Position numbers and translations under genes: made by a program
The notes under the pieces: generated by a model
Databases searched by the model: none
What the model was told of the DNA's origin: nothing
The model's input: the letters and a program-made list of their open reading frames with translations, nothing else
In this document: in pieces, positions 1 through 64,000 of the stretch
How the letters are laid out: each line of letters starts with the position of its first letter
How positions within the stretch are numbered: the stretch's first letter is position 1
NCBI GenBank assembly: GCA_038851325.1
Contig: JAWCKZ010000002.1
Location: forward strand, 71,888-135,887
Length of the DNA: 64,000 nucleotides
Source: Candidatus Bilamarchaeaceae archaeon
GTDB lineage: Archaea > Micrarchaeota > Micrarchaeia > Anstonellales > Bilamarchaeaceae
Direction of reading: 5' to 3'

Positions 1-53
1 TTTTTCCCATATACTGTAAACAACAAGCAAATACCGAACGCTTAGTGAAGAGT

Positions 54-1400
54 ATGAAATATTTCAAAACATTTATGGTGGATGCTGCAAAGCAGAAGAG
101 TAAAGGCCCTACTGCTAACCATAAACTAAACAAATTGTATGTTCAGCACGAAGGGTTGCTTACCACTCAAAACAACGTACAACCATCGCCAAGGGGGCGT
201 AATGTAACCGTACATGGTCCACTAAAAATTGCTTTGGAGGAGTTTGCGCCAGACGCCGAAAGCTACGACTCTCTACGATGTATAACCAGGTTCGCAAGCG
301 AGGACTTTAGTAGTCTTTCGGAGTACCTATTTACAGTGCTCAAAAAAGCCTTTGAAGGCGTGGTGAGATGCTCCATCTATCTTGCCGAAGAGGTAGGAAC
401 CAGGAGCAGTTTCAAAACAATCCTCTCGCATTATCTGACTATTAACATGAATGGAAATGTAAGAACAAGTTCGTTGGACAAGGGAAGCAGAATATCAGAT
501 AAGAGCGATCCTATTTTGAAGGCTTATCTGGATAAAAAACCCAGGTTTATAGATTATCGCGCGGGCATGGACCTGATTTTCAAGAATCTTAATTATGAAA
601 ACAAAGACTGTGATGTGTACGTAAGAGAACCTAACATCCTTAAAGATGATGTTGCGTTGATACCATTTTATTACAGGGAAAGGGATAAACTTCGCGGTGT
701 GATGGTACTGGAAGGAAACCTCAAGTGTAAAAATTCGGCAAAATGTGGTTTTGGGAAAGCATTCTATTTTATGATGGCAGCTACAGCACTCGGCGCCCAA
801 GTTGGTTTTATATCAATGCAAAAATACGATCACACAACCGCGCTGTATAAAAAAAGCGATTTTGAGATAGACCTAAAAACATTAATTCGCAGATTGTTAA
901 AAGCACAAAAGCGTGGTGCGCAAAAGAACGCTATTATCCTTCTCGTAGACCTTGATAATTTTAAGGCGGTCAATGAGCATTATGGATATTTAGCTGGGGA
1001 CGCTCTTCTTAGTAATATAGCAAAAGCGATAAAGAACTCCGTGCGCAGGCCCACACAAAACAGAAAATCAGACATTATAGCCAGATGGGGCGGGGAGGAG
1101 TTCGCTATTCTTCTTGAGGATATAGATGAAGAAAATGCAATCAAAATAGCCAACCGAATCAGGGACGAGGTGGCCAAGGCAAAGATAAAAGTTGACGAAA
1201 AAGAGATAAGAGTAACATGCAGCATAGGCCTTCTTAATATCGAGAAAGCTTTGGCGACAGATAAGAGAACAGGTGTGGATGAAGCAGCAAAAAATGTTTT
1301 TAATAAATGCAACACCCTTCTCAAATCTGTTAAAAGCAACGGAAAGAATGGAATAGCGTTTGTTTCAGAGGGCAATGGTGTGGAGCTGATACGCGGATAG
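54..1400 (+). CDS. GAF-GGDEF diguanylate cyclase
   Basis: LLVDLDNFKAVNEHYGYLAGD motif; RKSD-IIARW-GGEEF (RxxD I-site plus active site, GGEEF at nt 1089-1103); VTCSIG and KSNGKN; upstream GAF-like segment (ALIPF...LRGVMVL). Start ATG 54 or GTG 45. Confidence 0.9.
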   Translation: MKYFKTFMVDAAKQKSKGPTANHKLNKLYVQHEGLLTTQNNVQPSPRGRNVTVHGPLKIALEEFAPDAESYDSLRCITRFASEDFSSLSEYLFTVLKKAFEGVVRCSIYLAEEVGTRSSFKTILSHYLTINMNGNVRTSSLDKGSRISDKSDPILKAYLDKKPRFIDYRAGMDLIFKNLNYENKDCDVYVREPNILKDDVALIPFYYRERDKLRGVMVLEGNLKCKNSAKCGFGKAFYFMMAATALGAQVGFISMQKYDHTTALYKKSDFEIDLKTLIRRLLKAQKRGAQKNAIILLVDLDNFKAVNEHYGYLAGDALLSNIAKAIKNSVRRPTQNRKSDIIARWGGEEFAILLEDIDEENAIKIANRIRDEVAKAKIKVDEKEIRVTCSIGLLNIEKALATDKRTGVDEAAKNVFNKCNTLLKSVKSNGKNGIAFVSEGNGVELIRG

Positions 1401-1445
1401 CGTAGAGTTTTTAAATTATCTTTCTATAGTTTTTTTGGTAATCGT

Positions 1446-2258
1446 ATGCCGAGAAATTTCTTTATAACCGGTTTGCCAAAATCCGGGAAAACAACAATTC
1501 TGAGGAAGCTTATAGAGGAATTTAAGAAGAGGGGACTTAAGGTCGGCGGGTTTATCTCCCCAGAAGAGAGAGAGCACGGCACTAGAGAAGGTTTTTATGT
1601 TCAGGATATAGACACAGGCCGGATCGGCAGGTTGGCATCCACAAAAGGTGACGGTCCAAAGGTGAGCAAGTATCACGTAGATATAAAATCCTTTGAGAGT
1701 ATTGCGGTGCCGATCATGAAAAAAGTTGACGAGTATGACGTTCTAATCATAGATGAGATAGGACGAATGGAGATGAAAAGCAAAAGGTTTGTGGAGCTCC
1801 TTGATGAAGTATTCGAGTCCCAAACACCAGTCATCGCATCTATTCATCAAGACTACGTGCTGACGTACGCCGTAAATGGTGAGATATTTGTTGTCACACC
1901 GACGACTCGCGAGGCCGTGTTTATTGATCTCCTTAATAAAGCAACTCAGGAATACTCACGGGTTCCACCCGAGGAGAAAATAAGGAAAAAGGAAAAGCCA
2001 CCCAGAAAAGAGAAGAAGAGAAAAAAGGAAAAAAGGAAAGGAAAGGAGAAGACAAAGAAGGGAAAAGGGTTGAAAGAAGAAAAGAAAACGGAGGAAAGAA
2101 AGGAGCTGAAGGAAGAACGAGAAAGGGCAAAGGAAGAGGAAAGGAAAGAGGAAGAGGAAAGGAAAGAAGAGGAAAAGGATAAAAAAGAGGAAAGAAGTGC
2201 TGAAAAACCAGCGCAAAGAGGAATAATAAGAAAATTTCGTGAGCTACTTGGTTTTTAG
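1446..2258 (+). CDS. Nucleoside triphosphatase (NTPase_1/THEP1 family) with long charged C-terminal tail
   Basis: FITGLPKSGKTT Walker A, VGGFIS, REGF, IIDEIGRME Walker B; K/E-rich tail ending GIIRKFRELLGF. Confidence 0.88.
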   Translation: MPRNFFITGLPKSGKTTILRKLIEEFKKRGLKVGGFISPEEREHGTREGFYVQDIDTGRIGRLASTKGDGPKVSKYHVDIKSFESIAVPIMKKVDEYDVLIIDEIGRMEMKSKRFVELLDEVFESQTPVIASIHQDYVLTYAVNGEIFVVTPTTREAVFIDLLNKATQEYSRVPPEEKIRKKEKPPRKEKKRKKEKRKGKEKTKKGKGLKEEKKTEERKELKEERERAKEEERKEEEERKEEEKDKKEERSAEKPAQRGIIRKFRELLGF

Positions 2259-2334
2259 TATATCTTACGACGTAGATTTTCAATTAACTCTTACTATCAA
2301 ATCTGCTTCATTCGGCCTACCACACTTTAGCTAT

Positions 2335-4041
2335 TCAGCTGCTCTCTTCCCACAGCTTCTTTATCAATTTCTTTAGCTCTTCTCGCTTTCTTAGGAATTC
2401 CATCTCTTCTTCTTTCGTTAGTCTCATCTGCTCTTTTATATATGCTTCTTTTTCCTTGATCTCTTCTTTTTCCTTCACCTTTCCCTCACCTATCCTGAGT
2501 TCAAGAAGTTTTGCTTGGTGCGAGAGCAGAGTAAGACGCTTGTTCAGGCCATCTGACATTTCTGAAAGTCGCGAGAGCGAGTTGTTTATCTCATCTAAAA
2601 GTTTCTTTTTTTCCTTTATTTCCTTTGCGGCCTCAAGTGCTTTTTTGAGTTCGCTTTCACCAACTTTCTCTGCGAATTTTTTTGCCTCTTTTTTGATTTC
2701 TGTTTCCTGCGCTGCAGCAATCCCCCTCATTCTTTCGAGCTCCTTCTCTATCTTATCTATTTCGGCATTATATCCTTTAAGCGACGGTACAATACGCTCT
2801 TTTATTTGCTGGAATGTGACATATCTGTTTTTATCCTCTTCGAGCGCTTCTGAAATCTTCAGTGATTCTTCTTTCAACTCTGCAAGTTTATCCTCTATGT
2901 TTTTGGCAAGCTCCTCTGCCTCAACTGCTGTGGTTCGTCTTCCGCCAGCAACTTCGAGCAGCCTTTTTAGCGCGCTCACCTTCTCTTCTATTTCCCTCTC
3001 TCGTCTTTCAAGTTCTTTCATTTCTTCATGGAGTTTGGCTTGAGATGGAAATCTTGTTACTATACCTTTTGCAACTTCCAGAGAATCCGAAAAGCGCTCT
3101 ATGGTGTCAAAATTCTCCTTTAGTTTTTCATCTACTCTCTTTATGTTCTCAAAGAGTTTGTCTGCCTCTTTAGTGAGCTCCTTTAATTCTTGTTTAAGCG
3201 TTGCGGATGTTTTTTCATATTCTTTTAGAGATCCTCCAACTGCTGAGACTATTTCGGCTCCTTCTTTAATGCTTACTATATCCTCCCTAAGTATTGCATT
3301 TCTTTTCTTCATCTCGTTGAAATCTCTTACAAGGGAATCAAATTTCTTGCGCATTTCCGCAGCAGACGGTATCTCAATCCCTGTTGGAACTTCTTCCTTA
3401 AGTTTTCTTTTTGTTTCCTTCAGTTCACTCATTAGACCAAAAATCTCATTTTGAAGAGTCTTAAACCGCTCAAACGCCTTTTCGCTTTCAGGTTTGGATA
3501 TCTGTGAGCTTAACGTGCTTACCTCTTTTTGGAGCTCTTTTATTTCATTCCTAATTCTGTTTATTTCAGAAACGGCGTTCGACAAGATCTTTAAACTATC
3601 ATCAAATCTTTTCTCCGAGAGCTCCTTCTCAGCTATAACTGGTGCGATATTCCGTTCTATATCGTCCAGACGCTTGTATATTCTTGCGTAAACCTCTGAG
3701 AATGATTCTTTAAGTTTTTCGATCTTTTCCATCTCAGGTAAAAGAGCTTCCCTTGTTTTTTCTATCTCTTTAGTAAGCTCTGCCTTTTCTTTTTCAAACG
3801 AGAGACGTTCCTCCTCTATCTGTTCGGCTGCTGGTTGAACCCATACAAGGTATATCTTGGCAAGTTTATACTCTACACGAATTATTCCTTCTTCCTCAAG
3901 AACTCGCGCCCACTCTTCGATGGTGTCAGAAGGAATGTTTAGGGTTGCAGCGCATTCATCCACTTCTATTTTTCCTTTTTGCTTCACAAGTTTAACGAGA
4001 GCATCAACTCCTGTTGTGATCAGTAATTCATCAAATTCCAT
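2335..4041 (-). CDS. Hypothetical protein, N-terminal winged-helix-like domain plus long coiled coil
   Basis: N-terminal TTGVDALVKLVK...EEWARVLEEEGIIRVEY HTH/wing pattern, then ~480 aa of E/K heptads; no Walker motifs. Confidence 0.75.
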   Translation of the reverse strand: MEFDELLITTGVDALVKLVKQKGKIEVDECAATLNIPSDTIEEWARVLEEEGIIRVEYKLAKIYLVWVQPAAEQIEEERLSFEKEKAELTKEIEKTREALLPEMEKIEKLKESFSEVYARIYKRLDDIERNIAPVIAEKELSEKRFDDSLKILSNAVSEINRIRNEIKELQKEVSTLSSQISKPESEKAFERFKTLQNEIFGLMSELKETKRKLKEEVPTGIEIPSAAEMRKKFDSLVRDFNEMKKRNAILREDIVSIKEGAEIVSAVGGSLKEYEKTSATLKQELKELTKEADKLFENIKRVDEKLKENFDTIERFSDSLEVAKGIVTRFPSQAKLHEEMKELERREREIEEKVSALKRLLEVAGGRRTTAVEAEELAKNIEDKLAELKEESLKISEALEEDKNRYVTFQQIKERIVPSLKGYNAEIDKIEKELERMRGIAAAQETEIKKEAKKFAEKVGESELKKALEAAKEIKEKKKLLDEINNSLSRLSEMSDGLNKRLTLLSHQAKLLELRIGEGKVKEKEEIKEKEAYIKEQMRLTKEEEMEFLRKREELKKLIKKLWEESS

Positions 4042-4094
4042 GGCAGAGTATTAAAAACATAAGATTTAAATATGGAATTCAGGATAATCACTCC

Positions 4095-6185
4095 ATGCGA
4101 TCCCATGCAATACTTTTTCTGGCTTTGATGGCAGGCCTGTTGTCAGCGTTTGTGCCATCGGATTATTTCTACGCCAACGAGGGAAATGTTACGGTTACAT
4201 ATACTAACTTCACACTCAATGGAACTCATTATTCCATAGTTTATTTTAATGACCAGGAAACATTTCTTATTAGAGAAGGAGAAATCGTGAATGATAGTGA
4301 GATAATAAAAAACGTAGTACGGTCATATTATAGAAGTGCGTTCTTACCTTCGGAATCTGAACTTGATGAAATACGCTCTTTGGTAACGGCATACAACGCA
4401 AGCAGAAATGACGGCTACGGCTACTACAAAAATAAAGAAGAGTACGAATGCAGAGGCGCACTACTAACTGATAAAAGAATAGAGATTTATATTAATGGAA
4501 CAAGACAAAAATTGTGGTGTCATGACGATGCAAGTTGTGAAATAAACGCCATGTTATTGTACCAGGCTTATGGCGAAGGGCTTGGGTGGTCAAGTTACAG
4601 AGTGATACTTCAGCCGTTGAAGGATTTCGCATATTCAAGTTACGGCACTGACGAAATTTTAGAAAACTTTACACGGATGCTAAACACCGACGATGCAACC
4701 GAGCTCTATAACGCTCTTAATTATATGAAGAATTCGATACCAACTTTGGAGTCTTACGCCACTAAGATAGAATCTACCATCTTTAGGTTGCCTCGTCCGG
4801 ATGATGCCGCGGACAAAGAAAGTTGCCATTTGATATGCTACTCAATATGTCCGCCTTTTGATCTTAATACAACTATCCTTGACAGGCTTGAGACAAGGAT
4901 AGATAGCATAAAGGCTAAGATACAGCCACTTGCTGAATACAATACCGTTGCAGAACACATAATCACGAGGACAAATGAGCGGGCGGCGTATAGATATACT
5001 TCAATGACAAGATCGCATTATAACAACATCTTTTCTCCTCTCGAGACAGAAGGAAGAGAAGTGGAAGAGTATGCTGCAAATGCCTATGGCCTTGTTGGGA
5101 ATACCTCTTTGATGATAAAGACAGAACAGCTAAAAGCCCTTCGTGAATCCATAAGAGGAAAAATAACCAACGCCTCATTTACCGGTTTGGATGACGAGAT
5201 AAGAATCTATAGAGCGATGCTTTCTTCTGTAAGGGAAGGCGCTGACTCCACATATTCGCTCTACAACGAGACTATGGATGCTAAGCGGAGAGTGGATGCT
5301 GTTCTATTTGAGCTTGGTACGAAAGATCTCTCTGATCCCGACCGAAGAGAGTACAACGAAATTAGGGAGCATGTTAATGAATTAAATCTTCAGTTTACTA
5401 AAGGCATAACGCCTGAAAAGTGTATAGAGTTAAAAAATGGTTACGATGCAGCAGAGAAGGATGCGCAGGGCCTTTTGAATAGGGTCACGATGAGTGCTGG
5501 GACAACTGCTGTTGATGCCTTTCGAATGTTTTCCATAAGGATGAACAACGGAATCGCAGACATCCTTAGGGCGACAAAAATGGCCGAGGTGAAATCAGTA
5601 CCGCACAACAAGCTTACTTTCTTCGGTGGTTTTAGCATTCTCGTGTTTATTTCATTTATGTCCATAGCATTTCTTTTGTTCCTGTATTCTGTTGGAGTGA
5701 ACAGAGACTCGCACCTTAAGTATATTCTAAGCGCTGGCCTTATGTTGGTCGCTATCCTTGCTGCTGTTTTTTCCGGTTTACTCTATTATTACATGGACAA
5801 GACAGCTACCGAAGCTACTATGGATGAGTTTCTTTTTGACCTAAACAAGAAAAGCACGGTTGCACTGGTAGCCAAGATAGACCTAGCAACTCCAGGGGAA
5901 GCCGAAAGCATAAAGCGGTGCATGGGTATAGTGGCAAATACAATCAGAGAAAAAAACAAGACGGTTGATGTTTATTATTTAGAATCAGGAAATGTTTGTA
6001 AAAAGAATAACGCAACCTACGAAAACTGCGCAGCTGATATAGAAAGCCACAATACCGCAATAATTTTCAGTCCCTCGACCACAGTGGAACCACCAACACT
6101 GTCTACGATATTCGTAAGCAAAGCGGAGATAAGAGGGCCAGCAGATTATTACGAAACATGCCCGCTTTCAGTTGTCTTTAAATAG
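4095..6185 (+). CDS. Secreted/membrane hypothetical protein
   Basis: Signal peptide, many N-x-S/T sequons, two TM helices near aa 510-565, C-terminal four-Cys domain. Confidence 0.8.
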   Translation: MRSHAILFLALMAGLLSAFVPSDYFYANEGNVTVTYTNFTLNGTHYSIVYFNDQETFLIREGEIVNDSEIIKNVVRSYYRSAFLPSESELDEIRSLVTAYNASRNDGYGYYKNKEEYECRGALLTDKRIEIYINGTRQKLWCHDDASCEINAMLLYQAYGEGLGWSSYRVILQPLKDFAYSSYGTDEILENFTRMLNTDDATELYNALNYMKNSIPTLESYATKIESTIFRLPRPDDAADKESCHLICYSICPPFDLNTTILDRLETRIDSIKAKIQPLAEYNTVAEHIITRTNERAAYRYTSMTRSHYNNIFSPLETEGREVEEYAANAYGLVGNTSLMIKTEQLKALRESIRGKITNASFTGLDDEIRIYRAMLSSVREGADSTYSLYNETMDAKRRVDAVLFELGTKDLSDPDRREYNEIREHVNELNLQFTKGITPEKCIELKNGYDAAEKDAQGLLNRVTMSAGTTAVDAFRMFSIRMNNGIADILRATKMAEVKSVPHNKLTFFGGFSILVFISFMSIAFLLFLYSVGVNRDSHLKYILSAGLMLVAILAAVFSGLLYYYMDKTATEATMDEFLFDLNKKSTVALVAKIDLATPGEAESIKRCMGIVANTIREKNKTVDVYYLESGNVCKKNNATYENCAADIESHNTAIIFSPSTTVEPPTLSTIFVSKAEIRGPADYYETCPLSVVFK

Positions 6186-6265
6186 TTTTCCTGAGTTTTA
6201 GATAAAGGTTCTTTTCAAGGGTTGAGCCACTGTAATGATCGAAGAACGCACAGGGTGAAACGCTA

Positions 6266-6757
6266 ATGAAAGGAGAAAATACATGGTTGGCCTTTTTAGT
6301 GATAGGGATAATCATCCTAGGGGTGGCGATAGTTTATCTCTATCAAGCAACGCCAAAGGAATTTAGAAAAGGGGTTAAGGTAAACGCTGAGACCTTTTCC
6401 GCAATTATCTCAGATGCAGATCAAGTTTACATTGTTATGGATGTTAGAGAGGTCTCAAACGAACTTACAAAAAGAAACATTCTTCAGTGCGGAGTTGATT
6501 TTGCTGGAAGCGCAGGGCTTATTGGGAGAAATGTTACTTATGTGTCCTTGGACAATCACGGTTGTACCGTTGCCTCGCTCGAAGGGCTCAATCAGAGCAG
6601 GAGTACAGGAGATTGCATCGAAATGTTAAATTCAGATGGAGTATCGTTATACATTCATGAAGGAACAGAAACCGAGTACTACACGCGTGCTGCTATTATT
6701 GGGGTCAGCGATACCTACGTTCTTGGAACATGCAGTGTAAACAGAAAGGTGCGATAG
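6266..6757 (+). CDS. Membrane-anchored hypothetical protein, resembles C-terminal domain of upstream gene
   Basis: N-terminal TM, four Cys with similar spacing; GGGTGA SD upstream. Confidence 0.75.
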   Translation: MKGENTWLAFLVIGIIILGVAIVYLYQATPKEFRKGVKVNAETFSAIISDADQVYIVMDVREVSNELTKRNILQCGVDFAGSAGLIGRNVTYVSLDNHGCTVASLEGLNQSRSTGDCIEMLNSDGVSLYIHEGTETEYYTRAAIIGVSDTYVLGTCSVNRKVR

Positions 6758-6805
6758 GTTTGAGCAATTAAAGAAAACGCAATAATAGGCGCTCAATGTG
6801 GTTGA

Positions 6806-7366
6806 ATGTTTGTCGTCCTTGAAGGAATAGACGGGTGCGGAAAGGATACGCAGATACAGTTGCTTAGGAATAATTTGCAGTTTGAGTATTTTAAATACCC
6901 TACATCAAAATTTACTATCCTTAACGATTACTTAAACGGAAAGGTGTCTCTCGATAAAAAAGGTCTATTTCTACTTTTTCTGGCTGATATTGCAGATGAA
7001 CAGGAAAAGATTGCAAATGCAAACTTTGCTATAGCAGACAGATATGTATACTCCACGATAGCTTATGAACTTGGCGCATTGAGTTTTGAAAAGTCAAAGG
7101 AGATAGTTGAAGCGATAGGCTTTATCAAGCCGGACCTTGTGCTTCTTCTTGACATCTCGCCAGAGACCGCACAAAAAAGAAAGGCAAAACAAAAAAAACC
7201 TGATATCTACGAAAGCAACACGAAGTATCTCAAAGAGGTTCGAGAGCGCTTCCTACGACTTGCAAAGGATTCCTTCCATGCAAGAAGGTGGATTGTGATA
7301 AATGCAGACGCACCGATTGATCAGGTTAATAAAGAGATAACAAAAGAAATTTCAAAATTATTATAA
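6806..7366 (+). CDS. tmk: Thymidylate kinase
   Basis: VLEGIDGCGKDTQ P-loop, DRYVYSTIAY, KPDLVLLLD. Confidence 0.93.
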   Translation: MFVVLEGIDGCGKDTQIQLLRNNLQFEYFKYPTSKFTILNDYLNGKVSLDKKGLFLLFLADIADEQEKIANANFAIADRYVYSTIAYELGALSFEKSKEIVEAIGFIKPDLVLLLDISPETAQKRKAKQKKPDIYESNTKYLKEVRERFLRLAKDSFHARRWIVINADAPIDQVNKEITKEISKLL

Positions 7367-7400
7367 ACGCTTATAAATTTCCTTATGCTTAGGTTTATCC

Positions 7401-7925
7401 ATGGAAGAGAGTAAAAAGTTGAAGCTTTATTTGTTAATCCTCAACAGATACAAAGAACTCATAAATGAGAAGGAGACAAGAACGATAGGTGAGATAAAGG
7501 AGAGGATAAAACCTCATCATCCGTTCATAGAAAACATGAAGAGTAGCCTTATCCCTAAGGACTACAAGTGTGATTTCGCAGTTGTGTTGAGTAAACTTCT
7601 TTCTTTTATGAGCAGAATAGAAACAGTGGAACTGGCGATAAATTTTTGGTTTGAGTTTGAGGAGATTGTAGAGATCGAAGCCGCTGACGCTGCTAATAAA
7701 GCCATTCTCTTCGTTTCTTTATTGAGGAGTCTAGGCTCCGACAGCGCCAAGGTAATTATAACAAAAAGCGGCGAGTATTATGCGAGTTTTGTCCACTCCG
7801 GGAAGACACACCTGTTCTCTCCTAAGACGAACTCTCTCTTAGTTGATGAGGATGCCTTGAGAGTCCTCTCTTCAGACCCGCCAAGACATGTATTTAACGA
7901 TGTAGAATACGAGAATCTGGAATAA
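7401..7925 (+). CDS. Transglutaminase-like fold protein, apparently inactive
   Basis: ADAANKAILFVSLLRSLG resembles GDCxDxAxLxxSLLRxLG with the catalytic Cys replaced. Confidence 0.5.
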   Translation: MEESKKLKLYLLILNRYKELINEKETRTIGEIKERIKPHHPFIENMKSSLIPKDYKCDFAVVLSKLLSFMSRIETVELAINFWFEFEEIVEIEAADAANKAILFVSLLRSLGSDSAKVIITKSGEYYASFVHSGKTHLFSPKTNSLLVDEDALRVLSSDPPRHVFNDVEYENLE

Positions 7926-7937
7926 CCTAAAACTTCT

Positions 7938-8240
7938 CTACAATCTTTTTTCAAATCCACATTTACGGCATTTTATTCTTAAACAATTATGCATCCTGTC
8001 GAACTTAACCGTAGCAGTTTCGCCAGGTATCCATGGTGTTAAGCATTTTCTACAGAACGCGTTTCTGTACTCCTTTGGCAAGCGCGTCTTATTTTTTTTC
8101 AACAGTTCCCAAGCCATTCTTATATAACGCGCCGCTCTTTCGATCTTCCCCGTTAGATACGCATCATGCGACTCGTCTATTAGATTTATAACTGATTGCG
8201 AAGCTACTCTTTTTATAAGCCTTTTCCGTTTAAACTTCAT
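7938..8240 (-). CDS. rnp4: Ribonuclease P protein component 4 (Rpp21)
   Basis: AARYIRMA, FCRKC...PG...CRKCG zinc ribbon. Confidence 0.9.
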   Translation of the reverse strand: MKFKRKRLIKRVASQSVINLIDESHDAYLTGKIERAARYIRMAWELLKKNKTRLPKEYRNAFCRKCLTPWIPGETATVKFDRMHNCLRIKCRKCGFEKRL

Positions 8241-8252
8241 GTAGTTGGTTCA

Positions 8253-9092
8253 ATGAAAAAATTTATATACGATTACTTTATCGATCCCATATGGTCAAGG
8301 ACAGGATACAATCTCGTTAATACTTCTGTTTATGTGGTAATGGCACTCGCTGCGGTCTACGCCATCTTTAAACTTTTCAAAAAAATTGATATAACCATTG
8401 ACAGGCGCTTCATGTTCGCCCTCCTGCCCTTTATCCTTTTTGGCTCGACCGTTAGGGTGATAACAGATTCTATAGACAGTGATGTTTTCAAACCGATAAC
8501 TCCAGTGCATGCTTTCGTGCTTCAGAGTCACATCTACGATTATGGCTATCTTACAGTAACTCCGGGTATATACATCGTGACTGCCCTGATCTTTCTCTTA
8601 TCTGTGTTGTTGCTCCGTTTTTTGGGCAGGATGGAGGATCTTTGGAAAGTTGGTGCAGCGCTGTGGCTGCCTCACCTTCTGCTTCTGCTGCCATTTATGG
8701 GTTATTGGTACCTTGCCTTCGTACCAATAGTCCTCGCAATCGTTCCGTGGGCTGTTGCAAAGAAAATTCTGAAAGATGATATTCTAGCCGGTATTGTGTT
8801 CGCGCATGCGCTTGATGGCTCCGCAACATTTTTTGCGTTGAGCGGCATATTCGAAAAACTTACGGGTATACGCTATTTTGAGCAGCATGTTGTCTCGAGT
8901 GCGCTAATAAACATCACGGGTGACCCGATTGCATTTTATTTCTTGAAAATTCTGCTCTCATTTGCTGCAGCGTATGCTCTAGCGCATGAAAAAATGCCAG
9001 AGGATGAGAAGGTTTATATTTCCGTTGTTTTAATAACGGTGGGGCTTGCACCAGGGATAAGAGACACTGCGCGGATAATGGTGGGTGCGTAA
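8253..9092 (+). CDS. DUF63 family archaeal membrane protein
   Basis: GYNLVNT, FGSTVRVITD, TPGIY, AHALDGSAT, YFEQHV, GLAPGIRD; probable start ATG 8253. Confidence 0.85.
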   Translation: MKKFIYDYFIDPIWSRTGYNLVNTSVYVVMALAAVYAIFKLFKKIDITIDRRFMFALLPFILFGSTVRVITDSIDSDVFKPITPVHAFVLQSHIYDYGYLTVTPGIYIVTALIFLLSVLLLRFLGRMEDLWKVGAALWLPHLLLLLPFMGYWYLAFVPIVLAIVPWAVAKKILKDDILAGIVFAHALDGSATFFALSGIFEKLTGIRYFEQHVVSSALINITGDPIAFYFLKILLSFAAAYALAHEKMPEDEKVYISVVLITVGLAPGIRDTARIMVGA

Positions 9093-9572
9093 ATGGATGA
9101 ACATTCTCTTGAGATTGGGTTAGGGTTTGGGGTTACGTCTGCAGTGATAACAACGGTTGGACTTATTGTGGGATTAGATTCAAGTACACATTCGCAGGCA
9201 ACTGTACTCGGCGGTATCATTGTAATCGCAATAGCAGATGCGCTCTCAGATGCTCTTGGTATTCACACATCAGAGGAATTCGAAGGTGTCCATACCACTA
9301 GGGAAATATGGGAGTCAACAGTTATGACATTCATAGCTAAATTCATATTTGCCCTAACCTTTGCGATACCAATCATACTTCTTCCACTTTCTCAAGCGGT
9401 AGTGGTTGATGTGGTATGGGGACTGCTTTTACTTGTACTTCTGGGCCACCTCATAGCAAAAAAGGAAAAGGAAAGTCGTATAAAAGTTATCGGCGAACAT
9501 CTTGTAGTTGCAATAGTTGTTATTGCGGCAGCGCGTTACCTAGGCAGTTGGGTGTCAGTAACTTTTGGGTGA
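9093..9572 (+). CDS. VIT1/CCC1 family iron/manganese transporter-like protein
   Basis: FGVTSAVITTVGLIVG, IAIADALSDALG, SEE; multiple TMs. Confidence 0.8.
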   Translation: MDEHSLEIGLGFGVTSAVITTVGLIVGLDSSTHSQATVLGGIIVIAIADALSDALGIHTSEEFEGVHTTREIWESTVMTFIAKFIFALTFAIPIILLPLSQAVVVDVVWGLLLLVLLGHLIAKKEKESRIKVIGEHLVVAIVVIAAARYLGSWVSVTFG

Positions 9573-9614
9573 CGATACAGAAAAGTTTTTTAAATTTCTT
9601 TTACTTATACACTT

Positions 9615-10502
9615 ATGCTAGATGCACCTCCCAAAAGCGAGAGACAACTTATTTTGGAGGCAGCAGTGGAGGTCATCAAAAAACAAGGACTTAGATCGGA
9701 ATTGATAGGGAGCAAGAAATTTTCAGAATACTTTTTTAAGGGTGTTATGCTATTCAATGTTCTTGGTGACGGATGCACAAGAAACTGCAGGTTCTGCGTT
9801 ATAAAGTACAAAAAAAAGCCTGATAAGCCTTCGCTTGATGAAGGAAAAAGAATAGCCGCTGTTTCTCAAAAACTTGGATTAAGGTATATTGTTCTTTCGC
9901 CCGTAGCAAGGGACGACCTTGCAGATGGCGGTGCATCCTACCTTGCATCCTACATAAGAGATATAAAAAAGATAAATCCGAATGTGAAGGTTGAGACGTT
10001 TATTCCAGATTACGGTAAAAAACACCTTATAAAAATGGTGGTCGACGCTGGGCCAGACGTAATATCATACAGTCTAGACACGATCAAGCGGCTATATTCT
10101 GTCGTGAAGGGAAGCGAGTTTGATTTTGAGAGGAGCATAAGGACAGTCCGCACGATTAGAGAGTTGAGCAAGGACATACCCATCAGGGCAACCATAATGG
10201 TTGGGTTTAGAGAAAGTTGGTTTGAGGTAATAGGCGCATTAAGACGATTGCGTAAGGCGGGCGTGGATATGATAACGATAAGCCAATACTATAGGCCAAC
10301 AAAGAACCATATTCAGGTTCTTGAGTATGTACCGGTGGAAAGGTTCGAGTTGTATGAAAGAGAGGCATATCAACTTGGTTATAAACATGTTAAGATTCAA
10401 TCTGGCAAGCCTATTGAGTATAGCGATTATATCCTACCAGAATTTATTTCTTCTGTACAACGAAAGCCTCTAGGACCTTTTCGTAAGGAGCATCAGTTTT
10501 AA
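9615..10502 (+). CDS. Lipoyl synthase (LipA)-like radical SAM protein lacking auxiliary-cluster motifs
   Basis: LGDGCTRNCRFC (CX3CX2C), VARDDLADGGA, VETFIPDY, IMVGFRES, ITISQYYRPT; no N-terminal CX4CX5C and no C-terminal RSSY. Confidence 0.85.
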   Translation: MLDAPPKSERQLILEAAVEVIKKQGLRSELIGSKKFSEYFFKGVMLFNVLGDGCTRNCRFCVIKYKKKPDKPSLDEGKRIAAVSQKLGLRYIVLSPVARDDLADGGASYLASYIRDIKKINPNVKVETFIPDYGKKHLIKMVVDAGPDVISYSLDTIKRLYSVVKGSEFDFERSIRTVRTIRELSKDIPIRATIMVGFRESWFEVIGALRRLRKAGVDMITISQYYRPTKNHIQVLEYVPVERFELYEREAYQLGYKHVKIQSGKPIEYSDYILPEFISSVQRKPLGPFRKEHQF

Positions 10503-11532
10503 CAGCAGTTGGAGAAAAATGGGTTCTTGCGGCTTTGTAGCCAATCGAATTTAAGAAATCAAGAACATCGTTCATCTTCGGCACGCTTCCTCGCGAAATA
10601 AACTTTGAGATTCTATGAAGATCATAAAAATATGGTGGCATCCCAATCTCTTGTTCCATAAGCTCTAATTTATTATGTATCTCTTCTCTGTGACCGTACC
10701 CTCTCTTTTCATTTAATTTTTTCATTTCTCTGAGAATATTTATATCGTGGAGCTCTCCGAGCCAAAGCGGTCCTGCGTACTCAATATTTTTATTGCAGAC
10801 CTTGCACCACTCCGTTGGAAAGCGCACTGCTCTCCTGAAGCCACAATGTGGGCAGTACTCGACATAACCAAGACGTGCAAGCGCGTTGTTTGCTTTCTCT
10901 GCCCCCCTTGTTACCTTTACTACAGTTTTTAAATAATGTCTATCAGAGATCGAAAGAAGAGGTATCGTTCCCATGTTAAATTCGGCACCTACTTCGGCTA
11001 TCTTTTTTATCAAAATCCTGAGACCGTTTTCGTGCGTGCATTCATTGTTCAGCGGCTTTGCATGATAGTTTTTCATACACGGCTTTGTTTTTCCGCCGCA
11101 CAGAACAGCAGTGTCTGTTGCTGTGACTGAAAGATATCCCTGCTTAAGGGGATTAAAGATTCTGAAAACATCATAGAGATACGGAGATGGTGTCCCAAAC
11201 GGGTCAACCTCGACAAAATCAGCGGTTATGTCGAAAACAAGTCTTGAGATGTTCCCATGGAGTACAGAGAATTTTATTTTGTTTTTCCTTGCATTTTTTC
11301 TTGCACATGCCACGGCCGCTTTATTCACATCAACAAATATAGTGCGCCTTACATTATCATTTTCGATGGCATATCGTATGCCCCGTATGCCAGTTGCTGC
11401 AAATCCGTCGCACACAATGATTTTTTCCGCCAATGCACCGATCAAAAGCGAAACAATGCTGCGACAGAACGTCATTTCTTTATTGTAAAAAACCCCCTTC
11501 GGTGCGTTAAACACCACTCCCTCCTCCATCAT
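10444..11532 (-). CDS. trm1: tRNA (guanine26-N2)-dimethyltransferase
   Basis: VFYN..M...R, ATGIRGIRY, DPFGTP, VTATD, GLRIL, GPLWLG, RTHF. Confidence 0.95.
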   Translation of the reverse strand: MMEEGVVFNAPKGVFYNKEMTFCRSIVSLLIGALAEKIIVCDGFAATGIRGIRYAIENDNVRRTIFVDVNKAAVACARKNARKNKIKFSVLHGNISRLVFDITADFVEVDPFGTPSPYLYDVFRIFNPLKQGYLSVTATDTAVLCGGKTKPCMKNYHAKPLNNECTHENGLRILIKKIAEVGAEFNMGTIPLLSISDRHYLKTVVKVTRGAEKANNALARLGYVEYCPHCGFRRAVRFPTEWCKVCNKNIEYAGPLWLGELHDINILREMKKLNEKRGYGHREEIHNKLELMEQEIGMPPYFYDLHRISKFISRGSVPKMNDVLDFLNSIGYKAARTHFSPTAVKTDAPYEKVLEAFVVQKK

Positions 11533-12754
11533 TTTTATCCCTATCCAAAAATTCTCTAAGAGCCGCGGTTGCATAGGCCCCTGATTGGAGCGAGAATGTG
11601 AATGTGTTGTTATAAAATGAGAAGTCTTTTAATGGTGAGAGCAGCGTACGGTGTGTTCCTTTTGAGGATATCTCTGGTATGGCCTTTATTTTGAAATCAC
11701 GCGGTTTTATATCAAACATCTCAAGAATTCTTTTTTCACGCTCGTTCACCTTTGTTTCATACCCTATCATCTTTCCTGCAATCCATCTTGAATGACTTTC
11801 CTGCTTCTTTATGTCAGGAAAGCCACCCGTCTCTCCGCAATAGTATTCTCCTTCTTCGAGTTTGTTGAGCGCTCCTTCAGCAATTCTTTCTGATAGGGCA
11901 AGGTTGAAGATGTGCGACTGGAATGCGTGAACGAACAAAAGAAGGATGCGTCTCGGTAGTTTTCTAAGAGCACCAGCATAGTCCCTTGGATAGACAGCAA
12001 GATGTGTAAGAAGCGCTCTCTCAAGGTGCAAATACTTTGGAAACTCCTTAAGTGCTTTCTTAAAGTCCCCTGTTTCTCGTAGATTTTTTCTTGCTAATAT
12101 TGCTAGTTCGTTTGTTTCCCCTTTGCATTCACAGAGAAATTCAAGTGCCGCCAAATCGTGCCTCCCCTTTGCAAGGTACTCTCCGAGTTTGTGAGTATTT
12201 CGCCTGCTTGAACCAAACCTTTGAGGCCCAAAATAGTTAGGGAAGACGCCATTCAATTCTTTATAAATCACTTCCACAGCGTTTTTTTCGTTAGGATTCT
12301 GTCCATGTACAACTATCTTGAAACGGTTTCCCAGAAGACTGCCCAATCTCGTTTTATCAGATGAGCTCCACGCGCCGAGTATCTTTATATCCTTGAGATT
12401 AAGCGAGAGCAATTTCTCCTTGCTAATTCCGAAAACAGAAACAAGTTGAGTAGAAATAGCATTCTTATCCTTCGTACCTGCATAACTGAATCGCTTTGCA
12501 CTGATGCGAAGTTCATCCGCTATTCTCCTTATTGCCCCCTCGCTTGTCCATTCCCTCTTTTGAAGTATGAAATGCGTGAAATTTCCTTCTGTCCCAGCGC
12601 GTGTGAAGGTCTTGTCCTTCTCCAGTATTGTTCCGTCTTCAAGTATTTCCTCAACTATGAAATCATCCGGTGTTTTCTTTATTCTTCCACCAATTCCAGG
12701 GGTCTTTGAAAGGTAAGAAAGAAAATGGTCTTTCTCTGGCAAATCCTCACTCAT
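11507..12754 (-). CDS. truD: tRNA pseudouridine(13) synthase
   Basis: DFIVEEI, AGTKDKNAISTQ, GNRFKI, PNYFGPQRFG, AFQSHIFN, GAYAT. Confidence 0.96.
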   Translation of the reverse strand: MSEDLPEKDHFLSYLSKTPGIGGRIKKTPDDFIVEEILEDGTILEKDKTFTRAGTEGNFTHFILQKREWTSEGAIRRIADELRISAKRFSYAGTKDKNAISTQLVSVFGISKEKLLSLNLKDIKILGAWSSSDKTRLGSLLGNRFKIVVHGQNPNEKNAVEVIYKELNGVFPNYFGPQRFGSSRRNTHKLGEYLAKGRHDLAALEFLCECKGETNELAILARKNLRETGDFKKALKEFPKYLHLERALLTHLAVYPRDYAGALRKLPRRILLLFVHAFQSHIFNLALSERIAEGALNKLEEGEYYCGETGGFPDIKKQESHSRWIAGKMIGYETKVNEREKRILEMFDIKPRDFKIKAIPEISSKGTHRTLLSPLKDFSFYNNTFTFSLQSGAYATAALREFLDRDKNDGGGSGV

Positions 12755-12872
12755 GACTGTTCACCGTACTGTAGTCTTATAGTACGGGCGTTATAATATT
12801 TAAATTACTATGAAAAATATGAAAACGCAATTAAAGATGGTCTCTCACAGTTCTGGACTTGCTATGGAGTTG

Positions 12873-14273
12873 CTATGACCCCATTTTTTCTGTCTTTGTT
12901 TTTCTGTCTTTGTTGCGGACCATGTGGATGATCGATTTATAAGACTGGAAGAGTGAATTAACAAGGGTTTGATTTCCGCCCAGATAGTAATGATGCGCCG
13001 CACCCCCCTCCTCAGCTATCTGATGCCACTCCTTTGTTTTCAGCTGCACTTCAAATCGCAGCAATCTCGAGGTGAGAACATCCTCGGGTTCGGTGTCGTA
13101 ATGGAACGCCTTATAACCATTTTCAGGTTTGACTTTGAACTCTGGAGTGCATTTTTTGTAAAGCACGCCAGGGGTTGTATTTAGTCCGCATAAATTTGAT
13201 TCTATTACTGCCTTTGCCAATTCCAGAGCTCTCCCCTTTGCGTCTTCTTCCATCTTGTCTACCTCAATCCCATGTAGTTTGTTGATGATAACGCGGAGCG
13301 CTACAAGGTCATTAAGTTTTGCAATGTCGTAGTATTGAATAATCGATCTTATATATTTGTTTAGTTTTTCTTCATTTTCCTCAGAACTCTCGTTATGACC
13401 AACATGTAGACGCTTAAACTCATCCACCAATCTTCTATATATCTTGCGCATTATTTTCCCTTCATGTTTTTTCATTCTTGGTGCAACAATCGCATCTGTG
13501 AAGCCTTGGACTCTTAACGTTTGCCTGATCCGTCTTGCAAGATCTTTGACAATGTTTTGCGTTGTATGCAGGCGTTCCGTAAGCCCGGTTTCATTCATTT
13601 TTTCCATTACATATTCGTATATCTCTCTGTGGTTTATCTTAAATGCGTGGAGAAGAATATCTCCTGCTAGGGATGGATATCCAAAAAATTCTGCCAGCGG
13701 GGCGTAGATTTTCTCCCCTGCTGTTGCGTCCCTTTTTAGAGAGTTTTCTGCATCCGATTGAGAATCGTAAAGCCTGAATATAGAACAACCATTGTTGTTA
13801 ATGACATCATTTGTTCTTTGGCTTGTTGTGTGCGTGACAGCGACATCAACTATTCGCGGCAGCAAAGCCAATGGAGCTGGTTTGTTATCATTAAGTAAAG
13901 GAATATAACTCTCCAGCGGAGCACCAGCGCGATCAAGATTTCTCAACTGACAGAATATTCTGAGTTCGTCGACTATTGCTCTTTCTTCTAGCATTTGAAG
14001 GATGGAAGGGTCCAAGCATTTAACCTTATCATAATCTATCATGTGATAAAGTACAATCTCTGTAATCCGGTGATTCAGTTCAGCCCTTTCTGGATCTTTT
14101 TTGTAGTGTTTTATTGCACTTCCATTCACCATCTTTACTTCTTCAGCCTTTTTCATGACTTCAAGGCAGTGTTGGTAGAGCTGCATAGCATTTTTTTTGA
14201 AATAAAAATTCCTAGCTGTTAGTATACTGGATTGAAGGGATGGTAATTTTTTTCTAGTTCGTATAAATTCCAT
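12873..14273 (-). CDS. RelA/SpoT homologue: degenerate HD domain plus (p)ppGpp-synthetase domain, no TGS/ACT
   Basis: IYAPLAEFFG, PRMKKHEGKIMRK, NDLVALRVII, KPENGYKAFH, FEVQLKTKEWHQIAEEGGAAHHYY. Confidence 0.88.
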   Translation of the reverse strand: MEFIRTRKKLPSLQSSILTARNFYFKKNAMQLYQHCLEVMKKAEEVKMVNGSAIKHYKKDPERAELNHRITEIVLYHMIDYDKVKCLDPSILQMLEERAIVDELRIFCQLRNLDRAGAPLESYIPLLNDNKPAPLALLPRIVDVAVTHTTSQRTNDVINNNGCSIFRLYDSQSDAENSLKRDATAGEKIYAPLAEFFGYPSLAGDILLHAFKINHREIYEYVMEKMNETGLTERLHTTQNIVKDLARRIRQTLRVQGFTDAIVAPRMKKHEGKIMRKIYRRLVDEFKRLHVGHNESSEENEEKLNKYIRSIIQYYDIAKLNDLVALRVIINKLHGIEVDKMEEDAKGRALELAKAVIESNLCGLNTTPGVLYKKCTPEFKVKPENGYKAFHYDTEPEDVLTSRLLRFEVQLKTKEWHQIAEEGGAAHHYYLGGNQTLVNSLFQSYKSIIHMVRNKDRKTKTEKMGS

Positions 14274-14330
14274 AATGATACATCGTTTAAAACATTTTAA
14301 AAAGATATCGGAATGTGCTGCGAAAGAGTA

Positions 14331-15311
14331 TTAATAGATAATACAACGCGCAGCCTTTAATTGCTCTATATTCCTACTTCCTGTGAGAAAGGCAGCTATG
14401 GCAAGTTGTTTTTTCCATTTCTCAATTTCTTCTTCAAGACATTTTTTTGTGAGGGCGATAAGAAACGGTTGTGCAGCGCCCCCCATCTCCGCACCAAGCG
14501 CTATTGCCTTTGCAACGTCTACTCCGCTTCTTACTCCGCCGCTGGCAATAAGCGGTAGAATTCCTTTACACATAAGAATGGAGTCTACAGTTTTTATCCC
14601 CCAATTTTCAAATCCCGGCACTCCTCCTTTTCGCATGTACTCTATTTTACTCCACGAAGTTCCTCCAGCGCCAGAAACATCCAACCATGAAACGCCGACA
14701 CCCTTAAGCTTCTCTGCTACCTCTGTGCTCATTCCGGCTCCTGTTTCCTTTGCAATAACAGGCACGCCAATTCTTTCTACTGTCTTTTCTATTGCTGCCA
14801 GGATACCTGAAAAATCGGTATCCCCTTCTGGTTGGATGACTTCTTGCAGAGGATTTAGGTGAATAGCGAGAGCGTCTGCCTCAACGGATGCTACGAGTGA
14901 TTCTATCTTCTCTATTGGGTATTTATTCAATTGGGCTGCCCCTATATTTGCGAGTAGAGGTATATCAGGCGCGACATCTCGCACTTTAAATGTATCCGCA
15001 GTGGCTGGATTCTCTATCATAGCGCGCTGCGAACCAAGTCCAAAGGCTATGCCTGCATTCTGCGCAGCAGCAGCAAGCATCCTGTTTATTTTTTTTGCCT
15101 TTGGATAGCCGCCGGTCAACGCGCATATCAAAAGAGGCGCGGATATTTTTTTACCTAAAAAATCTGTTGAAAGATCAACATCAGACAATGCGCATTCCGG
15201 CAAGGAATTGTGGATTAGCAGAATGCGCTCAAAACCTGCGGAAAAGGAATACTGGCTCTCTTTTTTTATGGAAAGAGCGATATGGTCTTGTTTTCTCTTA
15301 TAGATGCTCAC
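14331..15311 (-). CDS. fni: Type 2 isopentenyl-diphosphate delta-isomerase
   Basis: RKQDHI, LTGG, GLGSQR, IHLNPLQE, KETGAG, GAGGTSW, ASGGVRSG; probable GTG start 15311 after GGTGA. Confidence 0.95.
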   Translation of the reverse strand: MSIYKRKQDHIALSIKKESQYSFSAGFERILLIHNSLPECALSDVDLSTDFLGKKISAPLLICALTGGYPKAKKINRMLAAAAQNAGIAFGLGSQRAMIENPATADTFKVRDVAPDIPLLANIGAAQLNKYPIEKIESLVASVEADALAIHLNPLQEVIQPEGDTDFSGILAAIEKTVERIGVPVIAKETGAGMSTEVAEKLKGVGVSWLDVSGAGGTSWSKIEYMRKGGVPGFENWGIKTVDSILMCKGILPLIASGGVRSGVDVAKAIALGAEMGGAAQPFLIALTKKCLEEEIEKWKKQLAIAAFLTGSRNIEQLKAARCIIY

Positions 15312-15350
15312 AAATTCACCCGTTCGTGTCAACAATTTTACTCTATGATC

Positions 15351-16088
15351 TCACCTTGCCAACGGATACTTTTCCATGTACATCTGAGTCTGGAGAATAA
15401 TGAGAAATGGAAGAAGAACGATCGAGTTGACCAGCAAAGCAAAGTACTGCGAAAATACCCCCGAGAATAGAAAATCGCCCGATATCTTTGAAAGCACCAA
15501 AGTTAACGCGCCAATGGCCAGCCAGGAGATACAAAGGAGCGGTTTTCGTAGTGCAAGATCACCTGAGCGAATGATCGCGGTTCCTACATCTGAATCGTCT
15601 ATAACAATGGCCGGGGGAACGAATAACAGGAGATAAGAAAGGACAAAGGAAAATAGAGGGTAGATGACTGTTTGGCCATAGATATCGTGAAGAAGCAATT
15701 GTGCTATGAGGTGAAGTATAAATACAATAGTAAGAACGCAGAATATCCTTGTTGCATGCTTCGGGACTGCCGAAATCATCTCCTGCGTTGTTTCGGTTAG
15801 AGTACGTTTTGAGCGTACTATTATATTGATGTTCACAATCGTATCAGCTATTATAAACATTGCTATTAGATACGCAATGACGATTATGGATATGTCAAGA
15901 ATGGAGAAATCCGGAAGGCTTCCTGTTCTTGCAAATAGTGCCCCTGCTGCTAGATAGGTGGGTAGAGGAACAAGCACGGGAACGAGAGACGCAGCAAAGA
16001 ATGGAATAGAAAAGAGAGCCAGAAGTGCTATCTTCTTAAAGTAAAATTCCAGAGAATACGCAACAACCCTGTTCAATTCTTCCATCAT
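15351..16088 (-). CDS. Multi-pass membrane hypothetical protein
   Basis: About six hydrophobic helices; co-oriented with neighbours. Confidence 0.75.
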   Translation of the reverse strand: MMEELNRVVAYSLEFYFKKIALLALFSIPFFAASLVPVLVPLPTYLAAGALFARTGSLPDFSILDISIIVIAYLIAMFIIADTIVNINIIVRSKRTLTETTQEMISAVPKHATRIFCVLTIVFILHLIAQLLLHDIYGQTVIYPLFSFVLSYLLLFVPPAIVIDDSDVGTAIIRSGDLALRKPLLCISWLAIGALTLVLSKISGDFLFSGVFSQYFALLVNSIVLLPFLIILQTQMYMEKYPLAR

Positions 16089-16094
16089 TGTTAT

Positions 16095-16673
16095 TCACCT
16101 TTCTTTTTCGATCTTTGTTACAGTAACCTTGTTGTCCTTTAAAATTTCAACTACGTAATAATAACTTGCATTCGGCGAATCCCACACGACTCGCCATCCT
16201 ACCTTCGTTTCGCTTACTGAGTGCAATGTATTTGGATTATTTGAGATGTACCCGCTTACTAGCTCTGTCCCTGGAAATGTATGTGAGGCTATCACCGCTT
16301 CCTCAGGAAATATAAGAACACAGCCTGGCTCGTAGCAGACCGTACAATTTGAGGTTATGATTTCCTGAGGTTGAGGGACAAAGTTCTGAACTGGGTAGTT
16401 ATAGAATATATGCACCCTTTCTGGGCATGGGGTATGCGGTGACTTAGTCACTTTTGCCTTTATCTCAAAATACCTATTCCCCAACTCGTTCGTGAGTTCC
16501 TTGGTTGATATTATCTCTATATCTGCGTTTGGGTATCTAGAACGCAGATCCTCCAAGACAAACTTTGTTGCATCTCCTTCGACGATATTTATCTTGAAGA
16601 GTTCCGCTCCCTTTACAAGCGTAAATATAACAATAAGAAGTACGAATAGCAGCACCAACCCTTTTTTAAGCAT
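16095..16673 (-). CDS. Membrane-anchored hypothetical protein
   Basis: N-terminal TM, CPER and CTVC...C cysteines. Confidence 0.75.
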   Translation of the reverse strand: MLKKGLVLLFVLLIVIFTLVKGAELFKINIVEGDATKFVLEDLRSRYPNADIEIISTKELTNELGNRYFEIKAKVTKSPHTPCPERVHIFYNYPVQNFVPQPQEIITSNCTVCYEPGCVLIFPEEAVIASHTFPGTELVSGYISNNPNTLHSVSETKVGWRVVWDSPNASYYYVVEILKDNKVTVTKIEKER

Positions 16674-16700
16674 GATAACACAACTGCAGAAATTTTTATA

Positions 16701-17030
16701 TTACTTCCCCTTTAGCAGAAGGATGGCCTGGGCTATATCTCCTTTGGTTTTTTTTAGCGCGGTCCTTGCCTCTTCTTCTGAGCAGCCAGCTTGCTCCGCG
16801 ACCATCTTGGTATCCTCTTCGCTTATGTTATCTTCGAATACCATAGCGCCTGTTATTTGAAGAGATTTTTGGCCTTGCATATCTATCTCTATAACTTCAG
16901 GATTTTGCAGAATATAGCTACCTTCTTCTGTTTCTATCACGACTCGTTTTGCCTCTATCCTCTTTGATTTTATTCCCAGTTGACGCATCATCTGTTCCAT
17001 CTTTCTCGGGTCGATACCACCAGGCAACAT
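16701..17030 (-). CDS. nac: Nascent polypeptide-associated complex protein
   Basis: DPRKMEQMMRQLGI, C-terminal UBA (VAEQAGCSEEEARTAL...GDIAQAI). Confidence 0.95.
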   Translation of the reverse strand: MLPGGIDPRKMEQMMRQLGIKSKRIEAKRVVIETEEGSYILQNPEVIEIDMQGQKSLQITGAMVFEDNISEEDTKMVAEQAGCSEEEARTALKKTKGDIAQAILLLKGK

Positions 17031-17087
17031 ACGATCACAACTAAGCTTAAGGTAGGTATTTAAACGCGGTGGTGCGTTTTACAAAAT

Positions 17088-17684
17088 CTACTTAAACAGT
17101 TCCATCCGCTCCGATTTTCTTACTTCGACGCGTTTCATCATCGTTATCTGTTTTAAGCGATTAAACAACTTAGACGAAAAGCGACCATATACAAGGTCTT
17201 GCATAAGTTCATCAAAGTTAGCTCCTTCTGCGTTTTTCTTTGTCTCCTCTGCGATTGCTTTTCTCAAATTCTTTCTTGTATTTTCACTCACCTTCGCACC
17301 AGTAACAGCGATTATCTTTATTCTTATACTCTCGCCGTCTTTTGTCTTTGTATCCATAACTTGATGAATGAGGGACTTTCCTCTTCTTGCGAATGTTTTA
17401 ATATATGCGGGCGATATTTCATGGCCTATAAGTTTTGTGTAGGCATTTGTGCCCTTTACGTCAACTATCCTAAAATAAAGGTTCGTGAACATCGCAAGCT
17501 GAGAAGATGGATTAAGTCCAAGTTCCGTAAGGCTTCTGGTTATGATTCTGTTGAGAAGATTTTTCTCGTCACTCGATACAACTTCACCGAGTTCCCGATT
17601 GTCAAACGATGCTGGTGCGAGTACGGTGTACCATTTTTTTGATTTCCACTTATCAACTACCTTCATTGCCCTTTTTCCGGCCAT
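17088..17684 (-). CDS. rps3ae: 30S ribosomal protein S3Ae (eS1)
   Basis: DKWKSKKWYTVLAP, KTKDG, RVEVRKSE. Confidence 0.95.
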   Translation of the reverse strand: MAGKRAMKVVDKWKSKKWYTVLAPASFDNRELGEVVSSDEKNLLNRIITRSLTELGLNPSSQLAMFTNLYFRIVDVKGTNAYTKLIGHEISPAYIKTFARRGKSLIHQVMDTKTKDGESIRIKIIAVTGAKVSENTRKNLRKAIAEETKKNAEGANFDELMQDLVYGRFSSKLFNRLKQITMMKRVEVRKSERMELFK

Positions 17685-17692
17685 TATACCCC

Positions 17693-18148
17693 TCACTTAA
17701 CTAGTAACTCGGCTTGCTCAGGGTCGTATTTCCAATCCTCCGGAAGAATCCCCTTTGCCTTCAAATACTTTGCAAGCCTATTTATTTTAGATATTATATG
17801 AGCATACTTCGTTTTGTTATGGACATCCTTTTTGGCATTTTTTAGGTGTCTGTTCATTCTTACCGCTCGTTTTAAAAGAGCGAGGAAATCATCAGGATAG
17901 ACAGCGCCCACTTTGTTATTTCTCAAAAATACAGATAGCTTTGTACCAAGAAAAGGCTTTATTTCTGGTATTCCATGTTTATCTCTAAGAATAATTCCTA
18001 TTTTCGAGGGAGATGTTCCTTCCTTCGCGAGTTTTATTATCTCTTCCTCTATATATTTTTTATCGGCCTTGACCCATTCTGGCACGAGCTTGCTTTTTGG
18101 AGTTTTTCTCCCAGATTTTCCCTTCTTTTTCGAGTGAAGCCTTGCCAT
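17693..18148 (-). CDS. rps15: 30S ribosomal protein S15 (uS15)
   Basis: MARLHSKKKGKSG, PSKIGIILRD, SKINRLAKY, WKYDP. Confidence 0.96.
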   Translation of the reverse strand: MARLHSKKKGKSGRKTPKSKLVPEWVKADKKYIEEEIIKLAKEGTSPSKIGIILRDKHGIPEIKPFLGTKLSVFLRNNKVGAVYPDDFLALLKRAVRMNRHLKNAKKDVHNKTKYAHIISKINRLAKYLKAKGILPEDWKYDPEQAELLVK

Positions 18149-18161
18149 ACGCACACCTTTA

Positions 18162-18749
18162 TTATACCTTTCGTGTTGTGTAGTCATGCATCTTCTGGTT
18201 ATTTTTTAAATAATCGATAAGCAACGAGATAGCTTTATATCTATGAGAGAGTTTGTTTTTTAATTCTATGTTTTCAGCAAATGTCGTATCGTGCGCCTCT
18301 GGTATGAAGATGGGGTCATATCCAAAACCGCTTTTGCCACGTTCGGTTTCGGCTATTCTTCCCTCGCAGATGCCTTTAAATAACAAAATGCTGCTGCCGT
18401 TATGAAAGGCTATGCATGCCTCAAAACGTGCGGCTCTATTTTCTACGCCTTCAAGTAGTTTTAGTATGCCTTTACGTCCAATTTTTTCTTGCACCCATGC
18501 TGAGTAAGTTCCAGGAAAGCCATTAAGTGCATCCACAAAAAGCCCGGTGTCTTCTGTAAAAACTGGTTTTTGAAGTCGCCTGAAAGCTGCTTCGGTTGCC
18601 TCAGTTGCAATCTCCTCAAGACTGTCTGAACGAATTTCGCGATGCGTAAACTGAAAATGTTTCAGGGTAATGCGTGGCGCATTGACTACAAACACCTCTT
18701 GCGCCTCTCTAAATTTGTTTGTGTTGCTTGTGGCAAAATAAATCTCCAT
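18162..18749 (-). CDS. rdgB: Non-canonical purine NTP pyrophosphatase (RdgB/HAM1)
   Basis: FATSNTNKFRE, EDTGLFVDALNGFPGTYS, GFGYDPIF, KNKLSHR. Confidence 0.95.
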   Translation of the reverse strand: MEIYFATSNTNKFREAQEVFVVNAPRITLKHFQFTHREIRSDSLEEIATEATEAAFRRLQKPVFTEDTGLFVDALNGFPGTYSAWVQEKIGRKGILKLLEGVENRAARFEACIAFHNGSSILLFKGICEGRIAETERGKSGFGYDPIFIPEAHDTTFAENIELKNKLSHRYKAISLLIDYLKNNQKMHDYTTRKV

Positions 18750-18811
18750 AAAGCGTGAATGTTAACTGTTATTAAAAAGACTTCCGATGTATTTTTAAAT
18801 ATATTCACACG

Positions 18812-18866
18812 TATATATAACATACAACATTAGCATATATAACATATAACAATAACATATAACATT
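18812..18866. repeat. Degenerate (A)TAACAT low-complexity repeat upstream of the ankyrin gene
   Basis: tatataacatacaacattagcatatataacatataacaataacatataacatt. Confidence 0.6.
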
Positions 18867-18881
18867 AATGGAGAGATTAAC

Positions 18882-20471
18882 ATGAATGACCAAAAAAAGA
18901 TTGGAGAGAAATTCGTAGTCTTACAGGGCGGTGGTAAGAACAGGAAAAATTTATTCGATGGAGAGCTACCTGTTGTGGAAACAAGGCCGGATAACGAAGT
19001 CAACAAAATGCTCATAAGTGCTGTGCAGAATTTGGATGCAGATATGGTGGAGAGGGCACTGAAGGCAGGCGCGTATCCAGGGCTTATAGATTCAGATGGA
19101 AATACGTTACTTCATTTTTCTGGATATGAAGGTAATTATAAAATTTCAAAACTGCTTATCGATTACGCTTTGGCTAGAAAGATTGATATCATTAACGTAC
19201 ATAATAAACAGAACAAGACGCCGATGGACATGGTGCTGGATGGTCGAAGACCTGATTCCGAAGGACATGCTAAGGTCTTCGCACTTCTGAGAATAAATAA
19301 AGGAAAGTGGTTTAACCCTGAAATTCTTTCTCACATAGGAAATTTTGAAGAGACTAAACGAGTAATCGAGCGTATAGGAAGAGCTGCCATGTCGAGCGAA
19401 TTGATAATGGCTGCTGCAGCGCTTGATATTGATTACGCAAAAAAACTCCTCAGATGTGGTGCTAGTATTTTTTTTAATGATACGGCGACCACCGAGATCT
19501 ACACTTCTCCGCTTGCTGTTATCATAGGCAAAGCGCTTGAGAGCGGTCTTACCGATGAGATAGTAAATGCTGCCAAACTTTTTGTTGACTGGAACGCCAA
19601 GCTTAACGCCCCATTTATACCAGATTTAAACAACCCATATTTTAAGGTTACATTGATTGAGATGCAAGCAGCAGATGGCATTCCGCATGACATACGGGGT
19701 CTCCTGAAGGATCTTTATGATAAGCAGCTTGCGAACGAACAGCTTTTTGTTGCTGCGGATGAGAATGATAGGTATCGGGGCGAAAGTGCGATAAGAAAAG
19801 GCGCAAGCGTGGACGCGCGGGACGAATTTTTCGGTACTTCACTTCACACTGCTCTGGCCAAGGCGCATCTTGATTTTGCAGAGTTTATTGTCGAGCTCAA
19901 TACCGATTTAACAGCTGTAGATAGCATTGGCTCTACCCTAATTCATGCTGCTGCTTATTCGAAAGATCCTAGTGCGCTCACGCTTATAATAAGCGCTATG
20001 AGAAATGCAGGTATCGAGCCTGACCTTGATGCCAAGGACGATTTGGGGAATGCGCCAATACATGTCGCGGTTTTTAGAAGAGGGTATGAAATGGTAGAGG
20101 CGCTGGGAAAGGCAGGTGCTGACTTAAACGTGCGAAGCGATTCTGGTGAAACACCCCTTCACACTGCAGTCATGATGGATGATCCAGATATGGGCGGTTT
20201 GCTTTTGAATCTCGGAGCAGAGATTACAGAGGATGTTATTAAATTTGCAGAGGAGAGAGGCAGGGATGACATAGCAGATGCGCTAATGAAAATAAGAGAA
20301 AAACAGAAAGCAGCAGAGTCTCTTCATACTGCAATTAAAAATGAAGAGCATGGCGCAACGCTACCTGCAAAGAACGAAGAAAAAACTAAAGATGGGCCAG
20401 AGGAGGCAGGTAGAAAACTGCCCAACAACGTTGTGCCATTTCCTAACCTCGAGCGCAAAGGCAAATCCTGA
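18882..20471 (+). CDS. Ankyrin-repeat protein
   Basis: DSDGNTLLH, FGTSLHTA, GSTLIHAAA, GNAPIHVAV, GADLNVRSDSGETPLHTAV. Confidence 0.92.
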   Translation: MNDQKKIGEKFVVLQGGGKNRKNLFDGELPVVETRPDNEVNKMLISAVQNLDADMVERALKAGAYPGLIDSDGNTLLHFSGYEGNYKISKLLIDYALARKIDIINVHNKQNKTPMDMVLDGRRPDSEGHAKVFALLRINKGKWFNPEILSHIGNFEETKRVIERIGRAAMSSELIMAAAALDIDYAKKLLRCGASIFFNDTATTEIYTSPLAVIIGKALESGLTDEIVNAAKLFVDWNAKLNAPFIPDLNNPYFKVTLIEMQAADGIPHDIRGLLKDLYDKQLANEQLFVAADENDRYRGESAIRKGASVDARDEFFGTSLHTALAKAHLDFAEFIVELNTDLTAVDSIGSTLIHAAAYSKDPSALTLIISAMRNAGIEPDLDAKDDLGNAPIHVAVFRRGYEMVEALGKAGADLNVRSDSGETPLHTAVMMDDPDMGGLLLNLGAEITEDVIKFAEERGRDDIADALMKIREKQKAAESLHTAIKNEEHGATLPAKNEEKTKDGPEEAGRKLPNNVVPFPNLERKGKS

Positions 20472-22661
20472 CTAGTCCATGAAAAACTCTGCAGTCGGTG
20501 GCTCTGGAGGCTCCCCTTTTCTTTCTCTTATTTGCTTTACTATCTTGCCAACGAGATCTCTTGGCATTGGAAAGTATCCAGCGTACTCCTGATACCAGAT
20601 TGCACGTCCTTGCGTCACTCCTCTAAGGGAATTTGAGAAGCCAAACATTTCTGCAACTGGCATAAGATCGTTTATTGTTGTTGTCTCTCCTTCCTGCTCC
20701 ATACTAAGCAACTGACCGCGCTTTCCATTTAGGAGATTTATTACATCTCCGGCATACTCCTGCGGCGTCTGAATAAGAACCTTCTGCTTTGGTTCAAGAA
20801 GTGTTATTCCTGCCTTTATTAAGGCAGCGTATATGGGTCGTTTCGTAGCTGGAAGCATCTGTGCAGGACCACGATGAACGTTGTCCTCGTGCAACGTTGC
20901 ATCCACTAGAGTTACCTTAACACCGACTACTTTTTCCTTTGCAAGCGGTCCTTGGTCCATTGCTTCTTCGAATCCCTGAATGAGAAGCTCTTCCACTTCA
21001 TTAAGGTACTGAATACCTTTTGTACCATTTATGAATATGTTTTTATTGTGAACATCGTATACGTTTCGTGCTTCATCGCGTGTGAGCCCGTGCTCAACAA
21101 AAACCTCAACGAGCTCTTTTCCCTTTGGTCTTCCGTTTGGTATCAATCCTTCGTCCAGCGCCTTCATCATCTTTTCTGGGAGTGGTTCTACAACAAACTT
21201 CAACCGATTATGCTTATTGGGCGATTTTCCTTCTATCGGTCCTCCGCTTCCTGTTATCGTTTCCTGGTAGACCACAATTGGCGGAGAGGTTTCAATTGGT
21301 ATTTTCTTTTCGTTTCTTATCTTGTACTCTATAATCTCAAGATGGAGTTCTCCCATACCGGAGATTAAATGCTCTCCAGTCTCCTGATTAAGAGTAACAC
21401 GAAGGGTCGGATCCTCCTTTGAAAGTCCTCTGAGCACTTCTATAAGTTTTGCAAGGTCCTTGCTCTCTTTGGCTTCTATGGATTTTGTCATCACAGGTTC
21501 TGAATAATGCTTTATCTGCTCGAATGGCTCGACCGGTTCTGTACTTACTGTCTCGCCCACATACACATCTTTAAGGCCGATAAAGGCGCCTATATTTCCA
21601 GCCAGTACTCTATCTGTCGGAACCCGGTCTGGACCCATGTAGATAGCGACCTGCTGGACCTTTGAATACGCCTTCTTCGAGGCTACATAAAGTTGGTCTC
21701 CTTTAGTAACCTTTCCTGAAAAAAGACGCACAACCCCAACTTCTCCAGCGTGCTCGTCATACACAACACCAAAGCAGACACCGATTGTCTTTGCATTTGG
21801 ATCGCAGGCAAGCATTCCTTTTCCGGCATCGCTGTTTAGATCTCCCTTCCACAAAACAGGAATTCTGTATGCCTGAGCTGTTTTCGGATCAGGAAGATGT
21901 CTTACAACCATCTCAAGAAGAACATCATCCACTGGGGATCTTTCAACCAGATAAGCGTGGTCTCCAGTTGTGCATTTCTCGTAGATGTCCTTAAAACCAA
22001 TGTTGTATTTTTTCATGGAGCTGATGCTCACAGCCCATTTGTTGAACGCTGAGCCAAATGCTATGTTTCCTTTTTCGACAGATATCAGCCAATCAGATTT
22101 CCTTTCAGGTGGCGCATTTCCCTCGATTATCCTATTTATGCCGATTATTATCTTTATCAGTTTCTCCTGCATAGACTTTTGGTCCAGTTTCAACTCATTA
22201 ATAAGTCTATCTATCTTATTTATGAAGACAACAGGTTTTGCCCTTTCTTTAAGCGCTTGCCTTAGAACAGTTTCTGTCTGCGGCATTATTCCTTCTACAG
22301 AATCCACGACAAGGACAACGCCATCGACTGCTCTCATCGCTCGCGTTACATGCCCTCCAAAGTCAACATGACCTGGAGTGTCTATGAGATTGATGAGATA
22401 ATCCTTTCCTTCGTAGTTAAACCCAAGCGAGATGTTCGCTGCCTTTATCGTAATTCCTCTTGCCTGCTCCTGTTCGTCAAAATCCATAACGCGTTGGGTG
22501 CCGGCGAGTTCTTTTGAGATAAGACCAGCGCGCGCTACCAGACTATCAGTAAGCGTTGTCTTTCCGTGGTCAACATGCGCAACGATGGCAACATTTCTAA
22601 CCTGCTCTATCTTATCCATTATCTTTTGTACTTCTTCAACTACAAATTCCTTTCGTGCCAT
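20472..22661 (-). CDS. fusA: Translation elongation factor EF-2
   Basis: AHVDHGKTT, RGITIK, DTPGHVDF, NKID, HEDNVHRGPAQ with diphthamide His. Confidence 0.98.
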   Translation of the reverse strand: MARKEFVVEEVQKIMDKIEQVRNVAIVAHVDHGKTTLTDSLVARAGLISKELAGTQRVMDFDEQEQARGITIKAANISLGFNYEGKDYLINLIDTPGHVDFGGHVTRAMRAVDGVVLVVDSVEGIMPQTETVLRQALKERAKPVVFINKIDRLINELKLDQKSMQEKLIKIIIGINRIIEGNAPPERKSDWLISVEKGNIAFGSAFNKWAVSISSMKKYNIGFKDIYEKCTTGDHAYLVERSPVDDVLLEMVVRHLPDPKTAQAYRIPVLWKGDLNSDAGKGMLACDPNAKTIGVCFGVVYDEHAGEVGVVRLFSGKVTKGDQLYVASKKAYSKVQQVAIYMGPDRVPTDRVLAGNIGAFIGLKDVYVGETVSTEPVEPFEQIKHYSEPVMTKSIEAKESKDLAKLIEVLRGLSKEDPTLRVTLNQETGEHLISGMGELHLEIIEYKIRNEKKIPIETSPPIVVYQETITGSGGPIEGKSPNKHNRLKFVVEPLPEKMMKALDEGLIPNGRPKGKELVEVFVEHGLTRDEARNVYDVHNKNIFINGTKGIQYLNEVEELLIQGFEEAMDQGPLAKEKVVGVKVTLVDATLHEDNVHRGPAQMLPATKRPIYAALIKAGITLLEPKQKVLIQTPQEYAGDVINLLNGKRGQLLSMEQEGETTTINDLMPVAEMFGFSNSLRGVTQGRAIWYQEYAGYFPMPRDLVGKIVKQIRERKGEPPEPPTAEFFMD

Positions 22662-22691
22662 ATCCCACACCAAATGAGAAAAAATATGAGA

Positions 22692-23300
22692 CTATCTCGC
22701 GCTTCTTGCGATGCGCTCTATCTCGTCTTTCTTTTTCATTGCGTAACTGTTCTGTATATCCCCTTTTGCCGTGTAGATTATTTCATCTGCAAGCGCAGAA
22801 GCGAGAGACTTGTTCTTTCTGAATGTGCCCATGAGTGCTGCCAGTGCGATGTTTCTGAGCGCAAGATCAAGTCGTCTTGTCGCTGAGATGTCTACTGCGA
22901 TTTGGTAGCTTACTCCGCCGTATGAAACACGCGTTACGTCTTCATTGGGTGCAGAATTCTCAAGCGCTCTTATGAGCACCTGTACAGGATTTTCTTTTGT
23001 TTTTTCCTCCACCATCGCAAAGGCTTTTTCCACTGTTTTTATCATCTTTAGTTTTTTACCCTGAAGCCTTCCATGAGTTCGTATAACCTTTCCAGATGTC
23101 TTCTCACCGGTTCCGCCACGCATGAGCTTGTTTATAAGCCTTTCAACTACATTAACATCCATTTTACCCAAGTCTTTTTTCTTGTGTCTACCGAATGAGT
23201 GCGGAACAAGTATCGGTTTTAGTGTTATCACTTGCGCAAGACTTCTGTCAGTTATTTGGATTCCCTCAAGTGAGTATTTTCCAAAAAGTTTGTCGCTCAT
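22692..23300 (-). CDS. rps7: 30S ribosomal protein S7 (uS7)
   Basis: VERLINKLM, NPVQVLIRALENSAP, AVDIS, ERIARSAR. Confidence 0.97.
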   Translation of the reverse strand: MSDKLFGKYSLEGIQITDRSLAQVITLKPILVPHSFGRHKKKDLGKMDVNVVERLINKLMRGGTGEKTSGKVIRTHGRLQGKKLKMIKTVEKAFAMVEEKTKENPVQVLIRALENSAPNEDVTRVSYGGVSYQIAVDISATRRLDLALRNIALAALMGTFRKNKSLASALADEIIYTAKGDIQNSYAMKKKDEIERIARSAR

Positions 23301-23304
23301 AGTA

Positions 23305-23745
23305 TCATCTCTTTGGTTTCTCCTTTCTTCCCTTTCTTAACATCTGAATGTCAGCGCCGTTTACTGAAACAACCTTGTATCTAACACCGGGTATGGAACC
23401 CATCTGTCCGCGCTGAGAGCCGCCAAGCCCTGCTATTATAACCTCATCGTGTTCATCTATAAAAGTGATTGCCTTATCTCTCGGCGCGAATGCAGAGACA
23501 ATCTTACCATTCTTTACGAGTTGACATTTTATACATTTTATAAGTCCAGAATGAGGCTGCTTCTGCTCCAAAACTATCTTCTCAAGCACGATAGCCTTTG
23601 CCTGCGGCGCGCCTTCGAGAGGGTCGAATTTTTGCTTTAGTTTAAGCGCCTTTCTTTTCCATCTTTTTGATAACCACCTTCGTCTCTTTCTGTTTCTAAC
23701 TAGGTTGCGTCCAGCAAATTCTCCATTTTTGCCCTTCTTACTCAT
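23305..23745 (-). CDS. rps12: 30S ribosomal protein S12 (uS12)
   Basis: [38 protein letters not shown]; start ATG 23745 after AAGGTGG SD. Confidence 0.96.
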
Positions 23746-23940
23746 CCATCCACCTTGTTTCCATTTTTTATATCGTCCGCTCGGTTGAACCTGACTTCGC
23801 CGCTTGCATCTTGATGGGGCACCAGCCATGCTGATGTTCCCACCGACGCGGCTCATGCAAGCGTCTGTCTAAGGTAAGCGGCGAGATCAAGTTAGAACAT
23901 TAAAACTGGACAATTAGCCGTCCAAACTTTTAATCTTCTT
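23746..23940 (-). promoter_or_regulatory. Long structured 5' leader of rps12-rps7-fusA operon (candidate cis-regulatory RNA)
   Basis: TTTATAAA at 23954-23961; hairpin 23894-23939; 18-position helix 23876-23893/23788-23805 with 17 pairs; competing helix 23855-23863/23801-23809. Confidence 0.6.
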
Positions 23941-24130
23941 TTACTAAAATGGGTTTATAAATGTTATAGATCCCTTGGAACAATCTGTCCTCAGCCAACA
24001 ATTCCCCATATGTAAGGCGCATATTCTGGTCTAATGTGATAAGAAGGAAAAAAATTATCGATTTTTCGCTGAGGTTGGCAGTGGTATTTTTAAACTCTTA
24101 CGATGTGTTTAAAGGGTTAGTGGTGAGTCT

Positions 24131-24760
24131 ATGAAGGATAAATTTAGTATACCTGTCATTATGCTGTCGCTGTGTTTACTTTTGCTAGGTTGCATTACTC
24201 TTGGTGGAGTGGAAAAGCCAATAGAAACTCAACCTGAAACCATCCCGCAGCAGTGCAGGGTAGTGACGGAGCAAATACCATATCTTGAAGAGGTTTGCAG
24301 AGAGGAGATGCACGGAAGGGAGGAATGCGAATATAAAGAGCTTCCCTTTGTGGTAAGCCAAGTTGAGGAAATCGATTTGTGTATGGAAGGGGATTCCTGT
24401 TCCGGAAAGCCTCTTGGCGAATGCATCTCAAGATGCACCAAGGCAATGAAGAGATGCAAAATGAACATAACAAACTTGGATACCAGACATAGTGGGGTAT
24501 GGAGTGTTGGTGCTACATTTACGCAGGGAAAAAATTCTTTCATTAAAAATCCAGAGAGTGCAGAGATACTGCCGGGTAGAACGCATACATTTGATTTCAC
24601 ACAGATTTACTCTCTTGGAATTCCATCGACAAGCGCCACATGCTCGCTCTACGTCCTTACAAACGCATCTGTAAGAGACTGCAAGACTGTTAGTAGACCA
24701 GTGACCGTATGCGAAAATGTAACCAAAGTTAGAGAAGAGCAAAGAGTTGTTTGCGGATAG
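24131..24760 (+). CDS. Cys-rich lipoprotein-like secreted protein
   Basis: LLLLGC lipobox-like signal; many Cys in the mature part. Confidence 0.75.
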   Translation: MKDKFSIPVIMLSLCLLLLGCITLGGVEKPIETQPETIPQQCRVVTEQIPYLEEVCREEMHGREECEYKELPFVVSQVEEIDLCMEGDSCSGKPLGECISRCTKAMKRCKMNITNLDTRHSGVWSVGATFTQGKNSFIKNPESAEILPGRTHTFDFTQIYSLGIPSTSATCSLYVLTNASVRDCKTVSRPVTVCENVTKVREEQRVVCG

Positions 24761-24780
24761 GAAGCATGCAGGAGGAGCTG

Positions 24781-25926
24781 ATGGGGACTGGCACGATTGG
24801 ACAGGATGTGCTAACTATCCACATCGGTGAGGTTGCGCTCAAAGGAAAAAATAGAAGAGATTTTGAAAGGCAACTCTTCGCAAACATAAAAGCAAAAATA
24901 CCAGATGCGCATATGATACGAGCGGACGGGAGATTCATTCTTGAAACAAAGAACTTAGACGCTGCGCTTGGTAAATTGGGGAAGATATTTGGGATATCCT
25001 GGTTCTCTAAGTCAGTGGTGCTCCCACCTGATGTGGACGGTATTGCAAAAGAGATCGCAGAAAGAATCGGGAATGAGCGGGTAAAAATCGAAACAAGACG
25101 CGTGGATAAGAGATTTCCAAAAACGTCCGTGGAGATAAGTAAAGAGATTGCAGGTCGGATTGCCGCACTTGGAAAAAATCCGGTTGTGCGGGACTATGAG
25201 CGTATCGTTCTTATCGAGATTCTGCGCGATATGGCTATTATTACATTTGAGAGAAATGAAGGTGCAGGTGGGCTACCGTATGGCTCGAGCGGAAGACTTC
25301 TGTCGCTTCTCTCAGGTGGGATAGACTCGCCGGTTGCGGCATGGCTTATGATGAGTAGAGGTTGTGAGCTTGAATTTTTGCACGTTCACGCGCAGCCGTC
25401 CAGTGAGGCTGTGAAGAAATCTAAAATAACCGCGCTTGTCAGCCGCCTTGCGGAATATGCACCAAACGCTCTTACTCTACATCTTGCGCCATATGAGGAG
25501 TTTTACAACGCATCCTCCAAAGTGCCCTCCCGCGAGGAGCTTATAGTCTTCAGAAAATTTCTCTTCCGTTTAGCAGATAGGATTGCACAAAAATCAAACG
25601 CTCTCGGAATAGTTTCCGGAGACAGCGTTGGGCAGGTAGCTTCCCAAACACTTCACAATCTTGCTGCGGTCAATAGCGCCGCCCACCTGCCGATATACCG
25701 GCCGCTTGTTGGTATGGATAAGGAGCGGATAATCGAGATTGCAAAGAAAATAGGGACCTATGAAATCTCTGTTCAGCCATACAAGGATTGTTGTTCATTG
25801 GTCGCAGAGCGTCATCCAACAACGCGTGCAAGATCGGAGAGAATAGAGGTTATAGAAAAAAAGATAGATATTGAGAACATAATAGAGAAAACAGTAAAAA
25901 AGATTGAGACCATTCATATTGGTTAA
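24781..25926 (+). CDS. thiI: tRNA 4-thiouridine(8) synthase
   Basis: GEVALKGKNR, THUMP, GGLPYG, LLSGGIDSPVA, GDSVGQVASQT, DCC; start 24766 or 24781. Confidence 0.95.
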   Translation: MGTGTIGQDVLTIHIGEVALKGKNRRDFERQLFANIKAKIPDAHMIRADGRFILETKNLDAALGKLGKIFGISWFSKSVVLPPDVDGIAKEIAERIGNERVKIETRRVDKRFPKTSVEISKEIAGRIAALGKNPVVRDYERIVLIEILRDMAIITFERNEGAGGLPYGSSGRLLSLLSGGIDSPVAAWLMMSRGCELEFLHVHAQPSSEAVKKSKITALVSRLAEYAPNALTLHLAPYEEFYNASSKVPSREELIVFRKFLFRLADRIAQKSNALGIVSGDSVGQVASQTLHNLAAVNSAAHLPIYRPLVGMDKERIIEIAKKIGTYEISVQPYKDCCSLVAERHPTTRARSERIEVIEKKIDIENIIEKTVKKIETIHIG

Positions 25927-25947
25927 TAAAAAGTGGTTAATAAAAAG
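25920..25947. repeat. 14-bp tandem duplication spanning the thiI stop
   Basis: tggttaataaaaag x2. Confidence 0.85.
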
Positions 25948-25950
25948 TAG

Positions 25951-25984
25951 CAGAAAATCCCCGTGAGGGGATTTCTGGCTTTTT
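25951..25984. terminator. Stem-loop with T-tracts on both sides between convergent genes
   Basis: cagaaaatcccc-gtga-ggggatttctg followed by ttttt; aaaaa on the other side. Confidence 0.55.
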
Positions 25985-26099
25985 GGTGGGAGGATAGTGG
26001 AGAGAACGGGCGCTATACAATAAAAATGAGAGGGGGTTGAGAGGCGGGAGGTATAGCGAACCGTTCTCTACCTTGCCTTTTAAGCATAATTCCCTTTTG

Positions 26100-26546
26100 T
26101 CACAGAAAGAAGAAAACCTTCTTTCCGACCTGTTTTTTCCTGAGCAGGTTCATATCGCATAGGCGGTTGAGCCTCGCAGATGCCGCATTTTTTCCTTTAT
26201 AGTTGAACTTCGCGCGGACGTCGTCTGCTGTTACTTTTCCGCGTTCCCTGACAAACTCAAGTATGTTTTCGTCTATCTCAGGTATCAAAGGCTCTTCGAA
26301 TTGTTCCTTTTCAGTACTGCTGTTCAGTGCGCGCTCTATTTGTTCAATCCTCGCGAGTATGTTTTTCAGTATTCTGTTGGTATTCTCTCTTTCTTCGAGG
26401 AGCTTGTACATAAGTTCGCCGAGGATGACCGGGTCGCGAAATTTTTCTATGTTTGTCTGGATATCTCGTTCGATCTCGTATGAAAGTCCGCCCTGTGAGC
26501 CCTGCGTAGCGTTAGATTTATATATCTTATCCTTACTATCTTCCAC
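26100..26546 (-). CDS. Coiled-coil plus C-terminal winged-helix DNA-binding protein
   Basis: ILEFVRERGKVTADDV...AASARLNRL...LLRKKQVGKKVFF; probable GTG start 26546 after AGGTGA. Confidence 0.75.
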   Translation of the reverse strand: MEDSKDKIYKSNATQGSQGGLSYEIERDIQTNIEKFRDPVILGELMYKLLEERENTNRILKNILARIEQIERALNSSTEKEQFEEPLIPEIDENILEFVRERGKVTADDVRAKFNYKGKNAASARLNRLCDMNLLRKKQVGKKVFFFL

Positions 26547-26636
26547 AGCAATCACCTGCGATTGTAATGTCGCGCAAATATCGCGCAACTGTCATGATAT
26601 AATCATGATAATATTTATAAATCTTTCGGTGTTAAC

Positions 26637-27179
26637 TTGCAATTTACAGCTCTTATTTCCTCTTTATATAACTATTTCAGGCAAAAAAGGGAGAAGAAGC
26701 TTAGAAGACTCAAGGATGACCTGCTTGACGAAGCGATAATGAGAAACAGTAAACTTCTCTTTGAGCTTGCTGTTCTCTCTTATGTTTTCTCAAAAATACT
26801 TTCTAGACCAAGATTTCTTACTGAGCAATACGTGAAAGAACTAAACGAGATAGAACGGCTTCTTGGCCGTATCCTGGCAGGGATTGGTAAGAAGACAGAT
26901 GCAGAACTACTATCGATAATACATGAGATAGAGAATGTTATAAAGCACCTGGAGAGAGAGGATCAGAGGTATTTTCGCGACTTGATAACAAAAGGACGGC
27001 TTAAGATGGCTTCAACGATGTATGCAAAGGGCATTTCGCTGGGCACAGCGGCAAGCATGAGCGGTTTGGATAAGCAGGAAATACAAGAGTATGCAGGTAG
27101 CACACTGATGTTTGATAGGGTTAAGGAAGAGATAGATATAAAAGAAAGAATAAAAAGAGCCAGAAGGCTTCTGGAGTGA
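26637..27179 (+). CDS. Hypothetical protein with C-terminal HTH (antitoxin-like)
   Basis: GISLGTAASMSGLDKQEI resembles a UPF0175-type HTH; precedes PIN gene; start uncertain. Confidence 0.6.
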   Translation: MQFTALISSLYNYFRQKREKKLRRLKDDLLDEAIMRNSKLLFELAVLSYVFSKILSRPRFLTEQYVKELNEIERLLGRILAGIGKKTDAELLSIIHEIENVIKHLEREDQRYFRDLITKGRLKMASTMYAKGISLGTAASMSGLDKQEIQEYAGSTLMFDRVKEEIDIKERIKRARRLLE

Positions 27180-27183
27180 TTAG

Positions 27184-27867
27184 ATGCAAAAAACAATTGT
27201 TTGTGATTCCGGAGCCCTTATATCTCTCACAACCTCTTGTCTTACTGAAATTCTCTATATCTTTAAGAAAAAATATAATGTTTCGTTTATTATTCCGCCT
27301 GCGGTTGAAGAGGAAACCGTTCTCTACCCAATGCGAAGGCGCATAAAGGAGTTTTTGTTCTCCGCAGTGAAGATAAAGGATGCGATAAATGATGGTGTTA
27401 TAACCGTTATGACGACAGAGCGTCTTAAGCAAAACACCGAGAGACTGATAAAGCTTGCCAATAATATGTTTTATGCGCAGGGAAAATCGATAAATCTTCT
27501 TCATACGGGAGAGACGGAAGTGCTTGCGCTCGCGGGAGAGATCGGCACAGAAACTATTCTGGTCGATGAACGAACAACGAGATTACTCCTGGAAACGCCG
27601 TTTAGGTTAAAGGAGCATATGGAAGAAGAGTTTGGAGTAAATATTATGATTAACAGAAATAGTTTCGAGGAGTTCTCAAAATATGTTGCGGGCTTGGACG
27701 CCATACGAAGCAGCGAACTTGCGATGCTTGCATACGAAATAGGCTACTTCAATAAATATCAGGGAATGGAAAAGGAAGCAGCGGAAGCCGCGCTTTATAA
27801 AATAAGATTCGCCGGGTGCAGTATAAGGTTTGATGAGATAGCAACATATCTGAAGCTGGTAGAATGA
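27184..27867 (+). CDS. PIN-domain protein
   Basis: IVCDSGALISL, PPAVEEE, LHTGETEVLAL, ILVDERTTR. Confidence 0.8.
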   Translation: MQKTIVCDSGALISLTTSCLTEILYIFKKKYNVSFIIPPAVEEETVLYPMRRRIKEFLFSAVKIKDAINDGVITVMTTERLKQNTERLIKLANNMFYAQGKSINLLHTGETEVLALAGEIGTETILVDERTTRLLLETPFRLKEHMEEEFGVNIMINRNSFEEFSKYVAGLDAIRSSELAMLAYEIGYFNKYQGMEKEAAEAALYKIRFAGCSIRFDEIATYLKLVE

Positions 27868-28556
27868 CCCTGCCATCGGTGTTTTCAAATTATGATAGCG
27901 TAAGGATAGTGCTTGACCATCGTGAGTCTGAGGAGTTTGTGGATTTGCTCACAGAGTTTGGTGCGCACGTAGAGAAGGCGCAGCTTGATGTTGGAGACTT
28001 TGTCTGTTCTGAGCGCGTTGTAGTAGAAAGAAAGACGCGCGAGGATTTTGAGACATCTGTAATAGATGGCAGACTTTTTAGACAGTTGGAAAATCTTGTT
28101 CATAATTTTCCGCGGCCCGTTGTAATCGTGGAAGGCCAGGAAGAGCGCTCTAATAGAATAACTCGAGAAGCGCTCATGGGCGCCTACTCCGCGATAGTGT
28201 CGGATTACGGACTTCCACTTATCTTCACGAGAGATACAAGTGAAACAGCAGAGTTTATTTTCTTTTTGGCAAAGCACGAGCAACGCTCAAAGAAACATCC
28301 GTTAAGGATATTTGCAAAACGAAAGTCTCTAACACCATCGCAAAGCGCACGCGCAATTGTTGAAATGCTTCCAAGCGTTGGACCAAAACTCGCAAAAGCT
28401 ATCCTTCTTCACTTTGGTAATATAGAATCGTTCGTAAAAGCATCAGAGAATGAATTGGCTGAAGTTCCAGGACTTGGCGAGAAGCGTGCGCGCATTATAT
28501 TCTCTCTTATTCGATATCAGTACAAAGATGACGAGGATGAATTAACAGAGATTTGA
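27864..28556 (+). CDS. xpf: ERCC4/XPF structure-specific endonuclease with HhH motifs (short form)
   Basis: VLDHRE, VGDF, VERKTREDF..S..DGRL, LPSVGPKLA, VPGLGEKRA. Confidence 0.92.
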   Translation: MTLPSVFSNYDSVRIVLDHRESEEFVDLLTEFGAHVEKAQLDVGDFVCSERVVVERKTREDFETSVIDGRLFRQLENLVHNFPRPVVIVEGQEERSNRITREALMGAYSAIVSDYGLPLIFTRDTSETAEFIFFLAKHEQRSKKHPLRIFAKRKSLTPSQSARAIVEMLPSVGPKLAKAILLHFGNIESFVKASENELAEVPGLGEKRARIIFSLIRYQYKDDEDELTEI

Positions 28557-28584
28557 ATCTTAAGTTTGGCTGATTTTAAGAATT

Positions 28585-28760
28585 CGGGCCTGGCGCGATT
28601 AACAGCCTGCAATAGAAATAACGAAAAGAATTAATATCAGCAGGCTTTTGAACGCGCGACCTGCGGATTTCAGCGGTCTTCAGCAAATAAGCCGAAAACA
28701 TTAAAAGTCCGTCGCTCTACCAAGTTGCTCCAAGCGGGAGCTTGACTGAGCTACAGGCCC
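28585..28760 (-). tRNA. tRNA-Lys(UUU) with three introns (15/16, 37/38, 59/60)
   Basis: Spliced: GGGCCUG UA GCUC AGCUUGGUA GAGC G ACGGA CUUUUAA UCCGC AGGUC GCGCG UUCAAAU CGCGC CAGGCCC G. Introns 28725-28745 (21 nt), 28669-28701 (33 nt), 28599-28646 (48 nt). A27-C43 mismatch; CCA not encoded. Confidence 0.88.
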
Positions 28761-28818
28761 GATTTTTATTTTTAATTTTCATGATTACCTTTATATTTCT
28801 ATTCTTGGAAAACCCTAC

Positions 28819-29742
28819 ATGAACTCAACGAGCGCTAGAAGAAGATTGATATTTGGGACCATAGTTCTCCTTGTTGTAGGATTTTTGCTTGTAGTCATGG
28901 GATTTGTTCTCCTGAGCTATCTTGCACCGTTGATAACAGGGAAATGTGTGGCGGAGGTTGTTATAGATTATCCCCTCACGATAGACGGTAGCCCTGAGAC
29001 GCTCGTATCAAGTGGGTATCCTAGCTCTGAAGAACTCGCTGCACGCATAAGGGAACTCAATACGAGGGAGGATGTTGGGGCTGTTCTTTTTGTAATAAAC
29101 ACTGGAGGCGGATCTGTTATCGCTACAAGAGAGATATACGATGCTATTAAGGAGCTGAAAAAACCAAAGGTTGCCTATTTCAGAGAAACGGCTGCTTCTG
29201 GAGGATATTACATAGCAACCGGGACGGATTACATCGTCTCAGAACCATACGCGATTACCGGAAACATAGGGGTAGTCGCTACTGTTGTTAGCATGGAGAG
29301 TCTTTTTGAGAAGATCGGAGTGAACGTAACCTCTGTCACTTCTGGTGTTCACAAAGATATGGGCTCACCATACCGCAACATGACAGAAGAAGAGATAAAG
29401 ATAATGGAGTCCATCATCTTGGAGGTTTTTGAGGATTTCAAATCTGTTGTGCAGCATAACCGAGCAGGAAAGCTAAAGATTGCACGATTTAACGAAATTA
29501 CGGATGGTAGGATACTGAGTGGAAAACAAGCGCTAGAGGCCGGGCTCGTTGATCAACTGGGAAACAAGAACGATGCCATCATGAAGGCAGCTGAATTGGG
29601 AGGGATAACTGCAAAGAAGCCTGAGGACGTGCGGATCTGCAAGATTGAAGTGAAGCCTCAGGGAGCAACTCTTCTAAGCGCAGAGACAATGCTTAAGTCC
29701 ATAGGTGAGCATTACCAATCAATCGGGGTGTTCATGAGGTGA
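28819..29742 (+). CDS. sppA: Signal peptide peptidase
   Basis: INTGGGS, AASGGYYIA, TGNIGV, HKDMGSP, GLVDQLG. Confidence 0.93.
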   Translation: MNSTSARRRLIFGTIVLLVVGFLLVVMGFVLLSYLAPLITGKCVAEVVIDYPLTIDGSPETLVSSGYPSSEELAARIRELNTREDVGAVLFVINTGGGSVIATREIYDAIKELKKPKVAYFRETAASGGYYIATGTDYIVSEPYAITGNIGVVATVVSMESLFEKIGVNVTSVTSGVHKDMGSPYRNMTEEEIKIMESIILEVFEDFKSVVQHNRAGKLKIARFNEITDGRILSGKQALEAGLVDQLGNKNDAIMKAAELGGITAKKPEDVRICKIEVKPQGATLLSAETMLKSIGEHYQSIGVFMR

Positions 29743-30140
29743 AAAAAAGCAAACACCAGAAAAGGGAAAAGCAGGCTCAGCCTGCGCTACCCAAACATCC
29801 AGGGCTTTGCAGGGAGCCAGATATCCCCATTTTTCTTATCGGGGCGCTGATCGTTCTAGTTGTTCTCTATATCTTTTCCTTTTGGCAAGGACACGGCGCC
29901 GTGGGTGTGAACGAGCCCTATTTGCAACGAGAGTGTGAGGAAGGCACGACGAAACAATGTATGATTGATAACTGCACAGGTTTGGCAATTTGTCGCTCTG
30001 GAAAATGGGAGGGATGCAGATTAGAGTTAGTTTGCACTCCGGGCTCTATAATGCCTTGCATTGAGGACTACTGCGTTATTGGCTACAAAAGATGTAACGA
30101 ATGCGGAACGGGCTATGAGAATTGCACTAAGCGTACCTAA
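29739..30140 (+). CDS. Small membrane-anchored Cys-rich protein
   Basis: One TM, then two Cys-rich repeats (CEEGTTKQC...; CTPGSIMPC...). Confidence 0.7.
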   Translation: MKKSKHQKREKQAQPALPKHPGLCREPDIPIFLIGALIVLVVLYIFSFWQGHGAVGVNEPYLQRECEEGTTKQCMIDNCTGLAICRSGKWEGCRLELVCTPGSIMPCIEDYCVIGYKRCNECGTGYENCTKRT

Positions 30141-30690
30141 TTCTTTTCTTTATATCTTCAACTCGTGCCATAACAGCGCTAAAGCGTTTGCAAACTCTGT
30201 AGCCACTTAGAAAACTTTTTCTGCTTCTTCCATTGTTTATTGCCTTTAGCATTGTGAAAACATCTGTCGCCATATCCTCGATATCGGTTGAAAAAAAGCC
30301 AAGACCAAAATCTATGACAAAAAGCCTTTTTCCAGCTTTTATGAGATTCGCAGGTGTGTAATCTCCGTGAATTATACCGTGATTGTGAAGTCTTGCAAGA
30401 TAAATCCCAGCGATGCGCGCATTGCTCATGTTCATCGTAGGTCTTTTTCCGCTCAAAAGTGTCATTATGATAGAAAAATCATCAACATAGAGAACAGTGG
30501 GGCATGGCACATTTGCCATCTTAGCCCTGTGAAGGAGCCTGGCCTCGGCCTTTGTTCGCTGTCTTCTTAACAGAGTATCGATCTCCTTTAACCTGTATTT
30601 CTTTTCCATTCTTTTCTTTAGGATAGTCTTCTTTCCAAAAAAGCGTACCCTCTTCACAGTTGCCTCAGCGCCTCTGATTCGATCACCCAA
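30127..30690 (-). CDS. bud32: KEOPS complex kinase Bud32
   Basis: GAEA, KKYR, RTKAEARLL, IIHGDYTPAN, IDFGL. Confidence 0.93.
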   Translation of the reverse strand: MGDRIRGAEATVKRVRFFGKKTILKKRMEKKYRLKEIDTLLRRQRTKAEARLLHRAKMANVPCPTVLYVDDFSIIMTLLSGKRPTMNMSNARIAGIYLARLHNHGIIHGDYTPANLIKAGKRLFVIDFGLGFFSTDIEDMATDVFTMLKAINNGRSRKSFLSGYRVCKRFSAVMARVEDIKKRIRYA

Positions 30691-31404
30691 AAAAAAGTCT
30701 CGAGAATGCTAACATGGTAAATAGGATAAAGCACCAGAATACTATGTACCCTACTCCAATAAGATTGAGCGCGTATCCCATGGCAAACATTCCAACAATC
30801 GTGATAGCCCATGTTAGCTTGCTCCATTTAATTACCTTGCTGCCGTCGAGCGGAAACGCAGGCAGCATATTAAATAAGCCTAAAATGATATTTATGAAGG
30901 CACCGAACATCCAGACATTTATTAAGCCATTTTTAACAATCTCTCCGAAGTCAAGGTCTGCCAAAAACGATATGTAAATTCTTATCGGATTGGCGATTGC
31001 AAGAGAGAAAAAGAACATTACTAGCGCTATATTTACTATCGGGCCCGCTAGCGATATAATTCCATTCTCTCTTTTGCTTATCCTCTGTGCATAGATATAA
31101 ACTGCACCCGGGGCAGCAAATAGCATTCCGAATAACGAGACGATAAGCATTAAGATAAGCCCCTGCGTCCACATCTTGAATTTAGAATAGGCTCCATAAT
31201 ATATCGCCACCATTTTATGGCCCATCTCATGAAGCACAAAACCGCTTCCTATCGTTATTACAGATATCGCAACCATGAGCAAAAATTCTGCCGGATGCCT
31301 AAAAATACCTGAAATTCCTTCAAGTCCACCAGCAAACACGATGGAGAGCGCAAGGGATATTGCAATGACGCTTATCAGTATCTCCTTTATCTCGTCCTCT
31401 TCTA

Positions 31405-31417
<13 letters not shown>
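30683..31417 (-). CDS. Site-2 protease family (M50) membrane metalloprotease
   Basis: HEMGH, AAPGAV, AGPIVN, FNMLPAFPLDG. Confidence 0.92.
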
Positions 31418-34873
<3,456 letters not shown>

Positions 34874-34934
34874 AATATCTCCTGATCGCTATTAATCCTG
34901 ATTGCTATTAAAATACTTTATGCCTAAATAATTC

Positions 34935-35951
34935 ATGCGTGCGATGTGCGCTGTTGAGTATACCTGGATTGCTGCAGAACTAAAGGCGCTTGTCGGAAAG
35001 AGACTCTCAAAACTATCAAAGACCGCAAGTGGCTATCGTTTTCGTATCGGGGACTCCGATATTATCTGTCAGCCTCCGATCAGGATTCATACCACAAAAT
35101 ATATCGAGGAGAGTGAAGCGCCAGATCGATTTGTCGAGGAAGTCAGGAGAGAGCTTAGAGGGCGGATACTCAGAGGAGTCGAACAGATAAACAACGATCG
35201 TGTTCTAATGTTTGACTTCGGTGAGTACAAATTATACTTCGAGATGTTTGCAAAGGGGAACATAGTGCTTACAAAAGATGGGAAGACCATCGTGGCACTT
35301 AGGTACGAGCAGTGGGCTGATAGAGAAATAAGACCAAACCATTCCTACATCCCGCCAAAAGCCCCCCCACAGAAAATCAAGGATGTTATATCGGATAAAT
35401 ACATTATTGTTTCGCTCCTTCACCTTCCGCTGGGAAAGGAGTACGTTGAAGAGCTTCTGGCCGCAACTGGCGTTCAAGAGAAAACAGCGGGTATTTCTAT
35501 TACCGAAGGTCAAATTAAAAGTCTCGAAGGGCAACTCGAAAAAATGAAAATGAATTTCAAACCATATGGTTTCTACAAAGATGGAAAACTTGTTGATTTC
35601 GGCCTTTTGCAATTCTCAAAATATATCGGGCTCAGGGTGCAGCCCTTCGCCTCGCTTAGTGAGGCCGCGGATGAGTATTACTGGGAGAATCAGGTTGCAG
35701 AGGAGCCAGCTGAGATAAAGAAATTACAAATGCGCCTTGCAAAGCAGCAGGAATATTTGGAGGCTTTGAAAAGGGAGGAGGAAGAGCTTAGGAAAGCAGG
35801 TGACTGGTTTTATGCTAATTATCAATACGTCGAAACATTCCTTTCCGAAGCGCGTGCTGTCGGTTTAAAGAATCTTGATAGTCTGATGAAAAAATACAAA
35901 GAGATAAGAGCAATAAATAAAGGAAAAAAAGAGATAGAAATCGAGATTTGA
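34935..35951 (+). CDS. NFACT/Rqc2 (NEMF/RqcH) family protein, N-terminal portion only
   Basis: EQINNDRVL, YFEMFAKGNIVL, REIRPNHSYIPP, LGKEYVEE, SLSEAADEYY, coiled coil; only 338 aa. Confidence 0.8.
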   Translation: MRAMCAVEYTWIAAELKALVGKRLSKLSKTASGYRFRIGDSDIICQPPIRIHTTKYIEESEAPDRFVEEVRRELRGRILRGVEQINNDRVLMFDFGEYKLYFEMFAKGNIVLTKDGKTIVALRYEQWADREIRPNHSYIPPKAPPQKIKDVISDKYIIVSLLHLPLGKEYVEELLAATGVQEKTAGISITEGQIKSLEGQLEKMKMNFKPYGFYKDGKLVDFGLLQFSKYIGLRVQPFASLSEAADEYYWENQVAEEPAEIKKLQMRLAKQQEYLEALKREEEELRKAGDWFYANYQYVETFLSEARAVGLKNLDSLMKKYKEIRAINKGKKEIEIEI

Positions 35952-35976
35952 TGCTTATGCCTTCTCTTTTGGGTAT

Positions 35977-36384
35977 TTAGAAAACCTCTTCGGTGGTGAT
36001 TAAGTAGTCTCTGAGAATGTGTTCTGCCTTTCGTGGTTTATCGACCGTCATTGATATTACAGTATTTGTACCATCCCTTGAGACCATATGAACGCTTGTT
36101 ATGTTTATCCCCTCCTTTGAGAGCATGGATGTAATCTTGCTCAGCTCACCCGGTTTGTCAGCAAGCTTGAGCACAAGCCCTTCGAGCTCATTAACCTTAT
36201 AGGAGGATGCTTCCAGGATGCTCTTAGCTCTTTCTCTATCAGACACTGTCAAGCTTATTATTGCTTTTCCACCTACCACATCAACGTTTATGGATTCTAT
36301 GTTTATCTTTGCCTTTCCCAAAATGTAAGATATGTCCGCCAGCAAACCTACTTTATCATCAGCTACGATCACAAGTGGTTTCAC
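35977..36384 (-). CDS. Tandem ACT domain protein
   Basis: DDKVGLLADISYILGKAKINI and DKPGELSKITSMLSKEGINI. Confidence 0.9.
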   Translation of the reverse strand: MKPLVIVADDKVGLLADISYILGKAKINIESINVDVVGGKAIISLTVSDRERAKSILEASSYKVNELEGLVLKLADKPGELSKITSMLSKEGINITSVHMVSRDGTNTVISMTVDKPRKAEHILRDYLITTEEVF

Positions 36385-36413
36385 TCTCTACACCCCCATT
36401 CTTGTCTTATACC

Positions 36414-36713
36414 TTATACCCTATAGATTTGAATATGAGGGATACCATTTATATACCTTATGCATTCTTCGGAGACTATGCCCTCCTTGACTGCTATCTC
36501 CACAACATGTTTTCCCACGAGATTTGCAGACGAAAAACTCTTAAGTGCCTCCCTTATCTCATTTTCTGTTGCTATTCCCCCAACATAAAAATCCTTATAT
36601 GTCTTTAAATCGATACACTCGCCGTCAGTCCCTTCAAACACTTTTCCTACAAGTTCTTTGTCGCACGCAGCCACTATCTTTCCTCCTTTGGTTTCGTGAA
36701 TCTTGAGATACGT
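36414..36713 (-). CDS. DUF424 family protein (ACG start at 36713 or GTG at 36674)
   Basis: (T)YLKIHETKGGKIVAACDKELVGK...FYVG...NLVG...INGIPHIQIY. Confidence 0.8.
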   Translation of the reverse strand, partial: TYLKIHETKGGKIVAACDKELVGKVFEGTDGECIDLKTYKDFYVGGIATENEIREALKSFSSANLVGKHVVEIAVKEGIVSEECIRYINGIPHIQIYRV

Positions 36714-36725
36714 TTTATCACCCTT

Positions 36726-37649
36726 CTACCCGCTTGGACTTTTTATCCGCGCGCAGAGCGCAGATATCCTGTGCCGTTTGCTCAAAGCATTCACAACCTT
36801 TTCCCCATCTCCATCAAAGAACTCTACGCGTTTTGCACCGCTTTGTTCTGCATACGCAACTAGGTCATAGAAATCAGCATGGTTGCTGAGAGGGAAGGCA
36901 GCATCCACATTATAATTGCACCTTAACGCCCATCCTGTTGCGACCGCAACGAGCGTTTTTCTCTCAAAAGCGTTCGTGAGTTTTTCCGCAAATCTTCTCT
37001 TTGCGAGCCGCATGGGAACAATTCCGATAAAAGGATGTCTTAGTGCCTCCTCTGCTTCTGTGGTGCCGATAGCTACTCTATCAAGGTTATGACCAAATGA
37101 ATTGTATACCGACGAGAAAAAAGCTGTTCTTTCTGTTACTACGGGCGCTATGCCGCAGTACTCATTGAGAACTCGTATTATCTCCTGCGCTTTTCCAAGC
37201 TCATACGCACCTATAATAATGTTTTTGCTTTCGTTTTTTCTTACCCACTCTGCAATGGTATTGTAAATTTCGAAAGGTTCTCTGAACCTGTATTCTGGTG
37301 AGGCGTAGGTGGATTCCATTATAAGACGATCGCACTCTACGATTTCAGCGCTCATTCCGAATATGTTTGGCTTAACGGAAAAATCTCCAGTATAGACAGT
37401 TTTGCATCCATCCTCCTCAAGAACGAGTTGCCTCGCTCCGAGAATGTGTCCTGCATTTACAAGTTTTGTTCCATCTACATTGATTCGGAGCGAAGAAGCA
37501 TTTATCAGCGCAAGGGTCTCTTCGCTTGCGATGACCTTTTTTTCTTTTTTTATTCCGTTTGTGTGGTCGCTGTGCGCATGCGATATAAACGGAACATCGC
37601 CATAGCCATGGTCTAGTGCTATTGTCAATCCTTTATGTGGGAGGATCAT
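36726..37649 (-). CDS. Metallo-beta-lactamase/beta-CASP nuclease
   Basis: ISHAHSDH, AGHILGA, YTGDF, MESTY, GKAQE, LSNHADF. Confidence 0.9.
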   Translation of the reverse strand: MILPHKGLTIALDHGYGDVPFISHAHSDHTNGIKKEKKVIASEETLALINASSLRINVDGTKLVNAGHILGARQLVLEEDGCKTVYTGDFSVKPNIFGMSAEIVECDRLIMESTYASPEYRFREPFEIYNTIAEWVRKNESKNIIIGAYELGKAQEIIRVLNEYCGIAPVVTERTAFFSSVYNSFGHNLDRVAIGTTEAEEALRHPFIGIVPMRLAKRRFAEKLTNAFERKTLVAVATGWALRCNYNVDAAFPLSNHADFYDLVAYAEQSGAKRVEFFDGDGEKVVNALSKRHRISALCARIKSPSG

Positions 37650-37747
37650 GCCTCTTCTTCGAGAAGAAGAATTTTAAACATTCCTGGTCCTTCTTTTTTT
37701 TCTTTTTCTGTGATACTTTTTAAGGACTTGCTGAGAGATATCATCCG

Positions 37748-38482
37748 ATGTTAGCGAATTTTTCAAGGTTAAATGGAAGAGAATACATCTGCGACGAGTG
37801 CGGGAACCTCTATGTTAAAGAAGGAGAGATAATAAAGCGACTGTCAATTTTTGACAAACACTTTTATAATCTCCGTGTTTTCTCAGGTGTACCGGTGCTT
37901 GAAATAGATGGTTTGAGGATGCAACCTGTTAAGGATTTTGGAACTCCCCTTGATTACTCAAGGGAACTAATTCGTGCGTTGAAGATAAAAAGATCGTATA
38001 TCGTTATTGACACTTGCATGGGCCTTGGTTATACTGCGCTGGAGGCAGCAAGAAAAGCCGCATTAGTCCGCACGTTTGAGGTGAGCAAAGCAGTTATCAT
38101 GCTGGCCCAAATGAACCCTTTTAGTCAGAGGTTATTTGAGTTAAAAACTGTTCGTATAGAGCATGGAGACATAACTGAAAAAATCCTGAATGTGCCTGAT
38201 GGCAGCATTGATGTGATAATCCATGACCCACCACGCCTTTCCATCGCGCCCAGCCTTTATTCGCTCTCTTTCTACAGCCAGCTTGCACGCGTTCTTAGGC
38301 CTTTTGGAAAGATGTTTCATTACGTTGGGGCTATGGGTAGGAGAAGGCGCCGCGATGTTTCAAAAGAGGTTATGCTTCGCCTTTCTGCTGCTGGTTTTTC
38401 AGTTAGAAAAGCAAAGCGCCTTCAGGGCCTTTTTGCTTTCAAAAGGGCACCCTACATTAAAGATTTTAAACAATTACCTTGA
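37748..38482 (+). CDS. Archaeal SAM-dependent methyltransferase
   Basis: LEIDGLRM, DTCMGLGYTA, IIHDPPR, FHYVG. Confidence 0.88.
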   Translation: MLANFSRLNGREYICDECGNLYVKEGEIIKRLSIFDKHFYNLRVFSGVPVLEIDGLRMQPVKDFGTPLDYSRELIRALKIKRSYIVIDTCMGLGYTALEAARKAALVRTFEVSKAVIMLAQMNPFSQRLFELKTVRIEHGDITEKILNVPDGSIDVIIHDPPRLSIAPSLYSLSFYSQLARVLRPFGKMFHYVGAMGRRRRRDVSKEVMLRLSAAGFSVRKAKRLQGLFAFKRAPYIKDFKQLP

Positions 38483-38491
38483 ATATGCTTC

Positions 38492-39406
38492 ATGCAAAGG
38501 ATCGTTTCGATACTTATTCTCCTACTCTTTCTATTCAGCTGTGTGCCTGGCTGTGTGTCATTTGATAAGGGCAAGAATAGGACAATTGAGAATGCAAGTT
38601 CTATGATAGATAACTGCACAGGTTGTTACGTCGAAGAAGGCACATCTGGTGTTCCGCTGACTCTGAATCAATCAAACCAATCAGGTAGTAGCAGCGAGGA
38701 AAAAATCGCAACTGGCATGGAGACCGTAGGTCAGTCAAACGAGAGCGAGAATGGCATGGAGAAAATTGAGAATGTCAGTGAGAGCAGTGCGCAGGAGAAG
38801 GCATGCATTGGTTTGGAAACATACGATATATTTGTCGCGAATAGCGTTGTCTTCAACGGCGAGAACTACTCTGATATATGCGTTACTGCAGGTGTGGTTA
38901 AGAAATACTACTGTAGAAATGATACAGCAAAAGCAGATAATTTGAATTGCCCGTCCGGCTACTGGTGCAAGAATGGCGCGTGTGTGGAATTTCAGAAAAG
39001 ATGTATTGACCCTGATGGAAATGATACTGAAGCAAGCACCACAATCACAGTTATCCCAGCCCCTTTTGCATTCTACACAGAGTCAGACAGTTGTGAGGAT
39101 GATGCAGTTGTAAGAGAATGGCTTTGCAACGAGTCCGTGCCTTATTACATGCTGATACGATGTCCGTCCGGAAAAAAATGCAGCGAAGGAAGTTGCGTGA
39201 AAAGCCGTTGCAACGAGACAGATGGCGGCGATGTACCGGAAATATTTGGCGAGGTAAGAACAAGAAACGAGACCTACCGAGACGAATGTGTTGGTGATAA
39301 ACAGTTAAAAGAGTACTACTGTTATGGTGACGATGCGACCTTGACTTTATATCGGTGCGCAGATAAGTGTAGAGACGACAAATGCACCCCGGAAGAGGGC
39401 AGTTAG
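38492..39406 (+). CDS. Cys-rich repeat surface lipoprotein-like protein
   Basis: Signal/lipobox LFSC; three repeats of D-x-C...(K/E)YYC/EWLC...C-P-x-G-x-x-C-x-x-G-x-C (third looser). Confidence 0.8.
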   Translation: MQRIVSILILLLFLFSCVPGCVSFDKGKNRTIENASSMIDNCTGCYVEEGTSGVPLTLNQSNQSGSSSEEKIATGMETVGQSNESENGMEKIENVSESSAQEKACIGLETYDIFVANSVVFNGENYSDICVTAGVVKKYYCRNDTAKADNLNCPSGYWCKNGACVEFQKRCIDPDGNDTEASTTITVIPAPFAFYTESDSCEDDAVVREWLCNESVPYYMLIRCPSGKKCSEGSCVKSRCNETDGGDVPEIFGEVRTRNETYRDECVGDKQLKEYYCYGDDATLTLYRCADKCRDDKCTPEEGS

Positions 39407-40372
39407 ATGTCCAATAAACCCAAAAAATACACTGTAAGAATAATAGGTCGTGATGAGAAAGAGCGATTGATGACAAGATACCATAAAAAAGGTCTCTACG
39501 AGTTGAAGGCAGAGATATACGGTACATGTATCAAATTTTTTACAGATAGCACGCTTCTGAAGAAGATGTGGGAAGATAATTTTGAGAAAATGCCTGAAGG
39601 GATAAGACCGCATGCACGTTTGTTTGCCGTAAAGGATGGAAAGAGACTTCGGGTCCTATACGAACCTATATCTAAGACAGTTATAGTAAAGAATTGCGAT
39701 TATTATGGTTGGATAAAAAGTATAGCGCTGGCGCTCGTCGCAGATTTCATGGAGGATTTTACTTCAGAACACCGCCGCTATTCCATTCACGGTTCATTTG
39801 TGGACAAAGATGGGCGTGGACTTGCCATAGTTGGAACGCCGGGCTCTGGAAAAACAACCTTGACCTACGGTCTTCTTTTAGATAAAAGTTTCAATTTTCT
39901 TACGGACGATTGGTTTTTTGTAAGGCTTACTGACAAGAAGGTGGCAGTTTTTTCTTCTGAGAAGAATTCTTACGTTAGGCGCGACCTGGCCAAAAACTGG
40001 CCCCAATTGAATAGTAGATTAAGAGCACTCCACTTAGATAGCAATGAAAGGGCTATTGTGGATGTAAGAAAACTGTTTGGCAACCAGAGGATAAAGAAGG
40101 AATCAACCCTAAGATTGTTAGTTATTCTAACAAGGGAGAACGGAAAACCGCTCCTTCGGAGACTGACCAGAAAAGAAGCGCTGAATTTCATGATAAATAA
40201 CGATTTTTGCAATCCGCATCAACTTATAAGAACCAAGGCACGGATGGCGCAGAGAAAGAAGTTCTTTGATGAACTCTTTTCACGAGTACCTGTTTATTTG
40301 CTCAATACAATTGAAACACCAGAAGAGTCACTCGAAAGAGTTAAGCGGTTGGCTGATAGATATCTTTGTTAG
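39407..40372 (+). CDS. HPr-kinase-related P-loop protein
   Basis: IHGSFVD..GRGLAIVGTPGSGKTT, FLTDDW. Confidence 0.75.
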   Translation: MSNKPKKYTVRIIGRDEKERLMTRYHKKGLYELKAEIYGTCIKFFTDSTLLKKMWEDNFEKMPEGIRPHARLFAVKDGKRLRVLYEPISKTVIVKNCDYYGWIKSIALALVADFMEDFTSEHRRYSIHGSFVDKDGRGLAIVGTPGSGKTTLTYGLLLDKSFNFLTDDWFFVRLTDKKVAVFSSEKNSYVRRDLAKNWPQLNSRLRALHLDSNERAIVDVRKLFGNQRIKKESTLRLLVILTRENGKPLLRRLTRKEALNFMINNDFCNPHQLIRTKARMAQRKKFFDELFSRVPVYLLNTIETPEESLERVKRLADRYLC

Positions 40373-40386
40373 AACCACACTTCTTG

Positions 40387-43300
40387 CTAGCCTTTGTCCC
40401 TCTCGTTTTTCTCAAGAATCTTTATCTGCGGCTTTTTCTTCTTTTGCTGCGTCATGTATATTACTACAAGTGCTGCCAGTAGAATAGAGGCAATTATGAG
40501 ATATAGCGCCATATTCCCTTTCCCTTTTATACTATTTATGTAATCTATAAGTTTTGTTCCTTCGCTTATCGCCTTTACATAGTTTCCAGCGGCAGCAAGA
40601 GACTCAACATTTCTTTTCTTGCTTTCTATTTCAGATATCTGTTCTCCAGATAGTTCAGGTCTCCTTGCTGAAAGGTGCTCATCAATCTCATCCAATTTTC
40701 TGTAGGCATTTGTAGACAATAGCCTTAATGTTTCTTCCATCTTTTTAACTGCGGTTGGTATCTCCTTCTCAATCTTATTCTTTGCACTCCTCATGTCCCC
40801 TTTTTCCAGCAATCGTTCAGTTTCCGAGAGAAGGTTCCTGACTGAGTTTGGCTGTATTGGAAAGAGACTCTCCATACCTAGACCTTTTGCATCCTTGTGC
40901 TCTCTTTCATATTTTTGCAGGACCTTCTCAACACTCTCTCTTACTTCTTCTAGTTGTGCTCGCATTTCCTGAAGTTCTGCCTGTCTTTGGGAAATGAGAG
41001 AATCCTTCATTTTATTTAAGTTATCAAGGTCGGCGAGCACAGTAATCATATCTGTTGCCTTTTCAGTTGCGAGCAATACGTTTATGTCATCCTCAAGCTG
41101 TTTTAATGCCGATGATGCATTTTCATTGTCGTATTCTGCAAATTCTTTCTTAAGTGATTCAAACTCCTTTTTCGCTTGCCTGCTTACAGCGCTCACCTCT
41201 CCCTTTAACCAATTTAAATCGATCTTTTTCAATTCGTCAATTGCGAACCGTATCTCATTCTTCGTTGCGTTCTCTGATATAGATAGCCGTGATAACTCGC
41301 TTTCAAGAGCCTCCTTTCTTATCTGGAGTTTTCTCACTTCGGTATGATTTGCTATTCCTAGCTGATTCGCTTTTGCTATGGACTCATTCAGATCTTTTAA
41401 TTCGTTGGTCAATCTTCTCATGAGGTCGTGATATTCCTTTATAAGCGATGATTTTTCCTTCTCCAACTCAGCACATTTCTTTTTTAAATCTTCGAGCCTT
41501 TTTATTGCCTCTTCGTATCTCCCTTCGTTTAGCAATCTCTGTGTCTCTTGAGCAAGCTGGCGTATCTCAGGTTCTTCTGAATTAGCATATTTTCTTAGTT
41601 CTTCTTCTATGTACTTTGGCGGGTCTGTTATGGTGTAACTTATGTGTACTGTAGCCTCCTCCCCATTTTGAACATCATAGAGCGTTATGGTATGCGTTCC
41701 GAGGACGTTTTCCCGTGTGCATCTGTGCCTTCCGCATGATATCTGAACATTCGAGACATACCTTTCCTCTCCTATATCTGCAAACACTGGAACCTCATTC
41801 AGCTCTATGTTTGCCTTTACTTTTATGAAATAACTTACAGTGGCACTTGCACTTGATGCCGTTACGCTTGCGTCACTCTTTGTTTCTGTGTATGCATTCG
41901 GCACAGTACGTTGGTTCGTGAGCGTGTGGACGCCCTCTGAGAGCGGTCTTGAGGGCTCAAGGCCATCTATCAAGATGTTTGTTGCCCCCTCCGGAAGCGC
42001 AATCCTCGCGCCATCCACATCAAGTTTGAACACTACCTTTTCATTGATTCTTGCACTTCCGTCCCCGAGTCCGACTGCCTTTATCTCTTTACTTCTTGTT
42101 GTTGCGAGGAGAACGCTCTTCTCAAATGAGATCACTTTTCTCTCAAACGGCGCTATAGATGTAAAGAGTATCTTCATCGTTTTTCCTTGTGTGCTTACAC
42201 TAAGTATATCGGAAGTGTTAGAAACAATATTTGAATACATGAAATTAAAACTCCCCTCAAGAGGAACAGTTACCTCGATCTCTTCCCCACCATAGCTCTT
42301 TGGATTTATGATGGTAACGACGTATGTTACCTCCGTTGGAGCGTCTATGGCAACTGGCCCCATCAAAAACGACGTTTCCACAATAAGCTGATTTGCAAGA
42401 GCAGCATTTCTTTTTTCTTCGTCAGCCTCCAGGGCTTCTTCTATATCTCTATATTTTTCAGCGAGTGATTTAACGCCACAGACCGCCAGATAGTTTATAC
42501 GACCGCTTATTACAATGCCGCTCTCAGCACCTCTCATTTCATCCAGAAGTTCATCCGCATTTGCAGCAGTGAGTCTCTCATTAAGCTCCGTTCTTTTTTC
42601 TTCTACTGAGGCATATCTCAGTCGAACTGCACTCTCAATCTCTCTTTTTATCTCATTCAGCCTTTGGACAGCAGTGGGAGGCTTATTACTTTCTATGTAT
42701 CCGATTTCTGCCCGCCAACCTGCACCGCTTATCCCAGCACATCTCTCTGCATCACTGATGAGCTGTTTGAGCTCAGCAAGCAGCGTGTTGTACAACATTT
42801 CCTCCTCAGCACTTTTTCCAGAGACGCTTTTTGCGATCTCTGTTGCTTGGATGTACAACTGATACTTTGCACCCAATGTTGAGGCCCTACTTGCTTCGTC
42901 GTATTTCCTCCTTGCTTCATCTAAGATTGATTTTGCCTCGTTGCCAAGATTTTCTTTTGCTATCTTATTCTCAGCAGCCTTTATCGCTTCCTCAGCCTCG
43001 CCCCTTCTAACTTCCACTACCTTTTCAGCGTCTGCGATGATGGTGTCAGCGTTACCTATGGAAGAATAATCATCAACCGCTCTCTGCATCTCAGTGGTAG
43101 CCGTCAGGAAATAGTTATCTCCTTTGCGAGCGTAAGCACTCTCAGCGCTCTCATAGTGCCCCTCAGCGCTCTCTGTAGTTTTCTCGTATTCCTCGGCCCT
43201 CTCTGCAATTGTCCCCTCTGCGATATCGCTTCTCATCGCGCTTCCAGAGATCGGAACTGCCTCGGTTATTTTTTCTAGCTCTTCTTCTTCAATCTTGTAC

Positions 43301-44295
43301 AATCCCTCTTCTGCTTCTGATTTTTTTCTGCTTGCGTTCTCCCTAAGTTCATCGTATGTCCTTATTGCTTCCTCCTTGCTTTCATTTCCCATCTCTGCCA
43401 ATTCTGTGAATATCTTAACAACACCATCGTTTTTCTCATCTCCCCATATAAGAATCATAGTGCTATAGTATAGCGTAGAATTTGGTCCGCTCTCCAATTC
43501 AGTACTGAGATTTCGCATATTTCTTCGCACGAGATTTATCTTTCCATAAGTAGTCTCTTCGGCTCCGCTATCAACGAATGTAAATGCCCTTTCCATCTCT
43601 CTGCATTTTTCACCAGCAGTCCAGATATAGCCTCGCTCGCAAAGCCCAGTGCGTTTTAAGTCTTGGTACACCATTCGTGCATATAAGACTGTTTCCGTGG
43701 CGTTTTGTGCACTAAGCTCCAAGGCATCCAGCGCAGCATTCATCGTGTCTTTCCAATTGTTATTGTAATCCTTGACTGAACTTTCAAGCTCACCATAACC
43801 AAACAAATCCAAAAACATACCACCAGCGCATCCTGCGACACCAAAGACAATCGCGCCAGCTGCCGTACCAACTCCGGGAACAATGCTTCCAACTACAGCA
43901 CCAGCTCCTCCTCCAGCCAATGCCCCAGCAATGCATCTTCCAATGACCGAATCGGCTTCAGCTGCTCTGCGAAAACTTGAGAGCCTCTCGGTTACGACAT
44001 CGTATTTTTCGTCTGCATTTCTTTTGTTTCGTAGTGCCTCAGTGAGTTTGGAGTTTACCGCGTTGTTGTTCGTTCTTATTTTGCTTAGGTTCAGCGCCTC
44101 AAGTGTATAATGATAATCTGAATAACAAGGCGTTTTCCCATCAACCAGACAGGCGTGCTTTCTCTCCCAACCATAATCTTGCCATGGCCTATCTATTCTG
44201 TTTTCAGAATTAACAGCAGAATTAATAGCACCAACAAATCCGCAATAAAAAAGTAAAATTAACAATAAACTGGCAAAAATTTTGTTTATTTTCAC
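40387..44295 (-). CDS. Giant surface protein: signal peptide, glycine-zipper hairpin, coiled coils, Ig-like region, C-terminal TM
   Basis: CIAGALAGGGAGAVVGSIVPGVGTAAGAIVFGVAGC; heptad regions; beta-rich middle; LYLIIASILLAALVVIY-MTQQKKKK. Confidence 0.8.
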   Translation of the reverse strand: MKINKIFASLLLILLFYCGFVGAINSAVNSENRIDRPWQDYGWERKHACLVDGKTPCYSDYHYTLEALNLSKIRTNNNAVNSKLTEALRNKRNADEKYDVVTERLSSFRRAAEADSVIGRCIAGALAGGGAGAVVGSIVPGVGTAAGAIVFGVAGCAGGMFLDLFGYGELESSVKDYNNNWKDTMNAALDALELSAQNATETVLYARMVYQDLKRTGLCERGYIWTAGEKCREMERAFTFVDSGAEETTYGKINLVRRNMRNLSTELESGPNSTLYYSTMILIWGDEKNDGVVKIFTELAEMGNESKEEAIRTYDELRENASRKKSEAEEGLYKIEEEELEKITEAVPISGSAMRSDIAEGTIAERAEEYEKTTESAEGHYESAESAYARKGDNYFLTATTEMQRAVDDYSSIGNADTIIADAEKVVEVRRGEAEEAIKAAENKIAKENLGNEAKSILDEARRKYDEASRASTLGAKYQLYIQATEIAKSVSGKSAEEEMLYNTLLAELKQLISDAERCAGISGAGWRAEIGYIESNKPPTAVQRLNEIKREIESAVRLRYASVEEKRTELNERLTAANADELLDEMRGAESGIVISGRINYLAVCGVKSLAEKYRDIEEALEADEEKRNAALANQLIVETSFLMGPVAIDAPTEVTYVVTIINPKSYGGEEIEVTVPLEGSFNFMYSNIVSNTSDILSVSTQGKTMKILFTSIAPFERKVISFEKSVLLATTRSKEIKAVGLGDGSARINEKVVFKLDVDGARIALPEGATNILIDGLEPSRPLSEGVHTLTNQRTVPNAYTETKSDASVTASSASATVSYFIKVKANIELNEVPVFADIGEERYVSNVQISCGRHRCTRENVLGTHTITLYDVQNGEEATVHISYTITDPPKYIEEELRKYANSEEPEIRQLAQETQRLLNEGRYEEAIKRLEDLKKKCAELEKEKSSLIKEYHDLMRRLTNELKDLNESIAKANQLGIANHTEVRKLQIRKEALESELSRLSISENATKNEIRFAIDELKKIDLNWLKGEVSAVSRQAKKEFESLKKEFAEYDNENASSALKQLEDDINVLLATEKATDMITVLADLDNLNKMKDSLISQRQAELQEMRAQLEEVRESVEKVLQKYEREHKDAKGLGMESLFPIQPNSVRNLLSETERLLEKGDMRSAKNKIEKEIPTAVKKMEETLRLLSTNAYRKLDEIDEHLSARRPELSGEQISEIESKKRNVESLAAAGNYVKAISEGTKLIDYINSIKGKGNMALYLIIASILLAALVVIYMTQQKKKKPQIKILEKNERDKG

Positions 44296-44373
44296 ACTCT
44301 CAACCCTATTTATTGTTATGTGTAAAAAACTTTAAAAATATACGCACAAAAATCTGGGTGGCGTCTGTTGGCG

Positions 44374-47082
44374 CTATTCTTGACCACTAGTATGCGCCTG
44401 CGTCCATTCCAGATAGGACTCTGCGTTATATGGATTGTCTGTTGGGAACTGCGGTTGAACGCCATACTCGCTAAGCTTTTTCCATGATGGGCAGTAAGAG
44501 TTTTCACAATTTCTATTCAGCCAGGCGTAATAGCCCATCTTCTTAAATATCCCATACCTGTTATCATACTCTTTGCCTATCCTGCAATCAATAAACTCTA
44601 AGAAATCGTTTGCCTTGTTGTAGCAAAGGCTGCTTTTCGGTTTACATTTGCCACTCGCATCTTCTTCGCATCCTTCTGGGCATACCCCATTTTCATCAGG
44701 TTCGCATACAAGAGTCTTTGCTTTGCAGTATTCATCTACCCAACATTCAGAGGGAGAGGTGCCAGAGGGACACATATCAGGGGTATCTGTTTTGTCTTCC
44801 CATACGCCGGAATACTCATAGAGCGCAACAAAACCAATAAGAATATCTTTTTTTTGCTGGTTTCCTTCTATGCCAAACAAATCTTTCACCTTTTCACAAT
44901 CATCGTTATGCTCTTCCACCCATCTTTTTGCCCTTTTCATATCGTCTGAAAGATGAAGCGCACCCGCGCATATAGAATGGCTTGAGTTAAATGGATTATA
45001 CTCTTCTGAGCAGTAGATCTTCACTGAGGTTGGGTCTATTTTGTATCCTTCTTCATATATATCTTCATGCGGTCCGTCTGTACCATCTTCTCTGTACTCT
45101 GCTGGCCAATAGGTATACGGGGGTACCATTACCTGCATAAGCCCCATCCCACGGAAGGTATATCGAGGCGGTGTCGCTTCCGAGTTCTCAAAATAGCAGC
45201 CAGCGGTGCCTCCGCTTTCTTCATAGCGCGGGTCGTACATTTCAGGGTAGCCGAGCCTGTATGCTCTAGCGCTGCCAGGGATACACCATTTTGTTTTAGT
45301 GTTTCGTCCTTTTTCTTCCACCTCTTCTTCACGATCACCTTGATATACCTCAACATCCGTGATCTCTTTTGGAATGTCTACGCTTACCTCGAATTTACTC
45401 CTAGTTCCTGGTTTACATATGGCTGCAATTGCGCAGGAGTCAAAAGAGCTTTCACCGAGTGCAACAGCACGAAGGAGCATTGGATCAAGGTTAAACCTTG
45501 AAGCATAATATTCAAATTCAGGATAACCGGTGCATGCATAATCTGGAAGGCTACCGGGCATATGTTTTTTTAATACTGGGTAAACCACAGTTATATCCTC
45601 TGCTTCAGAAAGACAGGCATCGCATCTCCAAGGAGACTCTATTTCTGTTTGATACGTTGGCATTACTGGGTTGAGGAGATCTGTGTAACCGCCTTCTCTG
45701 GAGGTCAACAGGCTATAAAGCGCATCTGTTGAGGACTCTCCGACGTCGCATATTCCTCCTGGTACATTTGAAAAATGTATTGGTGGAATTGCTGTTCCGA
45801 TCTTTTCGACATTGGTACCCTCTCCCTTTTCAAATCCAACATAATTTTGGCAATTCCCAAACCACGCTACCTTTCGCTCATATTTCGTTGTCACGCCACA
45901 ATCTGTGCAGTGAAGCGGGTTGTTCCATGACCCGCCTTCTGTAGTATAAAGCGCTGCGCCTATAACCCCAACTCTACTCAACGCTTTTATTCCATATATA
46001 AAGAATGAGTTGTAAGCATCTGTGACAGCATTTTCGCTCCATGTGCATTTATTGTTAAGGTCGCTCCCTCCGGAGTCTATTAAGATGTATGGTATTATAG
46101 ACGGTAGACCGTATCGGTAGAGCGCATAGCTCGAGAACTGTCTTCCATCTTCTATTAATCTGTTGCCGTTGCAGTCATACTTGTTCGTTCCATTTATATA
46201 ATGCGAGTTTAGGCCATAGGCAACCAAATGGATATACCGCTTATATGCTCCTTCTCCATATCTTGCATCTATACTATTTATGACGGCATCGAGGGCAGCT
46301 TTGTCTCCGATCCTAGGCGCAACAGCAACCATGCAATATATCTTTGGTTCGTTTGGATTCCTGAAATCGTTGCAGTTTTCGTTTATCGCTATAACCTGAC
46401 CAGCAACGTTCTCGACAGCCTCTGGATCGCTGCTGTTGAACTCTAGTTCGGTAACTATTACTACTGGTCCGACTGGTCCTTCCACACTACCTTGTGTTAT
46501 TATGGGAAGACCTTCTTTTCCAAGTATTCTCGCAATCTCTCCAGCACGGTCGACGTCTATGTTTTTTCCTTCGCTGTAAAGAACATAGACTGGTAGGGTT
46601 TCCTTATCGAGCATGCAGATCGCGCGGCTAGCATCGGGCAAATCGTATGGTCTATACTCGTTTGCCGTGAGCCAATGGACAGCCATACGCAATCTGGCAT
46701 TACATAATCCGTTTGCTGTTCCAAAGTCCGCGAAACTTGGTCCTTGGCCTATCATTATTGGTCGCCAGACATACTCCTGACCTAGCTGAGAGCTTGTATT
46801 TCTGTATTCAGTTAACTTTGTTTCGTTACAGGCAGTATCGAATATGCATCTTCCACCAACAATGGAAGAGAAAAAGAATCTATAAAATGCCGGACCTCTC
46901 TCGCACACCATGCACGTGCAGTTTCCTAATGTGCACTCCCCTTCTGGAGAGAGAGCTGGTGTCCGGGACATTCGTATTAAATATTCATCGGCATAATTAT
47001 TGCCGCCAAGCGTTTTTATACATCCAAGGGTAATGAGAGCGCATATAAGAAGCGCTATCATGGTCGGTCTAGTTTTGTTCAT
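44374..47082 (-). CDS. Large Cys-rich lipoprotein-like protein with lytic transglycosylase (SLT/GH23-like) domain
   Basis: LITLGC lipobox; ASRFNLDPMLLRAVALGESSF, GMGLMQV, PFNSSHSICAGALHL, ALYEYSG. Confidence 0.75.
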   Translation of the reverse strand: MNKTRPTMIALLICALITLGCIKTLGGNNYADEYLIRMSRTPALSPEGECTLGNCTCMVCERGPAFYRFFFSSIVGGRCIFDTACNETKLTEYRNTSSQLGQEYVWRPIMIGQGPSFADFGTANGLCNARLRMAVHWLTANEYRPYDLPDASRAICMLDKETLPVYVLYSEGKNIDVDRAGEIARILGKEGLPIITQGSVEGPVGPVVIVTELEFNSSDPEAVENVAGQVIAINENCNDFRNPNEPKIYCMVAVAPRIGDKAALDAVINSIDARYGEGAYKRYIHLVAYGLNSHYINGTNKYDCNGNRLIEDGRQFSSYALYRYGLPSIIPYILIDSGGSDLNNKCTWSENAVTDAYNSFFIYGIKALSRVGVIGAALYTTEGGSWNNPLHCTDCGVTTKYERKVAWFGNCQNYVGFEKGEGTNVEKIGTAIPPIHFSNVPGGICDVGESSTDALYSLLTSREGGYTDLLNPVMPTYQTEIESPWRCDACLSEAEDITVVYPVLKKHMPGSLPDYACTGYPEFEYYASRFNLDPMLLRAVALGESSFDSCAIAAICKPGTRSKFEVSVDIPKEITDVEVYQGDREEEVEEKGRNTKTKWCIPGSARAYRLGYPEMYDPRYEESGGTAGCYFENSEATPPRYTFRGMGLMQVMVPPYTYWPAEYREDGTDGPHEDIYEEGYKIDPTSVKIYCSEEYNPFNSSHSICAGALHLSDDMKRAKRWVEEHNDDCEKVKDLFGIEGNQQKKDILIGFVALYEYSGVWEDKTDTPDMCPSGTSPSECWVDEYCKAKTLVCEPDENGVCPEGCEEDASGKCKPKSSLCYNKANDFLEFIDCRIGKEYDNRYGIFKKMGYYAWLNRNCENSYCPSWKKLSEYGVQPQFPTDNPYNAESYLEWTQAHTSGQE

Positions 47083-47166
47083 AAAACTACCCTATGTATA
47101 ATCATCAATTTATGCAATGGATCAGATAAGGGAAGAAAAAAAATAAAAAAGAGATGTACACTCAAA

Positions 47167-50100
47167 TTATGCTGCAGCCATGTAAGCCCATGTATGTTTG
47201 TTTATCTTATCTGAGTATATCGTAGCTCCGCATCTGCATCTTTCCCCTCTCATGTGCGGCGTGCCGCATCTGGCGCACCAGACATGAGAGCCTGCCTTAT
47301 GCGGTGTAGCTGCTCTCCATAGTCCATCCTTTATCTGCGTTGCCATGTCTGCAATTCTGACATCCCATGATGCGCTTACGCCATACTTTCTCTTCTCTGC
47401 GTATCTTCCGACTGCGTCCCTTATTGTCATGGATGTGGGGAACGCTGGAAGTGGCATGTGCCATGCGAACATGAATGGGTTGAACCAGCCATAGATTGGG
47501 TTTTGTGCTATCCCAAAGTGTCTTATCTCTTGATCAAATTTCATTGCAAGAGCCTCTGCAGCAACTGTTCTTCTTATTGTTGACCTCATAGCTTGTTCCT
47601 GTATTTCCCTGTCTGCAATATATGCTGCATCCCTGTTTCTCCATAGATAGCTTGCCAGTGCTTCGTCTAGCTTAAGTTCATATCTGTGCGTATAGTAGCT
47701 TGCACCTGGATTGGCTTCTCCCACCCTAGCATACGCATACACGCCTGTCCTTCTGAAGAAGAAGTCAGACGGGCTCTGTCTAAGACCACCCATTATCTCT
47801 GCCCCTGCTGTGTGGCGCTGCTCTGCGGTTGTTTGCCAGGTCTTTAGTTTTGCTAGTTTTCCATTTCCAACAATAAGGTGAAGAGGTGCACTCATCATTT
47901 CACGAAGTCTCGGCTCTGTGTATCTAAATGGTTCGTATGAGTCTGCAAGGTTGTCCCATCTAGATGGTGAACCATGCGCAGCAACCTGGAAGCTTCTGAA
48001 CATGTTCACGAACGGTTTATGTACCTTACTAGCAAGGTCCATAGGCCATCCATAGAGCGCGTAGAACCCTGCCCATTCCCCACCGGTCATTGTTGCTCTA
48101 ACATACTCCTTAATACCACCAAGAAGGTGTCCAGGTCCGTGGTGGAAAAAGTGCTCTGTGACCTGCAGCAAACCTTGCGAAGCTGTTGTTCTAACACCTC
48201 TGTCTATGCACCACTCCCAAGCATGGTGGTAAGGGAAGTGAGTTGCCACAACATTCCGATAAGCGCTTTTTTCAGCAGCACTCATATCCTTCCAATCCTC
48301 CCATTTCTTCGTGTAGAAGTTCGCGGCGAGTCTGTATGAGTGTTGTCTCAAATACTCTGTTTGTGGTACTATGTCATAAGATGCATCAAACACCGGCCCT
48401 GCACCCATAAGCGTTGTTTTTACTGCATAGGCGCCAAGGTCGGTCTTAAGATTCCTCCATGCAGTCATTAGCCATCTTGCTTTCTCGTTTTCATTCATTC
48501 CAAGCATTCTAAACGTTTGTGGGGCGATTTCCGTCACTTCTCTAACTGGCTTTATCTCAAGCGCAGTATCTCTCCAGTACTTCTGGTAGTCAGACGTACT
48601 TCTTCCATGTTGCATCACAAGTGCTGCGAATATCTTTTCCCTCTCATAGTCGTACCCGTTCTCTCCCTTCCATTTCTTTACGGCATTTATGAAAACATCC
48701 CAATCTGCACCTGGTCCCTTTTCTTTTAGTTTACTGAATTCAGCCTGAAGGTCAGGTCTTCCCTTGAACTGTATAACAACATCCTCTGGAACAAACTTTC
48801 TCCACTGCCCTTTATTGTCCCTCAGGGCAACGTCCCCATAAACCTTATCTGCTATACTAAGCGGCATTCCTTTTCTGTAGTATGCGAAGTCGCCTTCATA
48901 GAGTTGCACAAGTGGTCTTGAAGAAGTTAAGATGTCATCAAATGTTACCCCTTTCTTTAGTTCTGCCATAAATTCCTTTTTGTATTTCTGTACTATTTCT
49001 TCCCTGAAAATCTTGAGTTGTCCTACATCTGATGTACTCATGGCCTTTACACGATTTAGGTCTGGGTGATTCTCAAGCAACCCTTTGTCCTTCATTGCCT
49101 TTTCATAAAAGCCAAGCAATATCCCCACGTAGAAGTTTGCTCTTTCTCCGAATTTTCCATAGGCGTCTGGAGCAAACTGTGAATTAAACCTCTGCTCGCA
49201 GTCTTGTCTAATCTGCTCTAGCACCCACTCCCTCTTTGCGTTGTATGTCCTCTCCTCGACGCTCCACTTAGCTGAGCCTGGTCTTCTGTTGAGCTCTGCC
49301 TCTATCGATGCCTTGTAGGGTGAGATGTTAGATCTTGTGAATCTTGATTCCACCCACTGAGCTATTGCATATCCTTCTGCTGGTTTGAGCTCGCCAACCC
49401 ATGGTCTTTTCATATCAAGTTTAAACCACTCCTTCGCAGGTCCTACCTCCTTTGGTTCTCCGAAACACGCTACCCTTCCAAGTCGGTCCTCCTTCAATTT
49501 CTCAAAATCCTTTGGAACTCTTCCGATACCGTAGAGCATGTCTATTATCTGTTTTACAGAAGCAGACTCTGCCGGTCCATTTATACTCTTCGCAAGCGCT
49601 TTCTTTCCTGCATCTGTCATGAGTGCAAGGAGCATTGCTTTGTTGCTAGCTTCTATCTTTTTAAGCTCTGAGATGTTTGCTCTTATGAATTCTGGCAACT
49701 CGTTCGGGTTACTTGTAGGAATAAGACCAGTTACCCTGTTTCTTACTTCCAGGACTGTCCTCCATAGCGCCTCCTTAAGCCCTCCTTTCATATAACCATT
49801 TTCAGCATCCCACAGCAAGGTTCTAAGGACAGCTGTCTCCCAGATATCGCTGCCGCAAATAGAAGAGCGTCCAACTACTGTGTAGAATTTATCTGTTATC
49901 AATGCCTTGTTAACTGCGGCCGCTGGGACTGTTTTCTCGTGCTCTGCGAGTATCTCGCGCAGCATAAGGTATTTTATGTATCCATCTTCCTTTCCATACA
50001 TTTTGTCTATCTCGTTAAGCCTTTCGTTGAATTTAAAAAGCGAAGTATCTATGACTGCACCATGCGCTTTTGCAAGTGCTATGAGCGCAGCAAGCTTATC

Positions 50101-52005
50101 ATCAAGCGTTCCTTTACCCGTTAATATTGTTCTGAGTTCCTTTTCAATCGCTTCTATCTTTGCAGCTGCCTTGCTGTAACCGGACTTGTCGAGTATGTTA
50201 ACATCTTTGATGCACAATCCCAGCAGATCTTCCTCTGTTAGCGCGAAGTTAACACCAAGGGCTTTGTAGAGTTGTTTCATAACATACTTTATTTCATCCC
50301 TTTTGATCTCCTCTTTGATCATCTCGTACGCAGCGCTCATCTTCTCGTGTATCGCCACCTTTTGACCAAGTGGCATTCCAACAGGCGGTTTCTTAAGTTC
50401 CTTCGCAGCCCATGCCGCAAGCGTAGAGACCTTTCCTTTTTCCTCAAGCTTCTCTAGCGCTCTTGGTCCACCTACAAGTTCCATTGTTGTGCGTGCAACC
50501 CCTCTCGCTAATGTTGGGGCTTGTCTTACCATTTCCTTTGTTCCTCTAGCAAGCCATCTGCTACTTCTCACCATGGATTCGTATGAGCTCATTACAAGAG
50601 CGCTGTAAACAGTGTATCTATTTGAGCCAACGAATTTTGCAAGTCCGTTCTGCAATTTAGCATGCCACTTGCTTTTTACTCCTGGGGCCGGATGTCCTGA
50701 AAGAACATCCATTGTCTCAAGTGCTTTTTTAGTTAAAATATAATCTTTGATGTAGCCAGCCATCACTTCTTCTCTTCCACCCTTTGCTTTCATCGCAGAG
50801 AGTATCTGTTCTACTGCTTTTGCTTCGATTTCTCCGTGTGCTGACAGAGGCTTCTTGAGAACTGTGGCGAGCGCCTCTTTTTGGCCTGTCGCAGCTGCGC
50901 CATAGGCGAGCGCTTCCATTACGACGCTATCCTCCTTGCTCATCTTTGTGGCCAGTTTTCTTATTCCTGCGGCAGCCATCTGCCCAGTAGTTGTGTACCC
51001 TATCTTCTCCTTAAGCGTGCTACATGTTTTCTTTAAGAAATCTGCCGCTGCATCGCTCTTGTTTTTCATAGCCCTCTTCATCTCACCATAACCGTATGGA
51101 AGAAGAACCTGTCCACTGGCAACAAATCCTTTTGGTTGCGGCATCCTGGGCGTAGTAATGTCAAGAAGGCTCATCGGGGACTTTCCTGCAAAATACATTG
51201 AGGCAAGAAGAAGCCCTAATACCATAAATACGCCCAAGCAGAGGAAGGAATTCTCCCTAGCGGCTTTCTGAAGATGTCCTGAAACGGTGTTATATACTAT
51301 ATCAAATACACTCACAGAAACATCAGAAATCTCTACTACTTGCGGGGCTGCGGATATATAGTATCTCTGCCCGTCTATTTCAACCGCACCGCCGTTTTCT
51401 TCAGGGGGTTCGTATTCGATTAATACTCGAGCTCTTGTTCCTCTGTATACGCTCTCCGGCACTTTACATTCAGCATAATAAAGTATCGCATCTCCAGAGG
51501 CATCAGGAGTTATCAACTCTGGCTTCTGCATTTCCATGTTAGCCAACAATACTGGGATCGCTCGCGTTCCGCTATCACAACCAGGTATTGCCTGATACGT
51601 ATGCGCAATGGGGTTGTAGTAGGTAAATGCTATGGCTGCGTTCTTAACAGATTTGTAGATATACCTTTCAGGGCTTAGATAGCGCTTTGAGATGTTCATG
51701 TAGCATGCGTAGTAATCCGGATATCCAAGAGAAGCATAATCAGCGCATTCTGTTTTTATTTCGTTATACAATACATCTATCTCAACTGGTTGCATGTTAG
51801 TTGTATTCAGGATCGGAACAACAACTCCTGCCCTTATTACCTCGTTCTTTTCGCCGCTTTGCTCAACCCAGATATGTGCTCCGACTTGGACAGCACCTGT
51901 TTGCTGGTTAGTTTGCTGAGGAGTTACCTGTGCCCAAGATAGAGCGACCACTAACACAACGGCAAAAAGCCCGACAAGGGATAATATTTTTTTCATATTT
52001 ATCAA
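47167..52005 (-). CDS. Giant 1612-aa membrane protein with C-terminal zinc ribbon
   Basis: Signal peptide, TM at ~aa 254-273, long Lys/Ala-rich helical region, CARC...CRC at the C-terminus. Confidence 0.8.
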   Translation of the reverse strand: MINMKKILSLVGLFAVVLVVALSWAQVTPQQTNQQTGAVQVGAHIWVEQSGEKNEVIRAGVVVPILNTTNMQPVEIDVLYNEIKTECADYASLGYPDYYACYMNISKRYLSPERYIYKSVKNAAIAFTYYNPIAHTYQAIPGCDSGTRAIPVLLANMEMQKPELITPDASGDAILYYAECKVPESVYRGTRARVLIEYEPPEENGGAVEIDGQRYYISAAPQVVEISDVSVSVFDIVYNTVSGHLQKAARENSFLCLGVFMVLGLLLASMYFAGKSPMSLLDITTPRMPQPKGFVASGQVLLPYGYGEMKRAMKNKSDAAADFLKKTCSTLKEKIGYTTTGQMAAAGIRKLATKMSKEDSVVMEALAYGAAATGQKEALATVLKKPLSAHGEIEAKAVEQILSAMKAKGGREEVMAGYIKDYILTKKALETMDVLSGHPAPGVKSKWHAKLQNGLAKFVGSNRYTVYSALVMSSYESMVRSSRWLARGTKEMVRQAPTLARGVARTTMELVGGPRALEKLEEKGKVSTLAAWAAKELKKPPVGMPLGQKVAIHEKMSAAYEMIKEEIKRDEIKYVMKQLYKALGVNFALTEEDLLGLCIKDVNILDKSGYSKAAAKIEAIEKELRTILTGKGTLDDKLAALIALAKAHGAVIDTSLFKFNERLNEIDKMYGKEDGYIKYLMLREILAEHEKTVPAAAVNKALITDKFYTVVGRSSICGSDIWETAVLRTLLWDAENGYMKGGLKEALWRTVLEVRNRVTGLIPTSNPNELPEFIRANISELKKIEASNKAMLLALMTDAGKKALAKSINGPAESASVKQIIDMLYGIGRVPKDFEKLKEDRLGRVACFGEPKEVGPAKEWFKLDMKRPWVGELKPAEGYAIAQWVESRFTRSNISPYKASIEAELNRRPGSAKWSVEERTYNAKREWVLEQIRQDCEQRFNSQFAPDAYGKFGERANFYVGILLGFYEKAMKDKGLLENHPDLNRVKAMSTSDVGQLKIFREEIVQKYKKEFMAELKKGVTFDDILTSSRPLVQLYEGDFAYYRKGMPLSIADKVYGDVALRDNKGQWRKFVPEDVVIQFKGRPDLQAEFSKLKEKGPGADWDVFINAVKKWKGENGYDYEREKIFAALVMQHGRSTSDYQKYWRDTALEIKPVREVTEIAPQTFRMLGMNENEKARWLMTAWRNLKTDLGAYAVKTTLMGAGPVFDASYDIVPQTEYLRQHSYRLAANFYTKKWEDWKDMSAAEKSAYRNVVATHFPYHHAWEWCIDRGVRTTASQGLLQVTEHFFHHGPGHLLGGIKEYVRATMTGGEWAGFYALYGWPMDLASKVHKPFVNMFRSFQVAAHGSPSRWDNLADSYEPFRYTEPRLREMMSAPLHLIVGNGKLAKLKTWQTTAEQRHTAGAEIMGGLRQSPSDFFFRRTGVYAYARVGEANPGASYYTHRYELKLDEALASYLWRNRDAAYIADREIQEQAMRSTIRRTVAAEALAMKFDQEIRHFGIAQNPIYGWFNPFMFAWHMPLPAFPTSMTIRDAVGRYAEKRKYGVSASWDVRIADMATQIKDGLWRAATPHKAGSHVWCARCGTPHMRGERCRCGATIYSDKINKHTWAYMAAA

Positions 52006-52097
52006 CTCTGAAAATATTCGCCCCTCAAGTCCTTTTTAAATATTTCGATTTTAGAAAGATTTAAAACTACAAATACTACAATATATGTAGTGATTAC

Positions 52098-53123
52098 ATG
52101 AAGAATAACCCTTTCTTACCATGGAAAATAACAGAAAATATCATAGGGATGAGGGAAGAGCGTAGACTTTTGTCAGTTTTTCTTGATAGACTTTTCAGCG
52201 GAAAGGCAGGTATTGCGGTATGCAGGGGACCACCCGGTACAGGGAAAACTACTCTTCTCAAACTTGCACAAGCACAGGGAAAAGGGGCAGGAGCCCTTTC
52301 TGCATTCGTTAAGGCAGGAAAAAGAGAAAAGGAGAGTAGTATAGTGCGGGCCCTTAAGGCGGAATTCGAGAGCGAATTATCAAAGCTTTCAGAAGGCGGC
52401 GATCTTGCGCCTTCAAAAGTGCGGTTGTTTTCGCAGGAGGGTGTTGGTACATTCAATCAGTTGTTCTCTGCTATAGGAAAAATAGTTGGTAGAATGCCCA
52501 TACTCATTATAGTAGACGACATAGATCTTGCGCAACATCCAATCGAGATTTTGAGAAGTATAGCTAAAGATACAGAAAAGTACTCAGCGGCCGTAATCGT
52601 TTCAACGACAAAGAGCATAATCCTTCCGCCAGGAGCGTTTCTCATCGAACTTAGGCCAGTTCGCGAGGAGGAATTTAGAGTTTATGTTGAAGAAAACACG
52701 AGAAAAGGTATCAGGCTCGGGGAGGAGTGCCTAAAGGCGATCTACGCAGACAGCGGTGGAAATCCAAAAGTGATACAGTTTGTGTTGTGGCAACTTTATG
52801 ACGCGGCAAAGGAGACCGATAAGGTAATAACGCGTGCGCATTACACAGCAAACATCCGGAATGCGCTTGCGCTTCTTTCACACGAGTGGTTTAGTAAGCA
52901 ATATTTTGAGGCGTCAGACGAGGAGAAGCGCATCTTAAGACGGCTTGCGCAGGTTGGAGAAGCAAGCGTGACAGAGCTTGCTATTGCGCTCAGGAAAAGG
53001 CCAGGGCCTGTTGCCACGTTATTGCTTCGGCTGGAGGCGCGTGGGGACATCTTGAAAGTGGCGCGTGGGCGATATAAGGTCTTCTGTCCTTTGTATGCGA
53101 AGTTTATTCTGGAAAGGAGTTAG
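52098..53123 (+). CDS. Archaeal AAA ATPase with C-terminal winged helix
   Basis: [22 protein letters not shown]-terminal HTH. Confidence 0.85.
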   Translation: MKNNPFLPWKITENIIGMREERRLLSVFLDRLFSGKAGIAVCRGPPGTGKTTLLKLAQAQGKGAGALSAFVKAGKREKESSIVRALKAEFESELSKLSEGGDLAPSKVRLFSQEGVGTFNQLFSAIGKIVGRMPILIIVDDIDLAQHPIEILRSIAKDTEKYSAAVIVSTTKSIILPPGAFLIELRPVREEEFRVYVEENTRKGIRLGEECLKAIYADSGGNPKVIQFVLWQLYDAAKETDKVITRAHYTANIRNALALLSHEWFSKQYFEASDEEKRILRRLAQVGEASVTELAIALRKRPGPVATLLLRLEARGDILKVARGRYKVFCPLYAKFILERS

Positions 53124-53649
53124 AAATAGATGCGTACACTCCTTCCTGCCAATCTTCCTCAAAAATTTTCATAAATTCATCAGCAAGAGTATTACGAAGG
53201 ATAAGGGAGACCTCTCTATTCTGATAAAGTGCAGAATGGCTGAGGTTGTGTGAACCAACTAGCACGTCAGTGCCATCTCGGATTATGAATTTTGTGTGAT
53301 AGGTTTTGCACCCTACCCCGAATTTCACAGGAATGCCGGCAGCCGAAAGTCTTTCCAGAACCCAAGTATTTTCTTCTTTGTAAGGGCCACGATCAACGAT
53401 TACCCTAACATCAACTCCCCTTCTCTTTGCTTCTATGAGCGCATTCGTCACCTCCGTTGAGGAGATGAAGTATACCTCAACATCGAGCGATTGCCGTGCG
53501 CCATCTATGAAGTCAAGTATTTCCCTTCCGTTTTCCGGAGATACAACAATATGCAGAGAGTAAAATGCACCGTGGGCGAAAAAACCGAGAATGAATCCAA
53601 GCGCTATGCAGAACGGAATGAGGAGGTACAGGAATTGTCTTCTGTTCAA
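53104..53649 (-). CDS. Phospholipase D/Nuc-family protein (single HKD), exported or membrane-anchored
   Basis: HTKFIIRD...VGSHN...NRE; N-terminal RRQFL plus hydrophobic helix. Confidence 0.88.
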   Translation of the reverse strand: MNRRQFLYLLIPFCIALGFILGFFAHGAFYSLHIVVSPENGREILDFIDGARQSLDVEVYFISSTEVTNALIEAKRRGVDVRVIVDRGPYKEENTWVLERLSAAGIPVKFGVGCKTYHTKFIIRDGTDVLVGSHNLSHSALYQNREVSLILRNTLADEFMKIFEEDWQEGVYASISNSFPE

Positions 53650-54977
53650 AGGACTACCTCCTTCAGTTCTCTTTCAATCTCGCCGTTATCTTTCAGGCTG
53701 TACGTAATGTGAAGAACAGGGGTATCTATGGTTATAACCCGCTTGAGATTCACCGGTGTTCCTGAAACAACAATCTCAGCCCCGCTTCTTCTTATGGTTT
53801 CTTCGAGGTCTTTTAATTGTTCACCGTAATATCCCATTGCAGGAAGAACATCTTTCAGATGCGTGTACTTCTCAAAGGTTTCCTTTATGCTTCCCACTGC
53901 GTGATCCTTTGGGCTTATTATAGCAGCACCATGCTCTTTTGCGTACTTGTACGCTGCACCAAAACCCATCTCACCGTGCGTCACCGTCGGTCCGTCTTCC
54001 ACCGCGATGACCTTCTTTCCTGAGATATCGATTTCCTCGTCAGGAGTAAGCACAAGCTCGGTTTGCACAATTCGTGCATTTGGATTCGCTTTCTCTGCAT
54101 TTTCCATTATCGATTTTGCTCCTTCGGGATTTTCGCTGGCTTTGTTGACGACGAGCACATCCGCCATCCTGAAATTCGTTTCGCCAGGATAGTACTTCAT
54201 CTCATGTCCTGCACGAAGCGCATCTGCGACTACAAAAAGTAAATCTGGCCTATAAAACGGGAAATCGTTGTTTCCTCCATCCCAAATGATGATATCTGCT
54301 TCTTTTTCAGCCTTACGAAGAATTTTTTCGTAGTCGATACCGGCGTAAACAACAACACCATTGCTTATATGCGGCTCGTACTCCTCGCGCTCCTCGATAG
54401 TGCACTGATGCCTGTCAAGGTCCTCGAGCCTTGCAAATCGCTGGACTCTTTGCTTTGCAAGGTCGCCGTAGGGCATTGGATGACGAACAACGACAACCCG
54501 CTTTCCCATTCCTTTCAGCGTGGTTGCTATCTTTTTTGTGAGTGGACTTTTTCCGCTACCGGTCCGAACTGCGCATACTGCTATCACGGGCTTATTGCTT
54601 TTCAGCATCGTATCGTTTGGACCAAGGAGCACAAATGATGCACCACTTGCTTGCACACGCGATGCAAGGTGCATTACGTGCTCGTGCGAGACGTCGGAGT
54701 ATGAAAAATACACCTCATCAACTTTATACTCATCAATCAAACTTTCGAGTTCTTTTTCATCGTAAATCTCGATGCCGTTAGGATAAAATCGACCTGAAAG
54801 ACTCTGTGGATACTTCCTTTCAGCAATGTTTGGTATCTGTGTAGCAGTGAATCCAACTACGTTATATCTCTTGTTTTTTCTAAAGAAAACATTGAAGTTA
54901 TGAAAATCGCGTCCTGCGGCTCCAAGTATAAGAACATTCCTTCTTCTAATGCGCTTGGTTGCTTGCTCCTTAGCCAT
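53646..54977 (-). CDS. COG2403-type P-loop protein (cDPG-synthetase/arginine synthetase ArcE-like)
   Basis: ILGAAGRDFHNFN, AVRTGSGKS, RHPMPYG, TIEEREEYEPH, WDGGNND, VEDGPT, LPAMGY. Confidence 0.8.
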   Translation of the reverse strand: MAKEQATKRIRRRNVLILGAAGRDFHNFNVFFRKNKRYNVVGFTATQIPNIAERKYPQSLSGRFYPNGIEIYDEKELESLIDEYKVDEVYFSYSDVSHEHVMHLASRVQASGASFVLLGPNDTMLKSNKPVIAVCAVRTGSGKSPLTKKIATTLKGMGKRVVVVRHPMPYGDLAKQRVQRFARLEDLDRHQCTIEEREEYEPHISNGVVVYAGIDYEKILRKAEKEADIIIWDGGNNDFPFYRPDLLFVVADALRAGHEMKYYPGETNFRMADVLVVNKASENPEGAKSIMENAEKANPNARIVQTELVLTPDEEIDISGKKVIAVEDGPTVTHGEMGFGAAYKYAKEHGAAIISPKDHAVGSIKETFEKYTHLKDVLPAMGYYGEQLKDLEETIRRSGAEIVVSGTPVNLKRVITIDTPVLHITYSLKDNGEIERELKEVVL

Positions 54978-54980
54978 TTC

Positions 54981-55718
54981 TTATTCCCCTCCATAGACCT
55001 TTAGAATATACATGAATGCGAGTGCTACAAAGAAAACTATCAGACCGACTAACTTTTTTACACCTTTCTCTTTGTGTAACTCTGGAATGAGATCAGACGC
55101 AGCTATGTAAACAAAACCTCCTGCTGCAAACGGTAGAGTGTATGTTACCAGCCACTCCGCGCTTTCTACAAATATATACCCGATGACTCCACCAATTAAG
55201 CAGGTAGCTTGGGCAAAGAGCGCGCGAGTGAGAGCGATTTCTTTCTTTACGCCCCCATGGACTTGTACACCAAATATGCCAAGCTCCTGCGGCAGTTCGT
55301 GCGCAAGGACTGCAAGGGTAGTTGCGATGCCAAGCGGAATGCTTGCAATGAATGTGACTGCGACAACAACACCATCTATAATGTTATGGATGCCATCACC
55401 TATCAGCACAAGTTGTGTGAATGGGTGAATATCGCATCTTTCGCAAGAGTGCCAATGGAGATAGGTTTCAAGAATGAGAAATACAACGAATCCACAGATG
55501 ATCAATATCGAGGCCTCAAAGATAGGGAGATTCGCCATTGCCTCCGGTAGCAGATGAAGAAATCCACCGCCGATGAGTGCGCCTGCTGAGAATGCAACGA
55601 GAAGATAGGATAGTGCTCTGAGTCTTTCTTCGTTTTTTATCCAGAGCGCAAGCAAACCTGCCGCGCCTAAGACAGAATTCAAAAGAAGTGCACCCATTAT
55701 CCAAAAAAACACATCCAT
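54981..55718 (-). CDS. ZIP family metal transporter
   Basis: HLLPEA, HWH, GDGIHNIIDG, HELPQELG, DLIPE. Confidence 0.93.
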   Translation of the reverse strand: MDVFFWIMGALLLNSVLGAAGLLALWIKNEERLRALSYLLVAFSAGALIGGGFLHLLPEAMANLPIFEASILIICGFVVFLILETYLHWHSCERCDIHPFTQLVLIGDGIHNIIDGVVVAVTFIASIPLGIATTLAVLAHELPQELGIFGVQVHGGVKKEIALTRALFAQATCLIGGVIGYIFVESAEWLVTYTLPFAAGGFVYIAASDLIPELHKEKGVKKLVGLIVFFVALAFMYILKVYGGE

Positions 55719-55776
55719 GCTTCGTCACCTTTGGTCTTTAAAATGCATTATTTGAAATACACATATGTATTAAAGT

Positions 55777-56856
55777 CTAATCGATTACTCCCTTTCCCTC
55801 ATATAACATCCTTAGCATTTTTGTAGTCTTTTTGTATACTTTTGAAAATCTTATCCTTACTCTGTTTCTCTCTTTTCTTTTGAATATGACCTTAACCTCG
55901 ACCTCTTTTCCGATATGTGCGCGAATTCTATCAAAGATGCTTTCATCACTCACTACTATTTCAAATTCCTCTTCTACATCTCTTCCCTCAGAGACATCCT
56001 TTATCGCTCTACTAAGCCCAGAATAAAAGGCATTCCCAAGCAGTTCAGCGTGTTTCCTTTGCTCGAGTTTGAATTCATTAATAAAATATGCTGAGCGAAG
56101 AATCCTTTGGTAGAAAAAGCCACCGGGCATGTCAAAGAATGTGTATGCGCATTTCTCGATATCCTCTACATCAGCGAATGGGGTTACGAACTTTACTACA
56201 TCTGTCCTATCAGCGCTCTTTATCACGATTCCCTCTCTCTTTCCTCTATTCAGGTTCTCTGCTATTTTTTTTACGATGGCTATCTGACTTTTATCAAAGC
56301 GACCAAGCAATGAAGCCGGTTTTAATCCAAACTTCTTTAAGATAGAATACTTTTGAAGAGGTGGCAGATATCCATTTCCGTTATCCACATCGAATATAAA
56401 AAGCGCAATATCAAACTTCTCTGTTGGTGGAGTGTAAGGCGTATTTCCTATCATCTCTGCGCAGAGCACATAGTCCGGGTATGTCTCAAAAAAAGCGCAG
56501 ATAGTCGGCATCTCTCTAACCTTTTCTGTTGCAAAGGGATCGAGATATCCTCCTCTTGTAAAGGCGAAAGGCTTTCCAGATACCGATGCTATTCTCAGAT
56601 TATATCCATCTATCTTTTCTTCGACATAAAAAATATTAGACCGTATATTTCTGGTTATTCCTGTCTCAAGCCTAAATATTCTTTTTATGTGCGGGTATCC
56701 CCATATGATTGCCCCACGGGTTATTACCGTACCTCGTTCTATTCCTTTGTGTGGCTTTGCAAATCTTATATATTCTATTTCTTCATTACGTTTCTCTGCT
56801 CGTCCACGCGCTATAGCCTTTTCAACTTCCTCCTTTTTTATTTCACCACGGAACAT
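55777..56856 (-). CDS. ATP-dependent RNA ligase (archaeal Rnl3/Pab1020 family)
   Basis: GYPHIKRI, EEKIDGYNLR, TRGGYLDPF, FIFD, REGIVIK. Confidence 0.9.
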   Translation of the reverse strand: MFRGEIKKEEVEKAIARGRAEKRNEEIEYIRFAKPHKGIERGTVITRGAIIWGYPHIKRIFRLETGITRNIRSNIFYVEEKIDGYNLRIASVSGKPFAFTRGGYLDPFATEKVREMPTICAFFETYPDYVLCAEMIGNTPYTPPTEKFDIALFIFDVDNGNGYLPPLQKYSILKKFGLKPASLLGRFDKSQIAIVKKIAENLNRGKREGIVIKSADRTDVVKFVTPFADVEDIEKCAYTFFDMPGGFFYQRILRSAYFINEFKLEQRKHAELLGNAFYSGLSRAIKDVSEGRDVEEEFEIVVSDESIFDRIRAHIGKEVEVKVIFKRKERNRVRIRFSKVYKKTTKMLRMLYEGKGVID

Positions 56857-57355
56857 TTTTCAACCCCAGTTTATTTGCAATAAAGTTTGTTGCAGGATGA
56901 AGAAGGATTGTCAGGACGAACATGAATGCCAGGTTTTCAAATGCGTAAAGTGCACTGTTGACGAATGGATAGACAAATAGAAGTGCAAGCGCGAGGAACA
57001 CTATACTGTCAAGCAAGAACGGTTTTCCACTGTCCACTCCGAACCTTCTTTTTACAAAACTTCCAAGTGAATCCCCAGCCATCGTACCAAACGAAAGCGC
57101 AAGGGCACCGAACATCTGCGCCTCTTTTGTGGAGAAGAACTCGAGAGAGTGAAAATCTGCTATGAGTATCCCGGCGAGCGTGCCGCAAACGATACCAGCG
57201 ATAAATCCCCTTATTGTCTTTCCGTTGCCGAGAAGTCTTTTTCCATCAATGAAATTTTTTCCAAGGTCAAGCGGAGTTCCGCCTCCGAGTAGCACGGGAC
57301 TACTGTTTGCTATATAAATCGGGATGAGAAATACAAGAAGCGATATAACATTCAT
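56843..57355 (-). CDS. carS: CDP-archaeol synthase
   Basis: PIYIANS, PLDLG, GKTIRG, GDSLGSFVKRR, KNVPW. Confidence 0.93.
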   Translation of the reverse strand: MNVISLLVFLIPIYIANSSPVLLGGGTPLDLGKNFIDGKRLLGNGKTIRGFIAGIVCGTLAGILIADFHSLEFFSTKEAQMFGALALSFGTMAGDSLGSFVKRRFGVDSGKPFLLDSIVFLALALLFVYPFVNSALYAFENLAFMFVLTILLHPATNFIANKLGLKNVPW

Positions 57356-57356
57356 G

Positions 57357-58322
57357 CTAACTCTTTGCAGAATATATTTTTAATGCCTCTGGCACTGCCG
57401 GCAGATGAAGGAGCGTTGTCTTGAATCTTGTGACAAGCGCGAACAGCATGGCAGTTGCTGGTTCCACGCCGAAAACGGAGAGCACGAATACGTTCGCACC
57501 TTCACTCAGGCCGAGTCCTGCGATGGTCGTCGAAGGCACGAATTCAAGCATTGTTACGAGCGGCTGAAGAAAGAAATAGAAAATCAATTCTGGAAAGTCG
57601 ATTTGTAACGTTATTCCAACCGCCTTTGCAACAGCATACCATGAAAGTGCCTTGAAAGTCCAACTGAATGCTATCATAAAAATTATGAATCCGCTTTTTC
57701 TCACAATAGTTGACGAATTTTGTTGCATTCTTGTTGTTATTCCGTAGAGTTTTGATAGAAACGGAACTTTTTCCAGAAATGAAAAAGCGCTCACAAAACG
57801 TTTTGAAAAGAGCGCGAGGAGCATCACAGCGATGAAGCAGACCATAACAACAGCGCCAAGCATGAGCATCCATGGATTCTCCGTTCTAAGGACGTAAAAC
57901 GCGATGTAAAAGATTGCGATTGTTCCGCCGATAAGTTTCGTGGCAAAATCAAAAATCTGCGGGCCGAATATGGAAAGCATTGCCTTCTCTGACTTTATTC
58001 CATAATTCAGCCTCATGGTTGCAGCAGTTGCAAAGTATCCTGTCCTTGCAGGCGTAAAATCAGCTGCGAGCATGCCAACAAAATGGCATTTAAGAATGTC
58101 GACAAAGCTGGGGTTTTCGCCCATATCTTTCAGCAGCACCTCTATTCTATACGCCATTACCAAATCCATAAGAAAAAGGAATAGAATGGCAAGAAACAGA
58201 TAAAATAAATCTATCCTCGCTGCCTGCTCAAGCACCTTCCACACATCGACGAGGTACAGCAGCGCTGCTACCAGCACTGCGGAAATTATTATATTAGCGA
58301 TAATAAACGTTTGTTTTTTCAT
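57357..58322 (-). CDS. Lysylphosphatidylglycerol-synthase TM / UPF0104 flippase-like membrane protein
   Basis: TPARTG, IFD, PSTTIAGLGLSE; multiple TMs. Confidence 0.75.
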   Translation of the reverse strand: MKKQTFIIANIIISAVLVAALLYLVDVWKVLEQAARIDLFYLFLAILFLFLMDLVMAYRIEVLLKDMGENPSFVDILKCHFVGMLAADFTPARTGYFATAATMRLNYGIKSEKAMLSIFGPQIFDFATKLIGGTIAIFYIAFYVLRTENPWMLMLGAVVMVCFIAVMLLALFSKRFVSAFSFLEKVPFLSKLYGITTRMQQNSSTIVRKSGFIIFMIAFSWTFKALSWYAVAKAVGITLQIDFPELIFYFFLQPLVTMLEFVPSTTIAGLGLSEGANVFVLSVFGVEPATAMLFALVTRFKTTLLHLPAVPEALKIYSAKS

Positions 58323-58325
58323 CTT

Positions 58326-59222
58326 CTAACTCTTTAAAGTGTAGGCCATGAGAGGAGCAAATGCCATAGAAAGAAGACCGATGTAGAACGCCACGTATAA
58401 GCCTACTACCAGACCGATTATTACTATAATCGGTGAAAATACGGTTATTATTGCCTGTGGCATGTCGATGCCATGTGCGAGCCTGATTGCCTTATACTGC
58501 AGGTATAAACAGTAGAAGCCTATCAGCGTTCTTATCGGCCCTGCGATTATGTTAAGGCAGGGGACAAACCCCAGGAAGACGAACGGGATCCCCGCGGCAG
58601 TTGCGGATGCAGATGCAAGTGCTATCAGGTATGCATGCGCTCTGAAATCCGCTTTTCCGCCAAGCAGTTTCGCAACCACGTACTGCACTCCAGAAACAAA
58701 GAGCCACGATATTATTGGGAGTGCGAAGTACAGGACAAGTCCTATGATAATTGCAACTATACTCATTGCTATTAGTATTGGGAGCCCAAGCCCCTTCGTT
58801 GCCATGGTGAGAAGAATGGTGAGCGGCAGCGTCATGAGCCAGAAGTATGCCAGGATTATCAGAATCACGATAAATTCGAGCAGCAGCGGGATAAGGGCAG
58901 CAACAAAAACATCCTTCGCGCCCCTCTTCACACTTTTGTTTTTTATTTCCTCGGCAAGCGTCTTTGTCGGATGGAAGAAGACCTCTTTCCAAATTTTCAG
59001 TCGATCATACCCGATAGACGCTACGATTCTGTCAGCATATTCTTCAAGCTGGTCCTGGAAGTTTTTCTCTTTCTTAACTTCACCAGGATCAGCACTTTCA
59101 TGCGTACTTTCGTGCGTCTCCAGTTTGCTCTCCTCGTGCATAGTTTTTTTCTCGTTAGCAATATTCCCCTTCTCAATATTTATTCTCCTTGGCATATTAA
59201 TCATCTTCTTTAAGCGATTCAA
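58326..59222 (-). CDS. Yip1 family membrane protein
   Basis: VFFHPTKT, AKLLGGKADF, AIRLAHG; about five TMs; start uncertain. Confidence 0.8.
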   Translation of the reverse strand: MNRLKKMINMPRRINIEKGNIANEKKTMHEESKLETHESTHESADPGEVKKEKNFQDQLEEYADRIVASIGYDRLKIWKEVFFHPTKTLAEEIKNKSVKRGAKDVFVAALIPLLLEFIVILIILAYFWLMTLPLTILLTMATKGLGLPILIAMSIVAIIIGLVLYFALPIISWLFVSGVQYVVAKLLGGKADFRAHAYLIALASASATAAGIPFVFLGFVPCLNIIAGPIRTLIGFYCLYLQYKAIRLAHGIDMPQAIITVFSPIIVIIGLVVGLYVAFYIGLLSMAFAPLMAYTLKS

Positions 59223-59241
59223 AATCGCTCAGGTCTAAAAA

Positions 59242-59502
59242 TGGACTCGGAGGGATTTGAACCCCCGGCCTCCCGCGCTCTTTCAAGCCACGAGGATTTT
59301 CTCACGGCTTTTTCCAAACGGTATTTAGCTCCTGAGACAATCCTCAGGTCATAAGCACCTGCTTAGGAGCCAAATACCGTTTCCAGGGTTTTTGCCATCG
59401 GAACGACCGACGACAAAAAGCCTTGCAAGGCGGACGCTCTACCACTGCTTACCCCGAGCAAGCAAATCATAAGCTTGCTCAGGAGCTCTGAGCTACGAGC
59501 CC
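59242..59502 (-). tRNA. tRNA-Ala(UGC) with two introns (15/16, 43 nt; 37/38, 146 nt)
   Basis: Spliced: GGGCUCG UA GCUC AGUGGUA GAGC G UCCGC CUUGCAC GCGGG AGGCC GGGGG UUCAAAU CCCUC CGAGUCC A. G3-U70 pair and A73. Introns 59445-59487 and 59278-59423. Confidence 0.9.
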
Positions 59503-59723
59503 TTCGAATCTCTGCGTTAAATTAAACAAGTTTAATATTTTAACATTTTTCACTTTACTTTTCAGCTTAGCCTTAAATCCAAGACTCTTCTTCAAAGAAA
59601 TTTTTGATTTAACCAAGGCCTCCTTAAGGTGCATTCTCTTATTCTCAGTCTGCTGGGTCGGTATACCCCTGGCCTCATTTTTGCTGATTTCTCTCATGGA
59701 CCCCCTCTTCTATTTTTACTACC

Positions 59724-59755
59724 TTAACGTGATAGAAGATTAACGTGATAGAAGA
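59724..59755. repeat. 16-bp perfect tandem repeat downstream of the Sm gene
   Basis: ttaacgtgatagaaga x2. Confidence 0.9.
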
Positions 59756-59773
59756 CAGAAGTTGCAGATAAGA

Positions 59774-59998
59774 TCACGAAGGGGAAATGAAAGTTACTGA
59801 ATCTCCTCTTAAAAGGATGGTCCCTATGCCTCTCTTCACTTCTCCTTTCTCTATTTGCTCTGCCTTCTCAAGGACAATGTTCATGTGGACATCGTAAGCT
59901 ACCATCACTCCTCTGAATTCATATCCTCCTTTCATTCCAACGATTACTGTGTTATTCAGGGCGTTGTTCAAGATATCAAATGGTCTTTTTTCTGGCAT
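59774..59998 (-). CDS. Sm-like archaeal protein (SmAP/Lsm)
   Basis: RPFDIL, FRGVMVAYDVHMNIVL, LLRGDSV. Confidence 0.95.
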   Translation of the reverse strand: MPEKRPFDILNNALNNTVIVGMKGGYEFRGVMVAYDVHMNIVLEKAEQIEKGEVKRGIGTILLRGDSVTFISPS

Positions 59999-60039
59999 GT
60001 CTTTTCACCTCTCAAAATTATACTAAGATAAATAACTTT

Positions 60040-61779
60040 TTAAAATGAATAGTAGTACTCGCCCTTTTCTTTTTGCTCCCTATCAAGAACACTTCCAGGT
60101 TTGTTTATTCTTGGTCTTTTAGAGTCCTTATCCCGCCGTAATGTTATTCCAACGCCCTTTAGAAATACGTTCATTCCATCTCTTTTTGAATACGGATAAG
60201 AGGCGTGCCCGCTTACAGATGGTTTTCCATCAAATACGATTAGGCGACTTGCGACAGCATCTATGAAGACTAAGTCGTGGTCGACAACAAAAGCAGTTTT
60301 CTCCTTTTCAGCTATGATCTTTCTAAGTAAGGCTGCAAACTCAAATCGTTGTTCGATATCAAGGAACGCCGTTGGTTCATCAAAAAGGTACGCATCTGCT
60401 TCTGAGCTGAGCGCGAGCGTGATAGCGACCCGCTGTAGTTCTCCACCTGAGATTTCAGTGAGAAGTTTATCCATAAGCGGAGTTAGAGCAAGTTTTCTCT
60501 TGCATTCCTCTAGCACCTCTGTATTTAGCTTTCTTGCAGAGATAACGTCAGCCACTGTTTTTTCCTCAGGTGTTATATACTGCGGTTTATAGGATACGGA
60601 TATCTGAAGATGTTCCCCTTCATCAGGCTTTTCAACTCCTGCGAGCATCTTTACAAAAAGTGATTTACCCATTGCATTTTTTCCAACCAGCCCTATGACC
60701 TCTCCTTTTCTAACCTCACCGCCTTCGCTTGAAAACGAAAATCCCTCAAAGGATTTTTTAAGCGGTCCATATTTAAAAGCGATCGACGCCTTTGTTTCAC
60801 TTTGGCTGTGGGTTGCGAATTCGATTTCATGCTCTCTGAAGCGTACATTCTCCTCTTTAAGATAACCTCCGAGGTATTCGTTTATTCCTGCCCTGGTGCT
60901 TTTTATCTGCGATACTATACCATATGCATTTTCAGTACCATAGATAATGTAAATATAATCGCTAACATAATCAAGGATTACAAGATCATGCTCTGCGACA
61001 AGGACGCTTTTCTTCTCTGCGAGTTCTTTTACAAGTATGCCAACGCGCAATCGCTCTTCTATATCAAGATAATTCGTTACTTCGTCAAAATAATATAAAT
61101 CAGCATCCTTTGCCCATGCGACAGCGATTGCAAGTTTCTGAAGCTCCCCTCCGCTGAGGTGTACCACTTTTCTATCGAGAATCTCGCTTATCGCAAATCT
61201 TTCAGCGACAGGTTTGATGTCGTTTGTGACGGTTTTGAGTAGTTCTCCTGCCGTTCCTTTAAACACCTCGCGAATTTTGTCTATATTCTGCGGTTTTGAA
61301 CTTATTCTCAGTTTCTCTCTCGTTTCTGCGAAGTATCTTTTAATCTCTATAGGTAGTTCTTCAAACAGTTCCCCGAATACCTCGAATCTGCCAAGATTAG
61401 GCTTTAGCTGTCCGCTCAGGAGTCGTATTGCAGTCGTCTTTCCAATTCCATTCTTCCCTATTATTGATGTTGCACTTGTGCTTTTTGGCAACGGTAACCC
61501 ATAAAGTCTGAAGGCATTTACGCCATACTGAAAAAGAGGCTTATCAAGCTCTGCCGCGAGATTTATTATTTTAATTGCGTTAACAGGGCATTTTTTCACG
61601 CACAGAGCACATCCTATGCAGAGCAATTCCGAGATTACTGGAAACTCGCTATCCTTCTCCTTAACTACGCATTCCTGCGCCATCCTGTTTACAGGGCAGA
61701 CCTTTATGCAGCGGTAGCCGCACTCCTCTTTTGTGCATAAATCTCTGTCCACTATGGCGATCCTTGTTACCGATTTCAT
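60040..61779 (-). CDS. Ribosome recycling ATPase ABCE1/RLI
   Basis: RIAIVDRDLC, CPVNR, CIGCALCVKKCP Fe-S domain, two ABC cassettes, RPRINK. Confidence 0.97.
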   Translation of the reverse strand: MKSVTRIAIVDRDLCTKEECGYRCIKVCPVNRMAQECVVKEKDSEFPVISELLCIGCALCVKKCPVNAIKIINLAAELDKPLFQYGVNAFRLYGLPLPKSTSATSIIGKNGIGKTTAIRLLSGQLKPNLGRFEVFGELFEELPIEIKRYFAETREKLRISSKPQNIDKIREVFKGTAGELLKTVTNDIKPVAERFAISEILDRKVVHLSGGELQKLAIAVAWAKDADLYYFDEVTNYLDIEERLRVGILVKELAEKKSVLVAEHDLVILDYVSDYIYIIYGTENAYGIVSQIKSTRAGINEYLGGYLKEENVRFREHEIEFATHSQSETKASIAFKYGPLKKSFEGFSFSSEGGEVRKGEVIGLVGKNAMGKSLFVKMLAGVEKPDEGEHLQISVSYKPQYITPEEKTVADVISARKLNTEVLEECKRKLALTPLMDKLLTEISGGELQRVAITLALSSEADAYLFDEPTAFLDIEQRFEFAALLRKIIAEKEKTAFVVDHDLVFIDAVASRLIVFDGKPSVSGHASYPYSKRDGMNVFLKGVGITLRRDKDSKRPRINKPGSVLDREQKEKGEYYYSF

Positions 61780-61795
61780 AGGGATAACCTACTTA

Positions 61796-61831
61796 TTCGA
61801 TTCAAATTTAATCTTTCGATTCAAATTTAAT
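61796..61831. repeat. 17-bp direct repeat (19-bp period) just upstream of the ABCE1 start
   Basis: ttcgattcaaatttaat at 61796-61812 and 61815-61831. Confidence 0.85.
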
Positions 61832-62004
61832 ATCACAATATTGTTTATAAGGCGTTTCGTTGTTACGGCCATATTAAATGATCTGCTTTAACACGAGCTA
61901 CCTTAATCCATTGTTCTATTTTTTGTTGGTTTTGATGGTTTTACTGTTGCAGGTTCAAACGAAGAAGCGCATCGCGGCAGCAGACATTTATTCAAATTGC
62001 GCCG

Positions 62005-64000
62005 TTACTCAAGCTCAATCCAGAATTTGACTACACCGCTGGTGCCTTTGTACGTGCTCAGATTGGCAGGTACCCTTATTTCATAATCGTAGGTTGCACT
62101 AGAGTTTATCTCAGTCACGAATGCAACATCCTGATTCAGCGCTGTGCTGAACTCTGGTCCTCCTTGCGAAGCATCCCACACTATGCCAGTCGTAAATGTG
62201 CTATTATATGTGGTCGAGTTTGCCTGCGGAACATAGGGCACGAATCTTTTATGCAGGGTCATATCCTTTGTTTCTTTTGGGTTGCTTCCATCAGTACTGT
62301 ACGTTGCGTTAATGTTGTCAGACTCAGCAGAATAGCCAAGGAGCGTGTCGAGCTCAGTGAAATCATTTGTTGAGTTTCCGCCTGTTGTATTCCTGCCTAG
62401 CGCGGTCAGGTTCGCCCACTGTATGCTTGCATCGCCGTTTATTGCATACACCTTTCCCTTCTGGCCATTCCAGAGCCACGAGTAGAATATATCAGCCTGA
62501 TTTGGCGCAAGCAATAGTGAACCGTTGACATAGCCATAAAAGTAATGCCATACCTCTGTGCACCTAAACGTGCACCCTTCATGCCCGCTTTCGTTCCAGT
62601 TATTCCAACTATCGCATTTGTCATACTCGCCAATGTTTGTACTGTTTGTGTTATTAATATCGAATATACTATTGAAGCAAACATAGTTTTGCGTTAGATT
62701 GTTGTTTCCGGAATCTGGATTTAATTGCATACCTATCTTTAAATTATTTCTAACGATGTTTGATGATAGTGTGTTATTAAATGTTGACCACAACGTAATG
62801 CCCGATTGCGTATTATTGTATAAAGTATTATTTATCAAAATGTTAGTGTCACCAAATTCTATGTTGAATCCATGCTGCCAGTTATTATAGGCAGTATTAT
62901 TATATAAGGTATTATTATAACTCGTCCATAGGTAGAAACCATATTTGTTATCATATGCAGTATTATTGGCTACGTAATTGTTATTAGAATCCTGCCAGAA
63001 GTAGAAACCGGTGAGAGAGTTGTTATAAGCGATGTTATGGATGAATGTGTTATCAGAACTCGACGCCAAAACAAAACCCATCTCTGAGTTATCGTAAGCA
63101 ATATTATCATAAAAAGTGTTATTACGCGGGTTCACGTAGAGATAGAAACCACGCCCATTATTGTAGGCCGTATTGTTATAAACTTTATTGTTTCTAGCCG
63201 TTAAACCATACAAACGAAAGCCACAGTGGTCTGACCCTATTTGATTGTATGCGGTGTTGTTGAAAATGATATTGTTGGAGGAGGATATCCAAAAACCATC
63301 ATCTGAATTATTATTTGCCACATTATCAAAAATTAGCGTATCGTTTGCGCTGCTTGATAAAACAAATCCATAATACGTATTATTGTACGCTGCATTCCCA
63401 AATATTTTATTATACGGTGAAATGATATGAAAACCCCATAGAGAATTGTTATACGCTGTATTATTTGATATATTATTGAAACTTGAATACACATAGAAGC
63501 CAGAGTTAGCGTTGCTGTGGGCGGTGTTATTATACACTAAGTTGTTAGTGGAGTTCGTGAAAAGCCAAAAGCCATTGTCGTTTTTATAAGCAGTATTATT
63601 AAATACGCTATTGCCATGAGAGTTCTCTGCAATGCGGAATCCGCCATTCGGGTTATTATACGCAATGTTATTATAAATAGTATTATTTTCTGACTCTAAA
63701 AGATAAAAGCCAGCCCAAGAGTTATTGTATGCCGTGCTATTTGCAATAATGCTTTTTGAACTTAAACGAAGGTGAATACCATCTTGTGTGTTATTATGTG
63801 TAGTTACATTCAGAATAAAAGTTTCATTGGAGGCATAGACATAAACACCATATGTGTAGTTCGATATGCTCTGGCAATTTTTGATAGTTACGTTAAGTAG
63901 GGAGCCGTTTAGTAGAACGCCGTACGTATTCCCAGAAGTTCCATTATTAGTTATGTTATAGCCATTGCAGTCGTAGAGCACGTTTGAGGCAGCTATCTTT
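62005..64000 (-). CDS. Parallel beta-helix (NosD/CASH-type) repeat surface protein, 5' end beyond window
   Basis: Many NNTAYNN-x-x-GF repeats, very high N-glycosylation sequon density; frame open to the window edge. Confidence 0.88.
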   Translation of the reverse strand, partial: KIAASNVLYDCNGYNITNNGTSGNTYGVLLNGSLLNVTIKNCQSISNYTYGVYVYASNETFILNVTTHNNTQDGIHLRLSSKSIIANSTAYNNSWAGFYLLESENNTIYNNIAYNNPNGGFRIAENSHGNSVFNNTAYKNDNGFWLFTNSTNNLVYNNTAHSNANSGFYVYSSFNNISNNTAYNNSLWGFHIISPYNKIFGNAAYNNTYYGFVLSSSANDTLIFDNVANNNSDDGFWISSSNNIIFNNTAYNQIGSDHCGFRLYGLTARNNKVYNNTAYNNGRGFYLYVNPRNNTFYDNIAYDNSEMGFVLASSSDNTFIHNIAYNNSLTGFYFWQDSNNNYVANNTAYDNKYGFYLWTSYNNTLYNNTAYNNWQHGFNIEFGDTNILINNTLYNNTQSGITLWSTFNNTLSSNIVRNNLKIGMQLNPDSGNNNLTQNYVCFNSIFDINNTNSTNIGEYDKCDSWNNWNESGHEGCTFRCTEVWHYFYGYVNGSLLLAPNQADIFYSWLWNGQKGKVYAINGDASIQWANLTALGRNTTGGNSTNDFTELDTLLGYSAESDNINATYSTDGSNPKETKDMTLHKRFVPYVPQANSTTYNSTFTTGIVWDASQGGPEFSTALNQDVAFVTEINSSATYDYEIRVPANLSTYKGTSGVVKFWIELE

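Follow-up and report, generated by a model that had tools for sequence, protein, structure and literature searches.

What does a tiny hot-spring archaeon do with a protein that carries motifs of an SLT/GH23-type lytic transglycosylase, and on which glycan would such a protein act? The question is raised by a 902-aa ORF on the minus strand of a 64,000-nt stretch of archaeal DNA (here called the window), the sole ORF obtained at 44374..47082 from ORF listing and translation. The protein divides as follows.

47020..47082, minus strand: signal peptide with a lipobox-like end (residues 1–21, ending LITLGC)
46801..47019, minus strand: short N-terminal Cys-rich segment (residues 22–94)
45583..46800, minus strand: N-terminal domain, candidate eight-stranded β/α barrel (residues 95–500)
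46447–46449 and 46075–46077, minus strand: codons of Glu212 and Asp336, conserved acids of the N-terminal domain
44713..45549, minus strand: diverged SLT/GH23-like domain (residues 512–790), placed by profile homology and by the Pfam matches of orthologues
45442..45489, minus strand: motif I, LDPMLLRAVALGESSF (residues 532–547), with the codon of the catalytic-type Glu544 at 45451–45453
45145..45447, minus strand: insertion 1, from E-S to G-L-M-Q (residues 546–646), with C550, C600, D617-P618 and C629 conserved
45130..45150, minus strand: motif II, GMGLMQV (residues 645–651)
44950..44991, minus strand: FNSSHSICAGALHL, the F-N-x-x-x-S-I-x-A-G-A-x-H-L motif (residues 698–711), aligned by hhalign
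44806..44826, minus strand: motif III-like ALYEYSG (residues 753–759), assigned by eye
44377..44712, minus strand: C-terminal Cys-rich region (residues 791–902)

The archaeal host proposed in the initial annotation is borne out by the window, which carries a CDP-archaeol synthase, Cdc48, ABCE1 and a Pab1020-type ligase, and by the closest named homologues, which come from Bilamarchaeaceae/Micrarchaeota. The surroundings are those of an ordinary chromosome (ribosomal proteins, EF-2, tRNA enzymes) with even composition, and a prophage or conjugative element was rejected on these grounds. The gene is single-copy and vertically kept in Micrarchaeota (Bilamarchaeaceae-like), with phyletic tallies of 62/64 in f1, 21/23 in f2, 0/75 in f10 and 0/54 in f11. 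At a genome completeness of 90.9%, searches detected neither FtsW/RodA nor a penicillin-binding transpeptidase; a murein wall of its own is therefore unlikely, in agreement with the earlier claim of a host without peptidoglycan. Peptidase M23, Amidase_3, NlpC/P60 and LysM were likewise not found in the genome. Of 301 genomes of the phylum, 78 encode a canonical SLT domain that scores above the cut-off.

Judged by sequence comparison, the C-terminal half of the protein is a real but very diverged SLT/GH23 domain. A search with the Pfam SLT profile (PF01464), named as a check in the initial annotation, gave a divided result: the 902-aa protein itself scored 16.1 bits (E 0.0082; 13.3 bits in the genome scan) over profile positions 4–32, covering motif I only, and falls short of the gathering score of 21.3 bits, whereas at least 11 orthologous ORFs exceed that cut-off at the same place in the protein. 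PF01464 matches at E ≤ 0.1 were obtained for 8 of 19 homologues (best 1.1e-5), and 6 of 20 short relatives consisting of the C-domain only matched SLT at E ≤ 0.01. Profile–profile alignment carried the homology further. Against a canonical reference set (11 SLT domains from archaea and the C-domain of E. coli Slt70), hhalign aligned the family profiles with probabilities of 86.2, 93.6 and 91.3 (E-values of 4.9e-6, 2e-7 and 9.5e-7, respectively), and the alignments span E-S, G-L-M-Q and the P-x-N...G helix in the right order; against the single E. coli Slt70 domain the E-value was only 0.065. Queried by sequence with the protein, the family profile or the three domain profiles, the PDB gave no significant match, the best match of the SLT-like domain profile being the transglycosylase EtgA (4xp8) at a non-significant E of 0.16. 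The 902-aa protein had no match in NCBIfam, PADLOC or PHROGs, tblastn of the SLT-like domain against a phage collection gave none, and no peptidoglycan-binding, chitin-binding or other carbohydrate-binding module was found in the protein with Pfam.

All motif strings quoted in the initial annotation are present, and the codon of Glu544 agrees with the position near 45450 given there. Glu544 is kept in 79 of 80 homologues (one has Asp), together with S545 (66/80), D533 (79/80) and R538 (79/80), and hhalign places Glu544-S545 on the invariant E-S of canonical SLT domains, which upholds the earlier assignment of a catalytic-type Glu. Motif II, with G647 in 78/80, M649 in 64/80 and Q650 in 76/80, aligns with the canonical GLMQ. 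The FNSSHSICAGALHL region (N696 78/80, P697 80/80, F698 78/80, C705 80/80, G707 72/80) is the counterpart of the canonical D-P-x-x-N-I-x-x-G-x-x-Y-L helix. ALYEYSG is conserved at A753 (58/80), Y757 (69/80) and G759 (76/80), with no confident hhalign alignment to A-Y-N-A-G. The E-S to G-L-M-Q spacing is 15 residues in 11 of 12 canonical SLT domains, 45–105 residues (median 73) in the family and 102 residues in the 902-aa protein, in which a compact SLT domain of ~120 residues with a spacing of ~15 was not found. Cys-rich insertions do separate the motifs, as had been proposed, with conserved Cys inside the 102-residue interval; because they widen the spacing from 15 to 102 residues, the SLT domain is hidden. 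Overall identity among family members is 26–49%, and orthologues flagged as belonging to the same genus are 36–39% identical, so that synonymous sites are saturated. Compared with this overall identity, the retention of E544 and Q650 suggests that the active site is under purifying selection, and near-invariance of Glu544 and its neighbors, in a protein that otherwise diverges fast, is what a functional active site would be expected to show.

For the N-terminal half, the initial annotation had suggested a glycoside-hydrolase barrel on the basis of the segments VIVTELEFN (residues 208–216), GLPSII (325–330) and GVIGAALY (372–379). The barrel pattern found some support: eight evenly spaced, hydrophobic, strand-like segments start near residues 109, 131, 162, 204, 248, 284, 329 and 372, and neighbors of the ESM Atlas model of residues 99–498 reached TM values of 0.52–0.58 over 267–306 residues, the model itself being of low confidence (pLDDT 0.47, pTM 0.42). 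Of the ten neighbors listed for this model, four rows are GH53, two are of GH51/ASD1 type, one is a cellulase-type cluster and three have no family name. E212 (74/75) follows strand 204–211 and D/E336 (95%; 63 Asp and 9 Glu among 76 homologues) follows strand 329–334, the strand numbering being taken from sequence; D/E260 (92%) and N/D292 (97%) are conserved as well. At the sequence level, none of the tests connected the domain with a glycosidase family. Pfam gave no match to this domain at E ≤ 1 in the 902-aa protein or at E ≤ 0.1 in 19 homologues, a PDB sequence search with the domain profile gave none, hhalign against six archaeal GH5 domains returned a probability of 0.05 (no similarity), and a profile search for stand-alone relatives returned one protein, itself a member of the 902-aa family. 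The low-confidence model and the sequence pattern together suggest that the N-terminal half looks like an eight-stranded barrel.

Near its start the protein has a hydrophobic segment (residues 8–26) that includes the LGC end. Among 75 homologues, 73 share Gly20 and 74 share Cys21, which is predicted to carry the lipid or to form the mature N-terminus. Of the surface lipoprotein that had been proposed, the signal peptide and a lipobox-like Cys stood up, whereas neither Lgt (PF01790) nor LspA (PF01252) was found in a profile search of the 90.9% complete genome. Archaea probably use lipoprotein-processing enzymes other than Lgt and LspA. The Cys-rich segment 22–94, with a mean identity to homologues of 28% and no Pfam match in the query or its homologues, keeps C55 in 75/75, C60 in 74/75 and C79 in 74/75. 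In the C-terminal region C793, C805, C820, C833, C859 and C864 each show a conservation of 93% or more, and a PDB sequence search with the profile of residues 791–902 gave no match. An extracellular location is favored by the signal peptide, by Cys21 and by the Cys complement as a whole, in which 29 of 39 Cys show 90% or more conservation, counted over the homologues without a gap at the position. A reading as a sequon-rich N-glycoprotein was dropped, 7 sequons being present against 5.6 ± 2.2 expected.

Around the gene, the window has the following features.

40387..44295, minus strand: downstream neighbor, a coiled-coil surface protein of 1302 aa that is membrane-anchored at its C-terminus
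47167..52005, minus strand: giant single-pass membrane protein gene, directly upstream; layout of its product: signal peptide 7–25, acidic four-Cys ectodomain 26–253, transmembrane segment 254–272 and C-terminal zinc ribbon
52077..52089, no strand: palindrome TACA-N5-TGTA, located between the two divergent genes and 9 nt upstream of the ATG of the ATPase/wHTH gene
52098..53123, plus strand: divergently transcribed AAA-type ATPase of 341 aa with a C-terminal winged-helix-like region

The giant protein has 1612 aa from a TTG at 52005, although the 1609-aa form from an ATG at 51996 is more likely; about 1340 basic residues are presumably inside the cell. Of 34 related loci, 33 have a homologue of it immediately upstream and in the same orientation, and its phyletic pattern (f1 64/64, f2 22/23, f10 0/75, f11 0/54) matches that of the 902-aa gene. 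Searches of the giant protein against Pfam, NCBIfam, PHROG, PADLOC, PDB and the Atlas gave no match save a zinc finger in 4 of 22 members. Among 28 such intergenic regions (the window plus 27 loci), 23 have exactly one copy of the palindrome, against a background of 0.085 per kb in the same loci; in the whole window there are 5 matches vs. 0.62 ± 0.91 expected. The 341-aa ATPase, which matches AAA_16, AAA_22 and ATPase_2 and has weak Csa3/CasR-type HTH matches at residues 210–326, is a candidate regulator of the pair formed by the 902-aa protein and the giant protein; of the 34 loci, 27 have a homologue of it upstream of the giant gene and in opposite orientation. Topoisomerase VI genes lie downstream of the 902-aa gene in most related loci. 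The 1302-aa gene adjoins the 902-aa gene in the same-genus genome G064, and 60 of the family's 71 genomes encode a homologue, in most cases at another genomic position; it was rejected as part of the module, being downstream in 0 of 34 other loci, with Topo VI there instead. Also rejected was a defense system of PLD nuclease and ATPase, as the PLD gene belongs to another transcription unit and its co-occurrence in 21 of 34 loci looks like general synteny, as does that of Topo VI.

The interpretation that we favor, tentatively and with slightly less than even confidence, is that of a secreted, disulfide-rich, two-domain glycanase whose SLT domain acts on foreign murein and which is paired with the giant membrane protein. 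Such a protein would be exported, probably tethered to the membrane, and would work outside the cell with two glycan-active domains. Residues 512–790 would be a family-1 lytic transglycosylase, its motifs pulled apart by two Cys-containing insertions, in which Glu544 would serve as the single general acid on the β-1,4 bond that follows a sugar of MurNAc or GlcNAc type. Residues 95–500 would probably form another glycosidase-like domain, of barrel type, whose strand ends carry Glu212 and Asp336. As the archaeon is unlikely to make murein, foreign bacterial peptidoglycan (of a partner, prey or debris) would be the most likely substrate. The glycanase would be made and used together with the giant single-pass protein encoded directly upstream, and the pair would probably be under the control of the ATPase/wHTH protein, which would bind the conserved palindrome. 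Hydrolytic lysozymes and chitinases belong to GH23 as well; the motifs do not reveal chemistry or substrate. The lack of any other murein-directed tool among the families searched in the genome, and of a peptidoglycan-binding module in the 902-aa protein, speaks against a murein-cutting role. For a single-copy, vertical gene beside housekeeping genes and with its own regulator, envelope housekeeping fits as well as predation.

The same protein, with the same chemistry, may instead act on a β-1,4-GlcNAc-type glycan other than murein, an alternative that we consider a serious one, if on the whole somewhat doubtful. Candidates are chitin or chito-oligosaccharides, an S-layer or matrix glycan of an archaeal partner, or a novel envelope glycan of the Micrarchaeon itself, in which case the pairing with the giant protein would be for remodeling the envelope or for contact with an archaeal host. 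The known hosts speak for it: in the available parts of PMC8975820 and PMC11329633, the hosts described for cultivated members of the phylum are archaea rather than bacteria. It is also consistent with a genome in which no further murein-directed enzymes or binding modules were found, with the vertical gene in its housekeeping surroundings (Topo VI downstream in most loci, a dedicated palindrome), and with a barrel-like domain whose conserved strand-end acids are Glu212 and Asp336 only. Asp617, conserved between E-S and G-L-M-Q, may point the same way, as hydrolytic GH23 enzymes carry extra acids in this interval. To our knowledge, however, all characterized family-1 SLT domains act on murein, and canonical SLT domains are the closest profiles to the family. 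Nor was a chitin-binding or other carbohydrate-binding family found with Pfam, and no such archaeal polymer is known in the lineage; the terms “cell wall,” “murein” and “peptidoglycan” are absent from the main text of PMC12892359.

That both domains are non-catalytic and instead bind glycans or play a structural part in a surface complex that includes the giant protein would fit the long insertions inside the catalytic core, the altered motif III and an N-terminal domain that has no sequence link to an active glycosidase family. We judge it improbable, given how E544, S545, G647 and Q650 are kept while the rest of the protein diverges fast. Least credible of all, and very improbable in our view, is a chance resemblance of motifs in a C-terminal half unrelated to SLT: the sub-threshold Pfam score of the single sequence and the lack of a significant PDB sequence match would allow it, but the three profile–profile E-values, with the motifs in the right order, and the many orthologues that pass the Pfam cut-off at the same place argue against it.

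Taken as a murein-directed glycanase, the 902-aa protein resembles the family-1 lytic transglycosylases (E. coli Slt70 C-domain, MltC, MltE) in having E-S, G-L-M-Q and P-x-N...G...L in the same order and a single catalytic-type Glu. The Mlt enzymes are lipoprotein-anchored, and an extracytoplasmic location with a lipoprotein-like anchor is likewise predicted here. Unlike family-1 enzymes, the protein has a candidate motif III of the form A-x-x-x-Y-x-G, one residue shorter than A-x-x-x-Y-N-x-G, an E-S to G-L-M-Q spacing of 102 rather than 15 residues, many conserved Cys, a fused barrel-like domain of 400 residues, a Pfam score below the cut-off and an archaeal host without murein. The N-terminal domain, with its eight spaced strand-like segments and conserved acids after what would be strands 4 and 7, may resemble clan GH-A (GH53 galactanase, GH5 cellulase, the GH51 catalytic domain), but shows no sequence or profile similarity to these glycosidases, its second acid is mostly Asp and confidence in its model is low.

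DPANN archaea, three Micrarchaeota genomes among them, have already been published as carrying lytic-transglycosylase domains, and an attack on bacterial walls has been proposed for them, as far as the accessible text of these papers goes (PMC5864196, PMC8204110, PMC9723730). The 902-aa family shares with these proteins a secreted archaeal SLT-type design. The published proteins, as described in those excerpts, are seen by standard annotation, reach up to 3,000 aa and belong to other lineages and architectures, whereas members of the 902-aa family have about 850–900 aa and are annotated “hypothetical protein”; 18 of 19 cluster representatives, the query included, have no precomputed Pfam domain. 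In the accessible part of PMC8204110, fam00969 (DPANN large extracellular murein-like transglycosylases) is assigned to Pacearchaeota and Woesearchaeota, not Micrarchaeota, and none of the excerpts from the three papers mentions a DPANN SLT protein that is constantly paired with a giant membrane protein.

Wall enzymes are tied to membrane machines in VirB1 with type IV secretion, EtgA with type III secretion and FtsEX with EnvC/PcsB. By analogy, the 902-aa protein would be a wall-cutting enzyme encoded beside a membrane-spanning partner that presumably positions or controls it, although the giant protein matches no secretion, division or ABC family. Extending this analogy, the giant protein and the two-domain glycanase could form a regulated trans-envelope module of some Micrarchaeota, in which the inner part of ~1,340 residues, acting by way of the 230-residue ectodomain, would place the enzyme or turn it on and off in an FtsEX-like manner, so that a glycan layer, the partner's or its own, would be opened at cell contact; we regard this as unlikely. 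A barrel-shaped docking complex, as yet unassigned, is described by cryo-tomography of a cultured relative in the accessible portion of PMC11329633, and it is one candidate site at which such a module might act.

The 902-aa family extends a known theme, SLT domains of DPANN archaea being in print, and does not constitute a new class. Because standard annotation misses the family, all of whose named members are called “hypothetical protein,” counts of murein-degrading proteins in DPANN archaea are underestimates. For the study of how these archaea touch, hold and exploit other cells, the 902-aa gene offers an expressible candidate enzyme with predicted catalytic residues (E544; E212 and D336), a fixed membrane partner and a candidate operator. 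With enzyme, partner and operator together, the question of whether Micrarchaeota cut bacterial walls or some other glycan becomes directly testable.

The features of the locus are as follows.

44374..47082, minus strand: glycanase ORF, 902 aa
47167..52005, minus strand: giant single-pass membrane protein, 1612 aa
52077-52089: TACA-N5-TGTA palindrome, intergenic site
52098..53123, plus strand: divergent AAA/wHTH gene

The C-terminal half of the 902-aa glycanase resembles an SLT (GH23) domain. All of the strings quoted in the initial annotation, which had recognized lytic transglycosylase motifs, were found at their places in the ORF, with the codon of the catalytic-type residue, Glu544, at 45451-45453. 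The Pfam SLT model scores the protein at 16.1 bits against a cut-off of 21.3 and covers motif I only. At E ≤ 1e-3 the family has 204 cluster representatives, of which 91 remain at E ≤ 1e-30. In a near-length set of 19 proteins (90% clustering, query included), eight showed an SLT match at E ≤ 0.1, the best at 1.1e-5. A scan of 301 genomes from the phylum gave at least 11 ORFs that the family profile identifies as orthologues and whose SLT score, at the same position, exceeds the cut-off.

Profile comparisons were made against a canonical SLT alignment of 11 domains from the same phylum and the C-domain of Escherichia coli Slt70. The whole-length family profile (80 sequences) matched this alignment with a probability of 86.2 (E 4.9e-6), the C-domain columns alone with 93.6 (E 2e-7) and a separate 28-sequence domain alignment with 91.3 (E 9.5e-7). 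The aligned region spans E-S, G-L-M-Q and the P-x-N...G...L helix, with motif III left unaligned. Key residues are retained in nearly all of the 80 homologues (E544 in 79, S545 in 66, G647 in 78, Q650 in 76, N696 in 78, P697 in 80, C705 in 80 and G759 in 76). Eleven of the 12 canonical domains have a spacing of 15 residues between E-S and G-L-M-Q; in the glycanase family it is 45 to 105 (median 73), reaching 102 in the 902-aa protein. Thus, the SLT domain is hidden by insertions between its motifs. PDB sequence searches returned nothing significant, the top match of the domain profile being the transglycosylase EtgA at E 0.16.

The N-terminal half, residues 95 to 500, is the better-conserved part of the protein, with 38% mean identity. 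This region matched no Pfam family and no PDB entry by sequence search, a profile search with it found no stand-alone relatives outside the family, and hhalign comparison with six archaeal GH5 domains gave a probability of 0.05. The ESM Atlas model of the 902-aa protein (pLDDT 0.47, pTM 0.42) has GH53, GH51-catalytic and cellulase-type barrels as structural neighbors over residues 99 to 498, with TM values of 0.52 to 0.58 over 267 to 306 residues. The alignment contains eight hydrophobic strand-like segments spaced 22 to 45 residues apart, with Glu212 (74 of 75 sequences) directly behind the fourth and Asp/Glu336 (95%) behind the seventh. Together, the low-confidence model and the alignment fit a putative barrel glycosidase.

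At its N-terminus, the glycanase has a signal peptide, in which Cys21 is lipobox-like. Lgt and LspA were not found in the host genome (0.90 Mb, 18 contigs, 90.9% complete), and the status of the glycanase as a lipoprotein, the name given to it initially, is therefore only predicted. Among 20 short relatives matching the C-terminal half only, seven likewise have an N-terminal signal peptide that terminates at a lipobox-like Cys, two further ones have a hydrophobic N-terminal segment and the remainder are fragment-like. Conservation extends to 29 of the 39 glycanase cysteines; the C-terminal Cys-rich region gave no match, and sequons are not enriched in the protein. The gene is single-copy in the host genome; in a related genome, G243, two full-length copies lie in tandem (contig C5, 57135-59597 and 59725-62214).

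Public genomes yielded 34 glycanase-related loci, labeled Micrarchaeota, Micrarchaeia, Bilamarchaeum (NCBI lineage Micrarchaeia, Anstonellales) or "ainarchaeum," with a few just "(uncultured) archaeon." The 90%-identity cluster of the protein includes the entry "hypothetical protein, Candidatus Bilamarchaeaceae archaeon." In 33 of the 34 loci the gene immediately upstream, in the same orientation, encodes a giant-protein homologue; the lone exception is a 3.2-kb contig. The divergent AAA/wHTH gene is present in 27 loci and a PLD nuclease gene in 21, and topoisomerase VI lies downstream of the glycanase in most. Across the 301 genomes, the glycanase family occurs in 124 (genome groups f1, 62/64; f2, 21/23; f10, 0/75; f11, 0/54) and the giant-protein family in 116 (f1, 64/64; f2, 22/23; f10, 0/75; f11, 0/54). 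The two phyletic tallies agree except in group f6, where the giant protein is found in 3 of 14 genomes and the glycanase in all 14.

The giant protein starts with a signal peptide and an acidic ectodomain containing four Cys (residues 26 to 253), has a single membrane segment, and continues with a basic part of about 1,340 residues and a zinc ribbon; translation probably begins at the ATG at 51996. It matched no known family or solved structure by sequence, and its family is confined to part of Micrarchaeota. Its mean column identity is 43%, compared with 38% for the glycanase, and its best-conserved block is the membrane segment with the adjoining ...SLLDITTPR.P.PKG... stretch. In 23 of 28 cases, the intergenic region between the giant gene and the divergent AAA/wHTH gene has a single TACA-N5-TGTA site, against a background of 0.085 per kb. 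Four more copies occur in the window (14052, 30084, 36058 and 49024; total expected 0.62), two of them between convergent genes.

The PLD-family nuclease in the window (53104..53649, minus strand) is small and NucT/DrmC-like, with HxKxxxxD at residue 118. Its N-terminus is a membrane or signal segment, and the nuclease is therefore presumed, from sequence, to be probably extracellular. Also on the minus strand, at 40387..44295, a 1302-aa surface protein is encoded; it has a signal peptide, long coiled coils, a C-terminal anchor and, at residues about 120 to 165, a glycine-zipper hairpin. This hairpin is similar to those found in phage tape-measure and tail-lysin proteins and to DUF6861, and a 26%-identical paralogue of the protein is encoded on host contig C3. 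The 1302-aa protein may belong to the envelope or be of S-layer type. Its gene lies downstream in none of the 34 loci and adjoins the glycanase gene only in one same-genus genome (G064); its family is present in 60 of the 71 genomes of the taxonomic family. T-runs and TATA-like stretches are found ahead of both this gene and the glycanase gene, so cotranscription of the two is uncertain.

The window is ordinary archaeal chromosome, encoding CDP-archaeol synthase, Cdc48, ABCE1, a Pab1020-type RNA ligase, ribosomal proteins and EF-2 at an even GC of 39 to 45%, and the same stretch occurs in four DNA sequencing runs from a single hot-spring metagenome study, one of which may be its origin. At 38492..39406, plus strand, lies the gene for a 304-aa protein that contains 22 Cys and starts in a lipobox-like manner; the next gene, at 39407..40372 on the same strand, directly abuts it and encodes an HPr-kinase-C-like P-loop protein, an order kept in G064. 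A 466-aa protein (12873..14273, minus strand) has a RelA/SpoT-type nucleotidyltransferase region (33.7 bits), unusual for archaea, and a 451-aa protein (45..1400, plus strand) has a GGDEF diguanylate-cyclase domain (104.6 bits). PF00990 exceeds its cut-off in 111 of the 301 genomes, and the eight control genomes matching it are all bacterial, none archaeal. Such domain counts suggest that cyclic-di-GMP-type signaling may be common in Micrarchaeota.

Canonical SLT domains score above the cut-off in 78 of the 301 genomes, so an archaeal SLT domain is not in itself new. All 301-genome tallies (glycanase, SLT, giant protein, GH5 and GGDEF) include one unpublished genome, G029, which counts among the 78 canonical-SLT and the 111 GGDEF genomes; no G029 sequence was used. 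In the literature searched (passages and main texts), we found no description of the insertion-split, barrel-fused SLT family, of the fixed glycanase/giant-protein pairing or of the palindrome. Transglycosylase, peptidoglycan, murein, lysozyme and cell wall are all absent from the main text of one study of Micrarchaeota genomics (PMC12892359), and another (PMC8561730) mentions GH23 once, concerning another order. Three very small sister-family genomes (0.5 to 0.6 Mb; G289, G299 and G259) encode proteins of 572 to 928 aa in which a GH5 cellulase domain is strongly matched (E about 1e-53).

By textbook account, the substrate of an SLT domain would be foreign murein. The host genome yielded no FtsW/RodA or transpeptidase and no M23, Amidase_3, NlpC/P60 or LysM; it has one Mur-ligase-type ORF, and archaeal control genomes match likewise. 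Passages in papers on DPANN archaea read SLT-type domains as acting on foreign murein (PMC8204110, PMC9723730, PMC5864196, PMC10936187). Against murein, the known partners of cultured phylum members are archaea, according to two reports (PMC8975820, PMC11329633), and the glycanase gene behaves as a core envelope gene. Another GlcNAc-type glycan is a possible substrate, at a chance well below even. We tentatively favor murein as the predicted substrate, at just short of an even chance.

Follow-up and report, generated by a model that had tools for sequence, protein, structure and literature searches.

The intron of tRNA-Trp in Euryarchaeota contains a box C/D guide RNA. The intron on which we focus here, the second of two in a tRNA-Ala(UGC) gene of a tiny hot-spring archaeon, resembles it in being long (>100 nt), in lying at position 37/38 and in its predicted structured RNA, and differs from it in having no C box, no paired C/D motifs and no Rfam match. 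A scan of the intron for C boxes (RTGATGA) paired with D boxes (CTGA) found no such pair and a single CTGA, and no small nucleolar or C/D family of Rfam matched the intron at E ≤ 5; the guide-RNA analogy drawn in a first-pass annotation of this DNA therefore fails. Closer parallels are the families of transposed tRNA introns described in the Thermoproteales (Fujishima, Sugahara, Tomita and Kanai 2010, Mol Biol Evol, cited in PMC4033280), which are also summarised in a recent preprint and, in the available portions of these accounts, are read as intron gain by transposition (bioRxiv 10.64898/2026.10.13.758758). As in those families, related introns here occupy different tRNA species and positions under the constraint of a bulge-helix-bulge motif, and the endonuclease of the lineage accepts relaxed motifs (PMC4033280, in the portion available). 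The signs by which the Thermoproteales families are recognised, namely several isotypes in one genome, differing positions and empty orthologous sites, are all found here. Set against the same portions of those accounts, the present introns differ in belonging to the phylum Micrarchaeota (DPANN); in having an endonuclease of the epsilon2 rather than the (alpha-beta)2 type; in forming one family with a core of ~55 nt recognisable across 15 of the 23 genera sampled; in having 5S, 16S and 23S rRNA genes among their hosts; and in possessing covarying helices of pseudoknot topology, as well as a secondary insertion and tandem unit arrays within the intron.

Within the same phylum, ARMAN-1 and ARMAN-2 (Candidatus Micrarchaeum acidiphilum) have disrupted tRNA genes and a three-unit epsilon2 endonuclease (PMC3239211; PMC3488258), and this enzyme of ~390 aa cuts both strict and relaxed motifs in vitro (PMC3239211). 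As far as the available portion of that account extends, the similarities with our genome include tRNA interruptions at canonical and non-canonical positions, among them T-loop position 59/60, and an endonuclease of comparable size (PMC3239211); the 391-aa protein encoded here matches the solved structure in PDB entry 4fz2. Unlike the introns described below, the two named ARMAN-2 introns measure 13 and 25 nt, and the same portion of the account makes no mention of a conserved family of introns, of a structured core, of hosts among the rRNA genes or of introns that are long and composite (PMC3239211).

The DNA analysed, hereafter the window, is a stretch of 64,000 nt from a member of the Bilamarchaeaceae. 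Its relevant features are as follows.

55777-56856: gene for an RNA ligase with a Pab1020-type C-terminal domain
59774-59998: LSM gene
59242..59502, minus strand: tRNA-Ala(UGC) gene with its discriminator base, 261 nt, three exons and two introns
59488..59502, minus strand: exon 1, from the 5' strand of the acceptor stem to the start of the D-loop (placed by orthologues and in-silico splicing)
59445..59487, minus strand: intron 1, 43 nt, in the D-loop (missing from orthologues)
59424..59444, minus strand: exon 2, from the 3' part of the D-loop to A37 (placed by orthologues and in-silico splicing)
59278..59423, minus strand: intron 2, 146 nt, canonical position 37/38 (abutting exon matches in congeners)
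59415..59423, minus strand: 5' strand of helix S1 (AGGCTTTTT), starting at the first intron base and pairing with 59385-59393 (covariation)
59394..59414, minus strand: variable inner part of hairpin 1, whose 3' strand (59394-59401) doubles as the 5' strand of helix H2
59385..59393, minus strand: 3' strand of helix S1 (AAAAACCCT), also the 5' half of the invariant loop (family covariation)
59380..59385, minus strand: TGGAAA copy 1, loop sequence duplicated beside the insertion
59317..59379, minus strand: module C, an insertion of 63 nt (all four copies confined to this genome)
59311..59316, minus strand: TGGAAA copy 2, running into the second A-tract
59301..59308, minus strand: 3' strand of helix H2 (GCCGTGAG), pairing with 59394-59401 and overlapping the 5' strand of hairpin 3
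59285..59310, minus strand: hairpin 3, 10 bp (minimum-free-energy fold)
59278..59284, minus strand: site-specific 3' tail, in which AAAG (59280-59283) faces C32-G35 of exon 2

Removal of 59278-59423 and 59445-59487 in silico yields a 72-nt tRNA-Ala(tgc) cloverleaf with the G3-U70 pair (ARAGORN). Orthologues of the gene were found by BLAST in three of five congeneric genomes (G001, G003 and G005), and at each of these loci the gene reads as uninterrupted, with neither intron, and follows immediately on an LSM gene that encodes a protein 93-97% identical to the LSM protein of the window. Because these three orthologues are intron-less, both ends of intron 2 are fixed to the base; the two exon matches in G005 and G003 adjoin one another at query positions 137 and 284, corresponding to window positions 59424 and 59277, exactly as expected for the 146-nt intron at 59278..59423 proposed in the first-pass annotation. 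That annotation had also drawn attention to an RNA ligase gene and an Sm gene close by. Both genes are real, but their supposed connection with the intron finds no support, since the adjacency of the LSM gene is the same in the intron-less congeners; lipid genes stand between the RNA ligase gene and tRNA-Ala. Intron 1 is less sharply delimited: its ends are set by the orthologues alone and are ambiguous by up to 3 nt, with CAG at both junctions, and the canonical splice motif could not be fitted in either orientation. It contains an 11-bp hairpin in its minimum-free-energy fold, and no second copy was found elsewhere in the genome. This 43-nt D-loop intron had not been listed in the first-pass annotation.

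Neither default ARAGORN nor Rfam at its gathering thresholds reports a gene or match in the window, the tRNA-Ala(UGC) gene being missed because of its two introns; relaxing the Rfam scan to E ≤ 5 brings only chance-level microRNA and tmRNA matches. Across the genome, 24 of the 28 tRNA genes that could be delimited are interrupted, which explains why default ARAGORN calls only 7. Faulty assembly does not explain the introns: in an independent public DNA run (X2), a contig of 6364 nt covers 58900-59543 and contains both of them, showing 6 differences. The contigs of four DNA runs yielded neither an intron-less allele nor a joint bridging the intron, although contigs are blind to rare variants.

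Folded alone, intron 2 adopts as its minimum-free-energy structure exactly the three hairpins named in the first-pass annotation, at -67.8 kcal/mol compared with -37.9 +/- 3.8 in 200 dinucleotide shuffles, none of which was as stable (z = -7.9); the fold of the whole pre-tRNA gives z = -6.8. The central hairpin is an 18-bp stem with a branched top, made up of module C, the flanking AAA and the following T. The hairpins fare differently when the family of related introns is compared. Hairpin 1 shows both conservation and covariation at its base, but no more than 14-34 of the 47 family members form its inner pairs. No covariation could be detected for hairpin 3, 448 of 2000 permutations reaching the observed value in a best-of-many-windows test of low power. 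The competing closing helix that had been proposed, GGCTTTTT/AAAAAGCC, has both of its strands present and is 94% paired, but it does not covary, displaying zero double changes. Its third pair is disrupted in 17 of the 47 members, and we have dropped it.

The part of intron 2 shared by the family is its first ~55 nt, a core that starts at the 5' splice site or one base away from it. Covariation points to two helices in the core. In helix S1, the first nine bases of the intron (AGGC and a T5 tract) pair with an A5 tract followed by CCCT, and the outer pairs exchange across the family (AU 61, GC 6 and GU 5 at one pair; GC 68, AU 4 and GU 3 at another); in copies of a diverged subfamily the outer S1 is altered on both strands, to AGCC/GGCT, AAAC/GTTT or AACC/GGTT. 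Helix H2, which had escaped the first-pass annotation, covaries in the family and encloses the loop AAAAACCCTGGAAAAA, invariant in an alignment (A1) in which 35 of 47 rows come from an exact-pattern scan that forces motifs to be invariant. The second pair of H2 is GC in 45 members and CG in 22, and in a permutation test 0 of 2000 permutations matched H2. Under a model of S1 plus H2, 82.5% of cells are paired, compared with 77.5% for shuffled alignments (0 of 500 as high); there are 76 double-change cells against 34.4 (0 of 500), and the covariation score is 0.168 against 0.090 (0 of 500), falling to 0.072 or less when the partners are slid; such shuffle counts overstate independence, the family members being related. 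The alignment behind this score had been fitted to H2, and a MAFFT alignment points in the same direction, with a covariation of 0.239 for H2 alone compared with 0.142 in shuffles (0 of 500). The T5 tract and the loop AAAAACCCTGGAAAAA are, moreover, conserved across genera beyond what base pairing requires. Two other readings of the core were abandoned. Examined by hand, hammerhead-like and K-turn interpretations of CTGATGG/GAAA lack the required stems, and the motif is lost in this genome's copies (CTGAGGG); a short peptide from ATGGCAAAAACC has no ATG in most copies of this genome, whose 74-nt period is not a multiple of 3.

S1 and H2 stand in crossing order, an H-type topology that the covariation supports; they have one base in common, and two other elements, hairpin 3 and the inner stem of hairpin 1, compete with H2. 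Formed together, the two helices would constitute an H-type pseudoknot with the second A-tract lying along S1, and a fold alternating between two states would account for the covariation data equally well. Viral frameshifting pseudoknots are of the H type and place an A-rich loop in the minor groove of stem 1. The proposed structure is similar in its stem 1, followed without a linker by stem 2, and in an A-rich third loop along a T/A-rich stem 1; unlike the viral examples, it is deduced from covariation alone, and its tract-length rule has exceptions. The rule is that the three tract lengths mostly change together (5/5/5, 4/4/4 and 3/3/3), and the exceptions are 6/5/6 and 5/4/5.

The search of other introns and genomes proposed alongside the first-pass annotation shows that the core recurs widely, while module C is limited to this genome. 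Within the Micrarchaeota family to which this genome belongs, a covariance model of the core finds matches in 56 of 99 genomes, spread over 15 of 23 genera, at 0 to 16 copies per genome; the 43 genomes without a match include three of six congeners. By BLAST, the first 44 nt occur in 12 of 36 other family genomes and in 0 of 24 genomes from other families of the order. An exact-pattern scan returned 46 loci, 42 of them titled Micrarchaeota, Micrarchaeia, Bilamarchaeaceae or simply 'archaeon', and the others labelled Candidatus ainarchaeum (one) or Euryarchaeota (one) or being bacterial (2). Judged from their flanks, 45 distinct copies outside this genome reside in anticodon loops (27), D-loops (7), T-loops (8), a 16S rRNA (1) and a 5S rRNA (1), with 1 lacking a host call; the two rRNA hosts were checked by Rfam. 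Overall, the hosts comprise the anticodon, D and T loops of tRNA genes together with 5S, 16S and 23S rRNA genes. Three copies (L043, L018 and L122) lie where Rfam gives no host match at E ≤ 0.001, and L043 sits in a non-coding stretch flanked by a 19-nt direct repeat. Intron 2 itself is missing from the orthologous tRNA-Ala(UGC) of G001, G003 and G005. These patterns suggest a family of introns that has spread through the tRNA and rRNA genes of related organisms and is apparently mobile, mobility being read here from distribution alone. The core recurs in four of this genome's tRNA genes and, across the family, in 56 of the 99 genomes, at several kinds of host site; among the early suggestions, the 'miniature mobile element' is the one that the evidence favours.

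The copies inside this genome add a further layer. The core with its insertion is also found in tRNA-His, tRNA-Val(GAC) and tRNA-Ser(GCU), at 93-95% identity; among the four copies the core is identical at 38-43 of 44 positions and the insertion at 60-62 of 63. The Ala copy departs from the other three more in its core (38-39 of 44) than in its insertion (61-62 of 63), a pattern that is not accounted for if the entire composite jumped once, and recently. Some of the near-identical copies hold tandem 74-nt units, and diverged copies occur in 4 further tRNA genes (identified from flanks), a non-coding site and 23S rRNA. All 15 plus-strand covariance-model matches at E < 0.01 in this genome fall in tRNA genes or 23S rRNA, and a weaker match (E 0.06) falls in the non-coding site.

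Module C is present in four copies, 95-98% alike, always at the same place in the core and in no unrelated genomic context. It has no match at E < 0.05 in 98 other family genomes, a 75-nt BLAST query having yielded only chance matches of 14-23 nt outside this genome, and an exact 21-mer from it was not found in the metagenome contigs scanned. Its inverted-repeat arms and the TGGAAA on both sides are MITE-like marks, and its changes from copy to copy are not compensatory. The idea of nested introns put forward in the first-pass annotation survives in part: the 18-bp stem is indeed a secondary 63-nt insertion in the core, but a search by hand found no bulge-helix-bulge of its own around module C. 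In single 74-nt units, a splice-motif scan gave only off-register hits at internal unit junctions. A likeness between module C and intron 1, which have GCTCCT and GCTTATGA in common, was set aside as probably due to chance.

How such an element might be removed from its host can be considered from the splice motif and the enzymes encoded. In its strict form (hBHBh') the motif places two 3-nt bulges, on opposite strands, at either end of a 4-bp helix with further helices outside them; relaxed forms such as hBH also exist. Sixteen distinct family copies have a full canonical motif (4/4 central pairs and at least 5 outer pairs). The Ala copy has a relaxed version, with 3/4 central pairs, a G-A mismatch in the central helix, and 5 outer pairs that are the 5-bp anticodon stem itself, for an intron length of 146. 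The 3-nt 3' bulge beside the anticodon stem consists of AG and C38. At the other end, S1 follows the 5' site, and the strand opposite that site is interrupted by hairpin 3; S1 formed to its first pair leaves two free bases in the 5' 'bulge'. The tRNA-Val copy has no recognisable motif at its 3' end. Among the proteins of this genome are RtcB (559 bits) and the 391-aa endonuclease, which has two PF01974 hits and a full-length match to PDB 4fz2 (E 4.5e-130). We take that entry, titled in the database only 'tRNA intron endonuclease', to be the ARMAN-2 epsilon2 enzyme, and from this similarity the genome is predicted to encode a splicing endonuclease of the epsilon2 type.

Taken together, we regard intron 2 as a protein-spliced intron of the relaxed bulge-helix-bulge type belonging to an apparently mobile Micrarchaeota family, a reading to which we give a probability of about 0.8. 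The family element would consist of the conserved 5' core of ~55 nt and a 3' tail, short and variable, whose sequence complements that of the local exon, the tail providing, in members with the canonical motif, a 4-bp central helix and 3-nt bulge (3/4 pairs in the Ala copy). At whatever site the element lands, the self-contained fold of the core may provide the intron-side helix adjoining the 5' splice site, which would leave only the tail to match the host. The epsilon2-type endonuclease presumably cuts both sites, and RtcB presumably joins the exons and probably circularises the intron. In this genome, an insertion of 63 nt with inverted-repeat arms may have entered the A-rich loop of the core, accompanied by a duplication of 6 nt, to create the 18-bp stem; core units may have been duplicated in tandem, and the composite is now carried by four tRNA genes. 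A tentative extension of this scheme is that the core acts as a portable splice-site module, a compact pseudoknot offering, in any loop of any structured RNA, a 5' site that the epsilon2 endonuclease could cut. Such a module would start at the first intron base, its A-tract would perhaps engage in base triples, and the D, anticodon and T loops as well as three rRNAs would have been colonised, possibly through reverse splicing of the circle.

An unlikely alternative to the protein-spliced intron family is that the element is primarily a small MITE-like DNA transposon that survives only where the host RNA can splice it out, its core being the recognition structure of a transposase or recombinase. 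Module C, with its inverted-repeat arms and 6-nt TGGAAA direct repeat, does look like a DNA insertion, copy L043 lies in a non-coding stretch with a 19-nt direct repeat on its flanks, and the reverse transcriptase that an RNA route would call for (PF00078) was not found in this 91%-complete genome. Yet the intron itself has no target duplication around it, the start of the core coincides with the 5' splice site or is one base removed from it, the tail is complementary to the exon, and among the covarying pairs are G-U pairs, which function in RNA but not in DNA. To these points may be added the confinement of all 15 plus-strand matches at E < 0.01 to tRNA genes or 23S rRNA, as well as the failure to find Y1 transposase (PF01797), the sole transposase family searched, in the same 91%-complete genome.

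We consider it improbable that the core is conserved by the function of the excised intron as a stable, probably circular ncRNA, whether as a guide, as a decoy or by binding protein. Archaeal introns are known to form circles once excised, and the very stable fold and the strong conservation of the T5 tract and loop AAAAACCCTGGAAAAA across genera agree with such a role. The missing C/D boxes and Rfam match argue against it, as do the changes between module C copies, which do not compensate one another; the 43 of 99 family genomes lacking a covariance-model match, three of six congeners among them, indicate that the RNA is dispensable, and copy numbers from 0 to 16 per genome are those of a selfish element. 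Least credible by far is a decayed pseudogene or repeat mis-assembly whose 'intron' is junk never removed, for although standard tools do not call the gene, short-read contigs of 3 of 4 DNA runs break inside the intron and the splice motif has a mismatch in its central helix, this is the sole tRNA-Ala(UGC) candidate of the assembly (the remaining Ala genes being GGC and CGC), its intact exons form a perfect cloverleaf that includes the alanine identity pair, the gene is contained in full in one independent contig, and interruption is the rule here (24 of 28 delimited tRNA genes).

We found no paper on such an intron family in Micrarchaeota in a literature search that covered sources other than subscription journals and supplements. 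For annotation, a practical consequence is that interrupted tRNA genes of this kind escape default ARAGORN. For the biology of these introns, the locus bears on the unsettled question of how tRNA introns of archaea reach new positions; a preprint on Asgard archaea tested three routes and, in its available portion, reports no general route of arrival (bioRxiv 10.64898/2026.10.13.758758). It offers a concrete system in which to pursue that question: the element is short, its core can be recognised, recent copies are many, sister species have orthologous sites that stand empty, and the endonuclease is of a known type, a relative of which has, in the available part of its description, been purified and assayed (PMC3239211). 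If the portable-module reading is true, this would be the first protein-spliced intron of archaea to carry a conserved structure of its own that serves its spread, and work on intron gain in archaea would have a defined substrate.

The 146-nt intron of the tRNA-Ala(UGC) gene is real and exactly bounded, and it shares its host gene with a second intron:

59242-59502, minus strand: tRNA-Ala(UGC) gene, 261 nt
59445-59487, minus strand: D-loop intron, 43 nt, ends taken from intron-less orthologues
59278-59423, minus strand: 37/38 intron, 146 nt, the subject of the first-pass annotation

Because these two introns interrupt it, the gene is scored poorly by standard finders and by the tRNA model: neither default ARAGORN nor Rfam with gathering thresholds made any call in the window, and the 3' half of the gene reached only 20.1 bits with the tRNA model. 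Once both introns are removed in silico, the exons form a tRNA-Ala(tgc) cloverleaf of 72 nt that carries the G3-U70 identity pair. The two-intron structure is not an assembly artefact, since an independent DNA run yielded a contig of 6364 nt that covers the gene including both introns. In the gap between the LSM and tRNA genes (59543-59558), a contig of a near-identical strain from the independent public run X2 carries 241 other letters instead of 14 bases. The 43-nt D-loop intron contains an 11-bp hairpin; it has no second copy in the window's genome (G000), and a canonical bulge-helix-bulge could be fitted to it in neither orientation.

The gene was compared by BLAST with the genomes of five congeneric species; G000 itself is a 0.9-Mb, 91% complete genome from hot-spring metagenomes, and the record titles of its relatives read Candidatus Micrarchaeota. 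Orthologous tRNA-Ala(UGC) genes are present in three of the five (G005, G003 and G001), in each case immediately 3' of an LSM gene; the encoded LSM proteins share 93-97% identity with that of the window. Neither intron occurs in any of the three tRNA genes. In G005 and G003 the exon matches meet exactly at 59424 | 59277. These intron-less orthologues fix the intron ends and establish presence/absence variation within one genus. Family introns do occupy the same tRNA-Ala(UGC) site in other genera (loci L030 and L047), so the congeners may instead have lost theirs.

The core of this intron, together with its 18-bp stem, recurs at 93-95% identity in long introns of three more G000 tRNA genes, His(GUG), Val(GAC) and Ser(GCU), each at 37/38 as read from the sequence. 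Labelled A (first 44 nt), B (hairpin-3 part) and C (63-nt stem module), the segments of the four introns are arranged as follows, with a repeat-unit period of 74 nt:

Ala: A-C-B
Val: (A-B)x2-A-C-B'
Ser: A-B-A-C-tail
His: A-C-(B/A hybrid)-B-A

More diverged G000 copies lie in four further tRNA genes (identified from flanks), at one site not assigned to an RNA gene and in 23S rRNA. Three G000 loci are placed as follows:

G000:C1:120099-120480, plus strand: tRNA-Val(GAC), the sole GAC gene found, with three tandem core units
G000:C13:7349-7404, minus strand: diverged family copy in the 23S rRNA gene
G000:C1:33127-33181, plus strand: copy related to the 23S one, in a non-coding region just 3' of a tRNA gene, with no Rfam identification

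A stretch of about 70 nt is common to the last two, lying 3' of each copy. Two Val tRNA genes (G000:C3:56101-56215, minus; G000:C10:3732-3819, plus) are interrupted at an identical position of the D-loop: one holds a family copy shortened to about 42 nt, the other a 15-nt sequence retaining the ends alone, which suggests that short introns in G000 can arise from family elements by deletion. A second type of intron hairpin, built on N-CTTTTT-GG-AAAAAG-N palindromes, was observed in D-loop and T-loop introns of G000 and other Micrarchaeota (e.g. G000:C6:35994-36133, plus) and has the T5/A5 theme in common with the family studied here. The T-loop pattern scan also turned up, by chance, a CRISPR-like array of ~31-nt repeats at a contig end (G000:C17:1-180).

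Taken on its own, the 146-nt intron folds exactly into the three hairpins that the first-pass annotation had named, at the coordinates it gave (MFE -67.8 kcal/mol, z = -7.9, equalled by none of 200 shuffles). Covariation among family members, tested first in a MAFFT alignment of 47 cores, bears out this fold in part. Hairpin 1 as a whole covaries weakly (0.069 vs 0.055 in shuffles, reached by 19 of 500); its inner pairs are often broken. The proposed alternative closing helix is 94% paired, with no double changes and the third pair broken in 17 of 47 cores. Covariation (0.239 vs 0.142 in shuffles, 0/500 reach) supports a helix that the annotation had missed, H2: the sequence adjoining CAAAAA on its 5' side pairs with the sequence adjoining AAAAAG on its 3' side, so that the invariant loop AAAAACCCTGGAAAAA is closed. 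A second, larger alignment comprises 95 matches, 80 of them distinct, and was fitted to H2 and not to S1. There S1, the outer part of hairpin 1 starting at the first intron base, also covaries, its pairs being distributed as AU 61, GC 6 and GU 5 and as GC 68, AU 4 and GU 3, with a C-C mismatch retained in 75 of 76, and the model combining S1 with H2 exceeds all 500 shuffles and every slid control. The S1 strands also change together in diverged G000 copies (AGCC/GGCT, AAAC/GTTT, AACC/GGTT). In a permutation test on 58 copies H2 was never equalled (0/2000); for hairpin 3 the same test, which has low power, detected no covariation (448/2000).

The order of the elements, with H2 directly adjoining S1 and a second A-tract leading back, is that of an H-type pseudoknot, and S1 and H2 may form such a pseudoknot or alternating folds. 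Lengths of the T-tract and of both A-tracts are mostly coupled (5/5/5, 4/4/4 and 3/3/3, with 6/5/6 and 5/4/5 as exceptions), and the last A of tract 1 is lost in exactly the four sequences in which tract 2 begins with G, a coincidence that may reflect common descent and serves as a lead only.

The 18-bp stem proved to be an insertion of 63 nt within the core's A-rich loop, with TGGAAA on either side. Because the duplication keeps a complete GGAAAAAG adjoining H2, the core helices can still form. The module is present in four copies at a constant position, 60-62/63 identical and differing in non-compensatory ways, all in G000; no match with E < 0.05 was obtained in 98 other Bilamarchaeaceae genomes, nor did a 21-mer scan of metagenome contigs give any. 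The Ala copy is more diverged from the other three in its core (38-39/44 identical) than in its insertion (61-62/63), a difference that may point to recombination between the copies or to an insertion that arrived separately.

Beyond G000, BLAST with the first 44 nt found matches in 12 of 36 further Bilamarchaeaceae genomes and in none of 24 from the order's other families. An exact-pattern scan of species genomes returned 46 loci, 42 of them titled Micrarchaeota, Micrarchaeia, Bilamarchaeaceae or just 'archaeon', two with other archaeal labels (Candidatus ainarchaeum; Euryarchaeota) and two bacterial, at the longest allowed gap. A covariance model built from 47 copies matched in 56 of 99 Bilamarchaeaceae genomes and 15 of 23 genera; individual genomes have between 0 and 16 matches. 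Flanks of 45 distinct copies outside G000 gave these host sites:

Anticodon loop: 27
D-loop: 7
T-loop: 8
16S rRNA: 1, Rfam-confirmed
5S rRNA: 1, Rfam-confirmed
No host assigned: 1 (locus L043)

The 16S copy (L019) interrupts the gene of a Micrarchaeota MAG directly 3' of GGATTAGATA, and the 5S copy (L042) that of a Micrarchaeota MAG, in which the gene spans 191 nt against a 120-position model; we found no literature report of 5S rRNA introns in DPANN archaea. At L043:241-320, a 60-nt copy in a non-coding stretch is flanked on both sides by a perfect 19-nt direct repeat, and this sole case looks like DNA-level insertion with target duplication.

The conserved part opens directly at the splice site, its first base being A or G and GGCTTTTTG following; the variable 3' tail is matched to the host. 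Sixteen distinct copies show four pairs between the tail and the exon bases immediately ahead of the 5' site, then a bulge of 3 nt and five or more exon-exon pairs; in T-loop copies, our reading of the motif scan is that the register is off by one base, the A before GGC apparently being exonic. In the 146-nt Ala copy the central helix forms three of four pairs, the remaining position being a G-A mismatch; the outer helix is the 5-bp anticodon stem, and the bulge consists of AG plus C38, a base shared with two of the three intron-less orthologues (T in G003). The Val(GAC) copy has no recognisable splice motif at its 3' junction, where the genuine 3' stem strand is immediately preceded by GTAAC, a possible alternative partner for the 5' strand of the anticodon stem.

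The G000 endonuclease (391 aa, two catalytic-domain hits) matches over its full length PDB 4fz2 (E 4.5e-130), which we take to be the ARMAN-2 epsilon2 enzyme. RtcB is encoded as well, and 24 of the 28 tRNA genes delimited in G000 are interrupted. Enzymes of the 4fz2 (epsilon2) type cut strict and relaxed motifs, according to PMC3239211. Both neighbours named in the first-pass annotation are real, the LSM gene and the RNA ligase, which has a C-terminal domain of Pab1020 type; the LSM-tRNA-Ala adjacency is unchanged in congeners without the intron. No C box was found in the 146-nt intron, and neither a reverse transcriptase nor a Y1 transposase in the 91% of G000 that is represented.

Intron transposition in Thermoproteales, as summarised in PMC4033280 and bioRxiv 10.64898/2026.10.13.758758, is the closest known case, and the disrupted tRNA genes of ARMAN-2 are the nearest by taxon (PMC3239211). 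Unlike either, the Bilamarchaeaceae introns constitute one family with a conserved, covarying core in many genera, its hosts include all three rRNAs, and those of G000 have grown as composites by nested insertion and tandem units. No description of this intron family was found in the literature, subscription journals and supplements lying outside the scope of the search. How archaeal introns spread could be tested on this family, which provides a defined substrate.
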